DNA of 64,000 bases from Candidatus Binatia bacterium (GTDB lineage Bacteria > Desulfobacterota > Binatia > Bin18). This document shows, one piece after another, positions 1 to 64,000 of this stretch. Location of the stretch: contig CAXXHG010000022.1 in the NCBI GenBank assembly GCA_963666315.2, positions 32,001 through 96,000 of the forward strand. Reading direction: 5' to 3'. The first letter of the stretch is position 1; every line of letters begins with the position of its first letter. Below the pieces are notes generated by a model. The model had not been told where the DNA came from, made no database searches, and saw only the letters and a list, made by a program, of their open reading frames with translations. The position numbers and the translations under genes were made by a program.

Positions 1-149
1 CAACGGCCTCGGGCCTGCCCTAATCGCGCTCTTCGCCCACACTGTGAAGCAGAATCTCAGACGCTAGTCTCAGCCGACGGTACGGCGCTAAACAAACTTA
101 CTGAGACTGTCGAAACTGCTGCAGGAATCTAGTGCTCGGCCGCCCCCAT

Positions 150-168
150 AGTGTAGCAAAAGTGTAGC
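150..168. repeat. Putative arm-type site of a further element to the left
   Basis: agtgtagc repeated with an 11-bp period ~35 bp outside the att, same geometry as the other arm repeats. Confidence 0.45.
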
Positions 169-202
169 GTTTAAGGGGAACACCGTTTATTGAAAAGAAA
201 GC

Positions 203-242
203 GCGCCCTGGAAGATTCGAACTTCCGACCTACAGATTCGTA
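203..242 (-). repeat. att site: 3' half of tRNA-Arg(ACG), distal end of island A
   Basis: 40 bp (gcgccctggaagattcgaacttccgacctacagattcgta) identical to 46600-46639; identity stops in the anticodon loop. Confidence 0.93.
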
Positions 243-385
243 AGTCGTTGCCCACCAAAACCCAAAAAGGTAGCCCCCACAAGGAGTTAGGCACAACTCC
301 CCAGTTTGCCTTGTAAAAGTCGCTCTTTGCTCATCGCTCAGACAGCCCCTCGTCTTTCTCATGCACTCCTATTTCTCACTTTTTA

Positions 386-407
386 TTGGCAAACTGTTGG
401 CAAACGA
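386..407. repeat. Putative integrase arm-type site, island A left
   Basis: ttggcaaactgttggcaaacga, identical to 46509-46530. Confidence 0.8.
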
Positions 408-480
408 GACAGCGGACAGTTGACATCTTTCGTACCTCGTCGCTAATCCCTGAGGCCGGTTACGACCTGGTGTTGGGATT

Positions 481-672
481 AGAATCACCCGTGTTCTCTG
501 CGACGGTATCGACGCATACGTCGCACTTTTCACTGCTCATTCTGATGCGCCCAACGCCATAGCCTCAATCGCCACTCTGGTCGCAACTTGAGCGAGCAAC
601 CCAACTCTGGTCATCCCCCTCCTTATTTCCTATAATCCCCGACAACACGTGGGGGGCACATGGACTTTCTTG
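481..672 (+). promoter_or_regulatory. Conserved island leader with TATAAT (631-636) and first codons of an AC gene (ATG 660), truncated
   Basis: Homologous to the reverse complement of 56816-57004 and partly to 3535-3615. Confidence 0.75.
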
Positions 673-816
673 GTTTTTGCTGCCAGTACACGACGTAGAC
701 CTTAATCATACTTAATGGCACTCAGTGATAGAAGAGGGCACGTAACGTCGTGGTCCATCTATGGTTCCTTCTCCCCTCACTATCACACTCAGTCACGTGT
801 GACCTTGGGGTCTCAA

Positions 817-875
817 GAATGGCATTCAAGAGGTCGTGAGTTCAATTCTCATCGGCTCCACTCCTTTTCTCCTTA
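817..875 (+). repeat. 3' fragment of tRNA-Ala(GGC) plus 15-bp tail (relic att site)
   Basis: gaatggcattcaagaggtcgtgagttcaattctcatcggctcca: anticodon loop, T arm and acceptor strand, no 5' half; inverted copy at 51701-51759. Confidence 0.8.
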
Positions 876-1137
876 TCTTTCAGTAGCTTCGCAGATTCTC
901 TCTTCACCCCATTTCCGTCCTGAATCGGCTGGTGGCTGTAGTGATGGCTGTTGGTTCGGGAAATACCGCGTAATTGGTCGTACGCAATCATGCTTTTCCC
1001 TCTGTGTTGAGTTGTCCTTCCCTTCATTTGCTGCTCTTATCGCATCATCCGATCACGTCAGGCACATTGTTACTTAGAGAACGATCCATATCGGGAGGCA
1101 ACCCAGGTCTGAGAAGCGTAAGTAGAGAGGAGACGAC

Positions 1138-2025
1138 ATGAAAGTGGGAATCTTTTGCGTTCAACCAGATACGACTGCAGATCCGGCGGTCGTTGCGAGT
1201 CACGCCGAAGGGCTCGGCTTTGCATCTTACTGGGTGCCGGATCATATAATCCTGCCGGTCAAATATGAGACCAATTATCCGGGCAATCCTGATGATGGTC
1301 CGGATCCCGATTATTTATGGAAAATGCCGGACCCGATGATCGCGTTGATGCGCGCGGCGACTGCGACAACTACGATGGAAGTCGGGACCGCGGTTTTACT
1401 TGCGGCGGAGCGTAATCCGTTGCATCTGGCTAAGGAGATCGCCTCGCTTGATAGCTTTAGCAACGGGCGCTTTCATTTCGGTATTGGCGCTGGCTGGAAC
1501 AGAGAAGAATGCGATATTCTTGGCGTCGATTTTGACCATCGCTGGGGCCAGGTACGCGAGGCGATTGAGGTCATGCAGACCTGCTGGGTCGATGTCGAAT
1601 CAGAACATCACGGTAAATATTATGACTTCCCGGCGGTGAAGTGTTTCCCGAAACCGGCGCAGCACCCCCATCCACCGATCTATTTGCCGAGCATCATGTT
1701 TGATGACCATTGGTCGAAGCGTGTGTTCAAACGTATTGTCGATTGGGGCGACGGCTGGCTACCAGTGGTACAGGACGTGGCGCAGGTCGTCGGCGGGATG
1801 AACCAGATCAAAGAGCTTGCTGCCGCCGCCTGTCGCGAGGACAAACAGGTGCGGGTGAACGTCCTTGGTGGGGAGGGCCAATGGCGCACCCGTGGAGAGG
1901 TCGAAGCCTTTCTCGATATTGGTGTCGAACAGGTGACGATATGGTTGACTGCAGGGACGACCGATGACATTAGGCACGAACTCGACACACTCGCGGCTGA
2001 TATTTTTGGTTCTGCGTCGGTGTAA
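1138..2025 (+). CDS. LLM-class (probably F420-dependent) oxidoreductase
   Basis: AEGLGFASYWVPDH, GRFHFGIGAGWNREE and PKPAQHPHPPI motifs; RBS. Confidence 0.9.
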   Translation: MKVGIFCVQPDTTADPAVVASHAEGLGFASYWVPDHIILPVKYETNYPGNPDDGPDPDYLWKMPDPMIALMRAATATTTMEVGTAVLLAAERNPLHLAKEIASLDSFSNGRFHFGIGAGWNREECDILGVDFDHRWGQVREAIEVMQTCWVDVESEHHGKYYDFPAVKCFPKPAQHPHPPIYLPSIMFDDHWSKRVFKRIVDWGDGWLPVVQDVAQVVGGMNQIKELAAAACREDKQVRVNVLGGEGQWRTRGEVEAFLDIGVEQVTIWLTAGTTDDIRHELDTLAADIFGSASV

Positions 2026-2111
2026 CCAGTGTCCCCTTCGCGCTGAGTGATCCTTCTGCCTGTTTCCTGGTTTGATCGTTGCTGTCTAGCCGCAAGGAGG
2101 GGGAGGCATTT

Positions 2112-3086
2112 GTGACGATTTATGAGGTTGCGGATCAGGTCGTAGCATTGCTCAAGAGCCGTGGGCGCGTTTCCTACCGTTCGCTCACGCGCGAGTCCGA
2201 CTTAGATGAGCCCACGCTCGACGATCTCAAAGAAGAACTGCTCTTTTCCCATCCCGAGATAGTTGAGGTCGATGGGCGCGGTCTGGGGTGGAATCGAGCA
2301 GGAGAGACGCAGTCTCCCCCTCAACCCGCTCCCTCACCGCCGCAAGCCCGGTCCCCGTCGACCTACCGCCCCCAGCACTTAGCCGAGCGTATCCGTGCCG
2401 AACAGCAAGCGATGGAATCGCGGGGTACAGCAGACGGTGAACGGAAAACGATCACCGCGCTCTTTACCGACCTCAAAGGTTCAACAGCCTTCATAAGAAG
2501 GCTTAGACCCCGAAGACGCTCGTGCGATCATCGACCCCGCCCTACAGATCATGATGGACGCCGTGCATCGGTATGACGGGTATGTGGCGCTAGCGTTAGG
2601 CGACGGCATCTTTGCGTTGTTCGGTGCGCCGATTGCGCACGAAGACCATCCGCAACGGGCATTGTACGCAGCGCTGCGGATGCAAGAGGCGATGCGGTCT
2701 TATTCAGATCAGTCACGTCTCAAAGGGGGTATTCCCTTACAGATGCGAGTGGGGATCAACACCGGGGAAGTCGTCGTCCGCTCGATTCGCAAGGATGACT
2801 TACACACCGATTATGTCCCGGTAGGCCACTCCACGAATCTGGCTGCTCGGATGGAGCAGATCGCCACACCTGGCTCGATTGTGATGAGCGAGTATACACG
2901 GAAGTCGACGGAGGGATACTTTAATCTGAAGGCGCTGGGGGCCGCCGATATTAAGGGCGTAGATGAACCGCTCAATGTCTATGAGGTGACTGGGGCTAGA
3001 CCGCTCAGGACACGTTTGCAGGTCTCTGCTCGCCGCGGACTCACGCGCTTTGTGGATCGGCACTCGGAGATTGAGCAGCTGCAACA
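2112..3086 (+). pseudogene. Adenylate/guanylate cyclase-AAA gene, 5' part; frameshift ~2495, truncated by IS6 end
   Basis: GERKTITALFTDLKGST, GDGIFALFGAPIAHEDHPQRA and RVGINTGEVVV split over two frames. Confidence 0.9.
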
Positions 3087-3310
3087 GCACTGTCAAGTTA
3101 TCGGGGTAGAGTACGAAACTCACCTGCTGTGAGGTATGTTAGAGTCCTTTTTACGCAGGCATCCGACCGTTCCGCCAAGAGTTCTTCGACCTCCCGGAAG
3201 CTAAGCGAGAAGCGATAATACAGCCAGACCGCATGACTGATGATCTCCGAGGGAAACCGATGATTTCTATACAGACTTTTCGTACACTTCTCCTGGCAAA
3301 GCTGTGCCAA
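3087..3310 (-). mobile_element. IS6-family remnant (right IR plus N-terminal transposase fragment)
   Basis: gcactgtcaagttatcgggg matches the IS6 end at ~56090-56109; YRNHRFPSEIISHAVWLYYRFSLSFREVEELLAER. Confidence 0.85.
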
Positions 3311-3602
3311 GGTAGAGGGTTTTCCGAACGGACGACATGACGATCTGATCGATGCGACATCAAAGGCGTTCGCGAAACTAACAGGCGGTAACCGGGTTGT
3401 TCAGCGGAAGTTACTCGGGCTATAACGCGCAGACATCCCTATAAGTGCGAATCTGCCCGCCACCGGCCCCTCCCCACGGCCTTGTCCAGCTTCATATGTC
3501 TTGATTCGGCCACTGATCAGTCTCCGCGTGTCGGCGAGCCCAACCCCAACTCTGGTCATCCCCCTCCTTATTTCCTATAATCCGGGCGACAAGCGGGGGT
3601 GC

Positions 3603-4145
3603 ATGGACTTTCTTGAGGTGATCGAGCAAGCGAAAGCAGTGCTGCGGAGCAAGGGGCGGGTGACGTACCGGACGCTCAAGCGGCAGTTCGCGCTGGACGA
3701 CGATGCGCTGGACGACCTCAAAGATGAACTCCTGTTCTCTGACCCACTGATAACAGAGGTGGATGGCCGTGGTTTGGTCTGGAATGGGGCCGACTCAGCG
3801 GTGGACTACCACTTCATTCGCGGAGCAGGCTCGTTTGACCTGGACACGGCTTCGCTGGTTCCCGGACATATGACTGTGCGTGGGATGCGCCAGTGGCTCA
3901 AGAACATCACCAGCCAAGAGACCAGCAAGGGCACGCGCTATACGGTGGACGAGAGCATTGAGAACGGCACCGTCATGCTGGGCAGTCCGGAGAGTGTTGT
4001 GGCCCAGATCAAACGTCAACGTGAAGAGGGCAAACGGGGCACGCTGCTGGCCATGTTTCAGTTTGGGAATCTCGACGGAGAGCTTGCCACCCAAAACCTA
4101 GGGCTGTTTGCCAGTGAAGTATTGCCCAAGATTCGAACGGTCTAA
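3603..4145 (+). pseudogene. Chimeric ORF: AC N-terminal domain (~64 aa) fused to the C-terminal part of an LLM oxidoreductase
   Basis: MDFLEVIEQAKAVLRSKGRVTYRTLKRQF...GRGLVWNG followed by GSPESVVAQI...LFASEVLPKIR. Confidence 0.8.
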
Positions 4146-4176
4146 AGCAATAACTGCAGTTCAGCATTGAGAATGG

Positions 4177-4974
4177 ATGAGACGCATGGATCAGGCACGA
4201 GTACAACAGGCTGCTCAGCTGCTGTGGAACGCCTGGCAGGATGGCCGAAAGATTGAAAGGTTGCCTGACGCGTATCGACCTCAGAGCATCGAGGATGGCT
4301 ATGCCGTTCAGGCCATGCTGGCCACCTGTTCGGGTCAGTCCGTCTCGGGCTGGAAGATTGCCGCAACCAGCCAGGCCGGACAAGCGCATATTGGTGTGGA
4401 TGGGCCGCTGGCAGGGCGACTGCTGGCAGAGAAGATCAGCCGCAGTCCGGCAACGCTCTCACTAAGCTCGATTGGGATGCGCGTAGTGGAGCTCGAGTTC
4501 GCCTTCCGTCTGGCTCGGGATCTACCGCCTCGTGGCCGCGAGTACTCGACAGACGAGGTCATGGCAAGCGTGGCCGGCCTCCATCCCGCTATTGAGATCC
4601 CTGACTCTCGATTCCTAGATTTTAGCAGTGTCGGCCCCGCACAGCTGATCGCGGACAGTGCATGTGCGGGATTATTCGTGTGGGGCAGCGAAGCGGAATC
4701 TGACTGGAGAGCTATCGACCTTGCCGCCCAGCCCGTATCGCTCATACTGAACGGGGTGCGGGCTGGCGAGGGCTACGGCGCCAACGTGCTCGGAGATCCC
4801 CAGATTGCCCTTACCTGGCTGGCCAATGAGGTGGCGGTGCGAGCAAACGGCCTTCAGGCCGGACAGATCGTCACCACGGGAACGTGTATCCAGCCCGTCG
4901 AGATCACTCCAGATACCCGAGTTCTCGGAGACTTTGGTCCACTGGGAACCGTCGAGGCGACGTTTACTGATTAA
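4177..4974 (+). CDS. 2-keto-4-pentenoate hydratase / fumarylacetoacetate hydrolase family
   Basis: GWKIAATS, VELEFAF, AIEIPDSRF, GQIVTTGT. Confidence 0.9.
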   Translation: MRRMDQARVQQAAQLLWNAWQDGRKIERLPDAYRPQSIEDGYAVQAMLATCSGQSVSGWKIAATSQAGQAHIGVDGPLAGRLLAEKISRSPATLSLSSIGMRVVELEFAFRLARDLPPRGREYSTDEVMASVAGLHPAIEIPDSRFLDFSSVGPAQLIADSACAGLFVWGSEAESDWRAIDLAAQPVSLILNGVRAGEGYGANVLGDPQIALTWLANEVAVRANGLQAGQIVTTGTCIQPVEITPDTRVLGDFGPLGTVEATFTD

Positions 4975-4990
4975 TACGCAGAAAGACCTC

Positions 4991-5271
4991 ATGCCTATCA
5001 CGGATCCGAGTCATCTATTGGAAGTCGAACGCTTGGTCTATCACGCCCAGCCCCTGGCACTCCCACACCAATGTTCAAGATATCTCCTACGTTCTCCACG
5101 GTCGCCTGCAGATCTTCCTGCAGAACCCAAAAAGACGTCCGCCTGGCGCCCGGTGAGACGTACGCAGCGCCACCGCGCCGCCCCACCTCGTAACGAACGC
5201 TGGGGAGGAGTCAGTCGTGTTCTTGATTTTTTTTGGAGGCCAGCGCATACGATTTTATTCCGCTGTCCTGA
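4991..5271 (+). pseudogene. Degraded cupin, paralog of 8039-8377
   Basis: DNA aligns with 8039-8377, with an internal deletion and frameshifts. Confidence 0.8.
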
Positions 5272-5813
5272 CGCTCATCCGCAGGTCTCGTCTACTGGCA
5301 GAGCCAGGATCGTTACGATCGGCACCATCCCGCTAGACTCTGCGGACGAGGCAGAGAACGGCGCGGCATTTCAGACTCAAGTGAGCCTGCGCGAACAAGC
5401 CACTGACCCCATGCGCCACACCCCCGTTCCCCCGTAGGCTAGCTTGCTCCCACGCTCTCGGCTACCTTCAAAATCCGATGGTAGACTCCTTTCCCCCATG
5501 ACTTGAGGAAGTCCGGGTTCCTATAGTACTGGAACAGGAAGCAACGATCTTATAAGCACTGCCTCGGAAGGGGCTGAAAGTAGGAGAGTTTCTCCAGTAA
5601 TGACATAGTGGGAGTCTGGTCTGATTTGGGAACGCTTTTCCCTCTCCAGCCAGTTGCCCCAATCTTCTAAGCGGCTGATTAAGAAACGAAAAGCGGGTAC
5701 CCCACAATTTGTGATTCTGGGCTCAGACACAAGATCGTTGCTTCTTGCGCGTTTACTATTGGAAGCCCTATTATAACCTACACAGAACAGCCTTGGAGGA
5801 AGGAGGAAACACC

Positions 5814-6745
5814 ATGCGACAGGCTGTGTTCGTAGCAGTAGTGGCTCTAGTCCTCACGTGGGGGCACACCGCGGCTGACGAAGACTGGACGCGGTCACAA
5901 TGGGGGCCAGACGACGAGATCGGGAGCGCTAACTACCTCACCCCCGAACGCGTAAAGCTCTCTGCTAGCTTGGTCAAGACCGGCAAAACGTACGCCCTCG
6001 GGATGGTGACCGGCCCCGCCACGCCGGCCTATCCACCCCGCCATTACAAGGTGTATGTCTGGGAGCTAGAGTTGAGTGGGCCGAACAAGCTGACCGCCAC
6101 CGACGACCTCGCTGTTACCTGGCTCGGGGTCGGTAGCCAGATCGATGGGTTTGGTCACGTTGGCATCGACCATGTCCATTACAACGGCTTGAAGGCTCAA
6201 GACATCGTCTCACTCACGGGCCTCAAGAAGTTCGGCGTCGAGCAGATCCCACCAATCGTGGCACGGGGTGTGTTGCTGGATATGCGCAAGTATTATGGGG
6301 TTGAGATGGTGGCGAATGGCACGGCCTTTAACCGCAAGGAAATCGACGCAGTCTCAAAGCAACAAGGCATACGAATCCAGGAAGGAGATGTTGTTTTGTT
6401 CCACACCGGGTGGCTCAAGCAATTCGAGCAAATGGGAGAAGGCAAGGCGGGACTGGGCTATCCCGAGCCAGGACTCGGCGTTGAGGGCGCCCGCTATCCC
6501 GTTGAAAAAGGAGTTGTCGCGATCGGGGCGGACACCTGGGCGCTGGAGGCCATCCCGTTTGAGAAAGAGGCAGAACGTTTTCCAGTCCATCAGGAGCTGT
6601 TCGCCAAAGCGGGCACGTATATTCTGGAAAATATGAATACGGCCGAGCTTGCTGCTGATGAGGCGTACGAGTTCATGTTTGTGCTCGGCGCCCCCGTATG
6701 GCCGGGGCGGTGCAGATGATTGTGAATCCCATCGTAAGCCGTTAA
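5814..6745 (+). CDS. Cyclase family (kynurenine formamidase-like) protein with signal peptide; probable frameshift near the C-terminus
   Basis: WGPDDEIGSANYLT, GSQIDGFGH, GDVVLFHTGW, ILENM; AGAVQMIVNPI continues in another frame after ~6700. Confidence 0.8.
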
Positions 6746-6775
6746 GGCCGATCTGAGACGAGTCGGAGGGCGGCA

Positions 6776-7753
6776 ATGAATATGGTCAAAGATTTCACTA
6801 TATGTGTAGGCACAATTGGCACGGGACTATGGCAGAGTCCGGATGGGGGAGACACCTGGCGGATGATCCACTCAGGCCTCTGGGCAGAGAGTCGCGTGTT
6901 TAGTTTGGCCGTTCATCCCCAAGATCCTCGCGTTGTGTATGCCGGAGCCGATGACGGCATCTACCGCAGCCACGACCGGGGAGCTCACTTCGAACGCTTA
7001 GACTCTCCGATGAACGCCTTGCCGGTCTGGAAAGTCGCTCTTGACCCGGTCGACCCGGATATTCTCTTCGCAGGGACGCGTCCCGCGGCGCTCTTTCGTT
7101 CCCACGACGGAGGGCAGCACTGGGAAAAGCTCGCCGTCGACATGGCAACTGAGTGTCCCAACGTACGTATTCCACGGGTGACGGCCCTCGTTGTCGATCC
7201 GTCTGACCATGCAATCATTTGGGCTGGCGTTGAGGTGGATGGGGTGCGCCGCAGTCGAGATGGCGGGAAGACCTGGAGCCGCATTAACGGAGGGCTGAAT
7301 AACCCCGACATTCATGACATCAGGGTGAGCCCGACACCACCTACCACGGTGATGGTCTGTACCAACGACGAAATCCACGTCAGCACCGACACGGGTGAAA
7401 GCTGGCACGGCTTGGGAGTGGACAAGCCGTTTGCCCTGCCTTATTGCCGTAGCCTGACGATCAAGGCAGATGACCCTCGCGTGATCTTCGTTGCCACGGG
7501 CGATGGACCAATGGGCAGTACCGGCACGATTCAGCGCTCTCGCGATGGGGGTCAGAGCTGGACCACCTTGCCGCTGCCGGTTGAGCCGAACACCCCGATC
7601 TGGACTTTTGCCACTCATGCGGCAGACCCGGATCGGATTCTGAGCTGTAGCCATTATGGCCAAGTCTTTGTCACCCAAGACGGCGGAGACTCGTGGGAAA
7701 AGCTGCGCCAGGAGTTTGCCGAAGTCCGAGCAGTAGCCTGGATGCCGAACTAA
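6776..7753 (+). CDS. BNR/Asp-box beta-propeller protein
   Basis: Repeated SxDGGxTW motifs. Confidence 0.85.
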   Translation: MNMVKDFTICVGTIGTGLWQSPDGGDTWRMIHSGLWAESRVFSLAVHPQDPRVVYAGADDGIYRSHDRGAHFERLDSPMNALPVWKVALDPVDPDILFAGTRPAALFRSHDGGQHWEKLAVDMATECPNVRIPRVTALVVDPSDHAIIWAGVEVDGVRRSRDGGKTWSRINGGLNNPDIHDIRVSPTPPTTVMVCTNDEIHVSTDTGESWHGLGVDKPFALPYCRSLTIKADDPRVIFVATGDGPMGSTGTIQRSRDGGQSWTTLPLPVEPNTPIWTFATHAADPDRILSCSHYGQVFVTQDGGDSWEKLRQEFAEVRAVAWMPN

Positions 7754-7779
7754 ATTGGCTACACCACAAGAAGATAGAA

Positions 7780-7900
7780 CTTGGTTCAGGATCTCGGCAT
7801 TCACCACAGTAGCCGAGTGGAGGATATCAAAGGGACTGAGCACCTCACGTCGGATCAGGAACTCGCGGCATTGCTGAGCGTGTAAGACGCCCAGCACAAA
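7780..7900 (-). pseudogene. Short amidohydrolase C-terminal remnant
   Basis: LGVLHAQQCREFLIRREVLSPFDILHSATVVNAEIL resembles Xaa-Pro-dipeptidase-like amidohydrolase C-termini. Confidence 0.5.
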
Positions 7901-8038
7901 ATGCTTGACCGGACGGTCATTCTCACCCTCCTACAATGTTTTATTATGTATTGAAATGGTTATAGGTTGCGCTTTATACATATTCCACACGACAACTCTC
8001 TAAAAGCGCTGTCTGGCACTCTTCGGAGGAAAACCCAA

Positions 8039-8377
8039 ATGAAAATGGAACCGCTCAAGGATCCGAGCCATTTATTGGAGGTCGAACGCATGGTCTACCA
8101 TGCTCAGCGACCAGGATTTCGTATCGCCGAGCTGCAGCTCAGCGCCAGCCAGAAAGTTCCCTGGCACTCCCACACCAATGTCCAAGATACTTTCTACGTT
8201 CTCCACGGCCGCCTGCGGATATTTATGCAGGAGCCGAAAGGAGACGTCCGTCTGGCACGAGGTGAGACCTACGCAGTGCCACCGCGCCGTCCCCACCTCG
8301 TGACGAACGCTGGAGAGGAGTCAGTCGTGTTCTTGGTTTTGCAGGCCGGCGAATACGATTTTATCCCACTGACCTGA
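8039..8377 (+). CDS. Cupin domain protein
   Basis: PWHSHTNVQDTFYVLHG...PHLVTN. Confidence 0.85.
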   Translation: MKMEPLKDPSHLLEVERMVYHAQRPGFRIAELQLSASQKVPWHSHTNVQDTFYVLHGRLRIFMQEPKGDVRLARGETYAVPPRRPHLVTNAGEESVVFLVLQAGEYDFIPLT

Positions 8378-8497
8378 TGCTCTCACCTTGAGACCCCATT
8401 CCCGCACCGGCACTACCAAAAATGGGGTCAGAAACGATTTCTTCTGGAAACTGTGTTATGCACGGCTCGTACTGAGATTGTTGCAAAGGAGACGATC

Positions 8498-9952
8498 ATG
8501 CTGAAGACCGGTCAGGAGCATTTGGAGTCCCTGCGTGACGGGCGGGTGGTCTATATTGGCAGCGAAAGAGTCGACGATGTCACGAGCCATCCCGCCTTTC
8601 GTAATGCGGCGCGCACGGTGGCGGCGATTTACGATATGAAGGCCGACCCGGCGAATCGCGATGCGTTGACCTACGAAGAGGACGGCAGCCAGCACTCGAT
8701 TTACTATTTGCGGGCCAAGACGCGCGACGATCTGCAACGGCGTATGGTCGGGCATAGAAAAATCGCAGACCTGACGTAAGGGATGTTCGGGCGTTCGCCC
8801 GACCACGTGGCCAGCTTCGTGACCGGCATGGCCATGAAGACTGACGCGCTCAAGCCGCCGTGTGGCAATCCGGATAATCTACTCGCCTATTATCGCTACG
8901 TGCGCGACCACGATATTTACACTGTCTATGCGGTGCTTCCTCCCCAAGCCGCGCGTGACCCCGAGTTCTACCAGCGCCAAAACCTTCCAGTCCCAACGCT
9001 CCGCGTAGTGGGCGAGGCAGACGACAGTGTCATCATCTCTGGTATGAAGATGCTGGCGACGGGGGCGATCTTCGCGAATGATATCTGGATCGGTAATCTA
9101 TTACCGCTCTCGCCGGACCGGAAGAAAGAAGCCATTACGTGCGCCGTGCCGTGTAATGCCTCAGGGCTGAGCCTGTGGTCGCGCAAATCTATGGAAGCGG
9201 CCTGCCGGTCGGAGTTTGATTCGCCACTGGCGTATCGGTACGACGAAACCGACAGCATGGTGGTGTGCGATCAGGTAAAGGTGCCCTGGGAGAAGGTCTT
9301 TGTGCACGACGACGCAGTGTTGTCACGCGAGGTCTATATTAAGACCCCGAGTCACTGCTTTGGTAATCACCAGTCCAACGTCCGCTATTGGTCGAAGATG
9401 CGCCTGCTACTCGGCCTGTGTAGCAAAGTTGCCCACGCGACCGGCGCAGACCAGATTCCGGCCGTGCGAGAGACGCTCGGAAAAATGGCGTCGGTCGAGA
9501 GCGCGCTCGCCGGGATGGTACATGGCCAGATCAACGCCTATGAGAGCTGGCCGGAAGGCTATGTGTGTTTTAACCGGCGGATGATGTACGCGGCGCTCGA
9601 CTGGTGCACGCAGAACTACACGCAGTTTATCGATCAACTGCGTGATCTGTGTGGTGGGGGTGTGTTCCAGATGCCGGCGGACATTTCGGTGATAGAGGAC
9701 GAACAACTGGCCCAGCGGTTTATGACCTACTTCCAGACGCCGCAGGCAGACCCGGTTTCGCGCATGAAGTTGTTTAAGCTGGCGTGGGATATGGTCGGCT
9801 CTGAGTTTGCGGGCCGGCATCAGCAGTATGAGAAGTTTTATGCTGGCGCCTCATTTATTGTGCGCGGCCATGCATATCGGGGGACTCCGTGGGGCGAGTT
9901 CCACACCATCATCGATGAGTCGATGGCAAGCTATAGCCCACCCAATACATGA
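8498..9952 (+). pseudogene. 4-hydroxyphenylacetate 3-hydroxylase (HpaB-family) oxygenase with in-frame TAA at 8777-8779
   Basis: LESLRDGRVVYI, GRSPDHV and YDETDS motifs; both ORFs in the same frame. Confidence 0.88.
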
Positions 9953-10023
9953 AAGCTCTCCCTTTTTTCTGTGTTATAGCCGTTTGCTCTTGTGCGCCCC
10001 ATCGGACTTGAGACAGGACCGCT

Positions 10024-10050
10024 GTAGGGGCGTATTGCTATACGCCCTTA
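10024..10050. repeat. GTAG-type REP-like palindrome / possible terminator between convergent genes
   Basis: gtaggggcgtattgctatacgccctta hairpin. Confidence 0.55.
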
Positions 10051-10053
10051 TCC

Positions 10054-10416
10054 CTATCGTTTCATTCTCTCACGGTCAGGAATAAAGCGGCGCGGATCAA
10101 AGCCATCGGGCACGCCTGGCTGCTGGTACAGTTCCACGGCCGTTGTCACCTCAGCCATGGCAAGGGATAGGTATAAGAGTCGCTGTGCCTCTTCGGGCAG
10201 CGCGTCTATCGGCTCCGGTGGATATTTGATCGAAAATTGACCCAGATAGGTTAGCACAGCCTCCATGCGTGGCAGCATGGTGTCGTAGAAGGCTTGGATC
10301 TGTGTCATCGTACTGGTCAGGCGCTGCTGGTTGCGCTCCGTCTCGGTCGCCAACGCCCAGACGTCGGCCAACGGTTCAAGGTCAGTGAACGACTCGGGCA
10401 ATCTCGGATTGGACAT
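10054..10416 (-). CDS. Small conserved hypothetical protein downstream of Rieske oxygenase
   Basis: Paralog of 35167-35490 (IQAFYDT, EVTxAVELYxQP). Confidence 0.8.
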   Translation of the reverse strand: MSNPRLPESFTDLEPLADVWALATETERNQQRLTSTMTQIQAFYDTMLPRMEAVLTYLGQFSIKYPPEPIDALPEEAQRLLYLSLAMAEVTTAVELYQQPGVPDGFDPRRFIPDRERMKR

Positions 10417-10433
10417 GCCTGCTCCATCTGTAC

Positions 10434-11699
10434 TCAGTCGGCTATGAGGTCTTCCGCCACTTTGTGCGCGTGCCGAATCAGCAGCTCTTGATCCTGTACA
10501 GGATACTGGGTCAGGATGCCCGTCTCGATTCCCCGCTGCGTGTTCTCTAGGGTGCTGCCATCCTCCAGCCAAACATCCCGGGCTAAGCACTTGTTATATT
10601 CGCGGGTCACCAACTCTGCGGCGGTGGCTGGCTGCGGGAAGTAGCCGCGCGCGTTCCAGATTGAGCGATTCACCGTCACCGGCCACATGGTATGGGCGAC
10701 GTATAGAAAGGGACTCAGAATCACCATATGAAAGTTGGGAAAGATATAATAGATATCAAAGAACCACTGCTTGCTGCGCGTAGGATTCACCCCCAGCGGC
10801 CAGCGGTCCATATCTCTAAGACTGGGAAACGTTTTGAGGCTCGTCCCGAATTGGGCTACCAAGAGCTCCATGGGTGTCCGCTGTGTATTCCGGCGATCAC
10901 CGTAGAACGACATCATACTGTGACGCCGGAAGAGCTTTGTGTCGAGGACATGACAGGACGGCTGCTGCTTATTGACCATCACGCTGCCGGCGAAACGCTG
11001 GTGCAGCGATTTGCCGTGGTAGAATTCGAGTTGGGAATCGCGCAGAATCCTCCAGTTGCACGTCTGCTCGGCGGTATAGGACCAGCTCACCGGCAAGCGG
11101 TCAAAAGAATAACCGCGCAGCAGGTCTACCACTTCGCCTAAATACTGATGCAGCGTTTCAGGCGGATTTGGGTCCAGATTGATAAATATAAATCCTTCCC
11201 AGACATCAGTGGCGACCGGACTGAGGCCGTAGTCACGTTTGTCGAAGTCAAAGAACATGTCTTCTTCCGGCACCCCGACCAGCCGTCCGTCTGGCGCATA
11301 GGTCCAGCCATGGAATTTGCACGTCAATCCCGAACGACATGAGCCGTATCCGTCCCACGCCAGCCGATTGCCGCGATGTTTGCACACATTGTGAAATCCC
11401 CGCACCATGCCGTCCTTGCCACGGACGAGAAGTACCGAGGTTTTGGCGACCTCAACATTCTGCACCAGATAATCCCCCGCCTGCGAAATCTCCTCCACTC
11501 TTTTTCCGGTGCACAGCCAGGTGCGGTTAAAAATTTTCTCGCGCTCCTGCGTAAAATACTCTGGAGAGAGGTAGGGCGTGACGGGTAGGGGAGCGGTTCC
11601 CAGCTCCGGATAGTCCAGCGTCCATCTTTTGCCGTTCGTGCGAGTTTGCAGGGTATCTTGTACGCTGTCTTGCACAGTGTCTTGCACAGTGTCTTGCAT
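10434..11699 (-). CDS. Rieske aromatic ring-hydroxylating oxygenase alpha subunit
   Basis: HNVCKHRGN...CKFHGWTY Rieske motif; EFYHGKSLH and ED mononuclear-iron ligands. Confidence 0.93.
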   Translation of the reverse strand: MQDTVQDTVQDSVQDTLQTRTNGKRWTLDYPELGTAPLPVTPYLSPEYFTQEREKIFNRTWLCTGKRVEEISQAGDYLVQNVEVAKTSVLLVRGKDGMVRGFHNVCKHRGNRLAWDGYGSCRSGLTCKFHGWTYAPDGRLVGVPEEDMFFDFDKRDYGLSPVATDVWEGFIFINLDPNPPETLHQYLGEVVDLLRGYSFDRLPVSWSYTAEQTCNWRILRDSQLEFYHGKSLHQRFAGSVMVNKQQPSCHVLDTKLFRRHSMMSFYGDRRNTQRTPMELLVAQFGTSLKTFPSLRDMDRWPLGVNPTRSKQWFFDIYYIFPNFHMVILSPFLYVAHTMWPVTVNRSIWNARGYFPQPATAAELVTREYNKCLARDVWLEDGSTLENTQRGIETGILTQYPVQDQELLIRHAHKVAEDLIAD

Positions 11700-11951
11700 G
11701 CTGTCCCTGGCCTCGTTTTCTTCTCTCAGAAGTTGTTTAAAAACCTACTGCGCCATCTTGGTCTATCTTGGCAGGGGACGCAATGCGTTCCAGACTTCAT
11801 ACGTCCCTTCTTTGCTTGACAATCGCTCTTACTCGCAGTGCCGTTGGGTTGACAGACATCCTCCTGTGTGGAGATAAAGCCGTATGACGTAGGCTTCTTC
11901 ATCGACTCTGAACATCCTTGCCTCGTATGTGAACATAGAGAGGACGGTCGC

Positions 11952-13145
11952 ATGAACTTTCAGATCAGCGAAGAATATGCACACCTACAACACCGGTGTC
12001 GGCGGCTGGCAGCAGATTTCGCCACCCGAGCGGCCGCACATGACCGGGAAGCCAGCCATCCGCTGGAAAACTATGCGGCCCTGCGCCGTGAGGGATTCTA
12101 TGCGCTCAATGTTCCCAAAGAGATGGGCGGGGGGGGAGTCGGACTCCTCGGCTATTCACTAGCTGCCGAGGAACTAGCCCAGGGTTGTCCTGCCACCGCA
12201 CTCTCGTTCAATATGCATCTATCGATCGTTGGACCCTTGCTCGAGAGTCCAATAGTCCCTCCGGCGACCAAGCAGCGCATCGCCGATCTGGTCGTGAAGG
12301 AGCAAAAGCTGATTGCTGGGAATTTCTCCGAGCCGAGGACGTCCGGGCTGTTGGCCACGTATCAACCGAGCACGCGTGCCCAACGGGTTGCTGGAGGGTA
12401 CCAGATCACGGGTAGAAAAGCCTTTGCCTCCATGCTGGAAGCAGCCGACTTCTGTGCTGTGCTAGCGCATCCAGACGAAGCCGACAGCCCTGGCGCCGCT
12501 ATCCTACTGCTTGTTCCACGTGAGGCGTCAGGACGACGCGTCGACCAGGTGTGGGATACGCTCGGGATGCGGGCGACCCGCAGTGACTCCCTCATACTCG
12601 ACAACTGTTTCGTGCCGCAGGAAGCTACACTCTATCAGGCGGACGACATCCTACCGTTCATCCGCGATGGGGCGAACTGGCTGTGGGCATCGTATACGGC
12701 CGTGTACCTGGGGGTGGCCGCCGCCGCCTACACAGCCGTATGCAAGATGGTGCAGGAAAGGGTACCTCGGGGCTACACCCAGTCTATGGCCCACCACCCT
12801 GATGTTCGCCATCGTGTAGCTGAAATGAGCGTGGACCTGGAGGCCGCCAGACTCGTGACGTATCACTCGGCCTGGCTCAGCGACACCCAAGGGCCGACCC
12901 GGGAGACCCTGGCGGCCCTGTTCCGAGCCAAGTATCTGGTCGGCGAGGCTGGCGCTCGAATCACGCGGACTGCCCTCACGCTGGGAGGAGCACATGCGAT
13001 CTTCAAAACCGTACCGCTTGAGATGCTGTTTCGGGACGGCGCCGTCGGTCCTATTCAGTTTCCGCCCAGTGACTATTGTCTCTCCAGCGTGGGGACCTTG
13101 GAGCTGGGGTTAGATCCACGCGAGATACTGCCGCCGCTAAAATAA
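11952..13145 (+). CDS. Acyl-CoA dehydrogenase family flavoprotein
   Basis: FSEP, ITGRKAFAS, WDTLGMRATRS. Confidence 0.9.
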   Translation: MNFQISEEYAHLQHRCRRLAADFATRAAAHDREASHPLENYAALRREGFYALNVPKEMGGGGVGLLGYSLAAEELAQGCPATALSFNMHLSIVGPLLESPIVPPATKQRIADLVVKEQKLIAGNFSEPRTSGLLATYQPSTRAQRVAGGYQITGRKAFASMLEAADFCAVLAHPDEADSPGAAILLLVPREASGRRVDQVWDTLGMRATRSDSLILDNCFVPQEATLYQADDILPFIRDGANWLWASYTAVYLGVAAAAYTAVCKMVQERVPRGYTQSMAHHPDVRHRVAEMSVDLEAARLVTYHSAWLSDTQGPTRETLAALFRAKYLVGEAGARITRTALTLGGAHAIFKTVPLEMLFRDGAVGPIQFPPSDYCLSSVGTLELGLDPREILPPLK

Positions 13146-13158
13146 GGAGGAATAGGTT

Positions 13159-14232
13159 ATGGCAACGGACAACGGTAAATCTTATGTCTTCGCCGGCCGG
13201 GCGGGTGATACCAGCCCAGGCATCGAATGGGTGGAAAAGCATATGGGTATGAAGCTGGTTGTCAAGAGCGGCTTGTACCGGAGTGTCTTCGGGCAAGGGA
13301 ACTGGGAGCCGCTAACGAAGGGGCTGCCTGATGCGCCTGAGATCCGGGCTATAACGATACACCCCCACAAGCCCGGGGTGGTCTACGTCGCTACCCAAGA
13401 CGGACCGTATCGCAGTGATGACCACGGCGACCATTGGGAGAAGGTGCCTGTCCCTGACCACGGTCTGCCTATGTGGTCGCTGTTATTCCATCCGGCCGAT
13501 CCACAGATCATATTCGCTGGCTACGAGTCCGCAGAGATATACCGGAGCGACGACGCCGGAGAGACCTGGCGCCAGCTCCCGGTGAGTGTCCGGTTCCCCG
13601 ACGTCACGATGCCTCCTCAGGGAATACCGTCCAAGCAAGTGCTGATGATGTCTGGCAGCATTGCCGACCGGGACGAGCTGTATGCATCCCTGGAGGTAGG
13701 GGGGCTGATCCGGTCTTTGGATGGTGGGGAACACTGGGAGAACCTCAGCCACGGCCAATACCTCACCGACGACACGGTGGACATGCACGGCGTTCTGGCC
13801 AGCCGCCTGACCCCAGGAACTGTCACTACCATTTGCCGCGTCGGCATGTTTCGCAGCACCGATCGAGGCGACCACTGGCAGCGCGTGCCCATCGAGCCCC
13901 TGAACGATCACGGCACAACCTATTGCCGTTGCCTGCGTGAAGTCCCGGGCGATCCCACCAACCTGTGGGTGTCTGGCGGGGGAGATTTTGAGAGTAACGT
14001 CGGCGGCCTGTTCCACAGCGAGGATGGCGGTCTGAGCTGGGACCGCGTGGATATTGGCCATGAGGTCAACAGCACTCTCTTCGCCCTGTCCATTGACCAG
14101 CGCCATTCTGACCGTATGGCATGCGCCAGCAAAAAGGGACAGGTTTTCACCAGTGCTAACGCCGGTGCAAGCTGGAATGCTCAGCCGCTACCGGCTGATG
14201 CCGACCAGGTCTACTGTGTAGCCACTGGCTAG
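13159..14232 (+). CDS. BNR/Asp-box beta-propeller protein
   Basis: Repeated RSDDxGxxW motifs. Confidence 0.85.
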   Translation: MATDNGKSYVFAGRAGDTSPGIEWVEKHMGMKLVVKSGLYRSVFGQGNWEPLTKGLPDAPEIRAITIHPHKPGVVYVATQDGPYRSDDHGDHWEKVPVPDHGLPMWSLLFHPADPQIIFAGYESAEIYRSDDAGETWRQLPVSVRFPDVTMPPQGIPSKQVLMMSGSIADRDELYASLEVGGLIRSLDGGEHWENLSHGQYLTDDTVDMHGVLASRLTPGTVTTICRVGMFRSTDRGDHWQRVPIEPLNDHGTTYCRCLREVPGDPTNLWVSGGGDFESNVGGLFHSEDGGLSWDRVDIGHEVNSTLFALSIDQRHSDRMACASKKGQVFTSANAGASWNAQPLPADADQVYCVATG

Positions 14233-14247
14233 GAGAAGGAGGATACG

Positions 14248-14754
14248 ATGACGCTTCCCGAGTCGGCAATCGTACTCCAGCGTGGAGAGGGCAGCTACGT
14301 CAGTATCGGGACTGGCACCCATTGCACCTTCAAAGTCAGCGGCAAAGACACTGAGGGCCATTTTGGGCTGTTCGAATATACGATGGAGCCCGGGACTGAG
14401 GGGCCGCGGCACCATATTCACCGCCAGATGGCGGAGATCTTCTACGTCGTCGAGGGCGAGATCGAGCTCATCATCGGAGACCAGACGGTCACAGCTCGGG
14501 CCGGGGCAACCGCACTCGTCCCCAAGGAAGCCGTGCAGGCCTTTTCCAACCCAGGCTCGCTGCGCTCGGTGTTGCTCATTATGTTCTGTCCAGCCGACTC
14601 GCGCGAGAAATACTTCGAGGGTCTGGCTGAGCTGACCGAGGGCGGGCAGCGCCCAGATCCCCAGGCTCTGCTCGAGTTGATGCGCAAATATGATACCGAG
14701 CCCGTGGCCGAGCCGGTCTATGGCGGACCGGACACGCCATCCTCAGACCTGTAG
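14248..14754 (+). CDS. Cupin domain protein
   Basis: HHIHRQMAEIFYVVEG. Confidence 0.85.
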   Translation: MTLPESAIVLQRGEGSYVSIGTGTHCTFKVSGKDTEGHFGLFEYTMEPGTEGPRHHIHRQMAEIFYVVEGEIELIIGDQTVTARAGATALVPKEAVQAFSNPGSLRSVLLIMFCPADSREKYFEGLAELTEGGQRPDPQALLELMRKYDTEPVAEPVYGGPDTPSSDL

Positions 14755-14774
14755 GAGAATGGGGAACATCGCTC

Positions 14775-15788
14775 TTAGCGGAATGCGGGCATGATCTCTT
14801 GCGCGAACAGTTCGATTGAGCGGGTGCCCTTGACTGGATCGACCCCCGGGACCTGCATGCCCATGACTAAGTGGGTACAGGACGAGGTCTTAACAAACGC
14901 CTCGACTTTGCGCGCCACTTGGTCTGGGCTGCCCACCATCCATGCCTGCCCATAGGGCGAGTGGCGAATGTCTCGGGCCTCTTTGATGTCCCACAGCCGC
15001 TCGTCGCCTGCGACATCGCCGCTGGTCTTAAACCAGCCATCGTACACTTGCATCATCCAGTGGGCTTGGTCCTGGATGTCCTCCCACGCCTCGTCCTCGG
15101 TGGGCGCTACATACACGAAGTGCAGCTGGGTGGTCGAAAAATCAGCCGGCGTGCGTCCCTGCTGTTTCAGCAGCTCATAGTAGCGGGGAGCCCAGTCCGG
15201 GCCCAGCGTAAGGTGCAGGTGATAGCCCTCGCGGACAGCTCGCTGCATGGCCTTTTCGGTACGCGCGCCAATCCAGATGGGGGGATGGGGCTTTTGCACA
15301 GGTTCGGGCTGGATATGGACATCTTTGATCTGAGTAAATTTCCCTTCGAACGTGACTGTGTCGTCAGTCCACAGGCGTCGGATCAGGTTGAGCCCCTCAG
15401 CCAGGCGGGCCGAGCGCTCTTTGCGGGGCATACAAAAGCCGGAGAATTCATCGACGCGATAGCCCTGTCCGACCCCGAGATCAAACCGCCCCTTGGAGAG
15501 GTTATCAATGAAAGCCACGTCTTCGGCCACACGCACCGGATGATAGAATGGGAGCAGCAACACAAACGTGCCAATGCGGATGCGTTCGGTCCGCGCCGCA
15601 ATGGCGGTCGCGGCGTGTAACGGCGTGGGGTTATAGTCCCCGCTGAAGTGGTGTTCGGTCAGCCAGATATTGTCATAGCCGAGCTCGTCGGCCCGCACAC
15701 ACTGGTCAAGCAAGAGCCGGTAGAGATCGGCATAGGGCCGGAACCAGGGAGCGGGATTACGAAAGTCATGCATCAGTCCGAATTTCAT
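14775..15788 (-). CDS. LLM-class flavin-dependent oxidoreductase
   Basis: IWLTEHHF, PVRVAED, GRFDLGVGQGY. Confidence 0.92.
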   Translation of the reverse strand: MKFGLMHDFRNPAPWFRPYADLYRLLLDQCVRADELGYDNIWLTEHHFSGDYNPTPLHAATAIAARTERIRIGTFVLLLPFYHPVRVAEDVAFIDNLSKGRFDLGVGQGYRVDEFSGFCMPRKERSARLAEGLNLIRRLWTDDTVTFEGKFTQIKDVHIQPEPVQKPHPPIWIGARTEKAMQRAVREGYHLHLTLGPDWAPRYYELLKQQGRTPADFSTTQLHFVYVAPTEDEAWEDIQDQAHWMMQVYDGWFKTSGDVAGDERLWDIKEARDIRHSPYGQAWMVGSPDQVARKVEAFVKTSSCTHLVMGMQVPGVDPVKGTRSIELFAQEIMPAFR

Positions 15789-15987
15789 TGCTGCCTCCTT
15801 GTGGCTCCCCCTGTAGCGCTGAATTTGTAGGGCTGAACTGTAGCGGTTGTGTACCACACAGAAAAGGCTGCGGGGCAGAGCCGACATACGGCGCTTGCCC
15901 CATCATCAAGAGCCGCACAGAGCTTGAGAACACGATCCGGGTCGCTTATGGTCTCTTGGACCGGCAGGCAGCAAGCGGTGGGAAGCC

Positions 15988-16782
15988 ATGATGAATGATA
16001 TCGAGACACCGGTCGGAGAGCGTTTGTCAGTCGGGGACATTGAGCTCGAAGTGATACGCCAGGGTACGGGTCGGCCAGTCCTGCTCCTGCACGGCATGCA
16101 CAACGTCAATCCGCGGGCGCGTTTTCTCGAACTGCTCGGCAGGCGGGCGGAGATCATAGTCCCCTCACACCCTGGCTTTGGCCACTCAGAGCGCCCGGCG
16201 GATTTCGACACCGTATACGACTTGGTACACCTGTATTTAGACGTCCTCGAAGCGCTGTCCTATGAGCGGATCACACTTATGGGATTGTCCTTTGGCGGCT
16301 GGCTCGCCGCGGAAATCGCAGTCAAGTGTAGCCATCGCGTCGACCGGCTCGTCCTCGTAGACGCCTTTGGCATCAAGATCAGCGATCGCGAGACACCAGA
16401 TATCTTAGACGTCTTCAATACATCACCCCAGGCAGTGCAGCGACACAGCTGGCACGATCCTGAGAAGTGGGCGCCGGATTTCAACGCTCTATCGGACGAC
16501 GAAATTGTAGTCCGCGCCCGGAACTGGGACGCGCTGTGCCTGTACGGCTGGCACCCCTATATGCACAACCCCCAGCTGAAACGTTGGCTGCGTCGGATCA
16601 AGCAGCCGACGCTGGTGCTGTGGGGGGCGAGCGACGGGATCGTGACGCCGTCGTACGGACGGGCCTACAGCGCGTTGATTCCTGGCTCGCGCTTCGAGCT
16701 CATTGTTAAGGCGGGACAGCATCCCGAGATCGAGCAGCCCGAGGCCCTTGTCGATTGCGTCGCTGCCTTCTTGGAACAATAG
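15988..16782 (+). CDS. Alpha/beta hydrolase
   Basis: LLLHG, HPGFGHS, GLSFGG nucleophile elbow. Confidence 0.9.
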   Translation: MMNDIETPVGERLSVGDIELEVIRQGTGRPVLLLHGMHNVNPRARFLELLGRRAEIIVPSHPGFGHSERPADFDTVYDLVHLYLDVLEALSYERITLMGLSFGGWLAAEIAVKCSHRVDRLVLVDAFGIKISDRETPDILDVFNTSPQAVQRHSWHDPEKWAPDFNALSDDEIVVRARNWDALCLYGWHPYMHNPQLKRWLRRIKQPTLVLWGASDGIVTPSYGRAYSALIPGSRFELIVKAGQHPEIEQPEALVDCVAAFLEQ

Positions 16783-16814
16783 GGCTGAGCCAGAAAGAGG
16801 CTAAAGAATACGCT

Positions 16815-18062
16815 ATGGAAGTCTGGTATCACAACGAGAACCCGTATCCCTTCGTCCCACCAGACGTACTCGACCGCGCGGATTCCGTCCGTGCCAGCCT
16901 GCCGAATAAGTATTGCGATCCACAGATCGCTGCTGACCTGTTCGAGGAAACCTTTGACGAGTTCATGCTGTGCGACGAGCAGGGAATCAATGTCGTCGCC
17001 ATCGAGCATCATGCCGGAATCAATTCCCTGTTCGGGGCCAACCCGCTGGTCCTGGGTATCCTGGCCCGCCAGATACGCAAGGTCCGCATTCTCAGTATGG
17101 GGACGTTGATCTCACTGCGGCCAGACCCGGTCCGGGTCGCGGAGGAGTATGCCACGGCAGATGTTATTTCCCGCGGGCGTCTGGATATCGGCTTCGTGAA
17201 GTCGGGCGCCAGTGAGATGGCGTCTAACAATGCCAACCCGGTCACGAATATTGAGCGCTACTGGGAGGCGATCGATCTCGTCACTAAGGCGTTGACCTTT
17301 CAGGAGGGACCGTTCAGTTGGGAGGGGAAGCACTATACGCACCGGCATGTGAACATCTGGCCACGCCCCTGGCAGCAGCCGCATCCGCCGCTGTGGGCGG
17401 CGATGGGCGACCCGGAAACCGCGAGCGAGGTTGGCCGGCGGGGGATGGTCAATGTGCTGGTCCTGCGCGGCGAGGAGGGGACCAAGCGTGCCTGGGCCGC
17501 GTATCGACAGGCGCGAGCGAAGGCTGGACTACCCAAGGTCATGACCGACCACTTTGCGTATGCAGCGTTAGTCTATGTCGGTGACACCCACGACGAAGGT
17601 GTCAAAATTGGGAGCAAGCTGCTGTGGTTCCTCAACACGAGTCTGAAGATGGCGCCCCAGTACGCGCAATTTCTGCCTGGCGCAACACCGTCGCACTTTG
17701 CGCCGCAGGTCTACCGCACCGCACCCAAGCCGGATGCTCAGGACGAGGGGTCGGCTAGCAGCAGCCGTGCGCAGTCGGCGAAAGCAGACAAGCCCGTCGC
17801 TCCGGCTATCCTGAACGTCGGGGGGCTTACCAACATCGACACGGCGCAAGCCATGGCGCGGGGGATTCTGTTCGCCGGTAGCCCTGACACCGTCTACCGG
17901 CAGATCGTGGATTTCTACAGCAAGGTCGGCGGCTTTGGTCACTTGGTGATGATCGGGCGGTCAGGATACATGACGCATGCCGAGGCCGAGAAAGGCATCA
18001 TCCTCTTTGCCAAGGAGGTACTGCCCCGGCTGAAGGAGATTGCGCCTGTCACCGCGGGCTGA
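16815..18062 (+). CDS. LLM-class flavin-dependent oxidoreductase
   Basis: IEHH, PVRVAEEYA, PRPWQQPHPP, LFAKEVLPRL. Confidence 0.9.
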   Translation: MEVWYHNENPYPFVPPDVLDRADSVRASLPNKYCDPQIAADLFEETFDEFMLCDEQGINVVAIEHHAGINSLFGANPLVLGILARQIRKVRILSMGTLISLRPDPVRVAEEYATADVISRGRLDIGFVKSGASEMASNNANPVTNIERYWEAIDLVTKALTFQEGPFSWEGKHYTHRHVNIWPRPWQQPHPPLWAAMGDPETASEVGRRGMVNVLVLRGEEGTKRAWAAYRQARAKAGLPKVMTDHFAYAALVYVGDTHDEGVKIGSKLLWFLNTSLKMAPQYAQFLPGATPSHFAPQVYRTAPKPDAQDEGSASSSRAQSAKADKPVAPAILNVGGLTNIDTAQAMARGILFAGSPDTVYRQIVDFYSKVGGFGHLVMIGRSGYMTHAEAEKGIILFAKEVLPRLKEIAPVTAG

Positions 18063-18123
18063 CGAGGCGGGTCTGCCCCACAGGTTTTGCTGCTCCCCAA
18101 TCCTCACGCTAGCGCTCGCTGCG

Positions 18124-19119
18124 TTAGTATCCCAGCTGTTTGTTCACGACCCCGACGAGGGGCTCGCCCAGGTGGATGCGGCGCAAGTTTTCACAGAAGC
18201 GTTCGAGATTGCGAGTAGCGCGGAGTTGGCTGGCACCGGCGGTGTGCGGAGTCATGACGACGTTCTCAAATGTCCATAGGGGATGGTCAGCTGGCAATGG
18301 CTCGATCGGAGCGACATCGAGCGCAGCACCGCCACACCGACCGTCTTGCAGGGCTCGTACCAACGCCTCCCCGTCAATGATCTCACCTCGGGTGATGTTG
18401 ACGAGGAGCGCTCCCGGTTTTAGGTGCGCGAACGTTGCATCGTTGAATAGCTGCCGCGTCTCGGCTGTGAGCGGACAACAGATCGCGACCACGTCAGAGG
18501 AAGCGAGCAATTCGGCCAACCGATCGTGTCCCCACACCGTGTCCACTCCATCCGACGCTGGCACGGGCCGCTCGTCGAGGGCTAACACGTGCATCCCAAA
18601 CGCCACAGCCCGGCGGGCCATCGCCCGACCTGTCCCCCCGAAGCCGACGATGCCCATCGTCAGCCCCTCAAGCTCGATCTCTTTACGCCGCATAGCCTCG
18701 CGTTCCTGCCAACTGGCAGAGCCGAGGCGGATGGAGGTCGCGATCTGGCGGGTGAGCGCCAAGAGGAGGCCGAACCCGGTGTCTGCCAGGTGTCCGCCCA
18801 CCAGGCCTTTTTCGCCAGTCAGCACAACATGGGAATCACGCATCGCCGGGTAGAGAAACATATCCACACCTGAGGCGATGGCGTGTACCCAGCGTAGGCG
18901 GGGGGCGGCGTGGAACAACGACTCGGGCAGGAAGCCGAGGATGACCTCGACATCATCGGCCATGGCGATAGCATCGCGCACATGAGGGGCGACCTTGATA
19001 GTCGAGCCGGGCGCTACCGCGGCCCGAATCTTCTCGAGGTCGCTACCGGACACTTCGGGCAAGGTAAGCCCGAGTAGAACGAGGATCGTTGCCGGTCCGT
19101 CCAGCTTTACATCGGTCAT
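18124..19119 (-). CDS. D-2-hydroxyacid dehydrogenase
   Basis: GIVGFGGTG, NITRG, ALDV, MTPHTAG. Confidence 0.92.
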   Translation of the reverse strand: MTDVKLDGPATILVLLGLTLPEVSGSDLEKIRAAVAPGSTIKVAPHVRDAIAMADDVEVILGFLPESLFHAAPRLRWVHAIASGVDMFLYPAMRDSHVVLTGEKGLVGGHLADTGFGLLLALTRQIATSIRLGSASWQEREAMRRKEIELEGLTMGIVGFGGTGRAMARRAVAFGMHVLALDERPVPASDGVDTVWGHDRLAELLASSDVVAICCPLTAETRQLFNDATFAHLKPGALLVNITRGEIIDGEALVRALQDGRCGGAALDVAPIEPLPADHPLWTFENVVMTPHTAGASQLRATRNLERFCENLRRIHLGEPLVGVVNKQLGY

Positions 19120-19458
19120 ACGCCTCGTACTCCCTTCTCGCTGTCAGCAGTCGTATGATGTGGTGAGGGCGATGTCAACGTGTTTGTCCTGATATCTTCA
19201 TCACTTGCCCCCTTCGGCGTTGCTCAGGACAGGTTTCGACAAGCTGCTCATGAACAAACTGATGAATCGGCATGCAGAACAGTAGGTCAGGTTAGTGGAG
19301 CGTAACCTGACATCTTGCGCTCGGTGGACAGGGCGCACCCTACGGGAAGCTAAACGCGTAGCACTCAAATGGAAACCGTATTCCACCTCGAATTTTATTG
19401 CATACGGACGCCATCAGGGGTATGTTCGCGGACGGACAGATCTGGAGGTAAAACCTCG

Positions 19459-20760
19459 ATGGAAAAAACGGCACAATCTGAGTCGGCTAAACTTGCTAAA
19501 CCAGCTAAATCTGCCAGCCGTCGTCCCCTTGAGGGGGTACGGGTCATAGATCTGACGAAGATTGTGGCAGGCCCGAACGCGACACGGATGCTGGCGACGA
19601 TGGGCGCAGAAGTAATCCGGGTCGAATGGCACGATCAGCGCGCGCTCGACCTGCTGCGTGGAGTACAACCGAAAGCGCCTGGTGAAAAAGCCGACAGTCT
19701 CAATCGGAGCGGTCTGTTCAACAATATTAACCCCGGCAAGTATGGCATCACGCTCAATATGAGCCTTCCGCAAGGACGCGAGTTGTTCAAACGCTTGATC
19801 GCCAAAGCATCTGTCCTATGCGAAAACTACAGTCCTGGACAGATGGACCGTTGGGAACTCGGCTACGACACTCTGCGCAAGATCAATCCCGGGCTCATTT
19901 ATCTCCAGATCAGTGGGATGGGAAAGTCGGGGACGTATAACGAATACCTCAGCGTCGGACCGACGGCGCAGGCGCTTTCGGGTTTGACCCATATGTCAGG
20001 CTTGCCTGAGCCCATGCCGCCGGCCGGGTGGGGCTACTCGTATCTCAACCATTCAACCGGCTACTACGGTGCCATGCACGTAATGATGGCGCTCTTAAGC
20101 CGGCGGCGGACTGGCCGCGGCTGTTACATCGATCTGTCGCAGACGGAAGTTGGACTCATGGTGTCCGGGACTGCCACGCTTGAAGCGCAGCTGACTGGCA
20201 AGCCGACTGAGCGCTATGGCAACCGGATGCATTCAGCGGATTGGGCACCGCATGGCGCGTACCCCTGTCGCGGTAGTGACGAATGGATCACTATAGCCGT
20301 GCAGACTGATGAGCAGTGGCAGGCGTTTGTGGCTGAGATCGGTTCGCCGGACTGGGCACGGGACGCACGCTTTCGGACCGCAGCTGGACGCAAAGCCAAT
20401 GAAGACAACCTCGACCGATTGATAACAGAGTTCACGAAAAGTGAAGACCGCTACGATCTGATGCACCGCCTCCAAAAGCGAAGTGTCCCAGCTGGCGTCG
20501 TGCAGAAGTCGGTTGATCGTTACTTGCGTGATCCGCAACTCAAGGAGCGCGGCGCTTTCGTGCCATTACCCCACAGCGAAATCGGGACCTGGCCGATCGA
20601 AGATTTTCCCGCCAAGTTCCAAAACATGCCGGTCGAAGTCGGTGGGCTGCCAGGTCGCGCTGCGCCTTGTATGGGAGAGGACAACGATGCCGTGTATCGC
20701 GATGTCCTTGGGCTGACACCCGAGGAAATTGCGCAACTCAGAGAGGACTGGATCATTTGA
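19459..20760 (+). CDS. CoA-transferase family III subunit
   Basis: PLEGVRVIDLT, AGP, GAEVIRVE, ENYSPG. Confidence 0.9.
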   Translation: MEKTAQSESAKLAKPAKSASRRPLEGVRVIDLTKIVAGPNATRMLATMGAEVIRVEWHDQRALDLLRGVQPKAPGEKADSLNRSGLFNNINPGKYGITLNMSLPQGRELFKRLIAKASVLCENYSPGQMDRWELGYDTLRKINPGLIYLQISGMGKSGTYNEYLSVGPTAQALSGLTHMSGLPEPMPPAGWGYSYLNHSTGYYGAMHVMMALLSRRRTGRGCYIDLSQTEVGLMVSGTATLEAQLTGKPTERYGNRMHSADWAPHGAYPCRGSDEWITIAVQTDEQWQAFVAEIGSPDWARDARFRTAAGRKANEDNLDRLITEFTKSEDRYDLMHRLQKRSVPAGVVQKSVDRYLRDPQLKERGAFVPLPHSEIGTWPIEDFPAKFQNMPVEVGGLPGRAAPCMGEDNDAVYRDVLGLTPEEIAQLREDWII

Positions 20761-22067
20761 ATACTGAAGCGGCTTTGAGCGCGGCCCTGGATGGAACCGT
20801 CATCATCGAAAGCGGCGATGAGCGCGGGGAATTCGCCGGCGTACTGCTGGCATCATTTGGTGCCGAGGTGATCAAATTGGAGGGCCGCCAAGGATCTTAC
20901 TCGCGCCGCCTGGGGCCCTTCGCATCATCTATATCCGCCACATCTACTTCATTATCGCAACCCGATCCGGAACAGAGTCTGTGTTTCTGGCGTTACAACC
21001 TGGGCAAGAAGAGCGTCAGCCTTGAGGTTGACCATCCAGGAGCGCGCGACGTACTGGGACGTCTCGGACAGCGCGCCGATGTCATCATCGATTCTGGCGA
21101 GGCAGCCGACGTGGACCGGCGGCTCAGGCTGTATCGTGAGATGCAGGCCTCGAATCCGCGCCTCATTGTCTGCACGATCACGCCCTTTGGGCTCGACGGT
21201 CCCTATCGTGATTTCACGATGACGGACCTGACACAATTAGCAATGGGCGGAGTGATGGCGTCGTGCGGATACGATCCGCGATCCGACGGAATTTACGACA
21301 CACCGCCGATCGCTCCCGGAATGTGGCAAGCTTACCATATCGCGTGTGAGTACGCTGTGATTGCGATCACGGCGGCGCTCAATTATCGCGAGCTGCGCGA
21401 GCTGACGGGCGAGGGCGATTGCGGCGATTGTATTGATGTGTCGATTCACGAAGCGGTCAGCACCTGCACTGAGGTCGCTCTGCCAAGCTACATATACAAT
21501 GAAAAGGTTGTGCAGCGGCAGACCGGACGCCATGCGGGTGTGGGCCGGACCCCGCCGTGGCTACGCCGGACAAAAGACGGACGCTACGTCAAGGCATTCT
21601 TATTTTGGGACGGCCGCGATGTGCGGGTCATCACCGAGATGCTGAATGAGGCCGGCATTGAACACGATCTCGAATCTGGCGCCTACCGCGAATTAGCCGA
21701 GCGTTCGCCGTCCGAGGCGCATGCGCATTTCAGCGCGCTGATCGACACCCTGGTTGCGTCCATGACCGCTGAGGAGGTGTTTCATCGCGCCCAGGCCAAA
21801 GGCTTATTGTGGGCAAGCGTCAGATTTCCCGAGGAGAATATCGACGACCCACATTTCCAGGCACGCGGTACCTTTCAGTCGATCCGTCAGCCTGGACTCG
21901 GCCGCGATCTCTCTTACCCCGTCTCCGTCGCCACGGACGGCCGGCAGCGCATGACGGCCTTCCGGCGTGGGGTACCGCATTTAGGCGAGCACACTCAGGA
22001 GGTCCTTCGGCAGGCGGGCTTCAACGACGCTGAAATAAGCGCACTGGCTGTGCAGGGCGCTATATAA
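20757..22067 (+). CDS. CoA-transferase family III partner subunit
   Basis: GAEVIKLE, NLGKKSV, ITPFGLDGPY, PHLGEHT; overlaps the upstream stop codon. Confidence 0.85.
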   Translation: MNTEAALSAALDGTVIIESGDERGEFAGVLLASFGAEVIKLEGRQGSYSRRLGPFASSISATSTSLSQPDPEQSLCFWRYNLGKKSVSLEVDHPGARDVLGRLGQRADVIIDSGEAADVDRRLRLYREMQASNPRLIVCTITPFGLDGPYRDFTMTDLTQLAMGGVMASCGYDPRSDGIYDTPPIAPGMWQAYHIACEYAVIAITAALNYRELRELTGEGDCGDCIDVSIHEAVSTCTEVALPSYIYNEKVVQRQTGRHAGVGRTPPWLRRTKDGRYVKAFLFWDGRDVRVITEMLNEAGIEHDLESGAYRELAERSPSEAHAHFSALIDTLVASMTAEEVFHRAQAKGLLWASVRFPEENIDDPHFQARGTFQSIRQPGLGRDLSYPVSVATDGRQRMTAFRRGVPHLGEHTQEVLRQAGFNDAEISALAVQGAI

Positions 22068-22441
22068 GCGCTGCCAATTTCACCTCAAGTTGCTCAATGC
22101 CTACCTGGTCTACCTGTTAAGAGGCGAGCTCCTGCTTGCCTCTCAGGACAGCGGTTCGGGGGCGCGGAGAATCTCCTGCCAGAAGAGGGGTCATATGCTA
22201 GTCTTGCCGAGCGCTTAGCATGTGGCGCGAGGTGACGGTGCCCCAAAACATTGGTGTGAGAAAGATTACCCCAGAAGCTCACCATAGGTGAGCTTTATCC
22301 TCTTTCCCGATAACTCGACAAAGCCTAATCCAGGGCGGCTGAAGCAAGTCAAGCATGCGTCCAAACAGCGGCAGCTCTAGAGCCTGCAGGTTTCGCCTGG
22401 TATATTCGGCCACAGTACGAGGCTGAAGGAGGACATACCTT

Positions 22442-23326
22442 ATGAACGGAAACCTTGAGGTTCGACGTCTTTCGGGCGCTCTCGGCGCTGAGGTTCGCGG
22501 CCTCACGCTGGGGCAGGTCGGCCCGGCAGAGGCCGAGATGGTACAGTCTCTACTCATGGAGCACCTGGTGCTCTTCTTTCCAGAACAATATGTGACTCCT
22601 GAGGAGCACATTGCGTTCGGTCGCCACTTCGGACCCATCGAAGGGCACCCTCACCTCCACAACCTGCCTGGCTATCCTGAGATCTTCGACCTGGCGGCCA
22701 GCCGCGGCGGGGTCGCGGATGAGTGGCACAGTGACATTACCTTCCAGCCGCATCCGTCCGTGCTGGCCATCCTCAATATGGTGCAGTGTCCCGAGGTCGG
22801 CGGCGACACCTTGTGGGCCAATATGTATGCAGCCTACGAAGGGCTGTCAGCGCCGCTCCGGGACTTGTGCGATGGCCTGACCGCCCTGCATGATGCAAGC
22901 CCACATGGTAAGCCCGAAAAGATGGCCGTTCATCCGGTGGTGCGTGTTCATCCTGTCACCAAACGCAAGTCCCTGTTTGTCAACGAACACTTCACCCGAC
23001 GCCTTGTTGAACTTAGCCACGAGGAGAGCGACGTGTTACTCGGCTACCTGACACGCTGGGTGTCACAGTCGCGCTTCACCGTCCGCTATCGCTGGAGCGA
23101 AGGTACGGTTGCGATGTGGGACAATCGGTGCACGCAGCACTTTGTACTGAACGACTTCGATGCAGAACGCATTATCCAGCGTGTCACAGTAACGGGCGAC
23201 ACCCCCGAGGGCGCCTGCCCGCCGCGCTGGGAACCCTACATCCGTACGCAGAACCTAGGGGCAAGCAGCCGCCACGATAGCCAGCTGAACGAATACCTCG
23301 GTCGTCGAGCGGAGACAGTGGGCTAA
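22442..23326 (+). CDS. TauD/TfdA-family Fe(II)/2-oxoglutarate dioxygenase
   Basis: WHSD, GGDTLW, HPVVRVHP, WDNRCTQH. Confidence 0.93.
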   Translation: MNGNLEVRRLSGALGAEVRGLTLGQVGPAEAEMVQSLLMEHLVLFFPEQYVTPEEHIAFGRHFGPIEGHPHLHNLPGYPEIFDLAASRGGVADEWHSDITFQPHPSVLAILNMVQCPEVGGDTLWANMYAAYEGLSAPLRDLCDGLTALHDASPHGKPEKMAVHPVVRVHPVTKRKSLFVNEHFTRRLVELSHEESDVLLGYLTRWVSQSRFTVRYRWSEGTVAMWDNRCTQHFVLNDFDAERIIQRVTVTGDTPEGACPPRWEPYIRTQNLGASSRHDSQLNEYLGRRAETVG

Positions 23327-23403
23327 ACTCCAGAAGATGCATCACTACGCAGCTAAGCTGGTTCAGAACATACGTTACACGGCAGATATGTGGGAGGAAC
23401 ATC

Positions 23404-23835
23404 ATGGCGAAGCTCAGACATATTGCAATCGCGACACAAAACGCTGAGGAGACGGCCAAGTTCTATGTTGAAACATTTGGCCTGACCCAGATCTCCAAGA
23501 TCGACACCCCTATCGTGTCGGGCGCTTTTCTCACCGATGGGACAATCAACCTAGAGATTTTAGACTTCAAGAACGACCAAGTCGCCGGCGTAGAGCGGGG
23601 CAAGGACTGGACAGGTATCCACCCCATCGGGTTTGAGGTCGAAAACCTAGAAGAAATCGCGCAGAAATTAGCCGCAGCCGATGCCGCTCCCCGAGATGAC
23701 ATCAACCAAGCCCTCGGTCTCGGCAGTGGCCGCCATGGTAATGCCGAGGTCAGATACAGCGGTCCCGACGGCGTGACGTTCGACGTCTCACAGACGGGCT
23801 GGGTCGGTACCGAACGCCACCCCAGAAAAACCTGA
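23404..23835 (+). CDS. VOC/glyoxalase family protein
   Basis: LRHIAI...FYVETFGL, GPDG. Confidence 0.85.
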   Translation: MAKLRHIAIATQNAEETAKFYVETFGLTQISKIDTPIVSGAFLTDGTINLEILDFKNDQVAGVERGKDWTGIHPIGFEVENLEEIAQKLAAADAAPRDDINQALGLGSGRHGNAEVRYSGPDGVTFDVSQTGWVGTERHPRKT

Positions 23836-24048
23836 AGACGAGAACGGACAGCGAAGGGACAGCCAAGGAACACCTTCACCCCTTCGACAAACTCAGGGCA
23901 GGCTCTAGCCCTCTTCCAGTGGGAGAGGGAAACCGGAGCGGAGCGACTGGGGGTGAGGGGAAACCCGGGTGGTAAACCCAAGTGAAAATCGTTTTAGTCG
24001 TAGCAGGGGGTAAATTCAGGACCTGACCTCTAATCCTATTTACTGCTC

Positions 24049-24507
24049 CTACTCCTTGACCATCTGCATCAGTTCGAGGGTCGTGCCAAACGGATCCTTG
24101 CAATACACTGCCTTCGCCGTGCCATAGCCGTCGAGGGTAAACGTCTGGGGTCGCGAGTAAAACTCCACGCCTTGGGTCCGTAGCGCCTCGTAGCTCTTTT
24201 CAATATCTTTCACCCAAAAGGCAATCTCAGTAATTCCATTGTGGGTGACTCCCGCATACGGCTGCCCACCCTGCCCAGCAGATTCGCTAAAGTAGAGCAG
24301 CTCAACCGGGGCGCTGCGGCGATCGTCTTCGTTGCGCAGGAACACCGACCGCACTTTTGTACCGGGCTCTCGGACCATATCACTAATCTCTTCCCCCTCG
24401 ATGGTATAATCACCGATCACCGTCAGTCCCAATACATCCTGATAGAAAGCAATGGCTTTTTCCATATCTGGGACTGTAATCCCTACATGTGCGACAGCTC
24501 CGAGCAT
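24049..24507 (-). CDS. VOC family protein
   Basis: HVGITVPDMEKAIAFY, DPFGTTLEL. Confidence 0.88.
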   Translation of the reverse strand: MLGAVAHVGITVPDMEKAIAFYQDVLGLTVIGDYTIEGEEISDMVREPGTKVRSVFLRNEDDRRSAPVELLYFSESAGQGGQPYAGVTHNGITEIAFWVKDIEKSYEALRTQGVEFYSRPQTFTLDGYGTAKAVYCKDPFGTTLELMQMVKE

Positions 24508-24762
24508 AATGACCTCCTTTTCCTTTGTGTGTCCGGGATTGTCCTGCTATTGGGGCGGGTTTGTCAAGCCGACAAGCGGGAAGAAGAAGCCATTCGCGAG
24601 CAAAATAATGACCCTCAATCCTTTTGTCAAATATGGACATGATAGAGGATCACGGCAGCAATCATTGCCGTCCGCCATCATCTTCTGGAACGCACGCATA
24701 CATGGCATAATGTCGATGGTTGGTCTGGCGGCCAAAGTCGACGATTTAAGGAGGGTAGGCAC

Positions 24763-26040
24763 ATGTCTGACACCGTGTTCACCAACATAATGATTTTCGA
24801 CGGCAGTGGAAGTGCGCCGTACTTGGGCGAGGTCCTCGTCCGGGATAAGCGCATTAAGACTATTGCTGGAGGCGCTCAGACAGTGATTAGGGACGGCGCT
24901 ACGGTGGTCGACGGCGACGGCGCCACACTGATGCCGGGCTTAGTCAACTGTCACGGGCATCCGACCTATCCCAATATGGGAGCAGATCTCTACGACACCG
25001 GTGAAATCCCGGTGGAGGAGCATGTGCTCATCACCATGCATAACGTGAAGACCATGCTCGATCACGGCTTCACCGCCCTCGTGAACGGCTCCTCTGCCAA
25101 GGCACGGCTCGATATCGTTATCCGCAACGAGATTAATGCCGGCAAGATCCCGGGGCCGCGGATGCAAGCTGCCACGCCGGAACTCACCGTTACCGGCGGT
25201 CTCGGCGACTTGGAGCAGATGCATATGTACCATGAGGGTTTCGCGGTGGTCCTCGACGGACCAGAAGAGATCCGGAAATACACCAGGCTGATGATCCGTG
25301 AGGGCGTCGACGTTATTAAACTGATGATTTCGGGTGACAACTTCGTGCGAACCGGTACCGCACAAATGACGGTGATGCAGGAGGACGAAGTGGCGGCATG
25401 CTGCAGTGTGGCGCACGCGCACAACCGGCGCGTGATCGCGCATGCACGCAGCGCTGAATCCGTCAAGATGTGCATCCGGCACGGCATCAAACTCATCTAC
25501 CACGCGAATTTCTGCGACGAGGAAGCGCTCGACCTGCTCGAAGCCAACAAGAACGAGTACTTCGTCAACCCAGCCATTGGTCTCAGTTATGCCACGCTGA
25601 ACCATATGGAAGAGTACGGCGTGACTCGAGCTATGGCCGAAGCATGGGGCTTTGATCGCGAGCTGGAAAGCGCCATCCAAAACACACAGGAACTACACAG
25701 ACGCGGGGTGCGCGTCTTGCCGTTTGGTGACTACGGCTTTGCCTGGAACCAGATCGGCACGGACACAAGGGACCTCGAACACTTTGTTAACCTGATGGGA
25801 TTCAGCCCGGCTGAAACGCTCAGGATGGCGACCAAGTCCGGCGGTGAGTGTTTCGGCGACCAGCTCGGGATGGTCAAAGAGGGCTATCTGGCCGATCTGA
25901 TCATAGTCGATGGCAATCCCGTCGAGGACATCACCCTACTCCAGGACGTAGACAAGCTCCTCATGATCATGAAGGACGGTGCGTTCCATAAGGAACCGCA
26001 GGTCAGACGGGCGGCACGACTGCGAACAGCTGCCGCCTAA
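24763..26040 (+). CDS. Metal-dependent amidohydrolase
   Basis: LMPGLVNCHGH, IKL, AHA, YH, GD, GYLADLIIVDGNP. Confidence 0.9.
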   Translation: MSDTVFTNIMIFDGSGSAPYLGEVLVRDKRIKTIAGGAQTVIRDGATVVDGDGATLMPGLVNCHGHPTYPNMGADLYDTGEIPVEEHVLITMHNVKTMLDHGFTALVNGSSAKARLDIVIRNEINAGKIPGPRMQAATPELTVTGGLGDLEQMHMYHEGFAVVLDGPEEIRKYTRLMIREGVDVIKLMISGDNFVRTGTAQMTVMQEDEVAACCSVAHAHNRRVIAHARSAESVKMCIRHGIKLIYHANFCDEEALDLLEANKNEYFVNPAIGLSYATLNHMEEYGVTRAMAEAWGFDRELESAIQNTQELHRRGVRVLPFGDYGFAWNQIGTDTRDLEHFVNLMGFSPAETLRMATKSGGECFGDQLGMVKEGYLADLIIVDGNPVEDITLLQDVDKLLMIMKDGAFHKEPQVRRAARLRTAAA

Positions 26041-26136
26041 CCGGATCAACGTCCTGAGTCTTTGTCTTCAGCTAGCCTGTTCATATTGAGGCCACGCTCT
26101 CAGCCGAGAGGGTAGTCGAAGCGCACAGGAGGCAAT

Positions 26137-27018
26137 ATGAAAGCATTCAAGGATCGGGTCGCCGTGGTCACTGGGGCAGCCAGTGGTTTCGGACGAGCCA
26201 TGACCGAGCGGTTTGCAGCCGAGGGGATGAAGGTTGCCCTGGCTGATGTTGAAGCAGAGGCACTCAGCAAAGCGGAACAAGAGCTCCAAGACCAAGGCGC
26301 GACTACCTTGAGCGTGGAGACCGATGTCTCCAAAGCCGACCAAGTCGAAGCCCTGGCTGATAAGACACTGGAAGCATTCGGGGCGGTCCATCTTGTGCGT
26401 AATAACGCTGGTGTCGCGTCTGGTGGCCTGTCCTGGAGTCAGCCACTTGCGGATTGGGAATGGGTGATCGGCGTCCATCTGTGGGGAGTGATTCATGGAG
26501 TTCGGACCTTTATCCCGATTCTACTCGACCAGAAAACCGAAGGGCATGTGGTGAATACTGCCTCAATGGCAGGCCTGCTGTCCGGCCCATTTGCTAATAT
26601 CTAGAATGTCACGAAACATGGGGTTGTGACGCTATCTGAGTCACTCTACCAGGAACTCGAATTGCAGAATGCACCAGTCAAAGTATCAGTGCTGTGTCCA
26701 GGATTTGTGAAAACGAATATCTTGGATTCAGACCGTAACCGTCCGGAGCAATTGCAAGCTTCTGAAAGCCCGGGGGACGAGGCGTCGCAGGCCATGCGCG
26801 AAGCCTTTCGTGTGTTCATTGACCAAGGCATGCCGCCTGCAAAGGTTGCAGAAAAGGTGTTCAATGCGGTGCGGGACGAACAGTTCTATATTCTTCCCCA
26901 TCCAGAGTTTCTTGCACCGCTACAGACCCGGATGGAAGATATTCTGGCCCGGCGCAATCCCACGATGGTACCGTTCGACCCCAATGCTCTTACTGGAACA
27001 AAAAACTCAGACAGTTAG
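26137..27018 (+). pseudogene. SDR oxidoreductase with TAG at the catalytic Tyr (26602-26604)
   Basis: TGAASGFG, NNAG, NTAS, I*NVTKHG in one frame. Confidence 0.88.
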
Positions 27019-27156
27019 CGCGTACAGAGCGTTGGGGCTGTCTGGAGAAAATGGGCACGGATCTATAATATGTCTTAGAAACTGTGTCTGACGAGGTGTC
27101 AAAGCTGCCAACCTGTCTGTTTCTCTGGTTATAATAGCGAGCAAGGAGGTGTCCAG

Positions 27157-27814
27157 ATGCTCTATGAGTTACGTACGTACGAAGCAATGCCGGGCAAGCT
27201 GCCGGCCCTCAATACACATCTCGAAGTCGCCGCGGGTTTATTCAAGAAGCATGGCCTGGGCGCGCTAGGATTCTGGACCGAGGGAGTTCGGCGCCAGTAT
27301 CCAAGTCACCTACATGTGGATGTACGAAACCTTCGAGGGCAGGCAGAAAAAACTGGAGAGGTTTGTATCGGACTCAGCCTGGCAGCAGCAAGTGGCGCAG
27401 GAGACGGAGCGAGAAGGAGCCATTGTCGCCAGAACTCACAACACCATGCTGCAACTGACCCCCTACTCGCCAGAACCCCAGATCAGGACGAAGGTACAGG
27501 AGTGGCGTATTTACGAGGCGGTGCCAGGTCGGCTACCCGACCTCCACAACCGGTTCGCCAACCATACGCTGGGTCTCTTTGAGAAGCACGGTATCGAAAA
27601 TATCGGCTACTGGACTGAAGTCTTCGGCACCAGCAATCGGCTAGTGTACATGCTGGGCTACCCTAGCCTGGGAGACAGAGAAAAGAGCTGGAAGGCATTC
27701 ATGAAGGACCCCGACTGGCAGAAGGCGCGGGCGGAGTCGGAGAAAAACGGCCCCCTGGTGGCGAAGGTCTACAACAGAATCCTGCGGCCGACGGCTTACT
27801 CGCCCACAGGCTGA
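27157..27814 (+). pseudogene. Two-domain NIPSNAP protein, frameshift ~27285
   Basis: YELRTY...PGK and WRIYEAVPGR repeats in different frames. Confidence 0.82.
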
Positions 27815-27888
27815 GGTCCGGCAACACCCGCTCGCAGCGCCCGCGTAGGCCAGCAGAGCGCGCGCGGGCGAGCACGGCACGAGGTCCG

Positions 27889-28439
27889 TCAGAAGCCCTT
27901 GACCCCTTTGTCCAGCTGCCCGCCGAAGGTATTCAGCGCCATGGACACTAGATTGTACTGGCCAACGGTAAAGACGACGTCCATAAGCTGCTGTGTATTG
28001 TAGCGCTCACTCAAGGCGGCCCAGGTTGCATCGCTGATAAAAGCGTCTGCATGCAATTCATCTGCAGCTCGCAACAAGCTGGCGTCAAACGCGTCCCAGC
28101 CTTCAGCATCCGGCCCTGCTTTGATGCGCGCGATCTCTTCGTCGGTGAGCCCGGCGTTCCTGCCGTACAGCACATGCTGCCCCACTCATATTCTGCCTGG
28201 CACAGCCAGCCGATTCGTAAAATCAGGATTTCCCGCTGCCTGGGCAGTAAGGTCGAAGTATCACCCATGATGTTAGAGCCCGACACCCCAAACTTTTTTG
28301 ACGCCACCCAATGCCGGGAAAGCGTGGCTCGTACATTGTAGACGCGCCCTTCGCGCTGGACGGGCTCCAGTACTTCTCGTTGTTCATCGGTCCATTCGGC
28401 CTCGGTCAGCGGTGCGATACGTGGTTGTGACAGTTTCAT
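27889..28439 (-). pseudogene. Carboxymuconolactone decarboxylase/AhpD-like protein, frameshift ~28185
   Basis: REILILRIGWLCQAEYEW then GQHV in another frame. Confidence 0.82.
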
Positions 28440-28487
28440 TGCAATCAATCCTTTCGAGAGTTGTTTAAGCGTTGTTATAGAAGGGTG

Positions 28488-29429
28488 CTAGCGTGTGTAG
28501 TGCAGTTGCAGCCCTGGCCGGGGCCAGTCCATGGCCACTAGTTTGCCCGTCAGGCTCAGCGTGATATAGGCCGTTTTCAGATCTGGTCCGCCAAAGCAAA
28601 TATTCGTCGTCAGAGGGTCTTGTGTAGGAACAAACTCAACCGACGAGCCATCGGGCGAGATGACGCTAATCCCGCCATTGATCAATGTTGCCACGCACAC
28701 ATTCCCGGCACTATCTACCCCGAGTGAATCGAGCAGTTGATAGCCAGGTAATCCAGCCAAGAGCTTGCCTCCTCCCGGTCCGGCCAGCAGGGCGCCACCC
28801 TCGCCGGTCTCACGGCTGAGTTCGCCGGGACTGGGAATAGGCCATTGCCAGACCCGGCCTTCAAAGGTCTGGGCCACATACAGATCGGTATCGCCGGGAG
28901 CCAGACCAATGCCATTCGGGCCATCGATGGGAAACACCATCTCTTTGATCAGCGAGCCATCAGTCTTGGCGTAATGCACAGCCGTGCGATCTCGCCGGCG
29001 CTCCTCAAATTTACCCGCATCGGTGAACCAGAACCCGCCCGTAGCGTCAAAAACGATATCATTCGGGCCACGCAGGGGATGACCATCACACTCGGTGTAG
29101 AGGGTTTCTACCTTGCCACTTGCCAGGTCAACGCGTTGAATGCTGCCATGGGTATAGCCGTCTGGCAGCTCCCCCGACGGTATAATCGTCCCATCGACTT
29201 CTAGCCATTCGAGCCCGCCATTATTACAGATATAGACCATGCCATCCGGACCAATCGCCGCTCCATTGGGCCCGCCGCCCGTTTCGGCCACGACTTCCTT
29301 CCTGCCATCGGGCGTGACGCGGGTGAGCGCCCCGCGCTTGATCTCAACCACGAGCACACTGCCATCGTTCATAGCGATAGGGCCTTCCGGAAATTGGAGG
29401 CCTGAGGTGATTTCTCGCATCTGTGGCAT
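28488..29429 (-). CDS. SMP-30/gluconolactonase family protein
   Basis: FPEGP, GPNG, PNDIVFD, TTNICFGG. Confidence 0.92.
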   Translation of the reverse strand: MPQMREITSGLQFPEGPIAMNDGSVLVVEIKRGALTRVTPDGRKEVVAETGGGPNGAAIGPDGMVYICNNGGLEWLEVDGTIIPSGELPDGYTHGSIQRVDLASGKVETLYTECDGHPLRGPNDIVFDATGGFWFTDAGKFEERRRDRTAVHYAKTDGSLIKEMVFPIDGPNGIGLAPGDTDLYVAQTFEGRVWQWPIPSPGELSRETGEGGALLAGPGGGKLLAGLPGYQLLDSLGVDSAGNVCVATLINGGISVISPDGSSVEFVPTQDPLTTNICFGGPDLKTAYITLSLTGKLVAMDWPRPGLQLHYTR

Positions 29430-29536
29430 TGTCCTTCTCCTTTGTCCCTTTTTGTGGGTGCGTTCGGTTCTGTCAGATTTCATGCCAGTTGGCTATCCCT
29501 GTTTGGATGCCATATAAACAGTTCAAGGAGTACGCC

Positions 29537-30019
29537 ATGCAACGCCTCGCCAACAAAATTGCTCTGGTCACCGGCGCCAGCAAAGGCATCGGAAAGGCTA
29601 CGCTGTGGCGGCAGGTCGTCGAGGTGAACCTGACCGCAGCGGCGCTGCTGACCAAGACCGTGCTGCCGTCTATGATAGCTCAGCGCTCGGGCAAGATCCT
29701 CAACATCTCCAGCCGCGGGGGTCGCAAGGGCGGCAAGGGCCGCAGTGCCTATCGGGTGACAAAGGCCGGCTTGATCAGCCTGACCGAGAGCGTGGCGGCT
29801 GAAGTCCAGCCATACGGCATCAGGGTCAACTGTATCTGTCCGGGTGGGGTGGATACCGAAGGCTACCGCGAAGCCTTTGGGAGTCGCAGGAACCGAGAAC
29901 TGATGCGGCCTGAAGAGATTGCAGAAGTGGCGGTGTTCCTGGCCTCGGAGGCCAGCTCTGCGATCAGCGGTGCGACAATCGATGCGTTCGGGGGGACCGA
30001 GCCCGCGGTTCATCGATAA
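29537..30019 (+). pseudogene. SDR with large in-frame internal deletion
   Basis: TGASKGIGKAT joined directly to LWRQVVEVNL; NNAG region missing; YRVTK retained. Confidence 0.8.
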
Positions 30020-30109
30020 TCATGGCAAGACACGAATGAATAAGGTTGCTGGCAGAGCCGTGAAAAAACCTTAGCGCGGGTTCGTTTAGGATTTCTGCTT
30101 CGATTTGCA

Positions 30110-30679
30110 GTGGGTTTTGTTTTGTCAGGCTTCCTTATCCCGCTTGCGCCAGCGAAAGGAGAAACGCAGAAAGGGCGAAACCCTCTTTACACCATTGCCT
30201 TTACCTCTCTTGTTCCCTGGGATTTGGATGTGTTTCTTGCCCATGCGGACGGTTCGGAGCCCGCACCCCTCCTGTCACATCCAGCCCTTGACTACAATGC
30301 GGCTTTCTTGCCGGATGGGAAGTGTGTTGTTTTCACCTCACACCGAGCTGGCAATGCCGACCTCTATCGGGCTCGTCTTGATGGCAGTGGCCTTGAGCGC
30401 CTCACCGATCATCCGGCCTTTGATGACGCAGCAGCCTTCTCGCCCGATAGTCAGCGGATGGCGTTCGTCTCAAGTCGCTCCGGACAGGCCGATATCTGGG
30501 TGCGAGACTTAGAGAGTCGAAAAACGTGGAATGTGACGGACGCACCCGGTGGGACTTTCGCCCAGCGTGGTCGCCGGACGGTCAGTGGCTCGCCTTCTCT
30601 TCCAATCGCGGTATGTGGAGGGAGAGCGATATTTACATCATCCGCCTTGATGGGCGGGTATGGTTTGTGGCTCCACTGA
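30110..30679 (+). pseudogene. TolB-like/PD40 repeat protein remnant (frameshifted, truncated)
   Basis: FSPDSQRMAFVSSRSG; PAWSPDGQWLAFSS in another frame. Confidence 0.7.
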
Positions 30680-30886
30680 AAACCCAGGCAACGATTCTCC
30701 GCCCAGAACAATTTTTGGCGGCCCCATCTGTATCGGGAAAAGTTTCCGCAAGAGCGCCCTATTGAACTCTCCTCTCAACTGGAGGCGCGCAACCAGGCTC
30801 AGGAGGCGGCCGGACGGCTGGTATTTGAGGAGAATGATAACAGCGGCTGAGCAAAGCAGGCAGGCGTCTTCGGGAATAGGAGAGCG

Positions 30887-31957
30887 CTAGGGGCGGGAAA
30901 GAAACACTTGGTGATACGGATTCTTGATGGGCAGCTTCTCGAACGTGGCGAACCCCGCCTCCACGGCTAGGCTGCGCGCCAGATTCTCGCCGATAGCAGA
31001 GCCCAGGCCCTCGCCGTTTTGAGCCAACGACACTGTTAGGCAGTGCATCGTGCTGGCGCCGTACAGGGTGCGCCCGAACGTATTGAGATTGTCCTCAAGC
31101 TGGTCGGATACCTCAGCTTCCGACCACAGAAAAGCGCCGTTGGGCTTCAACACGCGGCGAATACCAGCCAGCGCCGCCCGCGGCTGCGCCATGTCGTGAA
31201 TGCAATTGAAGGCCATGACCACGTCAAACCGCTCCTCGAAGGGGAGACTTTCTGCCGCAATCTGCTCAAAAGAAAGGCGGTCGCCAATCCCCGCTCGTTT
31301 GGCTTTCTCCCGAGCCCGCTCAAGCGAAGCCGCATCAACATCGTAACCGCGGAATCGTGCTGTGGGGAACGCAGCAGCGACCGGAATGAGACATTGCCCA
31401 GCGCCGCAGCCGACTTCCGCCGCCTCGCCGCCGTGCTCCAGTGTCTGCTGAATATCCGGTACCGCCGGAATCCACTGATCAGCCACCCACGTCTCATAGC
31501 CGACGTGGAACAGGCGCTCGATAGCTTCGACTATGTCTGGGCCGAAATCGGTAAATGGTACCCCGCCGCCGTTTTGAAAGACGTTCATCAGCTTATCCAG
31601 CTGTCGATAGCAGGCGACGGCGTACTGGAACGCCCCCGCCGTGAAGAAGGTTGTGTCTTCGTTTGCCAGGACCATGGCCTGCTCGGGGTTCATCCGGAAC
31701 CTGCCCTCCGCCGGGCTGTAGTCGAGATAGCCGGCCGCCGCCATTGTGGCCGCCCATTCGCGTACGTAGCGCTCGGTCAGCCCAGTTTGCGTCGCGATTT
31801 CTGCCGTGGTCAGAGCCGTGCCTGGCGCCAGCGCTTTGAACAGGCCCAAGCGATCTCCCACATATGCCAGCGCAACCGTCATGGCCGCCCCGAAGTCGGT
31901 GCCGACCTGGCGGGCAAGCGCGGCGACTTTTTTCCGATCGTATCCATCGGAGTCCAT
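30887..31957 (-). CDS. Class I SAM-dependent methyltransferase with N-terminal wHTH
   Basis: GDRLGLFKAL, ERYVREW, EVGCGAG, HDM. Confidence 0.9.
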   Translation of the reverse strand: MDSDGYDRKKVAALARQVGTDFGAAMTVALAYVGDRLGLFKALAPGTALTTAEIATQTGLTERYVREWAATMAAAGYLDYSPAEGRFRMNPEQAMVLANEDTTFFTAGAFQYAVACYRQLDKLMNVFQNGGGVPFTDFGPDIVEAIERLFHVGYETWVADQWIPAVPDIQQTLEHGGEAAEVGCGAGQCLIPVAAAFPTARFRGYDVDAASLERAREKAKRAGIGDRLSFEQIAAESLPFEERFDVVMAFNCIHDMAQPRAALAGIRRVLKPNGAFLWSEAEVSDQLEDNLNTFGRTLYGASTMHCLTVSLAQNGEGLGSAIGENLARSLAVEAGFATFEKLPIKNPYHQVFLSRP

Positions 31958-32058
31958 GCTGCTATCCCCTCTCACTCACTGTGTTCACAGCGAGAACCCT
32001 GGATCGAAAAACTCGCTATCCAAAGATGTGCCTGTTATGCTCATGCGAGCCCAGCTTT

Positions 32059-33069
32059 CTATTCTCCCTCTCTCAGAGCTGGAATGATGTCGCGGCCGTA
32101 AATCTCAAGCGTTTGTTCTTCCTCGCCGCTCATCAGATAAATATTGAATTGGGTCACACCCGCGCGCTGCAGCTCGCGGAGCCGGCGGACGTGCTCCTGC
32201 ACCGATCCGACAATACAAAAGCGGTCCACGACCTCGTCAGAGACAAAGCCTTCATTCGCGCTGCTCACCTCACAGTGTTGAAGATAATCGTAGCCGTGGC
32301 GGGTGCGTACATAGGTGGTCAGGCTCTTGGGTAGTTCTTCGGCTGGGTAGCGCGAGAGGAGGTCTACGACGTGGTTTGACACTAATGCCGGGAACCAGCG
32401 AACCTGCTCGCGTGCCGCGGCGAGGTCTTCTGAGGGCCACACCGCAGCAGCGCTCATGACCCGAATGGTGGACGCGTCCCGGCCTGCCATGTGCGCTCCT
32501 TCGTGGACAAACCCCAGGCACCACTGAATCAATGCTGGATCGGCGAACTGAAAGATCACACCCTCTGCGACCCGACCCGCGCACCGCAGCACCTTCGGGC
32601 CGTAGCCAGCGATCCAGACTGGCGGGATACCTGCATCTGCCCATGGGATCTGGATGGGCTGCCCTTGGTAGTTGACCTGTTTCCCAGCGGTCAAGTCATG
32701 AATCAGGTGAACCGTCTCCTCGAGCCGCACGACTGTGGCCTGTTTTTTCCCCATGACGCGCCGCGAGCTGTCGCCGCGGCCAATACCCAGGTCCATCCGG
32801 CCGTGCGAGACGCGGTTGAGTGTGGCGAGCAGGCTTGCCGTTACCGTGGGATCACGCACCAACGGGTTGGTCACGCACGTGCCGAGACGCATCCGCTCCG
32901 TGTTGGCCGCCATCAGCGTAAGCATGGGGTAGGGATCTTGCCAGATGATATGGGAATCAAAGGACCAGCCATACGTAAAACCGGCCGCCTCGGCCTGACG
33001 GGTGAGATTCACAAGACGCTCCGGCTTCATGTCCTTGTCAGGCTTAAACGTGATTGCAAATTCAAGCAT
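32059..33069 (-). CDS. LLM-class F420-dependent oxidoreductase (TIGR03842-like)
   Basis: FDSHIIWQDP, VTNPLVRDP, GIGRGDS. Confidence 0.88.
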   Translation of the reverse strand: MLEFAITFKPDKDMKPERLVNLTRQAEAAGFTYGWSFDSHIIWQDPYPMLTLMAANTERMRLGTCVTNPLVRDPTVTASLLATLNRVSHGRMDLGIGRGDSSRRVMGKKQATVVRLEETVHLIHDLTAGKQVNYQGQPIQIPWADAGIPPVWIAGYGPKVLRCAGRVAEGVIFQFADPALIQWCLGFVHEGAHMAGRDASTIRVMSAAAVWPSEDLAAAREQVRWFPALVSNHVVDLLSRYPAEELPKSLTTYVRTRHGYDYLQHCEVSSANEGFVSDEVVDRFCIVGSVQEHVRRLRELQRAGVTQFNIYLMSGEEEQTLEIYGRDIIPALREGE

Positions 33070-33098
33070 CACTCCTCTCCCTCAGAAGTCCGTGTCGC

Positions 33099-33941
33099 TC
33101 ATACCGAGAGACGGCTCCCCAAGAATTCGAGCATAGCCGCGTTACACGCCTCGGGATTATCCTCAATCACCATGTGGCCAGCGTTGGGAATATCGAACCA
33201 TCGACTGCCAGGGATGCACTTGACCATCTCTTCACAGGTGGGAGCGCTCAACACGTCTGACACACCACCGCGCACGATGAGGGTGGGACAGCGTATCTGG
33301 CTCAGAAGAGCCCACGTCTGCTGCGGATCGTCAGGCTTCAGGTTGGGATCAAATATGGCTTGATCTATCCGCCACTCGATCTTGCCATCCGATCCCTCTT
33401 TGAGCATCCATTGGAGGCGTGTTTGGTGGTTCTCTTCTGACGCCTTGGGGTGACGCATTTTCAGAAAAGCCTTGGCCTCCAGCCACGAGTCAAATCCTGC
33501 CGGAGTTTCGCCCAATTCGGTGCGCATGCGCTGCATTCCTGCGTGATCAACCTCTGGACCGATGTCTAGAATACACAGAGCCCGCACTCGGTCAGGATGA
33601 CGAGCGGTGTAGTGAATGGCATTGAGGCCGCCCATCCAGTGGCCAACCAGGATCACCTTGTCGAGCTGGAGTGTATCGACAAAGGCTTCCACGTCCGAGA
33701 CATAAGCTTCTCTTGTGTAATTGCCGTCGGGTGCCCAGTCCGTCTCACCCCAGCCCCGCTGATCGAGGGCGAGGACGCGATAATAATCTTTCACGACCAG
33801 TGCGAATTCGTCGAACCAATGACCGTAGGCTCGCAAGCCGTACAGGCAAACTATCGGCGTGGCCTGTTCATTTCCCCAATCAACGTAATGCATCTTCAGG
33901 CCGTTGATCGTTTCATCACGACTTGTCGCTTGGGTTGGTAT
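33099..33941 (-). pseudogene. Alpha/beta hydrolase, probably inactivated
   Basis: Nucleophile elbow reads GHWMGG; likely start after the GGAG RBS reads ATA (33939-33941). Confidence 0.7.
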
Positions 33942-34359
33942 GGTTACAACTCCGTTTTGATTTTAAGACTAAATCAGGTCCCATGAGACTCGTACACAAC
34001 CACGACAAGCGGTGATTTCACTCAGGCGCGTTCCTCTGCCCACCTCCGCCCAGGCACTTCATGATGCCGTTGCTAAACGGCTTCCTGCCACGTCCGCCTG
34101 AGGCTCAAGCCTCAGGCTCAGTATACCAAGCCCGGTAAACCGGGCTCCCCGCTCAACCTTTTAGGGGGCGGAGCTCCCTTTGTAATTTAAGCCTGGTGCT
34201 TCAGCGCCAGGCGGGGGGTGGCGTCCGGCAGCGGCACTCGCATTTTGCAACAGTCTCTCTTCACGTCCGGGCGGGTGTGGGTTCATTTCAGAAAGTGCGA
34301 TCCTGTACCAATCTTTTGCCTTTCGATTTAGTGGGAGAAAACATGGACGAGTCGTGCCG

Positions 34360-35139
34360 CTATTGCGTCACAAAGCCGCCATCGACGGCCATGGCCGTTC
34401 CTGTCACAAAAGACGCCGCGTCCGAACACAACCAGACCACGGCCTCGGCAATCTCCCCCGGCAGTCCCATCCGTCCGACAGGCTCTCTATCCTTAATTGC
34501 CTCGATGATCTGGGCGGCCAGCTCAGGCTGCGCGCGCAGGATCTTGTCGATCATGGGGGTTTGTACCGGCCCAGGGCACACGGCGTTGACTCGAATGCCG
34601 GACTTGGCATACTCCAGCGCCGCCGTTTTGGTCAGACCGACAACGCCGTGCTTACTGGCCGAATACGCCGGCATACCGTTCGATCCCACTAATCCAAAGT
34701 TCGAGGCAGTGTTGACGATCGCGCCCCCGCCTTGTTTCAACATATGCGGGATCTCGTGTTTCATGCACAGCCATACCCCGGTCAGGTTGGTCGCAATAAT
34801 GCGGTCCCAATTCTCTTCACTACACTCAGCCGTCTGCCTGATGTCTCCCTGGATGCCCGCATTGTTCAAAGCACAATCCAAGCGGCCATAGATTTCTACG
34901 CCCTTCTCGATTAGTGCAGCGACCTCAGCCGCCTGAGAGACATCGGCGCTGACAAAAATGGCCATCCCGCCAGCCTCTTCGATCAGGCGGACAGTCTCTT
35001 CTCCGCCCTCCACATCTACGTCAGCAACAACGACCTTGGCGCCTTCTCTTGCAAAAGCCAGAGCCGATGAGCGTCCAATGCCCGAGCCGCCACCAGTCAC
35101 CAGCGCTACTTTTGTGTCTAATCGCCCAGCCATGGCCAT
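34360..35139 (-). CDS. SDR oxidoreductase (glucose 1-dehydrogenase-like)
   Basis: TGGGSGIG, NNAG, YSASKHG, VDGG. Confidence 0.93.
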   Translation of the reverse strand: MAMAGRLDTKVALVTGGGSGIGRSSALAFAREGAKVVVADVDVEGGEETVRLIEEAGGMAIFVSADVSQAAEVAALIEKGVEIYGRLDCALNNAGIQGDIRQTAECSEENWDRIIATNLTGVWLCMKHEIPHMLKQGGGAIVNTASNFGLVGSNGMPAYSASKHGVVGLTKTAALEYAKSGIRVNAVCPGPVQTPMIDKILRAQPELAAQIIEAIKDREPVGRMGLPGEIAEAVVWLCSDAASFVTGTAMAVDGGFVTQ

Positions 35140-35166
35140 TGTTCCTTTCTTTTGTCTGCCTCAGAC

Positions 35167-35490
35167 TTATTCCACCCGTCGGAAGCGGGCGGGCACAATG
35201 GCCTCAATAATGTGGGGTTGATGATACAACTCCACCGCACTGGTGACTTCTACCAACGAGAGCGTCAGAGAGTAGAGCGGCTGCGCCCCTTCGGGTAGTT
35301 GGTCGAGGGGGAACTGGTCGAGATAGGCAACGATCGCTTCCATTTGAGGAAAAATCGTGTCGTAGAAGGCCTGAATCTCTTCCATCGTGCTGGACAAGCG
35401 TTTTGCTCTGCGCTCACTCTCCTTGGTCAGAGTCCAGTCTATATAAGGTTCAAGATTCTGAAACTGCCTCGGCAACAGGGCTCCAGGCAT
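35167..35490 (-). CDS. Small conserved hypothetical protein downstream of Rieske oxygenase
   Basis: Paralog of 10054-10416; start overlaps the Rieske stop codon. Confidence 0.8.
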   Translation of the reverse strand: MPGALLPRQFQNLEPYIDWTLTKESERRAKRLSSTMEEIQAFYDTIFPQMEAIVAYLDQFPLDQLPEGAQPLYSLTLSLVEVTSAVELYHQPHIIEAIVPARFRRVE

Positions 35491-36683
35491 CACTGCCCCC
35501 GTCCGTTGAAAAAGCCCATATAGTCTTCCAACACTTTGTGAAACTGTCGGATCTGGATCTCATCATCTTGGAGCATGAGATGTGTTTTCGCTCGTGAGGT
35601 TAAACCAATCTGTAGGGTCTCATGCGCGACGGCGTCTTCCTGGAGCACATCACAGATACGGTGGTTCAGGTATTCCTGGCTGAGCTTTTGTCCGGCGGTC
35701 TGTGCCGGTGGGAAATGAACATTTATCTCCCAGATGCAGCGATCGACCGCTAGCGGCCAGAAATTATACGTCATGTAATGGTCGTCTTCGATGCCTCGAA
35801 ACTGGAGAATGACAAAGTTTGGAAAGATCACAAAAAAGTCAAAGTCTCCCAGCATGGGCAGCCGGCTGTTGGTGGTGGCGGTATTCAACTTGTTCATGAG
35901 CGCGCCGGTCGGTGTCGGCGTACTTTCTGAATTGTACGTAGTCGACCAGACCGCGTGGTGATTATACAGCTTCACTCCTGAGAGGCGCAGATACCGATTG
36001 TCTTCAAGCACGAACATCCCAGGGAACGAGTAACGATGTTGGAAGGGCAGGTGGTAGGATTCATTCTGAGCATCCAGGGCAACCTTCCAATTGGCATTCT
36101 CTTCAACTTTATACGTGTGGGTGAGCGTTCGCTTATGGAAGGCACCGCCGCTAAGCTGGTCCGCGACTCCACCGAGGTACTCTACGAGGCCCTCTTGTGG
36201 GTCTGAATCCAGATGCACGAAGATAAACCCTTCCCAGATGTCCGTGGTTACGGGCGTGAGACCGAGCTCGCTCTTCTTGAGATCATGGAAATTATCTTCG
36301 TCCGGCACTCCTGTGAGCTGTCCTTGGGCGTTATACGCCCAGCTATGAAAATGGCAGGCAAACGCCCCGCGACAGGTGCCTGTCTCTTCCCAGACGAGCT
36401 TGTTCGAGCGATGGGAGCAGACATTGTGAAACCCACGCACGACACCGTCCGTCCCTCGGATCACCAAAATCGAAGTTTTGCATACGGCAAGCGCACGAAG
36501 GAAATAGTCGCCTGGGTTGGGAATAGCGTCGACACGGCCGACGTTGAGCCAGGTGCGGCGAAAAACCCGTTCGCGTTCAAGCTCAAAGTATTCCGGGGAA
36601 ATGCACGATTCCGACGGGACAGGTCCCGTCCCCAGCTCGGGATACTCTTTCGCCCAGCGTTTGTTCTCCGTGACAGTTTCCAT
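35490..36683 (-). CDS. Rieske ring-hydroxylating oxygenase alpha subunit
   Basis: HNVCSHRSN...CHFHSWAY; ESYHLPFQH; QED. Confidence 0.93.
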   Translation of the reverse strand: METVTENKRWAKEYPELGTGPVPSESCISPEYFELERERVFRRTWLNVGRVDAIPNPGDYFLRALAVCKTSILVIRGTDGVVRGFHNVCSHRSNKLVWEETGTCRGAFACHFHSWAYNAQGQLTGVPDEDNFHDLKKSELGLTPVTTDIWEGFIFVHLDSDPQEGLVEYLGGVADQLSGGAFHKRTLTHTYKVEENANWKVALDAQNESYHLPFQHRYSFPGMFVLEDNRYLRLSGVKLYNHHAVWSTTYNSESTPTPTGALMNKLNTATTNSRLPMLGDFDFFVIFPNFVILQFRGIEDDHYMTYNFWPLAVDRCIWEINVHFPPAQTAGQKLSQEYLNHRICDVLQEDAVAHETLQIGLTSRAKTHLMLQDDEIQIRQFHKVLEDYMGFFNGRGQ

Positions 36684-36697
36684 TTCGTTTCCCTCCC

Positions 36698-36750
36698 TTA
36701 GTTGAACTCCCCTCACAGTACTTTTGCATCTTTCAAATCTGCCGTGTCAA
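36698..36750 (-). pseudogene. Extreme 3' tip of an AC-AAA-TPR gene
   Basis: Translates DTADLKDAKVL*GEFN*; compare DTADLKDAKALLDQLS* at 54909-54960. Confidence 0.75.
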
Positions 36751-36899
36751 GGCTTGTGGTGAACTATTTGAGTTCCGCGACTTGACACGCTGCCCGAGAG
36801 TTTGCTTATGAGTATTCAACAGATTACTGCCACAACCGGGTTGCTTTTGCCTACATCCTGTTAGCCAGAGCTGGGGCGGCGATGGATACGGATTAGAAA

Positions 36900-37579
36900 T
36901 TAGCGGCGTTCATGCAGCCCGGGACGCTGTAGACCGTCTACATGCAGCAGGTGCCCGGGTCATCAAGATACCGATAGGCGACGCGACAGGTGGGGGAGCC
37001 CTCTCAATGGCGAAAAACCCATCCATACTGAGCGATCAGGAGATGGCTGCCATTACCCCTCAAGCCCATTCGCACGGCATGCGCGTTGTCGCACATGCCC
37101 TTAATGATATTGACGTCCAACGGGCAGCGGCGGCTGGGGTTGATGTCCTTGCGCATACACCAACCGACCCGCTCAGCGCTAAGACGGTGAAAGCATGGTC
37201 CGGGCGCGCGGTCATTTCGACCTTGTCCGCGTTCCCCGGTTTAGCTGAACCGGCGGACAATATTCGCCGCTTGCGAGCAGGCGGTGCGACCGTGCTGCAC
37301 GGCACCGATATGGGCTATACAACCTTCACCGGGATTAATCCGCAGGAGATCGAACTCTTGGCTAAGGCCGGTCTTGATAATAAAGCAATCCTCGCTGCGG
37401 GGACGACGATACCGGCACAATTCTGGGGTTTTGGGGACGGTATTGGAACAGTGGCAGCCGGACATACCGCGAGCGTGTTACTTCTCGATGCGAACCCCGA
37501 GCGTAATCCGCTAACGCTTTCCGGGCCACTTGCCGTCTATCTTGATGGCGTACAAATGGGCCCAAATACGGCGCAGTGA
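36900..37579 (+). pseudogene. Amidohydrolase, C-terminal half only
   Basis: VVAHA, LAHTP, GTDMG, LLLDANP; no N-terminal HxH. Confidence 0.7.
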
Positions 37580-37591
37580 GGAGCGTAGCGG

Positions 37592-38332
37592 CTAGGGCTT
37601 CACCTGTCCTCCCCGGTGTTCTCGGTACACGGCATCCCGCCAGGTAAAGATCGGTGCGTAGACGGACTCTAAGGCCGTCGGCTCAACCCACAGGGCTCGG
37701 AGCTTGGCGCCAATATTATTGGCTTGATCTTCACCGACCGTGGACGGCACGAGAAACAGCTCATCGGACGGTGGGTTCACCAAGGCGAGCATACAGGCCG
37801 TGGTTAAATCGGCTCGGGTGAACGTATCGCCCACTAAATAGCGACACTCGGTCAGCGTGTGGGCAAGAATCGTGAGACTGCGCTTGACCGTGGCCCGTGC
37901 GTGCTCTTCTCCATAGCCTGGCGAGTAGTGATACTTCTGACCCAGGAACTGACCTAGTTGCTGTACCTGGGCATCCGTCGAGTGTAGCAGCCGTCCGATG
38001 ATGAGCAGTCGCGCTTGTGGTCCGAGCACTCCGTCCATGAATTCTTCCCAGAGCATGACTTCGGCTTTTTCCTTCTCCGATTGGGGCATGAGTGCTAGCT
38101 GGGGATGGCGTTCCTCCAGCCAGTTAAGAATCGCGGTTGAATCAGAAATCCAAGTGCCCCCGATCTCGAGCACCGGTACCTGGGCTTGACCGGTCTGTTG
38201 CTTCAACGCCTCCTCGCCAGGCCCAACTTGATAATCTACCCTCTCATAGGGTACCCCTTTGAACTCAAATCCCCAGCGTGCCCGTTCAGACCAGGGAGAT
38301 TGGTAAATATAAATCAGCTTCGGAATTTCCAT
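37592..38332 (-). CDS. Glutathione S-transferase family protein
   Basis: SPWSERARW, QVPVL, DSTAIL, YLVGDTFTRADL. Confidence 0.9.
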   Translation of the reverse strand: MEIPKLIYIYQSPWSERARWGFEFKGVPYERVDYQVGPGEEALKQQTGQAQVPVLEIGGTWISDSTAILNWLEERHPQLALMPQSEKEKAEVMLWEEFMDGVLGPQARLLIIGRLLHSTDAQVQQLGQFLGQKYHYSPGYGEEHARATVKRSLTILAHTLTECRYLVGDTFTRADLTTACMLALVNPPSDELFLVPSTVGEDQANNIGAKLRALWVEPTALESVYAPIFTWRDAVYREHRGGQVKP

Positions 38333-38571
38333 CTGCTCTCCCTCCTCGCAATAGAATTGGTAACAGAATCAGCAGCAGAATCGCTGCTACTGTACCACAG
38401 CCGCTCCTTCCCAGGATAGTTATAGATAGCTATAGATAGGATCTCGATGACTCCGTCGCCAGCTTGATTATCTCAATGACATCTTTGTATGCTACGGGCC
38501 CGAGAAGAGGGAACGGTGTGTGAGAGCAGACAAAGTCCTGAGGCGAATAATTCGCTGCATGAGGAGCAACT

Positions 38572-40611
38572 ATGAGCGGCTCGTTAGCCGAATTGCGTCA
38601 GGTGTGGAGCCCTCTCACTATCGGCCACACGACCGTCAAGCACCGGATCATGATGACGGCTCAAACCGTTCTCTATGGAGAAGATCATATTCTCAGTGAT
38701 CGTCACATCGACTACTACCGCGAACGAGCCAAGGGCGGGGTAGCACTCCTCATCAGTGAGCAGCAAGCGGGACATCGCCTCAGCAAGGGTTCCTTCTACA
38801 TGGGCTGTACGGCCTGGGAAAAGCGCGCCATTCCCCAGTATGCGAAGCTGGCCGAGGCGGTGCACGCCTATGGCGCGAAACAATTTGTCCAACTCTTTGC
38901 TGCCGGCGTACACGACCAAGGGATGATGCTCATCGACGAGTGGCACCCGCTGTGGGCCGCATCGCGTACACCCTCCTTGCTGCGAAAAGAGATTCCCATG
39001 GAGATGGAGCAGGAACACATTGATGACTTGGTACAAGGTTTTGGAGAGTCGGCGCTGAACGTGCAGGTCGCCGGACTCGACGGGGTAGAGATTCACGGTG
39101 CGCACGGCTACCTGGTCGGGCAGTTTCTCAGTCCTGCCTATAATAAGCGAACGGATCGCTATGGGGGTTCAGTCCGAAAGCGCTGCCGGCTCGCGCTGGA
39201 GATTGGCCAGAGTATCAGGCAACGAGTCGGCGCCGACTTCACGCTTGGCCTGCGTTTGTCATTTGATGAATTTATAGGTGAGGCCGGCATTACACAGGAG
39301 CAGGCCGAAGAGCAGATCGAAATCTTTGCTTCTGCTGGCGTGTTCGATTTCTTCGACATCTCAGGCGGCGGCTATCATACCCCCCACCGGGTTGCCCCAC
39401 CTATGGGGAGTGCACCAGAAGGTTTCCTGGTCCCCTTTGGGAAGCGTGCCAAGGAGATCGTTGGCGATCGGGCTAAGATATTTATTGTGGGTCGCATTCT
39501 CGACCTTGGGATGGCAGAGCAGATCCTCGCCGACGGGGCAGCCGACATGGTGGCCATGACGCGGGCTCAAATGGCTGATCCGTTTCTGGTGACCAAAGCA
39601 CTCGAGGGCCGAGAACGAGAAATCACCAGATGTGTAGGGGCAAACGAGTGTGCCAACCGTCTCTTCAACAACCGCGAAGTGATCTGTCTGATGAACCCCA
39701 CGGTTGGGCGTGAGCGCCAGTGGGGACACGGAACGCTCGAGTCTGTCAGAGTGAACGAAGCGAAAAAGATTCTCATTGTCGGTGGGGGACCTGCGGGAAT
39801 GAAAACGGCAGCCACGGCGGCCAAGCGAGGTCATCACGTCATCCTGCTCGAAAAAGAGCACGAACTAGGCGGACATCTGAATCTGCATAAACAGCTGCCC
39901 ACCCGCGCCGAGTGGCAAAGCGCGATTGATAATCTCACGCGCGAGATGGAAACCGCCGGAGTCGAGGTACGGCTCGGCATGACGGCGACAAAGAGCCTTC
40001 TGGAAAAGGAGAGACCCGACGCCATTGTCTGCGCCACTGGCTCTACGTATGCCTCGGGCGGGGGCTTCAGTCCGCATAGATCCGAGCGCGATACCATCCC
40101 TGGCTCTGATCAGGAGCATGTCCTGGACGTTGCGACCGCTACTACGCGCGCCCTCCGGGATCCAACCTCGCTCGGCAAGCGAGTGGTTATTCTTGACGAG
40201 ACCGCAGCCTACCTTCCGCTCGGTCTCGCCGAGGTGCTGGCCACCCAAGGGGGAGCGGAGGTCGAGGTCATTTCCCCACACCTGTTTATCGGCGAAGACA
40301 CATTGAGCACTGCAGAGATGCCCGTTCTCTTCCCCAAACTTATTGAGGCCGGGGTCCGGCTAACGGCGCAGCACCACATTGAGAAGATAGAGGGGAATAA
40401 CGTCGAAACCTACAATATCTGGGGTGGGAAGCCACGTACGATCACAGCCGTAGATACCGTTATCCTCTCTATGCTGCGGACTCCGAACGAGGCGCTGTTT
40501 CAGGAGATTCGGGGCAGCTTCCCAGAAGTCTACCGGGTCGGTGATGTTGTGGCCCCACGCAAGCTGGCTGCGGTTATTTATGAAGGAGAGAAGCTTGGAC
40601 GCGAGATCTGA
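38572..40611 (+). CDS. NADH:flavin oxidoreductase (OYE barrel plus FAD domain; DCR/TMADH-like)
   Basis: DGVEIHGAHGYL, NKRTDRYGGS, Cys cluster, IVGGGPAG. Confidence 0.92.
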   Translation: MSGSLAELRQVWSPLTIGHTTVKHRIMMTAQTVLYGEDHILSDRHIDYYRERAKGGVALLISEQQAGHRLSKGSFYMGCTAWEKRAIPQYAKLAEAVHAYGAKQFVQLFAAGVHDQGMMLIDEWHPLWAASRTPSLLRKEIPMEMEQEHIDDLVQGFGESALNVQVAGLDGVEIHGAHGYLVGQFLSPAYNKRTDRYGGSVRKRCRLALEIGQSIRQRVGADFTLGLRLSFDEFIGEAGITQEQAEEQIEIFASAGVFDFFDISGGGYHTPHRVAPPMGSAPEGFLVPFGKRAKEIVGDRAKIFIVGRILDLGMAEQILADGAADMVAMTRAQMADPFLVTKALEGREREITRCVGANECANRLFNNREVICLMNPTVGRERQWGHGTLESVRVNEAKKILIVGGGPAGMKTAATAAKRGHHVILLEKEHELGGHLNLHKQLPTRAEWQSAIDNLTREMETAGVEVRLGMTATKSLLEKERPDAIVCATGSTYASGGGFSPHRSERDTIPGSDQEHVLDVATATTRALRDPTSLGKRVVILDETAAYLPLGLAEVLATQGGAEVEVISPHLFIGEDTLSTAEMPVLFPKLIEAGVRLTAQHHIEKIEGNNVETYNIWGGKPRTITAVDTVILSMLRTPNEALFQEIRGSFPEVYRVGDVVAPRKLAAVIYEGEKLGREI

Positions 40612-41069
40612 GGACGATCGGAAGCTTCCACGACGGTGTGAGCAGGGAACTGAATAGGCACTGCACCCTTCCGGATAGACAGGCAACAAAAGCTTGGACG
40701 ACAAAAGTGAGGGGGCTGGGGTCTGATCGGTCTGATCTTTACTTTATCAATTCAGCCCAATCTTTTGGGGGTATCGTTTCTCACTAGGGGGCAAATTCAA
40801 GACTTGACTCCAAGTCCCCTGGGAAACAGGATTACACGTCTGGCAGGACGTTCCAACTACAAAAGGGCATCGGGGCTCAGGGTGTTAAGTGAGGCAGCAA
40901 AGTATGAAGGGCAAACCAGAAAGCCACTAATGCCGCAACGTCCCCCATAGCTTTACGGCATGGAAAATACTTGGAGCATCTTTTTCTCCCCCTTTACACT
41001 TTCGTCTTCGTTTTTCACAGCGTGCTACAGTGTTGGATGCTGCTCATGCCACGGTGTTGCCTGTTCGTA

Positions 41070-41878
41070 GGCATACCCTCCGGGAACAAGGACGCGCTCC
41101 GCTCCTGATGCGGGTAAGACTCAACACCGGGGAAGTCGTGGTGCGGTCCATTCGCAAAGATGACCTGCATACGGACTATGTGCCGGTCGGGCACTCCACG
41201 AACCTGGCCGCCCGGATGGAACAACTCGCTAATCCAGGGTCTATCTTGGTCACGGATTAAACTCATAAACTCACCGACGGTTACTTTGAATTCAAAGACC
41301 TGGGTCAGACGCAAATCAAAGGCGTCGAAGCGCCGCTCAACGTCTACGAAGTGCTGGGCGCAGGACGACTGCGCACCCGATTGCAGGTCTCTGCCCGCCG
41401 AGGTCTCACGCGCTTTGTGGGTCGTCACAGCGAGCTGGACCAGCTGCACCGGGCGTTAGAGCAGGCCAAAGACGGCCACGGCCAAATCGTCGGGGTACTG
41501 GGCGAGCCGGGGCTAGGGAAGTCACGACTCTTCTACGAGTTCAAACTCACCTCCCAAACTGGCTGTCGGGTGCTTGAAGCGTTTGCGGTCTCGCATGGGA
41601 AGGCGTCGCCGTATTTTCCGATTATCGAGTTGCTCAAGACCTACTTTCAGATTGAGCGCACCGATGATGAGCGGACACGGAAGGAGAAAGTCGCGGGGAA
41701 AGTCCTCATTCTGGAGCGCAGTCTCGAAGACACCCTGCCCTATCTGTTCGCTCTTCTCGGTATCGAAGATCCTGGCTCATCCCTGCAGCAAATGGACGCC
41801 CAGATACGGCGCCGCCGGAGGTTTGACGCGCTCAAAAAACTCTTCCTGCTCGAGAGTCTCAATCAACCGCTCCCCCTA
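41070..41878 (+). pseudogene. Internal AC-AAA fragment (end of cyclase domain plus Walker A), stop at 41258
   Basis: NTGEVVVRSIRKDDLHTDYVPVGHSTNLAARMEQ; GEPGLGKSRL. Confidence 0.88.
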
Positions 41879-41995
41879 ACGCCTGGGCGACATAGCCCTC
41901 ATCCGCGATAACTTGACACCGCGATCTTGACAACTCTACATTGAGCGACGGTAGTATCGATATTCGTTCTGAATTCCATTCGGAGATGAGGCACT

Positions 41996-43612
41996 ATGAC
42001 TAAACCGAAGACAGACGAAACATCGAGCTTCGATGCAATCGTGATCGGCGCTGGTATTTCTGGCATGTACTTTATCTATCGCCTACGCGAAATGGGAATG
42101 ACGGTACGTGTGTTTGAAGCGGGCAGTGGCGTCGGAGGCACGTGGTATTGGAACCGTTATCCAGGTGCACGCTTCGACTCAGAAAGTTATTCCTATGGCT
42201 ACTCCTTTTCCCAAGAGCTACTTGACGAATGGGAGTGGGGCGAACATTTCGCATCTCAGCCCGAAACGCTGCGGTATCTCAATTATGTCGCGGACAAGTT
42301 CGATTTGAGGCGTGATATACAATTCAATTCACGGGTTGCCGCGGCAACTTACGATTCATCCAACCGCAGCTGGCTCGTAGAAACCGAAAAAGGCGAATCC
42401 GCGTTCGCGCCGTTCCTACTACAAGCGGCGGGGTGCCTCTCCGCCCCTTACATTCCTGATTTTGACGGGGTTGATTCCTTTCGTGGTGAGACCTGGCATA
42501 CCTCGACGTGGCCGCATCATCCGGTAGATTTGAGTGATAAACGCGTCGGCGTGATCGGAACCGGGGCCACCGCGGTACAGATGATTACCGAGGTCGCAAA
42601 AAACGTCGGTGACCTTACCGTGTTCCAACGCACTCCGAACTACTGTAAGCCACTGCGCAACGGCCCCATTGCACCGGACGAACAGCGCGAGATAAAGGCA
42701 AGCTACGCGAAAATTTTTGAGCGGTGCAACAGCACCTTTGGTGGCTTTTTGCATGGTGCAGACGAGCGATGCACGTTCGACGTGAGCAACGAAGAGCGTC
42801 TAGCGTTCTACGAAAGACTGTGGAACGAAAAAGGGTTTGCCTTTTGGTTAGGCGGTTTCAGCGATATTTTGACCGACGAGAAGGCAAATGAAGCAGCCGC
42901 GCAATTCGTGCGAAATAAGATCCGGGACCGAGTTGATGATCCAGAGGTCGCTGAGCTATTGGTACCGACCGATCATGGCTTCGGCACCAAACGCCAGCCC
43001 ATGGAGAGTGGCTACTACGAAGCTTACAACCGCCCGAACGTTCACCTCGTCGATTTGAATACGTCTCCCATCGAAAGGTTTACCGAGGAGGGTATCAAAA
43101 CCAGCGACACCGAGTACCGGTTCGATGTCGTTATTTTCGCGACAGGATTTGATGCAGTAACTGGCGCACTCAATCGAATTAAGATTCGGGGTGAGGCCGG
43201 CGCGATGTTAAAGGACAAGTGGGATAACGGGCCGAGTGCTTTTCTCGGAATGAGCACGGTAGGGTTCCCGAATATGTTTATCACCGGGGGGCCTCATAAT
43301 TCCTCGAGCTTTTGCAATATTCCACGCTGTCTCGAACAAAACATCGAGTGGATCACCAATTGCATCGCCTATATGCGAGCACATGGCTACTCCCGGATCG
43401 AAGCAACTCAAGAGGCTGAGGACGCGTGGACTGAACATGTGCTCGAATCGGCCGATGAAACCCTGCTCACGAAAACGAACTCGTGGTTCATGGGGTCGAA
43501 TATCCCAGGAAAGAAACGCGTCTTCCTTAACTACGTGGGTGGGGTCCCAACATTTCGTGCAAAATGCGACGAGGTTGCGTCGAACGACTATGCCGGTTTT
43601 ATTCTCGAATAG
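41996..43612 (+). CDS. Baeyer-Villiger monooxygenase (cyclohexanone monooxygenase-like)
   Basis: GAGISG, GGTWYWNRYPG, FRGETWHTSTWP fingerprint, ATGF. Confidence 0.95.
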   Translation: MTKPKTDETSSFDAIVIGAGISGMYFIYRLREMGMTVRVFEAGSGVGGTWYWNRYPGARFDSESYSYGYSFSQELLDEWEWGEHFASQPETLRYLNYVADKFDLRRDIQFNSRVAAATYDSSNRSWLVETEKGESAFAPFLLQAAGCLSAPYIPDFDGVDSFRGETWHTSTWPHHPVDLSDKRVGVIGTGATAVQMITEVAKNVGDLTVFQRTPNYCKPLRNGPIAPDEQREIKASYAKIFERCNSTFGGFLHGADERCTFDVSNEERLAFYERLWNEKGFAFWLGGFSDILTDEKANEAAAQFVRNKIRDRVDDPEVAELLVPTDHGFGTKRQPMESGYYEAYNRPNVHLVDLNTSPIERFTEEGIKTSDTEYRFDVVIFATGFDAVTGALNRIKIRGEAGAMLKDKWDNGPSAFLGMSTVGFPNMFITGGPHNSSSFCNIPRCLEQNIEWITNCIAYMRAHGYSRIEATQEAEDAWTEHVLESADETLLTKTNSWFMGSNIPGKKRVFLNYVGGVPTFRAKCDEVASNDYAGFILE

Positions 43613-43671
43613 CCGCTCAGGTTCTACCAAGAAACCAGTTGAGCTACTTATTCCTATCCGCAGCGTAAAAA

Positions 43672-43756
43672 AGAAGGCACCGGGCTTCTTGTTTCTTCCC
43701 CTGCCCCTGCCACAGCCGGGCCAGGCTCGTGGCCGCGCGGAGTTCCCAGGATTTGG
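43672..43756 (-). pseudogene. AC-TPR 3' fragment
   Basis: KSWELRAATSLARLWQGQGKKQEAR. Confidence 0.85.
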
Positions 43757-43762
43757 ATACGT

Positions 43763-44818
43763 TCAGGCGGCTTCGAGGGTCGGCTGCACCTCGCTGCAAA
43801 ACAGGTCGAGTGTCGACTTGGCTTCATCCATCGTTATGTCGCCGGTCGGCGTCTGCAGTACGATGTGATCGACCATTCCATCGTCGATAATCTGACCGAA
43901 GCGGTCGACGATCTTGCTCGGCGAGCCGTGGCCTGCCTCGATCGCGGCATCGATGTGCGCCATGATCCGGCGGAGGGGGCCTAGCGCAGCCTCGGCACCT
44001 TCCGCTCCGAGGACCTCGGCATCCCAGCGATGGACCGCGTGCGCTCGGCGCATGAGGCCTTGCATGCCACGGGTTATAACATCGCGCGCGACCGCTTCGT
44101 CACGATCGATGGCGATCACCATCGTCGCACCGACCGTTGGCTGGTCGTTGGGGCCGTCGAGACGGATCGGGTCGTCCCGGTGAGCGTGCTAGGACTCGAC
44201 GTAGAGGTCGTAGGCGTCTTTGGGGATCGGCCCCGGGAACATCAGCTTGAGCCCGAATCGGCCGGCAGTCGCCGGCCTGCCAGGGTACCAGAACGGGATG
44301 TGCTCTTGCACCGGCCGCGTGGCCATCGGCATTGTCCGGAAGTCGTAGTACTTCGACTCCTCCGAGCTGATCTCGCCGGTCCTTAAGGCGCGAGCGATAA
44401 TACCGAGGACATCCTCGAATCGATCGGTCGCCGTCGGCCAGTCGCTCCCGAGCCAGTAGTGCTCGATGGGCGCAACGCCGCGCCCGACGCCGAACGCGAG
44501 GCGCCCCGCGGTCAAGTTGTCAAGCACACACAAATCTTCGATGAGCTGCACCGGATGATGGAGCGGGAGCAGCTTGACCATGGGTCCCATGCGGATCGTT
44601 GTGGTGATCTGCGACGCGGCCGCGATGACCAGATCCTGATTGGGTGCCATGCAGAGATCGGTGCCGTGATGCTCGGCGAGATAGAAGCCGGTGAACCCTG
44701 CTTGGTCAGCCATCCGTACCAAGTCTAGCCGGTCGCGAAACAGCTGCTGCGTGCTCGTGCCGGGGATGCCCTCGATGTGGTCAAAAATGCCGAATGTTGG
44801 GGTGTTCACGGTAGTCAC
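43763..44818 (-). pseudogene. LLM oxidoreductase with in-frame TAG (44189-44191)
   Basis: YLAEHH, GRLAFGVGRG; reading frame continues past the stop to LFCSEVQPTL. Confidence 0.85.
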
Positions 44819-44994
44819 CTATCTGGTTAGTAGCCGAGCTGGTCTGGGCGTATTGCGCCCATCCCGTGCCTCCGGCTGACGGACTTTGCTCTTTCTAACA
44901 CATCTGCTTTTGCAGGGCGCCCCTCCGCTTCGACCTGACCCGATTCCAAGGTGGGCAGGGCTTCTGCAATATATACAGGAAGATAGGAACCCAT

Positions 44995-45023
44995 TTGACA
45001 ACATTACCACAGCAGAGTATAAT
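44995..45023 (+). promoter_or_regulatory. Consensus sigma70 promoter
   Basis: TTGACA-17 bp-TATAAT exactly. Confidence 0.85.
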
Positions 45024-45030
45024 GGGCAGA

Positions 45031-45213
45031 ATGGTACAGAAGCGGCCAGCGACGCCACCAAGCAAGAAGTTGATTGTCGATATGCCTGCCGATTTGCATA
45101 GGTCCCTGAAACTCTATGCGGTCCAGAATGACCGGACAATCCGAGAAATCGTCATTGAGGCGATTGAAGCAACCATAAGCGGCAAAAGCCGCACCAAACG
45201 TAAGAAGAGTTAA
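45031..45213 (+). CDS. Small ribbon-helix-helix (ParG/CopG-like) DNA-binding protein
   Basis: KKLIVDMPADLHRSLKLYAVQNDRTIREIVIEAI. Confidence 0.8.
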   Translation: MVQKRPATPPSKKLIVDMPADLHRSLKLYAVQNDRTIREIVIEAIEATISGKSRTKRKKS

Positions 45214-45393
45214 ATCGGGCAGTCAGTGCCCGTGTTGTGAGGTTCATACCTCTCCGTTGAACGACTACTTTCCATCGGTGAGGCTTTTCGTATTGTGCCA
45301 CTTCCGGCCACCAAGGAGCACGGAGAGGAGTGAGTATGGAGAAAGAGGATAACAACCCAGGACGAAATTCTAGGTACAGGAAGGAGTAAGTGT

Positions 45394-46578
45394 ATGGCAC
45401 AAAACGGAACATGGAAGCGGATAGAGCCGCAGCTTTATCGCTTAAAACACCAAACCCCAACTGGCGAATGGACCACCCGCTACTACGCGCGCTTTAAGGA
45501 TTGGAAAGGCGTGAATCGGAAGGTTCCGGCCGGCACTGATCTGCGCGGCGCGAGAACAAAGAAAAAGCTGCTGCTTGGCGAAAATGCGCGCCACGTGGAT
45601 TTCGATACGTAGAAAACCCGCGCCACCACGTTAGCGCAATGGGCTGAGGTCTACCTGGACCGGTATGCTAAGGATAAACGTTCCATTTTAGAAGATCGCC
45701 GCCACGTCCGCGTGCTCATCGAGTTCTTTGGCAATGCGCTCTTATCGCAAATCACAGCGGGGAAGATTAACGACTTCAAGCAAGTCCGGAAAGACCGACT
45801 GACCTAGCGCGGTGATCCCGTCAGTGTCTCATACTGTAACCGGGAACTCGCCTGTCTACGCCACCTCCTGAAACTCGCAGAGGAGAAAGACCTGATCGAC
45901 AAAGCTCCTATGGTTCGTTTGCATCAAGGGGAGAACAGCCGAGATATTGCACTCTCGACTGAGGAGTACCAGCGGATTCTAACGCTTGCTCCGGCGCACC
46001 TTCAACGGATAATGCTCTGCGCCTATGAGACAGGGATGCGCTCTCGGGAAATCGCGGACTTGACCTGGGACAAAGTGGACATGGAGGCTGGCGTTATTCG
46101 TTTAGGAACGGTAGACACCAAGACGAAACACAAGCGTATCATCCCCATCCCCCTACCCTGCGGACTGTGCTTACGGAGATCCGGGCGAGCCAACGCCAGG
46201 GCAAGGTGGCCCCGATCAGCGGACATGTCTTTACCTGGAAGGGAAAAGCGTTCAGCAGGCAGGGCTGGAAGCGGTCGTGGAAAACGGCATGTACCAAAGG
46301 CGGATTAGTAGGACGTACATTTCCATGACCTGCGCCATACCTTTGTGACCCGAAAAGTGCGGGAGGGCTGGGACTACAAGCGGATCATGGCAATAACGGG
46401 CCATAAGACATTCTCTGTTTTCCAACGCTACAACAACCCGTCAGAGGATGACATTAAAGAAGTCGTGTCGGCATCCCGCCCAAAAAGAACGTCGGCAGAG
46501 CACGTTCGTTGGCAAACTGTTGGCAAACGACCTATGAGTCCTTCCACACCCATCCGGCCTATTGCGCTAAGTCTCTGA
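45394..46578 (+). pseudogene. Tyrosine recombinase/integrase of island A (stops at 45610 and 45805; frameshifts ~46150 and ~46305)
   Basis: NRELACLRH, ETGMR, FHDLRH, TGHKT, QRY. Confidence 0.92.
46509..46530. repeat. Putative arm-type site, island A right
   Basis: Identical to 386-407. Confidence 0.8.
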
Positions 46579-46598
46579 ATCAAAAGGGAAAAGAAAAG

Positions 46599-46673
46599 TG
46601 CGCCCTGGAAGATTCGAACTTCCGACCTACAGATTCGTAGTCTGCCGCTCTATCCAGACTGAGCTAAGGGCGC
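46599..46673 (-). tRNA. tRNA-Arg(ACG)
   Basis: gcgcccttagctcagtctggatagagcggcagactACGaatctgtaggtcggaagttcgaatcttccagggcgca folds as a full cloverleaf; CCA not encoded. Confidence 0.96.
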
Positions 46674-46721
46674 GTAATGAAATCAAGTACTTACAGGGGT
46701 TGCCCGATGGCGCTTGATTGC

Positions 46722-46742
46722 GAGTAGAAACAGAGTAGAAAT
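46722..46742. repeat. Putative arm-type site, island B left
   Basis: gagtagaaacagagtagaaat, identical to 57071-57091. Confidence 0.8.
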
Positions 46743-46870
46743 TTTCTGTCCCATAAGTCTCTTCATGGTACAGACTCACACCGAATTCATCAAGCGCGGG
46801 ATCACTGGTGTGAGAGGCGCCAACGCTCTCAAGGAGCCTCAGCGTGCGTCTGCAACTGCTAAACGCGGGG

Positions 46871-49663
46871 TTAGCTTACTTTCCGCCTCGGAGGAGGGCC
46901 TTCAACAACTTCGCGCAGATCATCCTCACTCGGGTTGTTGTATCGCTGAAAAACAGAGAACGTCTTATGGCCCGTGATCGCCATGATCCGCTTGTAGTCC
47001 CAGCCCTCCCGCACTTTTCGGGTCACAAAGGTATGGCGCAGGTCATGGAAATGTACGTCCTCTAACTTTGCCTTTCGGCACGCGGTATTGAACGCCCGCT
47101 TCCAGCCTTCGGTCATGCGTTTTCCGCCCCAGGTGAAGACCTGGCCCCCGATCGGCGCGACCTTGCCTTCCCGCTGCTCTGTGCGAATCCCCTCCAGCAC
47201 TTCCCGGCAGACGGCAGAGATCGGTATCGCCCGCTTATAACTTGTCTTCGTGTCCTCTGTCGCCAGACGAATAAAGCCCGAGGCAAAGTCGACCTTGTCC
47301 CAGGTCAGCTCTTTGATCTCGCCGGACCGCATGCCGGTCTCATAGGTGCAGACGAGAATCCGCCGCAGATGTGCAGGCGCGCACGCAAGTAGGCTCTCGT
47401 ACTCGTCTTCAGACAATGTTCTCTCCCGGGCGTTATCTTCCTGATGGAGTTTCACGATGGGCGCCGAGTCCAAAATACCCTCTTCCGCCGCCAGGCGCAG
47501 GAGATGCCGCAGACAGGCGAGTTCACGATTGCAGTACGCCGCACTTACCGGGTGCCCACGCACTGTCTGACGGGATTTCCTGAGCTGTTTGAATTCCTCC
47601 ACGCGTGATCGGGTAACGCTGGAGAGCAGCACCGGACCGAAGAAGTCGCCGACGCGGTTCTCACTACTTGCAGCGATAACCGCGTCACCCGGGTAATACA
47701 GCACCGACTCTGCCATCAGCGTCATGTCCGTAACCGTCACGGTACCATCTCTGTTCATATCTTTCTGGAGTGGCCAGTCGCGTTGGCCGGTCAGCACCCC
47801 CCACCGGCTCTCCGCTTCTTCGTCGCCCCGGTCCGCAGCTTTGCGATACCATTCTGCCGCTTGCTGTCGATCACGCGGGACGCCGCGTCCGTATTCAGAC
47901 AGCAGTCCGAGGTTATAGTGCGCTTCCACGTTTTCGTGGTACGCGGCCTTGGAAAACCACTGCCTTGCGAGCTGATAATCCTGCGGCACCCCCTGACCAT
48001 GCAAATACATAGTGGCTAAGGAGACCTGTGCATTGACTTGGCCTTGCTCGCCCGCCTTGCGGTACCACGCCGCTGCATCACGGTAGTTCTCGACGACGCC
48101 GTAGCCCGCATAATACGCATCCCCCAGATCCCACTGTGCGTCTGCATGCCCTTGGTCGGCGGCTTTACGGTACCATTTGATTGCTTCGGGATAGTCTTGC
48201 GGGACGCCGTAGGCCTGGAAGTACATCGTGCCGAGTATATATTGCGCTTGTGCGTGTCCTTGGTCTGCCGCTTTGCGGTACCAGTGCACCGCTTCAAGAT
48301 CGTCCGTCTCCGCGATGAGGCCGAGAGAGTACACTTCCCCCAACAAAAACTGGGCCGTTGCCAGACCCTGGTCCGCCGCCTTACGATACCATTTTGCCGC
48401 CGCCACAAAATCTTCCGGCACCCCGAGACCCTCAGAGTATATCCGGCCTAATGAGAACTGCGCCTTGGCATGTCCTTGACCTGCAGCTTTGGCATACCAC
48501 TTGTGTGCTTCTTGAGCACTCTGCGTCACACCGTACCCCCGCCAGTACAGGTAGCCTAGGCTGTACTGCGCTGCAGCATCCCCTCGATCCGCGGCCTTCC
48601 GTGTCCACTTGGCTGCTTCTTCATAATCCTGTGCTACGCCGTGGCCCTCAGCGTAGATTTGGCCCAGAACATATTGGGCCTCGGCGTCGTCCTGGTCTGC
48701 GGCCCTGTGGTACCATTTCTGCGCTTCGGCATGATCCTGCACGACTCGGTAGCCGCTGTGGTACATATCACCCAAGCTGCGTTGCGCCACGACGTAGCCC
48801 TGCTCTGCCGCTTTGCGGTGCCACTGCAGTGACTCTTCGGCGTTCGGCTCGACACCCTGCCCGTCGGCATACATTGCGGCCAATGTGAGCTGCGCTTGGC
48901 CACTCCCTTGATCTGCCGCTTTGCGGTACCACTTCCGCGCTTCCGCGTAATCCTGCTCGACGCCGTGGCCCGCCATGTACAGATTCCCCAGGTTGTATTG
49001 CGCCGTCGCGTTCCCCTGGTCAGCGGCTTTGCGGTACCACCTCTCCGCCGTTTGATAATTCTGCTCGAGGCCTTGGCCGTGGTCGTACAGATAACCCAAG
49101 GCGAGCTGCGCCGTAGCATCGCCTTGGGCGGCGGCTTTACGGTACCACAGCGCGGCTTCCTGGCAATCCTGCGTCACGCCCCGGCCTTTGTCGTAGAGAA
49201 CGCCCAGGTAACTCTGCGCTTCCTTTTCGCCTTGGTCGGCGGCCTTGCGATACCACTTTGCGGCGGTAGGAAAGTCCTGCGGCACGCCGTAACCCAGTTG
49301 GTATAAGTGACCTAGATTGGTCTGCGCCAAGTCCATGCCCTGGGCCGCAGATTTACGGTACCACTTGAGTGCTTCCTGAAAGTCTTGCTCGACGCCTCGG
49401 CCTTCGGCGTGCATGAATCCGACCCAGAACTCCGCATCGGCCTCTCCCTGGTCCGCGGCCTTGCGCCACCAGTGCAGAGCTGCCGCATCGTCTTGCGGAC
49501 CTCTGGTGCCGGCGTAGTGGACATACCCCATCATGACCTGCGCGGAGGCCTCACCCTTGGTGGCCCTCTCCTGAAGGTCTGCGAAACGGTCAGCCAGCGT
49601 CAGAACGGGGCTGAGCAACAATCCACACGTCAGAGACAGTATTCCTGTCTGCCGAATGTTCAT
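46871..49663 (-). CDS. Fusion ORF: signal peptide + 16 Sel1-like repeats + DxNxDG loop + tyrosine recombinase core/catalytic domain
   Basis: 16 WYRKAAxQG-type repeats; ETGMR, TKT, HDLRH, GH and RY intact in the same frame; junction at FFG ~47640. Confidence 0.85.
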   Translation of the reverse strand: MNIRQTGILSLTCGLLLSPVLTLADRFADLQERATKGEASAQVMMGYVHYAGTRGPQDDAAALHWWRKAADQGEADAEFWVGFMHAEGRGVEQDFQEALKWYRKSAAQGMDLAQTNLGHLYQLGYGVPQDFPTAAKWYRKAADQGEKEAQSYLGVLYDKGRGVTQDCQEAALWYRKAAAQGDATAQLALGYLYDHGQGLEQNYQTAERWYRKAADQGNATAQYNLGNLYMAGHGVEQDYAEARKWYRKAADQGSGQAQLTLAAMYADGQGVEPNAEESLQWHRKAAEQGYVVAQRSLGDMYHSGYRVVQDHAEAQKWYHRAADQDDAEAQYVLGQIYAEGHGVAQDYEEAAKWTRKAADRGDAAAQYSLGYLYWRGYGVTQSAQEAHKWYAKAAGQGHAKAQFSLGRIYSEGLGVPEDFVAAAKWYRKAADQGLATAQFLLGEVYSLGLIAETDDLEAVHWYRKAADQGHAQAQYILGTMYFQAYGVPQDYPEAIKWYRKAADQGHADAQWDLGDAYYAGYGVVENYRDAAAWYRKAGEQGQVNAQVSLATMYLHGQGVPQDYQLARQWFSKAAYHENVEAHYNLGLLSEYGRGVPRDRQQAAEWYRKAADRGDEEAESRWGVLTGQRDWPLQKDMNRDGTVTVTDMTLMAESVLYYPGDAVIAASSENRVGDFFGPVLLSSVTRSRVEEFKQLRKSRQTVRGHPVSAAYCNRELACLRHLLRLAAEEGILDSAPIVKLHQEDNARERTLSEDEYESLLACAPAHLRRILVCTYETGMRSGEIKELTWDKVDFASGFIRLATEDTKTSYKRAIPISAVCREVLEGIRTEQREGKVAPIGGQVFTWGGKRMTEGWKRAFNTACRKAKLEDVHFHDLRHTFVTRKVREGWDYKRIMAITGHKTFSVFQRYNNPSEDDLREVVEGPPPRRKVS

Positions 49664-49706
49664 CAGGTTGGCCCGTCTTCCGGAGGCTGCGTATGCTCTG
49701 TGAGAC

Positions 49707-51437
49707 TCAGAGTGGCGCCTCCAACAAAGTTTTGAAAAAACCCTTTGCCGCCTGAATTTCTTTGAGCAGGTCTTGCCGATTATCCAGTAACGTCTCCTTT
49801 GGAATCGCATCAAAATTCGGCATTTCCAACTTCTTAGCCAGATGCTCCATATTATCCTCGGTCAGAACGGTTTCCATATCTTCTAGTCTGGCCAGCCACG
49901 TTGCGGCAATTGTTCTGGATTGGGCGCTTTGCGCAATGCCCGGGCGGTCCTTGAGGCTCACATAGATCGGGGCGGAATGCACAAGACTCGTGGGTTTGAA
50001 GGAACTCCAATATAAAGGAGTCGCCATCGTATTTTCTTTGGGCTTCTCTCCGTAGCCGCGCACGGCGAACCAGGACGCTTCATTCACCAGATGACGAGCG
50101 CTGAATTCGATTCTGTCTGCACCCTTAACCCGGGAAAAGCGCTTGATCACATTACCGTTGTGCACAATTTCAACAATCGACAGATCATCCCTCTCAGGAT
50201 CAAACACCACACGGCCTGTGAGCTGCACCGAAGTGGCCTGCTCAAGTACGATGTCACTGCCTATCTCTTGGCCATTGACCTGAAACTCGACCAGCGGACC
50301 TGTTGTGACAAAGGTGCGGCCTTTGCGCACTCCTTCCAGCCAATTCGCGTAGGTTAATGGACCCTCGACTTTGGTATAAAAGCGCTCATGACCAGGGATG
50401 GTTTGTCCGCCACACGGATAGTCCGTCCCCGCTGTGGGAGTCACTCGGAAACCCAGCCCGAGAACATCGTACCAGGTCTCATAATCACTCCGATTAAATT
50501 GCAACACCTCCACAAAATGCAGCAGATTATGGGGCAGGACCACCGCCATACCATCGTGAGGAGCAACAACAGAACCGTTTGGAAGATAGGCATGGGCAAA
50601 TCCATTGATTGCCCCTTGCTTTACTGTTTCCTGCCACAGCAAACGATAAATGAGATATTTCTCAGGGCTGTGGTGAGCGGTGTCTGCGCCCAGCGTAATC
50701 GTGTGCCCCAGAAAGTGGCTGCGAGGATTTTCCTGGCCGGCTGCCAAGATGTAATCGCCCTCCTGATAATGGCTGTCCGGGCCATGGGCATGCTGCAGGG
50801 CAATGGTGAAATTCTTGACCTTGCCCATTTGCAGCAGGTTGGCCACATGAATGTCTTCGGCCTGCATCATTTTGGAGATATACGGATTCAGCTCTGGGTC
50901 AGGTCTTGGGATATGCAAATGATCATCCGAACTATACCAGCCGTTTTGCGGCAGGTTGCTCCAGCGGGTGAGTTCTATAGTGTGCTGGACCGTTTCTGCG
51001 GCTTTGATCTCTACCGTACCACTACCCACTCTGTATTCGGGACCTTTGAACACTGTGATAGTAGCCGCACCGGTTGGCAGCGGAATCGATGACTTTCCAT
51101 TGCTATAGAACTGGGTAGACTGCGTATACGGATTGTCGAGTCTGTCAGAAAAACCCGCCAGTGTGGACGCCAGGTCCACATACCCCGCGCCTTGATCACT
51201 CATGTCACAATCGCCACCAACCAGCAGCGCGTCCTCGGCAACATGATGCGTCCCATCTGCAGCGTGAATTTCCACTCGTGCAGGGATAGACTCCCCGGTG
51301 ACAGCGTCCGTGATCTTCAGCTGTAAGGTCCCCGTTGGCTCAGTGGCGAAGAGAGGAGTTGAGAACGCACCCAGTACGCACAAGAGCAATGCCACGATTG
51401 AAGGCGTCCGATATGGGAACCATTTCGCTGCGTACAT
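49707..51437 (-). CDS. Secreted CehA/McbA-family (PHP-like) metallohydrolase
   Basis: Signal peptide, GWYSSDDHLH, FAH, AGTD, GRTFVTTGP. Confidence 0.8.
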   Translation of the reverse strand: MYAAKWFPYRTPSIVALLLCVLGAFSTPLFATEPTGTLQLKITDAVTGESIPARVEIHAADGTHHVAEDALLVGGDCDMSDQGAGYVDLASTLAGFSDRLDNPYTQSTQFYSNGKSSIPLPTGAATITVFKGPEYRVGSGTVEIKAAETVQHTIELTRWSNLPQNGWYSSDDHLHIPRPDPELNPYISKMMQAEDIHVANLLQMGKVKNFTIALQHAHGPDSHYQEGDYILAAGQENPRSHFLGHTITLGADTAHHSPEKYLIYRLLWQETVKQGAINGFAHAYLPNGSVVAPHDGMAVVLPHNLLHFVEVLQFNRSDYETWYDVLGLGFRVTPTAGTDYPCGGQTIPGHERFYTKVEGPLTYANWLEGVRKGRTFVTTGPLVEFQVNGQEIGSDIVLEQATSVQLTGRVVFDPERDDLSIVEIVHNGNVIKRFSRVKGADRIEFSARHLVNEASWFAVRGYGEKPKENTMATPLYWSSFKPTSLVHSAPIYVSLKDRPGIAQSAQSRTIAATWLARLEDMETVLTEDNMEHLAKKLEMPNFDAIPKETLLDNRQDLLKEIQAAKGFFKTLLEAPL

Positions 51438-51700
51438 GATCTCCCCCCTTTTGACCGTACTGTGTATCAACTGTCCGCGTAACACGCCAGCAGAAACGTT
51501 GGTTCGTACGTGTCTCTGACTTTATCTAGTTGATCACGCAGGCGCGTGGATGGCGGCGTACCGGACGAAGGACAACTCAACGGAGAGAAGAAAGCGAAGT
51601 TAAATACGGCCACGTACGCTGCCTTTTGATAAACCAACAGCCACCAGCCGATTTAGGACAGAAATGGCCCGAAGGAGGAACTCCCTAAGCCACTGGACTC

Positions 51701-51762
51701 TAAGGAGAAAAGGAGTGGAGCCAATGAGAATTGAACTCACGACCACTTGAATGCCATTCAAG
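51701..51762 (-). repeat. 3' fragment of tRNA-Ala(GGC) plus tail (relic att site)
   Basis: 57/59 identical to 817-875 in inverted orientation; complete anticodon arm cttga-atGGCat-tcaag; no D arm or 5' strand. Confidence 0.8.
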
Positions 51763-51970
51763 TGGCGGCTGCGACACCTGCCTACTCCTGCCTAACAAAC
51801 CCAGTCATTTTAGCGCCCGCCTCGTTTTTTGTTATGCAGTGATTGGTTTACGTAGGCTGCAGTACACTGACAAAAGGCGGACAATGACCGTCTCAGTCGG
51901 ATTGAAGTGAATACGCCTGTACATTGGGCTACGATAATTCCTTTGCCAAAGCTATGCACCGTTGTATACA

Positions 51971-53011
51971 CTATTGGCGGAAATGCGGCATAACCTCTTT
52001 GGCAAACAGTTCCATTGAACGGCGTACCTTTTGCGGATCGAGTCCGGCCATCTGCATCCACATGACCAGGTGGGTCACGCGCGTTTCCTGGCGGTAGCGT
52101 TCGATCTCTTGGATCGCCGCGTCGGGTGTCCCAATGATGAGCGGCGCTTGGAAGAAGGAGAGATCTCGGACATGGCGCATCTCACCAGGCGGGGGGACAC
52201 TCGGTCTGGACATGACCGAAGCACTCCAAGGCAAGTCGTCGGCCTCTTTAAAGCGTCGGTCGTACGAACTCATCATATAGTGCAGATGCGGCTCCACGTC
52301 GTCCCACGCTTTGTCTCGGGTCTCCGCAACATAGACCGCTCGCAGCTGCGCAATATGATAGTCGTCTGGACGCCGACCATGCTGCTGCAATCCAGCGTCA
52401 TACATCCGCTGTAAGTCCGCACCACCACTCCCTCCCAAGTGATAGCCAAGGCGCGCCACTCGGGCCACCGATTTTTCGGCCATCGCCGCAATCCAAATCG
52501 GTGGGTACGGTTTCTGGACCGGCTTCGGAGCTAGCACGACTTCGCGCAGATTGTAGTGCGTGCCGGCAAAGGAGAAGCTGTCTTCCGTAAAACAGCGCCG
52601 GATAATCTCAGTGCCTTCTTCAAGGCGAGAGGCCCGTTCGCGCCGCGGAATGCCAAAACTGGCAAATTCGCTCAGCCAATACCCCTGCCCGATGCCGAGG
52701 TCGAGCCGACCGTCCGAGATGATGTCAACGGTCGCCGCATCTTCTGCCACGCGGACCGGGTTATGCAAAGGCAGGATGATGATATAGGTCCCCAGTCGAA
52801 TGCGACTCGTTTGCATAGCGATAGCGGACAAGATCGGGAAGAGGGACGGCGCCCAAGCATCGTCAGCAAAATGATGCTCAGTCGTCCAGATATGATCGTA
52901 GCCCAACTCCTCCGCCAGGACGGCTTGCTCGATATGGTCCTGGTAGAGCTGCGGAAAAGGCACCGCCCATTGTTTTGGATTCCGAAACGGTAAAAGCAAG
53001 CCAAAATCCAT
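51971..53011 (-). CDS. LLM-class flavin-dependent oxidoreductase
   Basis: IWTTEHHF, PVRVAED, GRLDLGIGQGY; similar to 14775-15788. Confidence 0.92.
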   Translation of the reverse strand: MDFGLLLPFRNPKQWAVPFPQLYQDHIEQAVLAEELGYDHIWTTEHHFADDAWAPSLFPILSAIAMQTSRIRLGTYIIILPLHNPVRVAEDAATVDIISDGRLDLGIGQGYWLSEFASFGIPRRERASRLEEGTEIIRRCFTEDSFSFAGTHYNLREVVLAPKPVQKPYPPIWIAAMAEKSVARVARLGYHLGGSGGADLQRMYDAGLQQHGRRPDDYHIAQLRAVYVAETRDKAWDDVEPHLHYMMSSYDRRFKEADDLPWSASVMSRPSVPPPGEMRHVRDLSFFQAPLIIGTPDAAIQEIERYRQETRVTHLVMWMQMAGLDPQKVRRSMELFAKEVMPHFRQ

Positions 53012-53110
53012 CACGCCCCCTTGTCCCGTCGGCATTCTCACTATCGGAGTCTTGACAACCGGTGTGTACCCAGAGTCAGGCAGCGGTGCTCCGAGGTGAC
53101 AATTGTCTCT

Positions 53111-53286
53111 TCAGCTTAACTGCTCCAATACCGTTTTTGTCTCTTGCAAGTCCGCCGTGTCAAACCCTTCCGTGAACCAATTATAGACCGGCGCGAGAAG
53201 ATCGTGGGCTTCGGTTGTCTTCCCTTGCCCCTGCCACAGCCGGGCCAGGCTCGTGGCGGCGCGCAGTTCCCAGGATTTGGCTTCTG
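53111..53286 (-). pseudogene. AC-TPR 3' end (displaced copy)
   Basis: AKSWELRAATSLARLWQGQGKTTEAHDLLAPVYNWFTEGFDTADLQETKTVLEQLS*. Confidence 0.9.
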
Positions 53287-53297
53287 CAAAGACCGCG

Positions 53298-53738
53298 CTA
53301 CACCCACTCTTCCTCAGTATGGAGGCGGGTCAAGTGGATCTTCTTAAGCTTCCACTGGCCGTCTTCCTTCACATAGTCTTCCTGGTAGTGTCCCCAGCCC
53401 TTAAAGTGGCACGTCGGTAGGCGCACATCGTCGAACATCGACCAGACCCCACGTGCAGTAGTTGCGCTAGTCAGCTCGATTTCCGGCATATACCCCTGAT
53501 GGATCGATTTGGCGCCGGTCATCAGACTCCGGATCCCGTCCACCAGCGCGTCGCGCCCCGTGATCTCGATGTCACGCGGCAGATCCTTGCTCGCCCGTGG
53601 CGCACCCTCGTATAGCGCCGAAACATCAGCAGTAAAACATTCCGGGAAGAGGTCCCACTGCTGCGTGTCCATCAATCGGAAATAGCGCGCTTTGAGTTGC
53701 CGGATGGCTTCCACATCGTTGAGTTGGTCGCCGGTCAT
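53298..53738 (-). CDS. SnoaL/NTF2-like (BaiE/LinA-type) protein
   Basis: EAIRQLKARYFRLMD, PEIEL, GHYQEDYVKEDGQWK. Confidence 0.88.
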   Translation of the reverse strand: MTGDQLNDVEAIRQLKARYFRLMDTQQWDLFPECFTADVSALYEGAPRASKDLPRDIEITGRDALVDGIRSLMTGAKSIHQGYMPEIELTSATTARGVWSMFDDVRLPTCHFKGWGHYQEDYVKEDGQWKLKKIHLTRLHTEEEWV

Positions 53739-53833
53739 GTCTTGCTCCCTTCGGCTGCGTGTTCTTTGGTCTTCCGGCACAGAATACGTAACCACTCCGC
53801 ACCCAACAAGTTATGATATTTTCTGTCCTTGAG

Positions 53834-54265
53834 TCACTCCACCTCCCCATTCTCCATCCAACCCGCATAACTCGGGATCCCCGCCGGTTGATGCACCCAG
53901 CCATGCCGGCGTCTGCCGTAGACGGCCACATTCGGAGCGGGGAATCGGAGGTCTGTAAGGCAGCCCACGGCGACCACGATCTGACCACTCAGGGTAGGCA
54001 AACCTGGGATCACCCAATAGACCGTGGTCCCACAGGTCGGGCAGAAGTGAAACTCAATAACGAACCCTGCCTCGCCCGTGCGCTGATACACGTGTGTTTC
54101 ACCGTCGATCGTGACCTTCGGGCGCTCAAACAGAGCCGCGAGACTATACGTCGTGCCCGTGCGTCGCTGACATAGTTCGCAATGACACATCACCACCTGC
54201 GTAGGGTCTCCTTCACAGCGCACCTGAAGCTGCCCGCAATGACACGCAGCCGTTTGTTGTTTCAT
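53834..54265 (-). CDS. GFA (glutathione-dependent formaldehyde-activating) family protein
   Basis: CHCG, CHCELCQR, FCPTCGT. Confidence 0.9.
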   Translation of the reverse strand: MKQQTAACHCGQLQVRCEGDPTQVVMCHCELCQRRTGTTYSLAALFERPKVTIDGETHVYQRTGEAGFVIEFHFCPTCGTTVYWVIPGLPTLSGQIVVAVGCLTDLRFPAPNVAVYGRRRHGWVHQPAGIPSYAGWMENGEVE

Positions 54266-54339
54266 TCCGTCCTCCTCGTAATCGCTCTAGCGAGAAAGGC
54301 GTATGCTCAGCATCTCCCCGCTGCAAGGATCAACGAGTC

Positions 54340-54729
54340 TTATGCCTCGGCGAGATGGAACCACGGCAGACGTTCCTCTGGAAAATACTGTCTCCTGCTC
54401 GGCTGCAGCCGCGCGGCGTGATCGAACGCCCCGACAGGGAAATGCGTTTCCGTCGGCCCAGGGAGACTTTCGCAAGTCAAAGTGGACCCGCACCGGGGGC
54501 AAAATCCGCGCCGTGTTCTGCCTGGCGTAGAATCGAACTTGGTGATCTCGCCTTTGGTCACGGTATACGCCTCGCAGTCGAATGCCACGAAGACAGAAAC
54601 CGGCGCGCCACTATGCCTGCGACAACTTTGGCAATGACACCAATATACCCCCTTCGGTTCACCCGTTGCGATAAAACGGACCGCCCCGCACAGGCAGCCC
54701 CCTTCAAACTGCTCGGTCGTGCCGCTCAT
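54340..54729 (-). CDS. GFA family protein
   Basis: GGCLCG, CHCQSCR, FCPRCGS. Confidence 0.9.
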   Translation of the reverse strand: MSGTTEQFEGGCLCGAVRFIATGEPKGVYWCHCQSCRRHSGAPVSVFVAFDCEAYTVTKGEITKFDSTPGRTRRGFCPRCGSTLTCESLPGPTETHFPVGAFDHAARLQPSRRQYFPEERLPWFHLAEA

Positions 54730-54908
54730 GATCTGATCCTCCTACCTCGCCTTGGAATCAGTTAGTACGTCGGAAAAAGGCCGTGCCTTCTCCGGCCCCT
54801 AACCGCGCTAATCTATCTTACATATGGGCCTGCCGATAGCAAATAGACAAAGATGAGCGGTAAGCGTTTCTTGGGAGCCCCTGAGCTGGCCTTGGAGCCA
54901 GCAATCAG

Positions 54909-55271
54909 TCATGAGAGTTGGTCGAGCAGCGCCTTCGCGTCTTTCAAATCCGCCGTATCAAAGCCTTCCGTGAACCAATTATAGACCGGCGCGAGAAGAT
55001 CGTGGGCTTCGGTTGTCTTCCCTTGCCCCTGCCACAGCCGGGCCAGGCTCGTGGCGGCGCGCAGTTCCCAGGATTTGGCACTCTGGTGGCGAGCAACTTC
55101 AAGAGCGGTGTGAAAAGCGGCTTCTGATTCCGCATGATTGGCTTGCGACTGCTGGAGCAACAGCTCGCCCTTGAGGCGGTATAGCTCGACTTCGTAGTAA
55201 TGCTCCTCCGTTTCGTGCACTATATCTAGCCCTTCTGTTACTGCCTGCAGCCCTTCCTCACTCCTCCCGAC
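54909..55271 (-). pseudogene. AC-AAA-TPR gene, C-terminal TPR part, cut by IS6
   Basis: ELYRLKGELLL...AKSWELRAATSLARLW...FDTADLKDAKALLDQLS*. Confidence 0.9.
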
Positions 55272-56110
55272 GGTACTGTCAGCTTAACGAGGGGTTTGCC
55301 AACTATTGGTGTCTTATGCCGTGACAAGGGCATGAGTTCCTGTAGTACAAGTCTGTATAGAAGGCACCGGTTTCCGCCCGAAATCACCGCCCACGCGGTC
55401 TGGCTGTATCACCGTTTTAGCCTCAGTTTTCGTGAAGTCGAAGAACTCTTAGCCGAGCGCGGTGTCACCGTGAGCTATGAAGCCGTGCGTCAATGGTGTC
55501 TCAAGTTTGGCCACGCGTTCGCCCAGAAGCTCCGACACCAGCGAGGACGCCCGGGCGATACGTGGTATCTGGACGAGGTATTTATCCGCATCAGGGGCGA
55601 GCGCTACCACCTGTGGCGCGCTGTAGATCAAGATGGCCAGACGCTCGATATTCTCGTGCAGAAACGGCGCAATACCGGAGCGGCCAAGCGCTTCTTTCGG
55701 AAGTTATTGAAGGGTTTACGCTATGTGCCCAACCGCCTCATCACCGATAAACTTCGTAGTTATGGGTCAGCCCACCGAGATATTATGCCGTCGGTGACTC
55801 ACTGCACCACGCAGTACGCCAACAACCAGGCCGAAGTCTCTCATCAACCGACTCGGCAACGCGAACGCCACATGCCCGCTTCAAGTCTCTACGACACGTC
55901 CAACGCTTCCTCTCTGTCCATGGACCGATCAACAACCTCTTTCGAGTCGGTCGCCACCTCATGAAGGCAGTCCACTGTCGGTTGTTCCGAGACAAGGCAT
56001 TTGCAACCTGGCGGGACGTGACCACGGGGCTGGAAGTGGCGTAAGGATGCCCCTCATCTTACCTCACACTACGTGATTTTCGCACTCTGCCCCGATAACT
56101 TGACAGTACG
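55272..56110 (+). mobile_element. IS6-family element; transposase 55332-56044 frameshifted ~55875
   Basis: IRs ggtactgtcagctta / taacttgacagtac; WYLDE, WRAVDQDG, ITDK; no target-site duplication. Confidence 0.92.
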
Positions 56111-56828
56111 AGTGATAAGTATCGGTGCTAATGACCAGGGTGTCTGGTGCTGCTTGGCCTTGCACGCGGGCCGCAATATTCGGTGTCTCTCCCAGGGCCA
56201 ATTGTTCAGTATGTTCGCCACCACCCACTGCGCCAATGACCACGGGGCCGGTGTGCAGACCAATGCGGGCTTGGATCGGCTGAGCCAGCTCAAGTCTCGG
56301 TAAGGCCGCCAGGATGTCCAGCCCGGCTCTGACTCCCCGAATCGCATCGTCTTCATGCGCCGCTGGGTAGCCGAAGTACACCAGGATGCCATCCCCCAGG
56401 TATTGGGCGATATCACCCTCGTAGCGTTCAATGACTTGCCGACACGCGTCTTGATACGTGCCGACTATGGCGTGTAAGTCTTCCGGGTCGAGTTGTTCGG
56501 AGAGTGTCGTTGAGCCCACCACGTCGCAGAACATGACCGTCAGTTGGCGGCGTTCGCCTGCGGAAGTCTCAGGCAGAGCACAAGGTGGTGTTGGGGCCGT
56601 TGTCTCAGCCGGCGGACTTACGCCGTCACCGGAGATGGTATCATCATTCCAGACCAAGACTTTGCCATCTTCATCAACGGCTACGCGCTCGCCTATGATC
56701 AACTCGTCCTTAAGGGTATCCAGCGACTCCTCGTCAAGCTTGAATTACCGCTTCAGGGTCCGGTACGTGACCCGACCCTTGCTCCGCAGCACTGCCTTCG
56801 CTTGCTCGATCACCTCAAGAAAATCCAT
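56111..56828 (-). pseudogene. AC gene 5' part (stop at 56745), cut by IS6
   Basis: MDFLEVIEQAKAVLRSKGRV..., GERRQLTVMFCDVVGST, GDGILVYFGYP, GETPNIAAR. Confidence 0.9.
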
Positions 56829-57004
56829 GTGCCCCGCCTGTCGCGGGGATTATAGGCAACATCGAGGCTGATGAACAGAGTTGCGCTACTCGCTCAAGTT
56901 GCGACCACACTGCCGACTAAGGCTACGCTGTCGCGCACATCAGAATGAGCAGTGAAAAGTGCGCCGCATGCGTCGCAACCGTCACACAAAACACGGGTGA
57001 TTCT
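56829..57004 (-). promoter_or_regulatory. Conserved island leader with TATAAT (56849-56854)
   Basis: Homologous to 481-659. Confidence 0.75.
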
Positions 57005-57070
57005 TATCACGATGTTAAGATGTGGCGTCACCGTGGGACCAAGGGGAGCGGCAAGAAGGAAGGCGTTGTT

Positions 57071-57091
57071 GAGTAGAAACAGAGTAGAAAT
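57071..57091. repeat. Putative arm-type site, island B right
   Basis: Identical to 46722-46742. Confidence 0.8.
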
Positions 57092-57227
57092 ATTTGGTGC
57101 GAAACCAGGTCAAACGAGAGAGATGGGGAACAATAGGAAACGTGGGAGATCACACAGGTATACCAGCGAAGACGCAGGGTCACCGCTAACTAGCTGCTTT
57201 CGATTGAGTTTTACCTTGGGGGCCTTT

Positions 57228-57275
57228 GCGGGTTCGAAGCCCGTTGCTCTATCCAGACTGAGCTAAGGGCGCGTA
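57228..57275 (-). repeat. att site: 5' half of tRNA-Arg with a UCG anticodon arm, no T arm
   Basis: gcgcccttagctcagtctggatagagc-a-acggg-ctTCGaa-cccgc followed by unrelated sequence. Confidence 0.85.
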
Positions 57276-57500
57276 GATGAGAAAAGCGAACGCTGCAAGC
57301 GAGAGGGCTGACCAAAAAGGGTCCGCTAGGGCTTTCGTTATACCACACGCCGCCGGGAGATCGCAACTCGACCCTTTTGTTACCATTTTTTTTTGACAGT
57401 TCTTATTGTGAAACTTCTGTATACGCACCCTGCTTCAGTTACTATACCGGCAAGAGGGAACTTGCCGTCCTAACTACCGTTCTTCCTCTAGGAGGCTGTT

Positions 57501-58094
57501 ATGTGTGGGGGATGTGTTCGTCTTTGTGCTGTATTGATTGGTCTTCTTATTCTCGTTTTACCGCAGCGACTCTTGGCCACAACCGTCCTTTCCCAAAGCT
57601 TTCCGGACCTGGTGCATAAGGCCGAGGTTATTGCCGTCGGAACCGTAACAGGCATCAATAATCACTGGGATGCCGCGCACCGGGCACCATTTACTGTTGT
57701 TACCTTCTCGAACTTGAACGTACTGAAAGGCACGACCGAGGGAGACACCCTCAGCTTGTATTTCCTTGGCGGTATCACCCCAAAGGGACATACGATCTCC
57801 GTTCATGGCGTTCCACGCTTTTCAATAGGTGAGAAAAACATTGTCTTTTGTGTAGGCAATCAGCGCAATTTCAGTCCATTAGTCGGCGTGTGGCAAGGCC
57901 GACTGCGCGTTGCTTTTGATACGCAGCGTCAGGTCGAAACGGTTCAGGACAACTTCAATGCCCCGATTCTGGGCGTTCAGAATGGACAGTTTTTGAAAAA
58001 GACTCCGGGCAGCCAGGCTCGGCAACAACAATCGGTTTCTCTGTCTTCTTTCTTGCAGTTGATCCAAAATGAGCTGGGGAAGGACAATGACTAA
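57501..58094 (+). CDS. Secreted hypothetical protein
   Basis: Signal peptide, RBS ggagg, overlaps the next start codon. Confidence 0.75.
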   Translation: MCGGCVRLCAVLIGLLILVLPQRLLATTVLSQSFPDLVHKAEVIAVGTVTGINNHWDAAHRAPFTVVTFSNLNVLKGTTEGDTLSLYFLGGITPKGHTISVHGVPRFSIGEKNIVFCVGNQRNFSPLVGVWQGRLRVAFDTQRQVETVQDNFNAPILGVQNGQFLKKTPGSQARQQQSVSLSSFLQLIQNELGKDND

Positions 58095-59163
58095 TCAAAC
58101 AAGCAAACGCCAACGGCCTATGCTCTGGGTGTGGGGGCTGAGTAGCGTACTCCTCTGCGCGCTTGTTCTTCTTCCTCCAGCTGCTCGTCCTTTTGTTCGG
58201 ATTACTTTTCCGTCTGGCACGTCGGCATTCTGGTCCGCAGCTCAGGCCGATCTCAACCTCCAGCTTGGTTGTCCAGAAACGCCGCTATCCGACTTTGGTC
58301 CGTGTTGGGATGATGTGGCAAAGAGTGCAGCCGAAAGCTGGAATACGAATGCGGAAATATTTCGCTTCACCACTCCTCCTCCGACCCCAGCTTCCCCGTG
58401 TGAAGACGTGGAGAGTCTGGACTTTCTCAATACTGTGGCTTTCCAGGACACCCTGTGTGGGACTGCATTTGGTGGGGCGGTGGCCGTCACTTTTTCCAGA
58501 GTGTTCTCAACCGGAGAACTCGTGGATACCGGTGTGGTGGTCAATGGAAACCTCACCTGGTCTGCCTATACTGGTCCTCTCGGATTTCCATTCGACCTGC
58601 GCCGTGTCCTTATTCACGAATTTGGGCACGTCCTGGGGTTAGACCACCCCAATCAATCCGGACAAACCGTGGATGCTATTATGAATAGTACGGTCAGTGA
58701 TCTCGACGAGCTTCAGGCCGACGACATCGCAGGAGTGAACGCTATTTACCCTGGGTCTCCAGTTGGGGTATTGGAGAACCCACAACCGGATAGCTCGGTC
58801 AGTGGCTTGGCCATTATTACCGGCTGGATTTGTTCAGCGAGCATCGTCACGCTGGGCATTGATGGAGTTTTTTACACCGTCCTATATGGCTCATCTCGCA
58901 TCGATACCATCCCGACCTGTGGCGATGAATTTAATGGTTTCGGCTTTCCGATTAACTGGAACCTGCTGGGCGATGGTCTCCACACCATCATTGTTTTTGC
59001 AGACGGCGTCGAGGTTGGCCGAGCAACAGTCACCGTGACCACACTCGGCCAGGAATTTCTCGCCGGGGCGAGTGGGACGTTTACCTTGAGCTTTAACGGG
59101 CTGGAGGTTGTGATTGAGTGGAAGGAGAGCCTGCAGAATTTCCTGATCACGGGTATGCAATAA
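58087..59163 (+). CDS. Secreted matrixin-like (metzincin) metalloprotease with C-terminal beta domain
   Basis: HEFGHVLGLDH plus AIM Met-turn. Confidence 0.88.
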   Translation: MTNQTSKRQRPMLWVWGLSSVLLCALVLLPPAARPFVRITFPSGTSAFWSAAQADLNLQLGCPETPLSDFGPCWDDVAKSAAESWNTNAEIFRFTTPPPTPASPCEDVESLDFLNTVAFQDTLCGTAFGGAVAVTFSRVFSTGELVDTGVVVNGNLTWSAYTGPLGFPFDLRRVLIHEFGHVLGLDHPNQSGQTVDAIMNSTVSDLDELQADDIAGVNAIYPGSPVGVLENPQPDSSVSGLAIITGWICSASIVTLGIDGVFYTVLYGSSRIDTIPTCGDEFNGFGFPINWNLLGDGLHTIIVFADGVEVGRATVTVTTLGQEFLAGASGTFTLSFNGLEVVIEWKESLQNFLITGMQ

Positions 59164-59168
59164 AAGTA

Positions 59169-59257
59169 CGGAGAGGGAGGGATTCGAACCCTCGGTACGC
59201 GTCAAGACGTACACTCGCTTAGCAGGCGAGCGCCTTCGACCACTCGGCCACCTCTCC
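59169..59257 (-). tRNA. tRNA-Ser(GCT)
   Basis: ggagaggtggccgagtggtcgaaggcgctcgcctGCTaagcgagt...gggttcgaatccctccctctccg with long variable arm. Confidence 0.96.
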
Positions 59258-59467
59258 CTGGCATCGTTGGTGAGATTTGATCCTATCGATTCCCTTTCCT
59301 TCGTGCAACGACATTCATTGCTTACACTGAAGCACCGTCCCTATACCCAACTGTCCGTCTATATTCGTAAGCCTACATAATAACCTGTGTTTTCAGTATT
59401 CTTAACCTGCTGAAAGAAGGCAGTACTAGTTCCTCATAGAGATGCTTGGAGTGGTCTTGACAATCTT

Positions 59468-59488
59468 AATTGAAAATGATTTTCAATT
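59468..59488. promoter_or_regulatory. Fur-box-like palindrome next to TTGACA (59457)
   Basis: aattgaaaatgattttcaatt, perfect inverted repeat. Confidence 0.8.
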
Positions 59489-59494
59489 TCAATT

Positions 59495-60943
59495 ATGAAT
59501 TTACGGAAACACCGAAAGCTGTGGAAAATCGTGTTAGCCCTCGGCGCTGCAGCTCTTGCCATAAGCATGCCCAGACCGACTTATGCGATGAACGAAGATC
59601 GCATGCAGCAGCTTGAGGAACAATTGACAACGATGCAACAAGCCATGTCCGCCATGCAGCAGGAGCTGCAGACGCTACGGGCTGAGCAGCAACAAGAAAA
59701 GGAAGAGCACGCCCGCAAGCAAAATGTGCTGGCGGAAGAAGTCGATAAGCTGCGCACAAGCTTAACCATTCCGGAGTTCAAGCCCTTAACCATGGAGGAC
59801 AGCGTATACGGCCTCGGGCCGGCAGCATCCAAAGTGTACGGGGTTGCGAGCGGACTGTCGCTCGGCGGGTATGGCGAAGCCTTTTACCGTAAGGATGTAG
59901 GCGACAAAACCAAAAGCGACCGAGACACCGCCGACTTTCTGCGCTTCGTGCTCTATGCGGGGTATAAGTTCACAGAACGCATCATTTTGAATGCCGAACT
60001 GGAATTCGAACACGCCACAACCAGCTCAACGGAAAGTGCAGGCGGGGGGTCGGTGTCAGTGGAGTTCGCCTATCTCGATTTCCTAACGTGGAAATGGATG
60101 AACTTCCGCGTCGGCATGCTCCTCGTGCCTATGGGCATTGTCAATGAACTCCACGAGCCCGTCTTCTTTAACGGCGTGGAGCGGCCGGAAGTCGAGCGAC
60201 GTATTATTCTTTCCACGTGGCGAGAAAACGGCATCGGCATCTTTGGCGAGCTGGGCGCGCTGGCCGAAGGACTCGAATACCGCATCTACGGGATCAATGG
60301 TCTGAATGCTAAAGGCTTTCGCGACACTGGCATTCGCGGCGGTCGTCAGAAAGGTAATCGTACCCTGGCCGAGGACATTGCGTTTGTGGCACGACTCGAC
60401 TATTCTCCGACGCCGAATTTCATGCTGGGCGCGTCCGTGTATACCGGAGACTCCGGACAGAACCAGGAAATCGATACGGTCGAGTTGCCAGACTCGCGGA
60501 TCACAATCTGGGAGCTGCACAGCATCTATCGTTACGCTGGTCTTGAGGCACGCGGTCTATTTGCCATGTCCCACCTGGGTGACGCAGGCGAGTTGACGGA
60601 TGCGCTGCGTGAAATCGGCGAACTGGGCTCAAGCCGCACTCTGGCCAGCCAAATGATCGGTGGCTACGGCGAAATCTCGTACGACATTATGCCCCTTCTG
60701 TATCCGGGCAGTGACCACACTCTCACCCCGTTCTTACGCTTCGCTTATCTCAACCTGCAACATAAAACGCCATCCGGCTCACACTATCAGGTGAATCCCA
60801 GTCGCGAGATGCGTATCTGGACGCCAGGTGTTAGCTATAAGCCGCATCCCAACGTCGTACTCAAGGTGGATTACCGCAACTTTAATACGGTGCAGGGTCA
60901 TCGTGCGAATGAGGTAAATTTTGGTATTGGCTTTGTCTTTTAG
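59495..60943 (+). CDS. Outer-membrane porin-like beta-barrel with N-terminal coiled coil
   Basis: Signal peptide, GGYGE, ELEFEH, VEFAYLDF, NELHEP, C-terminal Phe. Confidence 0.82.
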   Translation: MNLRKHRKLWKIVLALGAAALAISMPRPTYAMNEDRMQQLEEQLTTMQQAMSAMQQELQTLRAEQQQEKEEHARKQNVLAEEVDKLRTSLTIPEFKPLTMEDSVYGLGPAASKVYGVASGLSLGGYGEAFYRKDVGDKTKSDRDTADFLRFVLYAGYKFTERIILNAELEFEHATTSSTESAGGGSVSVEFAYLDFLTWKWMNFRVGMLLVPMGIVNELHEPVFFNGVERPEVERRIILSTWRENGIGIFGELGALAEGLEYRIYGINGLNAKGFRDTGIRGGRQKGNRTLAEDIAFVARLDYSPTPNFMLGASVYTGDSGQNQEIDTVELPDSRITIWELHSIYRYAGLEARGLFAMSHLGDAGELTDALREIGELGSSRTLASQMIGGYGEISYDIMPLLYPGSDHTLTPFLRFAYLNLQHKTPSGSHYQVNPSREMRIWTPGVSYKPHPNVVLKVDYRNFNTVQGHRANEVNFGIGFVF

Positions 60944-61487
60944 AGCCCTGAGCAGTACGCTAGTGCTGTGCCTGCTGGTGGTGCTGGGCGGCATCAGCAG
61001 CGTCAACGCAAAGGTTTTCTTTTCAAAAGAAGAGGCCCTGGAGATTGCGTTTCCCCACGCCCAACGAGTCGAGGCACGTAATTTTTTCTTAACCCAAGAG
61101 CAGGTCGAACAGGTGCAAACACTGGCAAAAGCCCGCCTTGACTCAAAACTGGCCACCTTTCATGTCGGCCATACAGCCGAAGAAATTCTGGGTTATGCTT
61201 TTATTGAGACCCATATCGTCCGCACCTTTCCGGAAACGTTCCTGATTGTCTTGTCACCCGAGGGCACTTTACAAAAACTCCTTGTTCTTGCTTTTTACGA
61301 GCCAGCCGAATATCAACCTCCCGAGCGCTGGCTCAAACAGTTTGACCAGAAAACGTTGAGTTCGTCGCTCCGACTTCGCCAAGACCTTCATGGCATTATG
61401 GGCTCAACCCTGACAGCCCAAGCCGTCACCAGTGGGGTACGGAAGGTTATGGCACTCTTTCAGATCCTGATTCAAGAGAAACAATAG
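60921..61487 (+). CDS. Extracytoplasmic FMN-binding domain protein
   Basis: AFYEPAEY, WLKQF, GIMGSTLT (variant of the SGAT flavinylation motif); start codon uncertain. Confidence 0.75.
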   Translation: MVLALSFRALSSTLVLCLLVVLGGISSVNAKVFFSKEEALEIAFPHAQRVEARNFFLTQEQVEQVQTLAKARLDSKLATFHVGHTAEEILGYAFIETHIVRTFPETFLIVLSPEGTLQKLLVLAFYEPAEYQPPERWLKQFDQKTLSSSLRLRQDLHGIMGSTLTAQAVTSGVRKVMALFQILIQEKQ

Positions 61488-61492
61488 GTTCT

Positions 61493-62065
61493 ATGCGTTT
61501 TGTCGTTACTGGCGAGTGGTCGAAAAACCGGCTCCTGCAACTCATTATTGTTATTTTTGTGATCTATGTCGCCGGTCTGTGGCTGACGAATGCGCTGTTG
61601 TATTTCCACAAAATGGATCTGACCTCTCTCTCCGTCACGCAATACTACCTAGGCTCAGAAGAGCTTTTTCTTCAGCCCAGGAGCTACCAAGGCATGCTCG
61701 AAGTCACACATTTTCACTTGTTTGCCATGGGCCTCTTACTCCTCACGCTCACCCACTTGATGCTGTTCGTGCCATTATCAACCAATCTCAAAGCCTGGTT
61801 CATCATCATCCCCTTTTTCTCCGCGTTGGCGGATGAAGGCAGTGGCTGGCTTGTCCGCTTTGTGCACCCGGGTTTCGCCTACCTCAAGATTGTGAGCTTT
61901 CTCGCCTTAGAAATCAGCCTTGCGGTATTAATCATTGTCACGCTGTGGGCGGTCTTTCGAGGCTCTCAGGACCAGTATCAACAGCAACCGCCTACGCGGT
62001 CTCCCAAAGACCCGCCAGGCTTAGAAAATGTCGGCCTGGGTGAGGCAAGCGAGCTGACGGAATGA
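61493..62065 (+). CDS. Four-TM membrane protein with His residues
   Basis: Hydrophobic helices, THFHLF, LTH. Confidence 0.75.
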   Translation: MRFVVTGEWSKNRLLQLIIVIFVIYVAGLWLTNALLYFHKMDLTSLSVTQYYLGSEELFLQPRSYQGMLEVTHFHLFAMGLLLLTLTHLMLFVPLSTNLKAWFIIIPFFSALADEGSGWLVRFVHPGFAYLKIVSFLALEISLAVLIIVTLWAVFRGSQDQYQQQPPTRSPKDPPGLENVGLGEASELTE

Positions 62066-63120
62066 GGCATGCTGGGGATTGGGGATTGGGGGCTGGGGAC
62101 TGGCGGACATGCATGGCTATCGTCGGTCTGGCTGTCTGCAGCCTCGTGGGTGTAGCCTCTGCCTGCGAGACCGACGGCCGCTACATCATGGGCACGGTCT
62201 TCCAGGCCACCCTGTGTCAAGATGAGACAGATGAGACAACGGGAACGCTCCGGCGTCAGCAGAGTATGCAAGACGTTTTCACTGACGTTTTCGCTACGGC
62301 ACAGCGCTTTGATGGGCTGTTCACCACCTATTCCTCAGAAAGCCCGCTTAGCCATATCAATGCCCACGCTGGACGAGGCTGGCAACAGGTTCCGGCTGAA
62401 GTCATCGATATTCTGCGCCTGTCTCAGCAGTATTCAGATCTGACGCACGGAGCGTTTGATGTCACAGTTGGCCCACTCCTCACCTTGTGGAGGCAATCGG
62501 CAACCGCGCAGGAGCCGCCAACAGCAGCGGCTATCGTCGATACCCTGCTCTCCATTGGCAGTCATAAGATTCAGTTTGGTGTCAAGGACCAGGTCAGCCT
62601 GCCCTCGCACACTATGGCCCTGGATCTGGGCGGCATAGGTAAAGGTTATGCCCTCGACCAGGCGGCGAAACAACTCCAGGAACAGGGAGTGACAAACGCT
62701 TTGCTCAACTTTGGCCAGAGTAGCCTGTGGGCACTCGGCCAGCCTCCGGGTGATACCGGCTGGCGACTGCTGCTCCGCCTACCCAACGGGGAAGCCGTTG
62801 GTGTTGCGACGTTCGGCAATCAGGCCATCTCCGTGTCCGGCAGCTTGGGCGACAGCATGGAAGTCGGCGGTCAGCGCTATGGTCATATCATCGACCCACG
62901 CACGGGGATGCCCGTGCAGCGTGATCTCCTGGCCTGCATCGTTGCCCCCAGCGCAGCCCAAGCAGAAGCATTGAGTACAGCACTGCTGACCTTAGGCGAA
63001 GGTGAAGGACTGACACTCATCGAACGGCTGGATGGAGTCGAAGGGATTTTACTAGAGGCGAACGGCCACAGGTGGATGACAACCGGGTGGCAGCAGATTA
63101 GCCATTTTGTCTCGTTTTAA
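62062..63120 (+). CDS. apbE: FAD:protein FMN transferase (ApbE family)
   Basis: MGT, GAFDVTVGPL, DLGGIGKGYALD, HIIDPRTG; true start may be downstream. Confidence 0.9.
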   Translation: MRHAGDWGLGAGDWRTCMAIVGLAVCSLVGVASACETDGRYIMGTVFQATLCQDETDETTGTLRRQQSMQDVFTDVFATAQRFDGLFTTYSSESPLSHINAHAGRGWQQVPAEVIDILRLSQQYSDLTHGAFDVTVGPLLTLWRQSATAQEPPTAAAIVDTLLSIGSHKIQFGVKDQVSLPSHTMALDLGGIGKGYALDQAAKQLQEQGVTNALLNFGQSSLWALGQPPGDTGWRLLLRLPNGEAVGVATFGNQAISVSGSLGDSMEVGGQRYGHIIDPRTGMPVQRDLLACIVAPSAAQAEALSTALLTLGEGEGLTLIERLDGVEGILLEANGHRWMTTGWQQISHFVSF

Positions 63121-63324
63121 CTATTCTGCTGTCTCCCCAGCCTGAAACTCGACCGTTGCGTGCGTGCCGTCGCAATACGGCTTATTTTTAGACTGGCCAC
63201 ATCGACACAAATACAGGGGATCTTTTTGTCCGATATACACCCCGCCTTTCTTATCAGTCAGACGTGGGTCTCCACGGACCTCATACGGACCATTTTTTAA
63301 AACGCGAATACGAACGTTCGACAT
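63121..63324 (-). CDS. CDGSH iron-sulfur domain protein
   Basis: NGPY, LCRCGQSKNKPYCDGTH. Confidence 0.9.
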   Translation of the reverse strand: MSNVRIRVLKNGPYEVRGDPRLTDKKGGVYIGQKDPLYLCRCGQSKNKPYCDGTHATVEFQAGETAE

Positions 63325-63458
63325 AGAAGGTTTTTTCTTGTGGTTATGCTGCAATTCGCGTCACAGGCGGCAGCAGGGTTTTCAGGACTAGATTTCTCAG
63401 ATCTTCCAGTATCATATAGCCGGCCGAAATCAGTACTACGGACGGGGCTTGCATATTG

Positions 63459-63483
63459 AATTGAAATTGATTATCAATTTCAT
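63459..63483. promoter_or_regulatory. Fur-box-like palindrome upstream of feoA
   Basis: tgaaattgattatcaatttca inverted repeat. Confidence 0.75.
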
Positions 63484-63542
63484 TCAGATCATACTAGAAG
63501 GGCCGATCAAGAAAATATACGGAAGTATACACGAGTACGACT

Positions 63543-63767
63543 ATGAAGACGCTGGCTGATCTCACACCAGACGAACAGGGCTGCATCCACTCTATAACAG
63601 GTGCCGACGGGCTTGCGCAGCGCTTGGCCGAGCTCGGTTTTACAACCGGCCAGACGGTTCAGGTCGTGCGTTGTGCTCCGTTTGGAGACCCGATGCAGAT
63701 CCGTATCCGCGGGTTTCACCTCGCCCTGCGGCGTCAAGAAGCGCAGCGCGTCCGTCTTGCCTTGTAA
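63543..63767 (+). CDS. feoA: Ferrous iron transport protein A
   Basis: RLAELGF, APFGDP, LALRRQEA. Confidence 0.93.
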   Translation: MKTLADLTPDEQGCIHSITGADGLAQRLAELGFTTGQTVQVVRCAPFGDPMQIRIRGFHLALRRQEAQRVRLAL

Positions 63768-63788
63768 TGAGGGGCAGTTGGATTTTTT

Positions 63789-64000
63789 ATGGCTGCCGCT
63801 ACTCTGCCTGCGGCTTCTCCGCTCGCCGAACCACCGCATACAACCCCTCCCTCTAGTAGTCGTTCCTACCGTGTTGCCGTCATCGGCAACCCAAATACGG
63901 GCAAGACGACGCTCTTTAATGCGCTTACTGGTCTCAGCCAACATACGGGGAATTATCCTGGTGTCACCGTTGAAAGTACACTCGGTAAATTCCGGCAGGA
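63789..64000 (+). CDS. feoB: Ferrous iron transport protein B (N-terminus; runs off the window)
   Basis: [20 protein letters not shown]...GNYPGVTVE. Confidence 0.93.

Follow-up and report, generated by a model that had tools for sequence, protein, structure and literature searches.

A probable pair of 3' and 5' integrations by one tyrosine-integrase family at a single tRNA-Arg(ACG) gene of a Binatia-like chromosome

Organization of the locus

The window, that is the whole 64,000-nt stretch of DNA that was analysed, is a piece of a Binatia-like chromosome. It holds one complete tRNA-Arg(ACG) gene, recognized by ARAGORN and Rfam (68.3 bits), with a genomic island on either side of it, here called A and B. 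A genome scan with the first 27 nt of this tRNA returned four loci, all in other genomes (L001 to L004), which serve for comparison throughout. The features of the window are as follows.

198-242, minus strand: displaced native 3' fragment of tRNA-Arg(ACG), anticodon loop to 3' end, with native flank and a G discriminator
243-46597: island A, 46.4 kb; catabolic cargo (LLM monooxygenases, Rieske oxygenases, HpaB and others)
386-407, plus strand: island A distal tandem 9-mers, TTGGCAAAC twice with an 11-nt period; putative arm-type sites
45394-46578, plus strand: intA, tyrosine integrase pseudogene, interrupted by two in-frame stop codons and two frameshifts
46509-46530, plus strand: island A integrase-proximal tandem 9-mers, TTGGCAAAC motif, kept exactly in L002
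46598-46673, minus strand: intact tRNA-Arg(ACG)
46647-46676, minus strand: 30-bp identity block, the copy at the intact gene; direct repeat
46677-57245: island B, 10.6 kb (10,569 bp between the repeats); degraded cargo
46722-46745, minus strand: island B integrase-proximal tandem 9-mers, TTTCTACTC twice with an 11-nt period
46765-46793, minus strand: weak candidate promoter TTGATG-17-TACCAT, position conserved in L002
46871-47770, minus strand: intB remnant with core-binding and catalytic domains, lacking the ~61 N-terminal residues of an integrase of ~365 aa
46871-49813, minus strand: 980-aa ORF in which 16 Sel1 repeats are fused in frame to the intB remnant
55296-55964: IS6-family transposase, island B cargo
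57071-57094, minus strand: island B distal tandem 9-mers, TTTCTACTC motif
57228-57245, minus strand: anticodon-arm-like hairpin, stem ACGGG/CCCG (4-bp), 7-nt loop CTTCGAA, immediately following the displaced 5' fragment
57246-57275, minus strand: other copy of the 30-bp block, the native 5' part of tRNA-Arg in displaced position, its upstream flank also native
57337-57366, minus strand: native tRNA-Arg promoter, TTGCGA-18-TATAAC with upstream TG, conserved in L004
59169-59257, minus strand: tRNA-Ser(GCU), whose place upstream of tRNA-Arg(ACG) is conserved in relatives

Phage or conjugation genes were not found among the 40 ORFs scanned in island A, and most large ORFs of island B are co-oriented with the tRNA. 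The two islands are mirrored, with an integrase adjoining the tRNA in each and with homologous distal ends. Inverted blastn matches join them near the tRNA (46920-47596 against 46451-45772, 71% over 685 nt) and at the far ends (56816-57008 against 672-477, 82%; 56719-56883 against 3712-3547, 84%), which bears out the preliminary description of island B as inverted relative to A. Tandem 9-mers, putative arm-type sites, flank the core on both sides in each island. Exact TTTCTACTC occurs four times in the 64 kb, always in the tandem pairs at the ends of B, while four of the six exact occurrences of TTGGCAAAC stand in pairs at the ends of A. The 9-mers of A and B share 4 of 9 positions, and an alignment of the reconstructed attP of A with that of B puts both arm-site pairs in register.

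The intact tRNA gene and its repeated blocks

Read base by base, 46647-46676 and 57246-57275 are identical at 30 of 30 positions and form a direct repeat. The block covers positions -3 to +27 of tRNA-Arg(ACG), namely 27 nt of the tRNA 5' end and 3 nt upstream, and its edges are sharp (c at 46646 against t at 57245; a at 46677 against g at 57276). With up to 3 mismatches allowed, the 27-mer occurs exactly twice in the window, a count reached in none of 100 shuffles. On the other side, 198-242 matches 46595-46639 at 44 of 45 positions, the last 40 nt exactly. Both repeats, of the tRNA 3' half (40 bp) in island A and of its 5' 30 bp in island B, are as previously described.

The discriminator separates these copies. 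The intact gene has A73 and an island-A flank, whereas the displaced 3' fragment, like the native copies in L001 and L004, has G73. The intact tRNA-Arg thus reads as a chimera, its 5' part (to +27) and upstream flank coming from island B and its 3' part from island A, and the earlier suggestion that it is largely assembled from element-supplied halves gains in A73 and the island flank a marker of that origin.

The native locus in relatives

The Ser-Arg locus was compared in two complete Binatia chromosomes and one Bacillota MAG. In all three, a short spacer bearing a conserved promoter separates tRNA-Ser(GCU) from a single tRNA-Arg(ACG); the 27-mer occurs once per chromosome in the two complete Binatia chromosomes, and tRNA-Arg(ACG) is probably single-copy. 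The empty locus sought in relatives was found in L001, L004 and L003, none of them of the same species, where nothing intervenes between the promoter and one complete tRNA-Arg. Reading the ORFs by eye revealed no evident tyrosine-recombinase-like ORF within 10 kb downstream in L001 and L004. Since relatives have tRNA-Ser, promoter and a single tRNA-Arg in this order, 57246-57275 is taken to be the displaced native 5' end; 57292-57233 aligns with L004 at 85%, including 20 matching nt upstream of the fragment.

L002, on another contig, repeats the series A-arm, tRNA, B-proximal at 79-84% identity, its cargo being otherwise unrelated, and appears to be a surviving, diverged copy of the central part. 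A second 5' block was absent from the 10.2 kb examined, and no exact one lies elsewhere in its 15-kb contig. Being homologous by descent, L002 is not an independent example, and the only full example with both ends is the present locus.

The integrases

The 980-aa ORF matches PF00589 (E = 3e-26) and phrog_1 integrase (E = 3.7e-42), and its translation holds the HxxR and Tyr motifs of the catalytic domain as HDLRH and FQRY. Similarity of intB to full-length relatives begins at their residue ~62, beyond the N-terminal arm-binding domain, and since the gene is truncated nothing is inferred about intB activity. The N-terminal 72 aa of intA matched no Pfam, PHROG or NCBIfam model, and an arm-binding domain was not recognized there. 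Judged by their sequences, both integrases are dead, and islands A and B are immobile because both genes are broken.

The stretch that the facing integrases had been said to share is slightly longer than first noted, at 47 of 47 residues (46312-46452, plus strand, and 47059-46919, minus strand), with 10 of 141 nt differing in the underlying DNA. A tract of ~130 nt is 84-100% identical against 51-78% in the remainder. As all 47 residues were found in only 1 of 74 family members in which the block aligned end to end, the two copies have exchanged sequence. Overall identity between intA and intB is 57%, and each has closer relatives elsewhere (77.5% for intA; for intB up to 73% over the full length and 95% for a 208-aa fragment). 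For this reason the label of sister islands holds loosely: the two are indeed related mirror images, but their close kinship was overstated. In tblastn searches of plasmids and phages with the intB remnant, the 2516 and 464 records were all below 60%, the best among the matches listed reached at most 37%, and none of those listed was a usable close relative with annotated context.

Transcription of the tRNA

The motif at 57337-57347 previously proposed as a host promoter is present and native. It corresponds to TTGCGA-18-TAGAAA with upstream TG in L004 and to an analogous site in L003. The displaced 5' fragment is still joined to this promoter, and the intact gene lies 10.6 kb away from it. 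A global alignment of the regions upstream of the two 5' blocks scored below the shuffle mean, so that island B did not carry the native promoter in with it. Between intB and the tRNA, a sigma-70 scan at default settings gave no site of at least 9/12, and no terminator is predicted in 46300-47300; in the 400 nt preceding the tRNA, a relaxed scan gave a single 8/12 site, at 46765-46793.

It is plausible from these sequences that the tRNA depends on an island promoter. Since the intact gene is cut off from its native promoter, transcription would have to come from island B DNA, either by read-through of the co-oriented ORFs or from the weak promoter at 46793-46765. There is no sign of selection on a promoter, because the B-side flank in L002 (79%) is no better conserved than the A-side flank (84%). 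The further proposal that such dependence locks the island in finds no support, since the native gene would be restored, with its own promoter and 5' end back in place, if the island were precisely excised or if the two 30-bp repeats recombined; the immobility is that of the broken integrases.

Proposed history and competing explanations

It is probable that a tRNA-Ser(GCU), promoter and tRNA-Arg(ACG) locus was used twice by elements of one tyrosine-integrase family, island A entering in the canonical 3' mode and island B in the rare 5' mode, leaving a chimeric tRNA between two islands that are now fossils. The attP of island A would have carried the tRNA from anticodon loop to 3' end, and its integration would therefore have pushed the native 3' part to 198-242. 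That of island B would have carried positions -3 to +27 (the acceptor 5' strand and the complete D arm), lying downstream of the B integrase gene in the same orientation, and its entry would have pushed the native 5' part, together with the promoter, to 57246-57275. The crossover would have taken place within the 30-bp block, most likely at the inner end of the block, in the D arm. Both scaffolds would be colinear (integrase, tandem 9-mer arm sites, core, tandem 9-mer arm sites), and the islands would be mirror images because only the tRNA-derived core points the opposite way. The intact gene would then consist of island B, ~7 native nt and island A, and the arrangement would have become a fossil by the later decay of both integrases.

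The hairpin next to the displaced 5' fragment hints that the cognate crossover of island B may lie elsewhere, since it occupies the position expected of an anticodon-loop core. Its loop and that of the real anticodon arm both begin 34 nt from the acceptor start and are thus exactly in register, the hairpin stands 139 nt from the B distal arm sites as against 143 nt for the A anticodon-loop core, its 5' side resembles the A attP core side (GCAACG...), and its palindromic centre TTCGAA might permit either orientation. Island B could accordingly be an anticodon-loop element with this hairpin as its true core and another tRNA-Arg as its cognate target (that of another host, or the UCG isoacceptor), which entered the present gene once by a non-cognate route, RecA-type or aberrant recombination in the shared 27-30-nt 5' block, only such a recombinant keeping the tRNA functional. 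A crossover in the loop would, however, give hybrid stems at both junctions, whereas both stem strands are native in the intact gene and both are those of the hairpin at the right junction. No tRNA with the anticodon arm of the hairpin was present in the four fetched loci, and a block of 30 bp is close to the shortest that homologous recombination can use, all of which leaves this origin rather unlikely.

The persistence in L002 of the central block (integrase 3' end, tRNA, integrase 3' end) at 79-84% with unrelated cargo might instead suggest a single event, in which inverted duplication of one element's integrase-proximal end created the block, which afterwards stayed together through inheritance or transfer; the nearly identical integrase tract and the rarity of its 47 residues in the family fit such a duplication. 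Yet an inverted duplication is unable to yield the direct repeat of the 5' block, the arm-type 9-mers and the integrases have diverged to the extent given above, with nearer relatives of each integrase elsewhere, and the distal ends are homologous too, each with its own arm-site pair. A single event of this kind is therefore judged decidedly improbable. Multi-copy tRNA-Arg(ACG) arrays follow tRNA-Ser(GCU) in some bacteria, such as E. coli, and 57228-57272 could on this precedent be the remnant of a second tandem tRNA-Arg, cut by an unrelated deletion. The preliminary description had named two complete tRNA-Arg genes at this place in relatives as the finding that would count against it; all three relatives have one, and the 27-mer occurs once in each of the two complete Binatia chromosomes. 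Moreover, native promoter and flank go with the fragment, whereas the intact gene is bordered by island DNA on either side, and a cognate integrase lies inside the interval, whose two ends bear matching pairs of arm sites, so that a tandem remnant is very improbable indeed.

Two further arrangements were worked through and rejected. On paper, inversion between the integrase 3' ends, or of the whole of island B, cannot produce a direct repeat of the 5' block. A single 57-kb composite insertion with an anticodon-loop crossover fits the left junction, but the hybrid stem that it predicts at the right junction is absent.

Relation to known systems

Among 3919 islands in Islander, 159 have a 5' tDNA fragment, a count given with no anatomy (Hudson, Lau and Williams 2015, PMC4383910). 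Island B shares with this 5' type an intact full-length tDNA, a same-orientation terminal fragment (the 30-bp block from the tRNA 5' end, at 57246-57275 upstream of the minus-strand gene), a length of 10,569 bp within the range of 2-200 kb, a tyrosine integrase gene (PF00589) inside the interval, though lacking its first ~61 codons, and relatives in which the island is absent. The label "putatively active" would fail for B, as its integrase is truncated. Here, unlike in the 5' type as such, the opposite side of the same tDNA also has a 3'-type island, with its fragment at 198-242 downstream of the gene.

In the review PMC8371274, pTN3-like archaeal integrases are described as having the tRNA 5' half as attB and the recombinant tRNA as expressed from the integrase promoter (Cossu et al. 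2017, cited therein), a situation called "seldomly encountered in bacteria". By this description they have in common with island B the 5'-half attB, an element that restores the gene, and an integrase upstream of and co-oriented with it; expression from the element promoter is stated for them and only inferred for island B. The same review speaks of int(N) and int(C) moieties of pTN3, implying that int is split on integration, whereas the island B integrase ends 198 nt before the tRNA, with a separate att region, lambda-like tandem arm repeats and a bacterial host.

The sublocations of Williams 2002, as cited in PMC4383910 and PMC8371274, are the anticodon loop, the T loop and the 3' end. Island A fits the canonical anticodon-loop elements in these accounts, with a block from anticodon loop to 3' end, an integrase beside the regenerated gene and the native promoter kept. 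The block of island B, in contrast, lies at the opposite end of the gene and runs from the 5' end to the D stem, where it stops, which is none of the three. Integrases specific for dusA (PMC4482086) likewise insert at a 5' end and so must supply a new 5' end, but their target is protein-coding. Islands with 5' fragments and element-driven tRNA expression are thus already in print, and there is no new mechanism here. A mirrored 3'/5' island pair at one tRNA was not described in the literature searched, where phrases containing 5' were unsearchable, which is weak evidence of absence.

Significance

Integration of the 5' type is a minority mode, amounting to ~4% of Islander islands and called rare in bacteria, and because it takes the 5' part of a tRNA the element must also provide transcription of a host gene. 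The present locus is a clean and fully bounded bacterial example, with the canonical mode of the same integrase family on its other side. As both modes, one family and one gene come together, it offers a natural pair for the study of how target polarity changes in integrase evolution. It is possible, though doubtful, that within one bacterial integrase family the attP core was flipped on a colinear scaffold, so that related elements supply opposite tRNA halves; the D-arm crossover would then be a fourth sublocation mirroring the T-loop site, and an essential tRNA-Arg(ACG), probably present in one copy, would be a chimera of three parts, with its transcription lastingly taken over by the DNA of fossil islands. 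The locus indicates that a probably single-copy tRNA can be almost wholly mobile-element DNA, 10.6 kb from its own promoter, which is of relevance to the annotation of tRNA operons and island boundaries in MAGs.

Two tRNA-targeting islands on one tRNA-Arg gene

Central to this locus is one intact tRNA gene whose two ends each recur at the far side of a separate island. Three tRNA calls were obtained in the window:

46598-46673, minus strand: intact tRNA-Arg(ACG)
59169-59257, minus strand: tRNA-Ser(GCU)
51715-51802: marginal tRNA-like call

Read directly from the sequence, 46647-46676 and 57246-57275 form an exact 30-base repeat in the same orientation, made up of 3 upstream nt followed by the first 27 nt of the tRNA, which take in the acceptor 5' strand and the entire D arm; the flanking bases differ between the two copies. 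Allowing up to 3 mismatches, the first 27 nt of the tRNA (the 27-mer) match only two sites in the window, and two matches arose in 0 of 100 shuffles. On the other side of the gene, 46595-46639 agrees with 198-242 at 44 of 45 positions, the final 40 nt exactly, a repeat that spans the anticodon loop through the tRNA 3' end. The 3' copies bracket island A (243-46597) and the 5' copies island B (46677-57245), with the one intact gene between them. The duplication of both blocks of a single tRNA, as claimed in the preliminary description, is hence confirmed by the two repeats.

A further tRNA-like piece, resembling the 3' half of a tRNA-Ala(GGC), lies in island B (51716-51782, minus strand) and again, inverted, in island A (817-870, plus strand). 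In it, a perfect palindrome of 10 bp around GGC is followed by a T arm and the 3' strand of an acceptor stem; the island B copy scores 29.4 bits with Rfam, right at the tRNA threshold. Homology to L002, the 15-kb MAG contig CAZXFE010000081.1, ends within the palindrome. The piece looks like a fossil att fragment from a third type of element.

The native locus in relatives

A genome scan with the 27-mer as query gave four loci, none of them in the window's own genome: two complete Candidatus Binatia chromosomes (L001 and L004), a Bacillota MAG (L003) and L002. Window 59727-63120 and the tRNA-Ser show synteny with L001, and the window is therefore a Binatia-like chromosome. The empty locus proposed as a check on the islands could be read in L001, L004 and L003, where tRNA-Ser(GCU) is followed, after a promoter-bearing spacer of 64-138 nt, by one tRNA-Arg(ACG). 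The alternative that two complete tRNA-Arg genes originally stood here is not borne out by these relatives, which have one gene only. Judged by reading alone, none of the ORFs within the 10 kb downstream in L001 and L004 resembles a tyrosine recombinase.

The host promoter suggested at about 57337-57347 proved to be a spacer promoter with a TG (TTGCGA-18-TATAAC, 57366-57337), having counterparts in L004 (TTGCGA-18-TAGAAA) and L003 (TTGCCC-17-TATAAT), each likewise with a TG. The 20 nt between the promoter region and the displaced 5' fragment also match L004, and 57246-57275 is therefore the 5' end of the native gene, still with its own promoter. At the opposite end, the displaced fragment 198-242 shares discriminator G and a GCTTTC flank with the native L001 and L004 genes, whereas in the intact gene the discriminator is A and the flank differs. 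The 3' half of the intact gene is therefore island A DNA, in line with the earlier proposal that this half was element-supplied. Island A has thereby altered the discriminator base from the native G to A (46599 versus 202). Each complete Binatia chromosome has the 27-mer at a single site, which suggests that tRNA-Arg(ACG) is single-copy, going by genes with this 5' sequence only.

Between the tRNA-Ser and the tRNA-Arg promoter the window holds 1.9 kb (57276-59168) where relatives have 64-138 nt, with two plus-strand ORFs encoding a 197-aa protein and a 364-aa matrixin-like peptidase. In L004, a protein with a similar repeated C-terminal domain is encoded 6 kb downstream of tRNA-Arg.

Two related but broken integrases

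The island A integrase gene on the plus strand, intA (45394-46578), is disrupted by two frameshifts and two in-frame stops. The island B remnant, intB, forms the C-terminal end (~300 codons) of an ORF of 980 aa on the minus strand (46871-49813); 16 Sel1 repeats make up the remainder. The intB region aligns to full-length relatives (~365 aa) from their residue ~62 onward, and its N-terminal domain has therefore been lost. The islands owe their fixation to these broken integrases. The Sel1-repeat part has a 108-nt period and is in frame with the truncated integrase; a 592-aa ORF (49707-51485) upstream overlaps the start of the 980-aa ORF, which has an alternative Met ~50 codons in.

The integrase family counts 461 members at E <= 0.001 in a search of a large protein set. 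IntA and intB are 57% identical over 264 aligned residues, whereas intB reaches 73% with full-length relatives and 95% with one 208-aa fragment, and intA 77.5% with its best relative among the best 120 of the 461 matches. Since each has closer relatives elsewhere, the two belong to one family and are not mutual nearest kin, and the description of the islands as sisters applies only in a loose sense. The identical integrase stretch noted earlier is real (47 of 47 residues, with 10 of 141 nt differing). It falls in a ~130-nt tract (46300-46430 versus 47070-46940) that is 84-100% identical, against 51-78% in the remainder of the genes, and, among the 74 family members with an end-to-end alignment of the block, just one shares all 47 residues. 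The two copies of the tract are inverted and lie 438 nt apart around the tRNA. Given that the tract stands out from the rest and that the 47-residue block is rare in the family, it likely reflects gene conversion between the inverted integrase copies, not a recent common origin.

A mirror-image layout

In blastn, islands A and B give solely inverted matches, at their ends, bearing out the proposed inversion of island B relative to A. The integrase regions match over 685 nt at 71% (46920-47596 versus 46451-45772) and the distal ends at 82% (56816-57008 versus 672-477) and 84% (56719-56883 versus 3712-3547). Near both ends of each island lies a tandem 9-mer pair with an 11-nt period, constant in orientation relative to the integrase:

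386-407 and 46509-46530: island A 9-mers, TTGGCAAAC
46722-46745 and 57071-57094, minus strand: island B 9-mers, TTTCTACTC

All four exact window copies of the island B 9-mer, and four of the six of the island A 9-mer, lie inside the respective tandem pairs, which we read as putative arm-type sites. When the attP of each island was rebuilt from its ends and the two were aligned, both 9-mer pairs fell in register; the two islands therefore share a colinear scaffold of integrase, arm sites, core and arm sites. They differ in the tRNA-derived core: after the integrase, A has the reverse complement of the 3' half, B the 5' part in the forward sense.

Several other features lie in the island bodies. 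An exact 39-nt direct repeat in island A (600-638 and 3545-3583) brackets a 2.9-kb segment, possibly a further nested insertion, that splits the region whose island B homologue, 56719-57008, is uninterrupted. In island B, an IS6-family (DDE_Tnp_IS240) transposase gene (55296-55964, plus strand) splits a cyclase/AAA/TPR regulator gene. A repeated end-like motif, TGTCAAGTTATCG..., lies at 56060-56107, recurs in island A at 3089-3136 and 41895-41918, and is found in L004 at 10105-10147, 25 nt past the native tRNA-Arg. Repeats that are 91% identical (53121-53281, 54919-55079 and 43682-43756) encode the C-terminal TPR end of large regulator genes, and both islands therefore hold fragments of one gene family.

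Integration of island B

By every Islander criterion, island B is a tDNA island with a 5' fragment. Both junctions are clean, which places the crossover inside the 30-bp block. The intact gene keeps both native anticodon-stem strands, and the right junction sequence diverges from position +28. By analogy with 3'-type elements, in which identity runs from the crossover to the gene end, the crossover would lie in the D arm, where the block has its inner end; such a site would fall outside the three sublocations described for bacteria.

Directly after the displaced 5' fragment lies a hairpin (57228-57245, 4-bp stem, loop CTTCGAA) whose register matches exactly that of the real anticodon arm (loop CTACGAA). 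It is 139 nt from the distal arm sites, the corresponding distance for the anticodon-loop core of island A being 143 nt. The hairpin may represent either a binding site of the core type or what remains of an anticodon-loop core that came from the tRNA-Arg of another host. Register and spacing would also suit the hairpin as the cognate core, with the present insertion a one-off recombination within the shared block; however, this requires an extra event, and we think it improbable.

Conservation of the centre in a second contig

L002 retains the A-type 9-mer pair (84% identity), the tRNA with A73 (97%), the B-side flank (79%) and the last ~80 nt of intB (81%), beyond which its cargo is unrelated to the window. 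The centre is therefore an old arrangement, retained while the island bodies were replaced; L002, being homologous by descent, constitutes no independent second event. No second 5' block was present in the 10.2 kb of L002 examined, nor any exact copy elsewhere in the contig. Labelled Enterobacteriaceae, the contig carries ectoine genes and Binatia-like sequence (79-97% identity), on account of which it is probably misbinned; a type III restriction-modification system is also encoded on it.

Expression of the intact gene

The native promoter is now 10.6 kb from the intact tRNA-Arg. Most large island B ORFs upstream of the tRNA are co-oriented with it, and the stretch from the last ORF to the tRNA contains no predicted terminator-like site. 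A default scan found no promoter near the tRNA; a laxer scan of the 400 nt upstream gave a single 8-of-12 site (TTGATG-17-TACCAT, 46793-46765), aligned in L002 with TTGATG-17-TACAAC. Conservation of this flank in L002 is no higher than in neutral-looking neighbours, giving no sign of selection. Island-driven transcription of the intact tRNA is plausible and fits the published picture of 5'-half attB elements, in which the element drives the regenerated tRNA. The suggested lock-in of the island finds no support, as either site-specific excision or recombination between the two 30-bp copies would reconnect the remainder of the gene to the native 5' end and promoter. The native gene being restored, precise loss of island B costs nothing; only partial deletions taking the ~200 nt beside the tRNA would be harmful.

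Relation to known systems

Islands with a 5' tDNA fragment make up 159 of the 3919 in Islander (Table 1, PMC4383910). Passages of a review (PMC8371274) describe archaeal pTN3-like elements with a 5'-half attB, whose tRNA is expressed from the integrase promoter, and state that this situation is 'seldom' met in bacteria. Island B resembles the pTN3-like elements, as those passages present them, in being of the 5' type; its regenerated tRNA may likewise be element-driven. The locus is thus of an uncommon kind, already known from the Islander counts and the pTN3-like elements. No description of a canonical and a 5'-type pair at one tRNA was found in the literature within a search whose bounds left 5' phrases and Williams 2002 outside. 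Overall, the preliminary observation is confirmed and its interpretation partly supported. The added interest lies in a canonical and a 5'-type element of the same family on the two sides of one gene.

Follow-up and report, generated by a model that had tools for sequence, protein, structure and literature searches.

The near-identical direct repeats that bracket three small genes in this region are best explained, at a probability of roughly 0.55, as ordinary recombination debris: a fragment of an adenylate cyclase (AC) family gene, inherited behind a SnoaL-like gene (stub A), whose core would recently have been copied by homologous recombination from the 3' end of the neighbouring AC gene (copy B). 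The SnoaL-to-stub junction is shared with related genomes, the AC gene is dead, and stub A is a mosaic combining a core identical to that of B with a drifted tail. Positions refer to the window, i.e. the whole stretch of 64,000 nucleotides that was analysed.

Repeat copies and neighbouring genes

The features of the region are the following:
56110..56828, minus strand: 5' part of the AC pseudogene, codons 1 to ~242 (N-terminal region and class III cyclase domain)
55273..56109, plus strand: IS6-family insertion sequence (transposase ORF 55296-55964)
54909..55272, minus strand: 3' part of the AC pseudogene, codons ~1008-1131 (TPR end), ending in copy B
54909-55079, minus strand: repeat copy B (3' end of the AC pseudogene)
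54340..54729, minus strand: GFA-fold gene 1 (129 aa; Pfam GFA 1.4e-24, no NCBIfam match)
53834..54265, minus strand: GFA-fold gene 2 (143 aa; Pfam GFA 2e-25)
53265..53787, minus strand: SnoaL_4 / NTF2-like gene module (coding 53298-53735; Pfam SnoaL_4 5.1e-26)
53111-53281, minus strand: repeat copy A (in stub A)
53166-53281 (A) and 54964-55079 (B), minus strand: perfect 116-bp core, from base-by-base comparison
51971..53041, minus strand: F420/FMN-type luciferase-like monooxygenase (LLM) gene, downstream of stub A
43644..43758, minus strand: stub C, the third fragment from an AC 3' end (codons ~1074-1111)

A repeat search returned one direct-repeat family, at 53121-53281 and 54919-55079 (161 nt, 91% identical, spacing 1798). 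Base-by-base comparison confirmed what the initial annotation had described, namely the perfect 116-bp core, 129 matches out of 131 between 53151-53281 and copy B, two synonymous differences (at 53165 and 53159 only; Gly GGG/GGC and Asp GAC/GAT) and the spacing of 1798 bp. Counted from the GCC codon common to both copies through to the stop, 151 of 171 positions match, identity being complete over the first 99 nt (99/99) and reaching only 15/30 over the last 30 nt; the divergence of the tails after the core, also part of that annotation, therefore holds as well. The encoded tail of A ends in DLQETKTVLEQLS and that of B in DLKDAKALLDQLS. With 100 shuffles, zero chance matches are expected for a 59-nt piece of the core, and the G+C content stays between 0.54 and 0.61 across 52.8-55.4 kb, without a foreign trough. 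Given three C-terminal AC pieces in 64 kb, a rough estimate of the probability that a co-oriented second piece would lie within 2 kb downstream by chance is ~3%. This figure, suggestive and not a proof, favours a homology-driven or in-situ origin. Homology explains more easily than chance why a co-oriented stub should follow the end of an AC gene at a distance of 1.3 kb.

Between the copies, Pfam recovered GFA, GFA and SnoaL_4 domains only, in line with the earlier description of three co-oriented genes without a recombinase. The product of GFA gene 2 is 30% identical to that of gene 1 over 82 aa (BLASTP), and its assignment as a bona fide S-(hydroxymethyl)glutathione synthase was ruled out by a TIGR02820 score of 25.6 bits, against a cut-off of 234.55. 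The SnoaL module spans 52 nt of 5' leader and a 3' flank running into stub A. The LLM gene matches Pfam Bac_luciferase (9e-67) and passes the TIGR03619 cut-off (167.4 bits versus 166.9). Scanning of 52900-55300 returned no promoter-like site and three terminator-like sites (1.8 expected), none of them between copy B and GFA gene 1. A weak hairpin followed by a T-run was seen by eye at ~54797-54774, a spot that the terminator scan did not call. Rfam found nothing in 51000-58000 beyond a borderline tRNA-like match at 51716-51778.

A dead cyclase gene and a mosaic stub

The gene that ends in copy B fits a class III adenylate cyclase / AAA ATPase / TPR family of ~1130 aa, of which it retains the cyclase domain and the TPR end, the AAA_16 ATPase part being deleted; stubs A and C match the terminal block alone. 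In tblastn, residues 1-242 of the full-length homologue P0121 align with 56828-56118 (62% identity) and residues 1008-1130 with 55283-54915 (81%). Pfam recognises Guanylate_cyc (PF00211, 4.4e-19) in the 5' part and TPR_12 in the 3' part. Codon 28 of the 5' part is an in-frame stop; further along the gene, 194 bp upstream of copy B, ~765 codons are replaced by an IS6 element. Because of this stop and of the IS6-associated loss, the gene is dead. Neither its pseudogene state nor the IS6 element figures in the initial annotation, which is also silent on the third, shorter copy in stub C. Its 3' end is intact, as the initial annotation implied, but the view of an AC gene "restored" by the insertion does not stand.

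The IS6 element is bounded by terminal inverted repeats (55273-55292 / 56090-56109, 80% complementary) and encodes a transposase well above the NCBIfam cut-off (196 bits versus 125; Pfam DDE_Tnp_IS240). No target duplication was found, the 8-mers on either flank being different. Apart from this element, IS6 matches in the window amount to remnants only (3089-3286 and 41895-41918), and IS6 end remnants adjoin two further AC paralogues there, both truncated. Rearrangements of the IS6/IS26 type include adjacent deletions and translocatable units. The loss of most of the AC gene to the IS6 element resembles the former, whereas the bracketing repeats are gene sequence, and both the SnoaL-to-stub and the GFA-to-SnoaL junctions are free of any IS. 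An IS6 translocatable unit was consequently rejected, the repeats not being IS sequence and the only full IS6 lying outside the bracket.

Stub A is a 5'-truncated AC 3' end, comprising codons ~1075-1131 and the stop, without a start codon and directly behind the SnoaL stop; residues 1076-1130 of P0121 match it at 82% (tblastn). It is still in frame, as is its counterpart in L008, the related locus carrying the most complete stub, a point that tells against the favoured explanation. In the variable middle of the core, A and B each agree with the L008 stub at 35 of 51 positions, but with each other at 51 of 51. The tails behave differently. Tail A has T where 163 of 163 family members have A, and V where 162 of 163 have L, while tail B conforms to the family at both positions. 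The three nearest cores of the type shared by A and B carry DLKDAK tails (P0128 exactly, P0213 at 34/35 and P0141 at 33/35), and in its last 22 residues B is identical to P0242, which is the nearest full-length homologue when N-termini are compared (77%). Compared with L008, tail A agrees at four of the five informative sites in positions 116-140; in positions 141-171, B agrees with L008 at eight sites and A at four, a split that gives no clear orthology and weighs against the favoured explanation. Tail B is family-typical, and tail A has the appearance of a long-dead stub and is unlikely to be an end recently displaced from a working gene. These observations give no support to the earlier proposal that an incoming circle had swapped the C-terminal tail of the AC gene.

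The SnoaL-to-stub junction in related genomes

We compared the window with 80 fetched SnoaL loci, of which the 14 closest (L001-L014, from Binatia-type MAGs) share 85-90% SnoaL protein identity. AC-like sequence follows the SnoaL stop at an identical offset in all 14, and is absent in the 12 outgroup loci inspected. Its preservation varies: the AC stub is complete and in frame in L008, reduced to ~60 nt of decayed sequence containing a stop in L002, and shortened to relics of 12-17 nt in the others: ~14 nt in L003 and up to 17 nt in the 11 loci designated type I, mostly 15/17 identical to the AC core, with only a trace in L012. When all 80 loci were scanned for the relic motif, it matched at the post-SnoaL position only, in 10 loci. 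In a tree, the SnoaL of the window clusters with those of L008, L002 and L003 (support 89/83), within a clade of 15 sequences supported at 100/99.

Around this junction the contexts differ. Alignments of the window with L001-L014 (blastn, 84-87%) always start at 53785-53787, except for L009 (53748), and the DNA common to the related loci is restricted to 53265-53787, reaching 53132 in L008. The gene upstream of SnoaL encodes an amidohydrolase in L002, L003 and L008; in the type I loci it is IlvD-like. In L008 the junction is located behind an amidohydrolase and a BVMO, and an AC gene was not found within the 3.3 kb available there. Four of the 11 type I loci present a decayed, co-oriented relic of the AC N-terminus (codons 7-39), 2.9-4 kb upstream of SnoaL, which is consistent with SnoaL lying within the remains of an AC gene; it counts against this that no AC relic was found in the 10 kb upstream of SnoaL in type II loci. 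In a plasmid collection, a distant-mode search with the whole 1969-bp feature returned three records, in which the AC core alone was matched (75-77%). The presence of the junction at the same nucleotide in 14 of 14 closest loci, amid differing upstream and downstream contexts, indicates that it is old and inherited, and that it predates the divergence of these Binatia-type lineages. No GFA homologue adjoins SnoaL in any of the 80 loci, and the expectation that GFA-GFA-SnoaL would be found elsewhere as a mobile unit was accordingly not borne out.

Origin of the arrangement and its meaning

We propose that an ancestral insertion of SnoaL-bearing DNA, within an AC gene or at its end, gave rise to the stub, through an event of the C-terminal-displacement type or a Campbell-like event at the conserved 3' core of the family. 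The genes upstream of SnoaL would then have been turned over. In this reading copy B is the genuine 3' end of an adjacent AC paralogue, which a nonsense codon, the IS6 insertion and a deletion have since made a pseudogene. The near-identity over 116-131 bp would represent a recent tract of homologous recombination, most likely a gene conversion from B to the stub 1.8 kb away, ending where the tails are too unlike to pair; stub A would thereby have received a fresh B-type core in front of its old drifted tail. The homology 5' of the proposed tract is short (~28 nt). The conversion is read from two sequences, between which no donor/recipient polymorphism was seen. In their present state the repeats have no role in cyclase signalling, and the 1798-bp segment that they delimit is prone to RecA-dependent loop-out.

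A similar organisation has been described at Rhs loci, where C-terminal displacement leaves a full gene followed by a 5'-truncated, start-less and decaying fragment that repeats the conserved core, the proposed mechanism being homologous recombination with circular intermediates at this core (Jackson et al. 2009, BMC Genomics 10:584, PMC2935791). Stub A is alike in being a downstream, 5'-truncated and start-less fragment repeating the core of the upstream gene, with cores identical within the locus (99/99 over the first 99 nt) and tips that differ (15/30 over the last 30 nt). The locus differs in several respects: the proteins concerned are class III cyclase/AAA ATPase/TPR signalling proteins instead of polymorphic toxins, the two tips amount to 12-residue versions of a single motif and lack a toxin domain, and no functional link is evident between the tip and the cargo (GFA, GFA and SnoaL), which includes no cognate downstream gene. 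Moreover, the tip region has no deviant G+C, and there is a single stub, not an array, linked to its cargo gene across species. Effector-immunity modules of T6SS are displaced by homology-facilitated illegitimate recombination (Kirchberger et al. 2017, PMC5361080). This process involves a conserved upstream homologous anchor, an illegitimate other end and older 3' pieces shifted downstream as remnants, features that the present locus recalls, although a join of anchor and illegitimate end is only putative here; unlike those modules, it has no effector or immunity genes, its junction is ancient, and the identity of its repeats is best explained by later conversion. Our literature search retrieved no account of comparable AC-family stubs, and no paper on Binatota and adenylate cyclase.

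The initial annotation had instead called for the recent integration of a small non-autonomous circle, a view that is only partly supported: the geometry agrees with it, but the specific inference finds no support, given the age of the junction, the lack of any GFA-GFA-SnoaL unit elsewhere and the dead AC gene. In this model, which we consider unlikely, a recombinase-less circle carrying the core, tail B, both GFA genes and SnoaL would have entered the AC 3' core through one crossover event, giving the AC gene its new tail and displacing end A next to the LLM gene. Through Campbell integration, tyrosine integrases insert islands at the 3' end of a tRNA or protein gene. Here, likewise, direct repeats of a gene 3' end bracket the insert, one completing the gene and the other being displaced, and this part of the Campbell-type proposal stands; it fails in that the target gene is not intact and that no recombinase accompanies the insert, which is moreover only 1.8 kb long. 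The differing tails do not form a clean att core, and the integrases of the window sit at tRNA-Arg instead. A circle is nevertheless in keeping with the geometry and the orientation of the copies, its perfect core would suit RecA, and a SnoaL-to-core junction in other genomes would be expected if the junction were circle-borne; the circular intermediates proposed for Rhs loci, where cores are identical within a locus and tips differ, offer a parallel (PMC2935791). It has to be weighed against the absence of GFA linked to SnoaL in all 80 loci and against the L008 junction, set behind other genes in a locus where no AC gene was found. The departures of tail A from (near-)invariant positions make a recent exit from a working gene unlikely, tail B is typical of its core type and of the nearest homologue, no trough of foreign G+C is present, and the restored end of a dead gene has no present value. 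A single crossover does not in itself make cores identical, and they would already have had to be so; the recent homologous re-integration of a circle with such an already identical core gives a product indistinguishable from the outcome of conversion.

Stub C bears on a further explanation. It begins 6 nt after a broken LLM gene (44818-43763) reaches its stop codon and is 91% identical to A and B over 75 nt before diverging, in the variable middle too; its segment 43698-43756 has three mismatches with the core in 59 nt. The 5' limits of stubs A and C lie 3-6 nt apart, behind different genes (SnoaL and the broken LLM gene). This coincidence is explained neither by conversion nor by common descent, and hints at a preferred breakpoint or site. 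A site-specific cassette system, with a recombinase site near AC codon 1074 and elements whose attachment site runs from that codon to the gene end, so that every displaced stub would begin at one nucleotide, would account for two junctions starting within 3-6 nt, and could draw on an imperfect inverted repeat of 9-10 bp with a 6-nt spacer, seen by eye in the core, and on the two tyrosine integrase genes of the window. It is very unlikely all the same. No recombinase is encoded in the insert, the two integrases lie next to tRNA-Arg and its repeats and thus belong to tRNA islands, a further stub in L003 starts elsewhere, at ~codon 1096, and the independent junctions number only two. Integron cassettes are small promoter-poor gene units placed beside a recombination site, with older units pushed downstream. 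The units seen here are likewise small, promoter-poor and beside a site of recombination, with older ones downstream, but there is no IntI and no attC-like fold, and the repeat consists of coding sequence from a family of paralogues. An attC-like or structured site was rejected, as single strands of stub A (both strands) and stub C fold no better than shuffles (z = -0.11, 0.07, -0.59).

There is very little chance that the arrangement is an assembly artefact, in which the 116-bp repeat would have been traversed twice, the true order being the AC end followed by LLM, with the 1.8-kb segment on a separate molecule or strain variant. An exact repeat of this length can confuse short-read graphs, and both resolutions use the same edges, but L008, from an independent assembly, shows the same SnoaL-to-stub join, and nothing else in the window appears collapsed. 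Strong constraint without recombination was rejected as sole cause of the A/B identity: although the C-terminus of the family is very conserved (7999 of 8000 scored candidates at E <= 0.001, top matches 71-81% identical), stub A is untranslatable, being start-less behind a stop, and the middle of the core varies among paralogues and species, as in L008 and stub C, yet is identical throughout between A and B.

As it stands, the locus illustrates how fragments of a multi-copy signalling-gene family come to litter a genome, and how recombination keeps those lying close together identical. It shows that a bracketing repeat need not imply a recent insertion. For annotation, AC stubs may be mis-called as small TPR proteins and, for the assembly of MAGs, exact repeats of 116 bp are present inside mosaics. 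A bolder reading, which we regard as quite unlikely, is that in Binatia-type genomes the conserved 3' core of the heavily amplified AC/ATPase/TPR family could act as a dispersed landing pad requiring no recombinase, accessory SnoaL-like catabolic genes carrying a core stub as a portable homology anchor and moving from one paralogue or genome to another by excision and re-integration. Copies B and A would then bracket a still-active excisable unit of 1.8 kb, and the 5' limit common to stubs A and C would be a preferred joining point. If this were true, C-terminal displacement would extend beyond Rhs and other toxin loci and would also shuffle metabolic genes in an uncultured phylum.

Anatomy of the locus and of its bracketing repeat

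The locus was mapped with P0121, a full-length member (1131 aa) of the adenylate-cyclase (AC) family, which aligns in two pieces around an IS6 element, so that about 765 AC codons are missing. Codon 28 is a stop as well, and the AC gene terminating in copy B of the repeat is therefore dead.

Features of the locus, from high to low coordinates
56828-56118, minus strand: AC piece, P0121 residues 1-242
56090-56109 and 55273-55292: inverted repeats of the IS6 element (837 bp) between the two AC pieces
55283-54915, minus strand: AC piece, P0121 residues 1008-1130, ending in copy B
about 180 nt: spacer between B and GFA1
54729-54340, minus strand: GFA1 (Pfam GFA)
54265-53834, minus strand: GFA2 (Pfam GFA)
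53735-53298, minus strand: SnoaL (Pfam SnoaL_4)
53281-53111, minus strand: stub A, starting 16 nt past the SnoaL stop, without start codon, P0121 residues 1076-1130
53041-51971, minus strand: luciferase-like monooxygenase (LLM) oxidoreductase gene, downstream of stub A

The IS6 element scores 196 bits against the NCBIfam IS6 transposase, and comparison of its flanks revealed no target duplication. Stub A and copy B both encode the C-terminus of an AC-family protein on the minus strand. The initial annotation had described a 131-bp repeat with two synonymous differences, a perfect 116-bp core and a spacing of 1798 bp, all confirmed by repeat search and base-by-base comparison: the direct repeat found in the window (53121-53281 / 54919-55079) spans 161 nt at 91% identity, the perfect 116 bp correspond to 53166-53281 and 54964-55079, and the two mismatches of the 131-bp span lie at 53165 and 53159. 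Chance occurrence is not expected, a 59-nt core piece giving no match in 100 shuffles. The tails, i.e. the last residues after the core, diverge as had been claimed: A and B match at 151 of 171 positions from a shared GCC codon to the stop, and at only 15 of the final 30 nt (tail of A, DLQETKTVLEQLS; tail of B, DLKDAKALLDQLS). The three genes between the copies are likewise co-oriented, and the Pfam search found no recombinase domain among them. The GFA proteins reach 25.6 bits, far under the NCBIfam cut-off of 234.55 for a true formaldehyde-activating enzyme, and share 30% identity. G+C is flat across the locus (0.54-0.61). Membership tests placed the bracketed segment neither among integrase islands nor among integron cassettes or IS6 translocatable units.

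AC remains and mobile elements in the window

Mapping of P0121 onto the window found no intact AC gene, only further pieces.

Other AC pieces of the window
2124-3072: residues 5-300, interrupted by the remnant of an IS6 end at 3089
3603-3797: residues 1-65
41084-41872: residues 180-447, abutting an IS6-end-like 24-mer at 41895-41918
43758-43644, minus strand: stub C, an AC 3' fragment, matching A/B at 91% over 75 nt

Decayed IS6 end remnants (3089-3286 and 41895-41918) adjoin the truncation points of 2124-3072 and 41084-41872, two AC paralogue fragments besides that at 56828-56118, so all three N-terminal AC fragments of the window end at IS6 sequence. Stub C starts with CCAAATCC, 6 nt past the stop codon of a disrupted LLM gene (43763-44818, minus strand, split into two ORFs), and is convergent with a Baeyer-Villiger-type monooxygenase gene (41996-43612). 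AC-family members are very numerous, with E <= 0.001 for 7999 of the 8000 candidates scored, and the family is amplified in relatives, one 7.09-Mb contig providing 11 of the best 120 N-terminal matches and at least four truncated C-terminal forms among the matches listed.

Inverted repeats of 82-84% identity (477-641, 817-939 and 3596-3727 versus 56844-57008, 51637-51759 and 56704-56835) give the left window end a second, decayed copy of the first 42 AC codons with the sequence upstream of them, and of the surroundings of a tRNA-like element. The latter (51716-51778, minus strand) is borderline (Rfam 29.4 bits, cut-off 29; anticodon not named by ARAGORN) and is flanked by the LLM gene and by the gene of a CehA/McbA-type metallohydrolase (49707-51485). 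A tRNA-Arg (46598-46673, minus strand) has its 3' half repeated at 193-242 (94%) and its 5' half at 57233-57275 (88%), and is faced from both sides by related tyrosine integrase genes (45394-46578 and 46871-47600), one of them fragmented, which share a 171-nt inverted repeat (87%). The arrangement suggests that two integrative islands sit at one tRNA-Arg, with the A/B bracket inside the right-hand one. A single 980-codon frame (46871-49813, minus strand) combines 16 Sel1 repeats, with a 108-nt periodicity in 13-14 copies, and a phage-integrase domain; the ORF list has probably merged two genes here. Another direct repeat (5052-5276 / 8159-8382) covers about 330 nt in four adjoining blocks, 85-94% identical, at a spacing of about 3.1 kb.

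The SnoaL-to-stub junction in related genomes

A genome scan with SnoaL yielded 80 loci for examination, the 14 closest (85-90% protein identity) being labelled Binatia or Binatota in 13 cases and Thermodesulfobacteriota in one (L012). The DNA common to the window and these 14 is limited to 53265-53787, extending to 53222 in L002 and to 53132 in L008. At a constant distance past the SnoaL stop, all 14 carry AC-like sequence, indicating that the junction is older than these lineages. In L008 this sequence is a full in-frame stub, which agrees with A at 136/171 positions and shows the changes T>M and L>P in the AATSLARLW block. In L002 it covers about 60 nt, including a stop codon, in L003 about 14 nt, and in the other 11 loci (type I) at most 17 nt, where 15 of 17 equal the core in most and L012 keeps a trace only. 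Beyond this relic the type I loci carry other DNA, with a thiolase 5' fragment in 8 of 11. A motif scan of the 80 loci matched at the SnoaL-stop junction only, in 10 loci, and the motif was absent from the 12 outgroup loci inspected. In the tree, the window SnoaL groups with L008, L002 and L003 (89/83) inside a 100/99 clade.

Upstream of SnoaL, L002, L003 and L008 have an amidohydrolase, and type I has an IlvD-like gene in the opposite orientation. No GFA gene adjoins SnoaL in any of the 80 loci, the sole matches being weak and 8.4 kb downstream in L002; GFA-GFA-SnoaL is therefore not a recurrent unit. Of the recent cassette integration initially proposed, the repeat bracketing co-oriented genes stands, but the age of the junction and the missing GFA-SnoaL pairing speak against the event itself. 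A remnant of an AC N-terminus, decayed and co-oriented, persists 2.9-4 kb upstream of SnoaL in four of the 11 type I loci, so that there too SnoaL lies between AC remains.

Thiolase 5'-end direct repeats in L007 (7582-7771 / 10473-10662, 190 nt at 98%) and L004 (7091-7236 / 9971-10116, 146 nt at 90%) bracket a 2.9-kb segment running from the IlvD-like gene to SnoaL and the 17-nt AC relic, a bracket of the same kind as that of the window, with a different gene. Isolated AC fragments (L001 11982-12095; L003 14760-14864; L004 6991-7089; L007 7481-7579; L011 6194-6304; L012 6938-7039) sit at or near synteny breakpoints between related genomes and include a cyclase piece, a C-terminal tail beginning near codon 1096 and an N-terminal stretch (codons 7-39) interrupted by stops. 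IS6 elements have been active around SnoaL in relatives too, with an IS6-type terminal repeat just past the thiolase start after SnoaL in L013 (about 10560-10620) and pieces in L005 and L007.

Origin of the repeat

The first 99 nt of A equal B, including a middle section where each matches the L008 stub at only 35 of 51 positions and where stub C also diverges, and tail A differs from B as much as paralogues differ among themselves. The terminal motif is present in 163 of 239 listed AC-family proteins. At the third position after 'DL' all of these carry A (163/163), and at the sixth 162/163 carry L. Tail A departs at both, with T and V; tail B and L008 fit the family. The A/B core type pairs with DLKDAK tails in the three nearest relatives (P0128 exact, P0213 34/35, P0141 33/35), and B ends in the same 22 residues as P0242, which by its N-terminus (77%) is the closest full-length homologue among the matches listed. 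From this fit of B, misfit of A and identity of the cores, the tail of B appears to be native and of a functional type, that of A to have long escaped selection, and the core of A to be a fresh copy from B.

We slightly favour, at a probability of about 0.55 for the whole, an ancestral event in which SnoaL-bearing DNA would have entered an AC gene, or its end, leaving a stub behind; genes upstream of SnoaL would then have turned over lineage by lineage. In the present genome, the stub lies 1.8 kb downstream of the end of an AC paralogue, and its core would recently have been overwritten from B by gene conversion over a short tract, limited 5' by the end of homology and 3' by the divergent tails. 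The N-terminal relics upstream of SnoaL in type I support such an in-situ origin. A circle whose core was already identical, re-integrated via RecA, should produce the same picture, and we hold it to be unlikely. Stub C begins within 3-6 nt of the point where A begins, a common limit that gene conversion leaves unaccounted for and that hints at a preferred joining site; however, a further stub in L003 begins elsewhere (about codon 1096) and neither strand folds unusually, making such a site very improbable. An assembly artefact is very unlikely, as the independently assembled L008 carries the same SnoaL-to-stub join.

Related geometries have been described. A model for T6SS effector-immunity modules combines a homologous anchor with an illegitimate join (PMC5361080, as far as its consulted part goes). 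A literature search (supplements outside its scope) found no AC stubs of this kind in Binatota. In Rhs C-terminal displacement, the consulted part of PMC2935791 describes downstream fragments with cores identical to that of the main gene and different tips, and proposes homologous recombination with circular intermediates as the cause. Compared with that account, the present locus involves a different family, a 'tip' of only 12 residues, cargo without evident functional link to it, no G+C trough and no stub array; the geometry is shared, and Rhs C-terminal displacement is the closest match among described systems.

Follow-up and report, generated by a model that had tools for sequence, protein, structure and literature searches.

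The stretch common to the ends of two tRNA-Arg islands is probably the control region and start of a cyclase-STAND gene

The roughly 190 bp that are shared by the distal ends of two related tyrosine-integrase islands in the window (the whole stretch of 64,000 nucleotides analysed here) are probably the 5' control region together with the opening codons of a cyclase-STAND gene (the AC gene), rather than a transfer or packaging signal. The shared stretch consists of two parts, one of approximately 60 nt proximal to the gene and one of approximately 125 nt distal to it, and it does not serve the island family in cis as a site of transfer, packaging or recombination. In each island the AC gene is the cargo gene that comes first from the integrase-distal end, and it faces inward; the proximal promoter unit travels with this gene and recurs without the distal block in a third copy in the window (copy C) and in the related genome G009, while the distal 125 nt or so would be upstream DNA co-inherited or co-duplicated with the promoter. 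The distal block may hold regulator-binding sites, and common descent would suffice to account for the data. As read here the leader matters little, being an ordinary cargo-gene control region common to related islands.

The shared stretch and its two parts

A BLASTN comparison of the window halves aligned 477-672 (+) with 57008-56816 (-) at 81.6% identity over 196 nt (E 1.4e-47), and a repeat search returned the inverted pair 477-641 and 56844-57008 (82% over 165 nt). In a global alignment of the two copies, A at the left and B at the right, 37 of the 192 columns are mismatched or gapped. The sequence-only reading had reported a likeness of about 190 bp between 481-672 and the reverse complement of 56816-57004, and this is borne out, the five strings quoted there being present in both copies. 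Its placement of the leaders also holds, since leader A starts 235 nt inside its att and 71 nt past the arm repeat, leader B 225 nt and 62 nt, respectively, and each leads into an inward-facing AC start (ATG at 660 (+) and at 56828 (-)) that opens a cyclase N-terminal domain. A third, partial leader at 3545-3631, absent from that reading, was detected by nhmmer (E 6.5e-10). The elements concerned are the following:

477-600 (+): distal block of leader A; 81-83% identical to 57008-56885 and 78% over 69 nt to G024:C7, a locus in another related genome
601-659 (+): proximal part of leader A; TGGTCA at 608-613, 17-nt spacer, TATAAT at 631-636, G-rich 5'UTR of about 23 nt
660-672 (+): AC start remnant, copy A; only these 13 nt are homologous, and the frame stops after 12 codons
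3545-3602 (+): leader copy C, proximal promoter part only, found by nhmmer; 600-638 equals 3545-3583 at 100%
3603-3788 (+): AC N-terminal domain, copy C; 84% identical to 56883-56719
56064-56828 (-): AC gene, copy B; N-terminal and class III cyclase domains, with TAA at 56747-56745 (codon 28)
56829-56884 (-): proximal part of leader B; TGTTCA at 56877-56872, 17-nt spacer, TATAAT at 56854-56849, 5'UTR
56885-57008 (-): distal block of leader B; 82% over 72 nt to G024:C7

A contig from sequencing run X2, which belongs to another study, bridges 56534-57500 with zero differences, and the context of copy B is therefore not an assembly artefact of this genome alone; runs X6, X3 and the RNA run yielded no cover of the leader, which weighs neither for nor against. 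The sole metatranscriptome contig spans 56581-56796 only and may derive from DNA. Runs that hold parts of the stretch carry marine, seawater and hydrothermal-vent metagenome labels, with small shares.

The boundary between the two parts is set by copy C, as the likeness of A and B to it begins at about position 600 in an alignment of the 230 nt upstream of the AC N-terminal copies of this genome. Judged from its sequence, the proximal part is the AC gene's own sigma-70-type promoter, followed by a short 5'UTR and the ATG, which upstream in-frame stops mark as the true start. A promoter scan gave copy A a score of 10/12, with -35 and -10 hexamers of sigma-70 type separated by a spacer in the 16-18 nt range; copy B has a perfect -10 but matches the -35 at only 3/6 positions and is hence unlisted by the scan, its boxes having been read by eye. 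All four copies (A, B, C and that of G009) have a perfect TATAAT at a constant distance from the ATG. In the paralogs a looser version is seen, made up of a TCTATC-like element, a TATAAT or TATACAAT box and approximately 22 nt to the ATG, and a TATAAT- or TATACAAT-type box lies 26-33 nt upstream of 11 of the 26 AC starts considered in this genome. This promoter layout of the AC paralogs is also found away from islands. In G009 (contig C497) the proximal part is near-identical to that of B while the distal block is missing, and the AC start there is joined directly to what, read by eye, is the apparent C-terminal end of such a gene. The suggestion of a Pc-like promoter therefore survives only trivially, in that the stretch holds the promoter of the AC gene itself; its proximal third is a generic AC-paralog promoter that occurs off islands as well.

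The distal block is known in three copies only (A, B and G024:C7), each lying shortly past an island arm on its inner side, with AC remnants downstream. Within this genome BLAST, nhmmer with filters off and block-wise fuzzy matching returned A and B only, and a profile built from the three copies recovered these three alone among 56 genomes of the order. The same profile gave five marginal matches (E 0.001-0.008) in 151 genomes of the class; these look like chance, four lying in ORFs and one in an intergenic position beside a tRNA fragment with no AC gene after it. A 29-nt match in genome G072 was rejected as it falls inside a reading frame read as a peptidase gene, as was a 17-nt match on contig C43, which is 5 kb away from another integrase, with no similarity beyond the match. 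An 18-mer of the block was found at 19 loci in genome contigs, each match extending over 18-22 nt, where about 17 chance matches were estimated; a 19-mer was found at nine loci in metagenome contigs (19-22 nt each), which fall into three unrelated sequence groups; and two words of the block had no match in the viral contigs of IMG/VR. Exact-word scans are blind to diverged copies, the G024 copy having neither word intact, and since the BLAST genome searches missed that copy (72 nt, 82%), which was found by local BLAST, their zero counts are weak.

The rate at which the distal block has changed was compared with that of neighbouring silent positions. Between A and B the block differs at 21 of 121 positions (17%), and over the adjoining 27 codons the third positions of B and C differ at 6 of 27 (22%), with no change at the 54 first and second positions; the two rates are indistinguishable (Fisher p 0.58), the yardstick being limited to 27 codons and to copy C in place of the coding part that copy A has lost. 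Past codon 27 the third-position divergence of B and C jumps to 66% and the protein changes subtype, which places the end of a homology tract there. The alignments thus suggest a tract of approximately 290 nt, from 477 to roughly codon 27-44, the non-coding portion of which would have drifted about as fast as silent sites.

It is on this comparison that an alternative reading bears, in which selection maintains the distal 125 nt because they regulate the AC promoter from upstream, for example as an operator or an activator site. The A/B mismatches are somewhat clustered (p 0.09 for the longest run and p 0.02 for the two longest), leaving perfect blocks of 26, 19 and 15 nt; no indel separates the distal block from the -10 in A versus B, so that the spacing to the promoter is fixed; parts of blocks a to c are retained in G024:C7; and long upstream likeness is also seen in other AC paralog pairs, for example C32_35904 versus C39_125477 (77% over 191 nt). 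Against this, the divergence of the block equals that of the adjacent third codon positions, copies C and G009 have the promoter without the block, the 26-nt block carries five changes in G024, and the genome holds no further occurrence of any of the perfect A/B blocks. With three copies, two of which are truncated, comparative power is low, and we regard a selected regulatory region as unlikely, albeit with a claim to be taken seriously.

Two islands at one tRNA gene and their homologous ends

The islands are arranged in mirror orientation around a tRNA-Arg(ACG) gene that is the target common to both, island 1 extending over 193-46639 and island 2 over 46634-57275. Their recombination modules comprise the following features:

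193-242 (-): island 1 distal att, a displaced piece of tRNA-Arg(ACG) that begins in the anticodon loop and includes the 3' end; 94% identical to 46590-46639 and 100% to tRNA positions 35-74
388-405 (+): island 1 distal arm, GGCAAAC twice with a TGTT spacer; exact second copy at 46511-46528, also present in G009:C55
45396-46490 (+): island 1 integrase pseudogene, with two in-frame stops and frameshifts
46511-46528 (+): island 1 integrase-side arm repeat, the exact copy of 388-405
46598-46673 (-): intact tRNA-Arg(ACG) (ARAGORN; Rfam 68.3 bits)
46722-46739 (-): island 2 integrase-side arm, TCTACTC twice with a TGTT spacer; also found by tRNA-Arg(TCG) on contig C15
46871-47620 (-): island 2 integrase catalytic part, N-terminus lost; fused in frame to a Sel1-repeat ORF that runs up to 49813
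57071-57088 (-): island 2 distal arm repeat, kept in G024:C27 and G024:C7
57233-57275 (-): island 2 distal att, a displaced 5' part of tRNA-Arg; 88% identical to 46634-46676

Both displaced tDNA fragments have the correct orientation and lie on the correct side, the 3' part downstream in island 1 and the 5' part upstream in island 2. The fragment at 57233-57275 is a hybrid, its first 25 nt or so being of ACG type and its anticodon stem-loop of TCG type. Each type of arm repeat gave two matches where none was expected by chance, and an arm scaffold of ATT, 7-mer, TGTT and 7-mer is common to the islands (385-405 and 46508-46528; 57071-57091 and 46719-46739), with different 7-mers in each. The related integrases differ in which half of a tRNA-Arg gene they use; read in reverse complement, the anticodon loop of Arg(ACG) is TTCGTAG, similar to the sense-strand loop of Arg(TCG), CTTCGAA, in which the palindrome TTCGAA is contained, and from the sequences this likeness could permit an orientation flip.

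Pfam Phage_integrase was matched at 45910-46308 and within 46871-49813, which places a tyrosine integrase at the end of each island, both of them defective. With their integrases and AC genes broken, both islands are defective. The minus-strand ORF 46871-49813 (980 aa) combines about 15 Sel1 repeats (14 copies with a 108-nt period at the DNA level) with the integrase catalytic domain. The two integrases share 71% nucleotide identity over 685 nt, and as the leaders are 82% identical, either constraint or a more recent exchange is needed to explain the excess; we favour exchange over constraint.

The claim that the islands carry no transfer, replication or capsid genes agrees with a Pfam scan of 62 ORFs, among which no such domain was found. 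The cargo is mostly oxidoreductases and hydrolases. That of island 1 (1138-44818) includes Rieske ring-hydroxylating oxygenases, family III CoA-transferases, an HpaB-type hydroxylase, amidohydrolases and cupins, and seven luciferase-like monooxygenase ORFs were counted in the window. Just upstream of the island 1 integrase pseudogene, ORF 45020-45214 (+) resembles a ribbon-helix-helix protein by eye only and might be a candidate excision factor or antitoxin.

Many displaced 5' halves of tRNA genes are present in this genome (among them C24:113159-113202, C37:33760-33795, C39:106071-106114, C43:386281-386321 and C5:80139-80181, besides 57233-57275), and tRNA-Ser(TGA), Leu(CAA), Arg(CCT), Arg(TCG) and SeC have integrase genes or fragments directly upstream that face their 5' ends. 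It would seem that a whole set of islands here inserts at the 5' half of tRNA genes, a kind of island that is already known.

Homologous island ends were located in relatives. In G024:C27 the right flank of island 2 has a syntenic counterpart (86% over 4.2 kb), which also has a tRNA 5' fragment and the same arm, and homology to the window stops approximately 8 nt past the arm, where other cargo follows (NAD-binding, MFS, sigma-54 activator); this syntenic locus is an occupied island end with different cargo, and no empty site was found. At G009:C55 an island-1-type att and arm are kept at 87% and homology ends 3 nt past the arm, and at G009:C536 a weaker island-2-type end has neither leader nor AC gene within 1.5 kb. 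At G024:C7, a 5' fragment of the tRNA-Arg(TCG) type stands together with this arm (87% to 57064-57275), and about 105 nt past the arm come the first 72 nt of the distal block, 82% identical to B and 78% to A; a cyclase-domain remnant comes next, the promoter and N-terminal domain being deleted.

The leader module is accordingly present at three of six homologous distal ends (A, B and G024:C7), and the three ends without it keep att and arm at 84-87%. The proposed backbone of att, arm, leader and AC gene describes the order in both islands and recurs in G024:C7, yet it is not family-wide. Searching for the leader across genomes, as had been proposed, gave an equally divided answer on its co-occurrence with att and integrase, with the module carried by G024:C7 but missing from half of the ends and from other islands of the integrase family in this genome. 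The full leader precedes two of 26 AC starts, not most of them, and in that strict sense its association with islands, as first read, stands. Based on these findings, we conclude that the leader module is a recurrent but dispensable feature of a small island lineage (A, B and G024:C7).

The AC gene family and the origin of copy B

A full-length paralog on contig C5 of about 1130 aa consists of an N-terminal region of approximately 62 aa, a class III cyclase domain, AAA_16 and TPR, an architecture identical to that of class III cyclase-STAND ATPase-TPR proteins (Pfam Guanylate_cyc, AAA_16, TPR). The island copies match the N-terminal and cyclase parts of this paralog but are broken, as the AC gene is in all three copies of the window. 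The frame of copy B ends at 56064, inside an IS6-family element end held in common with 3089-3136. That of copy C continues to 4145, Pfam finding no family in ORF 3501-4145, and by eye the tail of copy C appears similar to a luciferase-like monooxygenase in its C-terminal part. As mosaics, B and C have the promoter and first 27 codons in common but fall into different subtypes downstream. PADLOC returned Pycsar cyclase matches (best E 6e-15), which are limited to the cyclase domain and do not establish the AC gene as a defence system.

The AC N-terminal domain has 27 matches genome-wide, 26 starts being used in the promoter and upstream counts. Nine of the 27 matches have frames of about 100 aa or less, several others are below 270 aa, and some copies stand in tandem, directly behind the C-terminal motif of another copy. 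Repeats at 53121-53281, 54919-55079 and 43682-43756 (91% identity) resemble on their minus strand, as read by eye, the conserved C-terminal end of the AC/AAA/TPR proteins and probably remain from full-length genes that were deleted. A 3' fragment of tRNA-Ala(GGC) with approximately 200 nt of downstream sequence occurs four times (817-1020 (+), 51567-51759 (-), C19:51799-52100 and C32:19075-19320), the C19 and C32 repeats leading to a second AC subfamily, which starts with GTG and has a conserved upstream motif of its own; the feature called 'tRNA-???' by ARAGORN at 51715-51802 is a fragment of this tRNA-Ala(GGC). In all, a tRNA fragment is found no more than 450 nt away from four of the 26 AC starts.

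The history of copy B can be followed on contig C15, which carries tRNA-Arg(TCG), a related integrase (59% identical) and the TCTACTC arm on the 5' side of the tRNA. Approximately 16 kb from that locus, C15:135936-137156 is 98.9% identical to 55331-56546, comprising the IS6 element and the cyclase domain of copy B, and the sequence that it adjoins is syntenic with the left flank of G024:C7. In the window an IS6-family transposase gene (DDE_Tnp_IS240) at 55296-55964 (+) adjoins the truncated AC gene of island 2, with the element end at 56060-56107, and a remnant of the same element end lies behind another broken AC gene at 3089-3286. The arrangement suggests that fragment, arm, leader and AC segment formerly ended a tRNA-Arg(TCG) island, as they do in G024. 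From the 98.9% copy on C15, the synteny with the G024:C7 flank and the hybrid att fragment, we infer that copy B was probably moved beside tRNA-Arg(ACG) from the C15 tRNA-Arg(TCG) locus by a recent IS6-associated or homologous rearrangement.

Further readings of the distal block and likeness to known systems

A low probability attaches to the distal block being a cis-regulatory site that links cyclase-STAND expression to the state of the island, whereby an island-encoded factor could bind the block, or the rejoined attP of an excised circle could be read through, with integrase and AC gene co-oriented. Were this so, the AC gene would be a conserved 'end gene' of a lineage that enters tRNA-Arg in either orientation, the latter since TTCGAA is read on either strand of the tRNA-Arg(UCG) anticodon loop.

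A slight chance is given to the block acting as an extended attP arm that binds integrase, an excision factor or a bending protein. Its position, 62-105 nt inside the arm repeats in all three copies, is what such a site would lead one to expect. However, the two islands have the block in common while differing in arm 7-mers and in the tRNA half used, its distance from the arm varies by 40 nt (71 nt in A, 62 nt in B and about 105 nt in G024:C7), no arm 7-mer lies within it, and the ends that lack it retain their att and arm. AC sequence, on the other hand, follows the distal block in three of three copies.

The options of an oriT or of a packaging signal for a helper element, both raised from the sequence alone, are barely credible. 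Islands without transfer, replication or capsid genes would need a helper for any mobility beyond excision, and copy A contains a 7-bp inverted repeat; yet the stem is not found in B and DNA-fold z-scores range from -1.0 to +0.3, giving no conserved inverted repeat, while the block is missing at three of the six homologous ends and its two words have no counterpart in IMG/VR. In the genome, which is 92% complete, Relaxase PF03432, MobA_MobL PF03389 and coupling protein PF02534 gave zero matches where control genomes were positive, and HK97 capsid PF05065 gave none either, so that this proposal was left unsupported.

That the block codes for a small protein, or for a structured or small RNA, is equally hard to credit: RNAalifold places an 8-bp central hairpin with one-sided changes across the three copies, but A and B fold differently (fold z-scores -1.1 to +0.7), no promoter-like site stands upstream or on the opposite strand, candidate mini-ORFs vary mostly or only non-synonymously in our own reading of the aligned copies, and tblastx found no related coding sequence. 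The covariation analysis that had been put forward for the structured-RNA option spoke against it, with compensatory pairs at 1 of 33 and a penalising covariation term of +2.46, from three sequences and hence with low power. A search of Rfam 15 with E up to 1 placed nothing within the leaders, returning tRNA- and tmRNA-like fragments nearby only.

The control region and start of the AC gene, then, is the reading to which we hold, and it illustrates that a conserved non-coding stretch at island ends can be the mere promoter and upstream DNA of a common cargo gene. Homologous island ends in relatives, at which homology ends a few bases past the arm, separate the recombination module from the cargo. 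The genomic context is perhaps more useful than the leader itself, comprising as it does islands in the 5' half of tRNA genes and a pair of integrases that use opposite tRNA-Arg halves with the same arm scaffold.

In the lambda-type attP, integrase is bound at arm-type sites. The islands resemble it in having paired short direct repeats on both sides of the core, at 40-150 nt, whereas the leader lies beyond the arm sites and is common to islands whose arm 7-mers differ. As with the integron Pc, a promoter near a recombination site reads into the cargo; here, in contrast, that promoter belongs to one gene family and is also found off islands, and the integrases stand beside tRNA genes. The oriT of mobilisable islands offers the likeness of a conserved non-coding stretch near the end of an element without transfer genes, from which the present case differs by the lack of a conserved hairpin, the absence of matches to the relaxase and coupling-protein families searched, and dispensability in half of the ends. 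There is also a correspondence in overall layout to the tRNA islands of Islander, as set out in the excerpt of that paper considered here (PMC4383910): each island is bounded by the intact tRNA gene and a displaced fragment in the same orientation, a gene of the Phage_integrase family adjoins the tRNA, and the cargo is metabolic. The filter described in that excerpt accepts tDNA in both the 3'-part and the 5'-part configuration (PMC4383910). Unlike the islands of that excerpt (PMC4383910), two islands share one tRNA gene in the present case, one through its 3' half and the other through its 5' half, their integrases are defective, and they have in common 190 bp that lie outside the recombination module.
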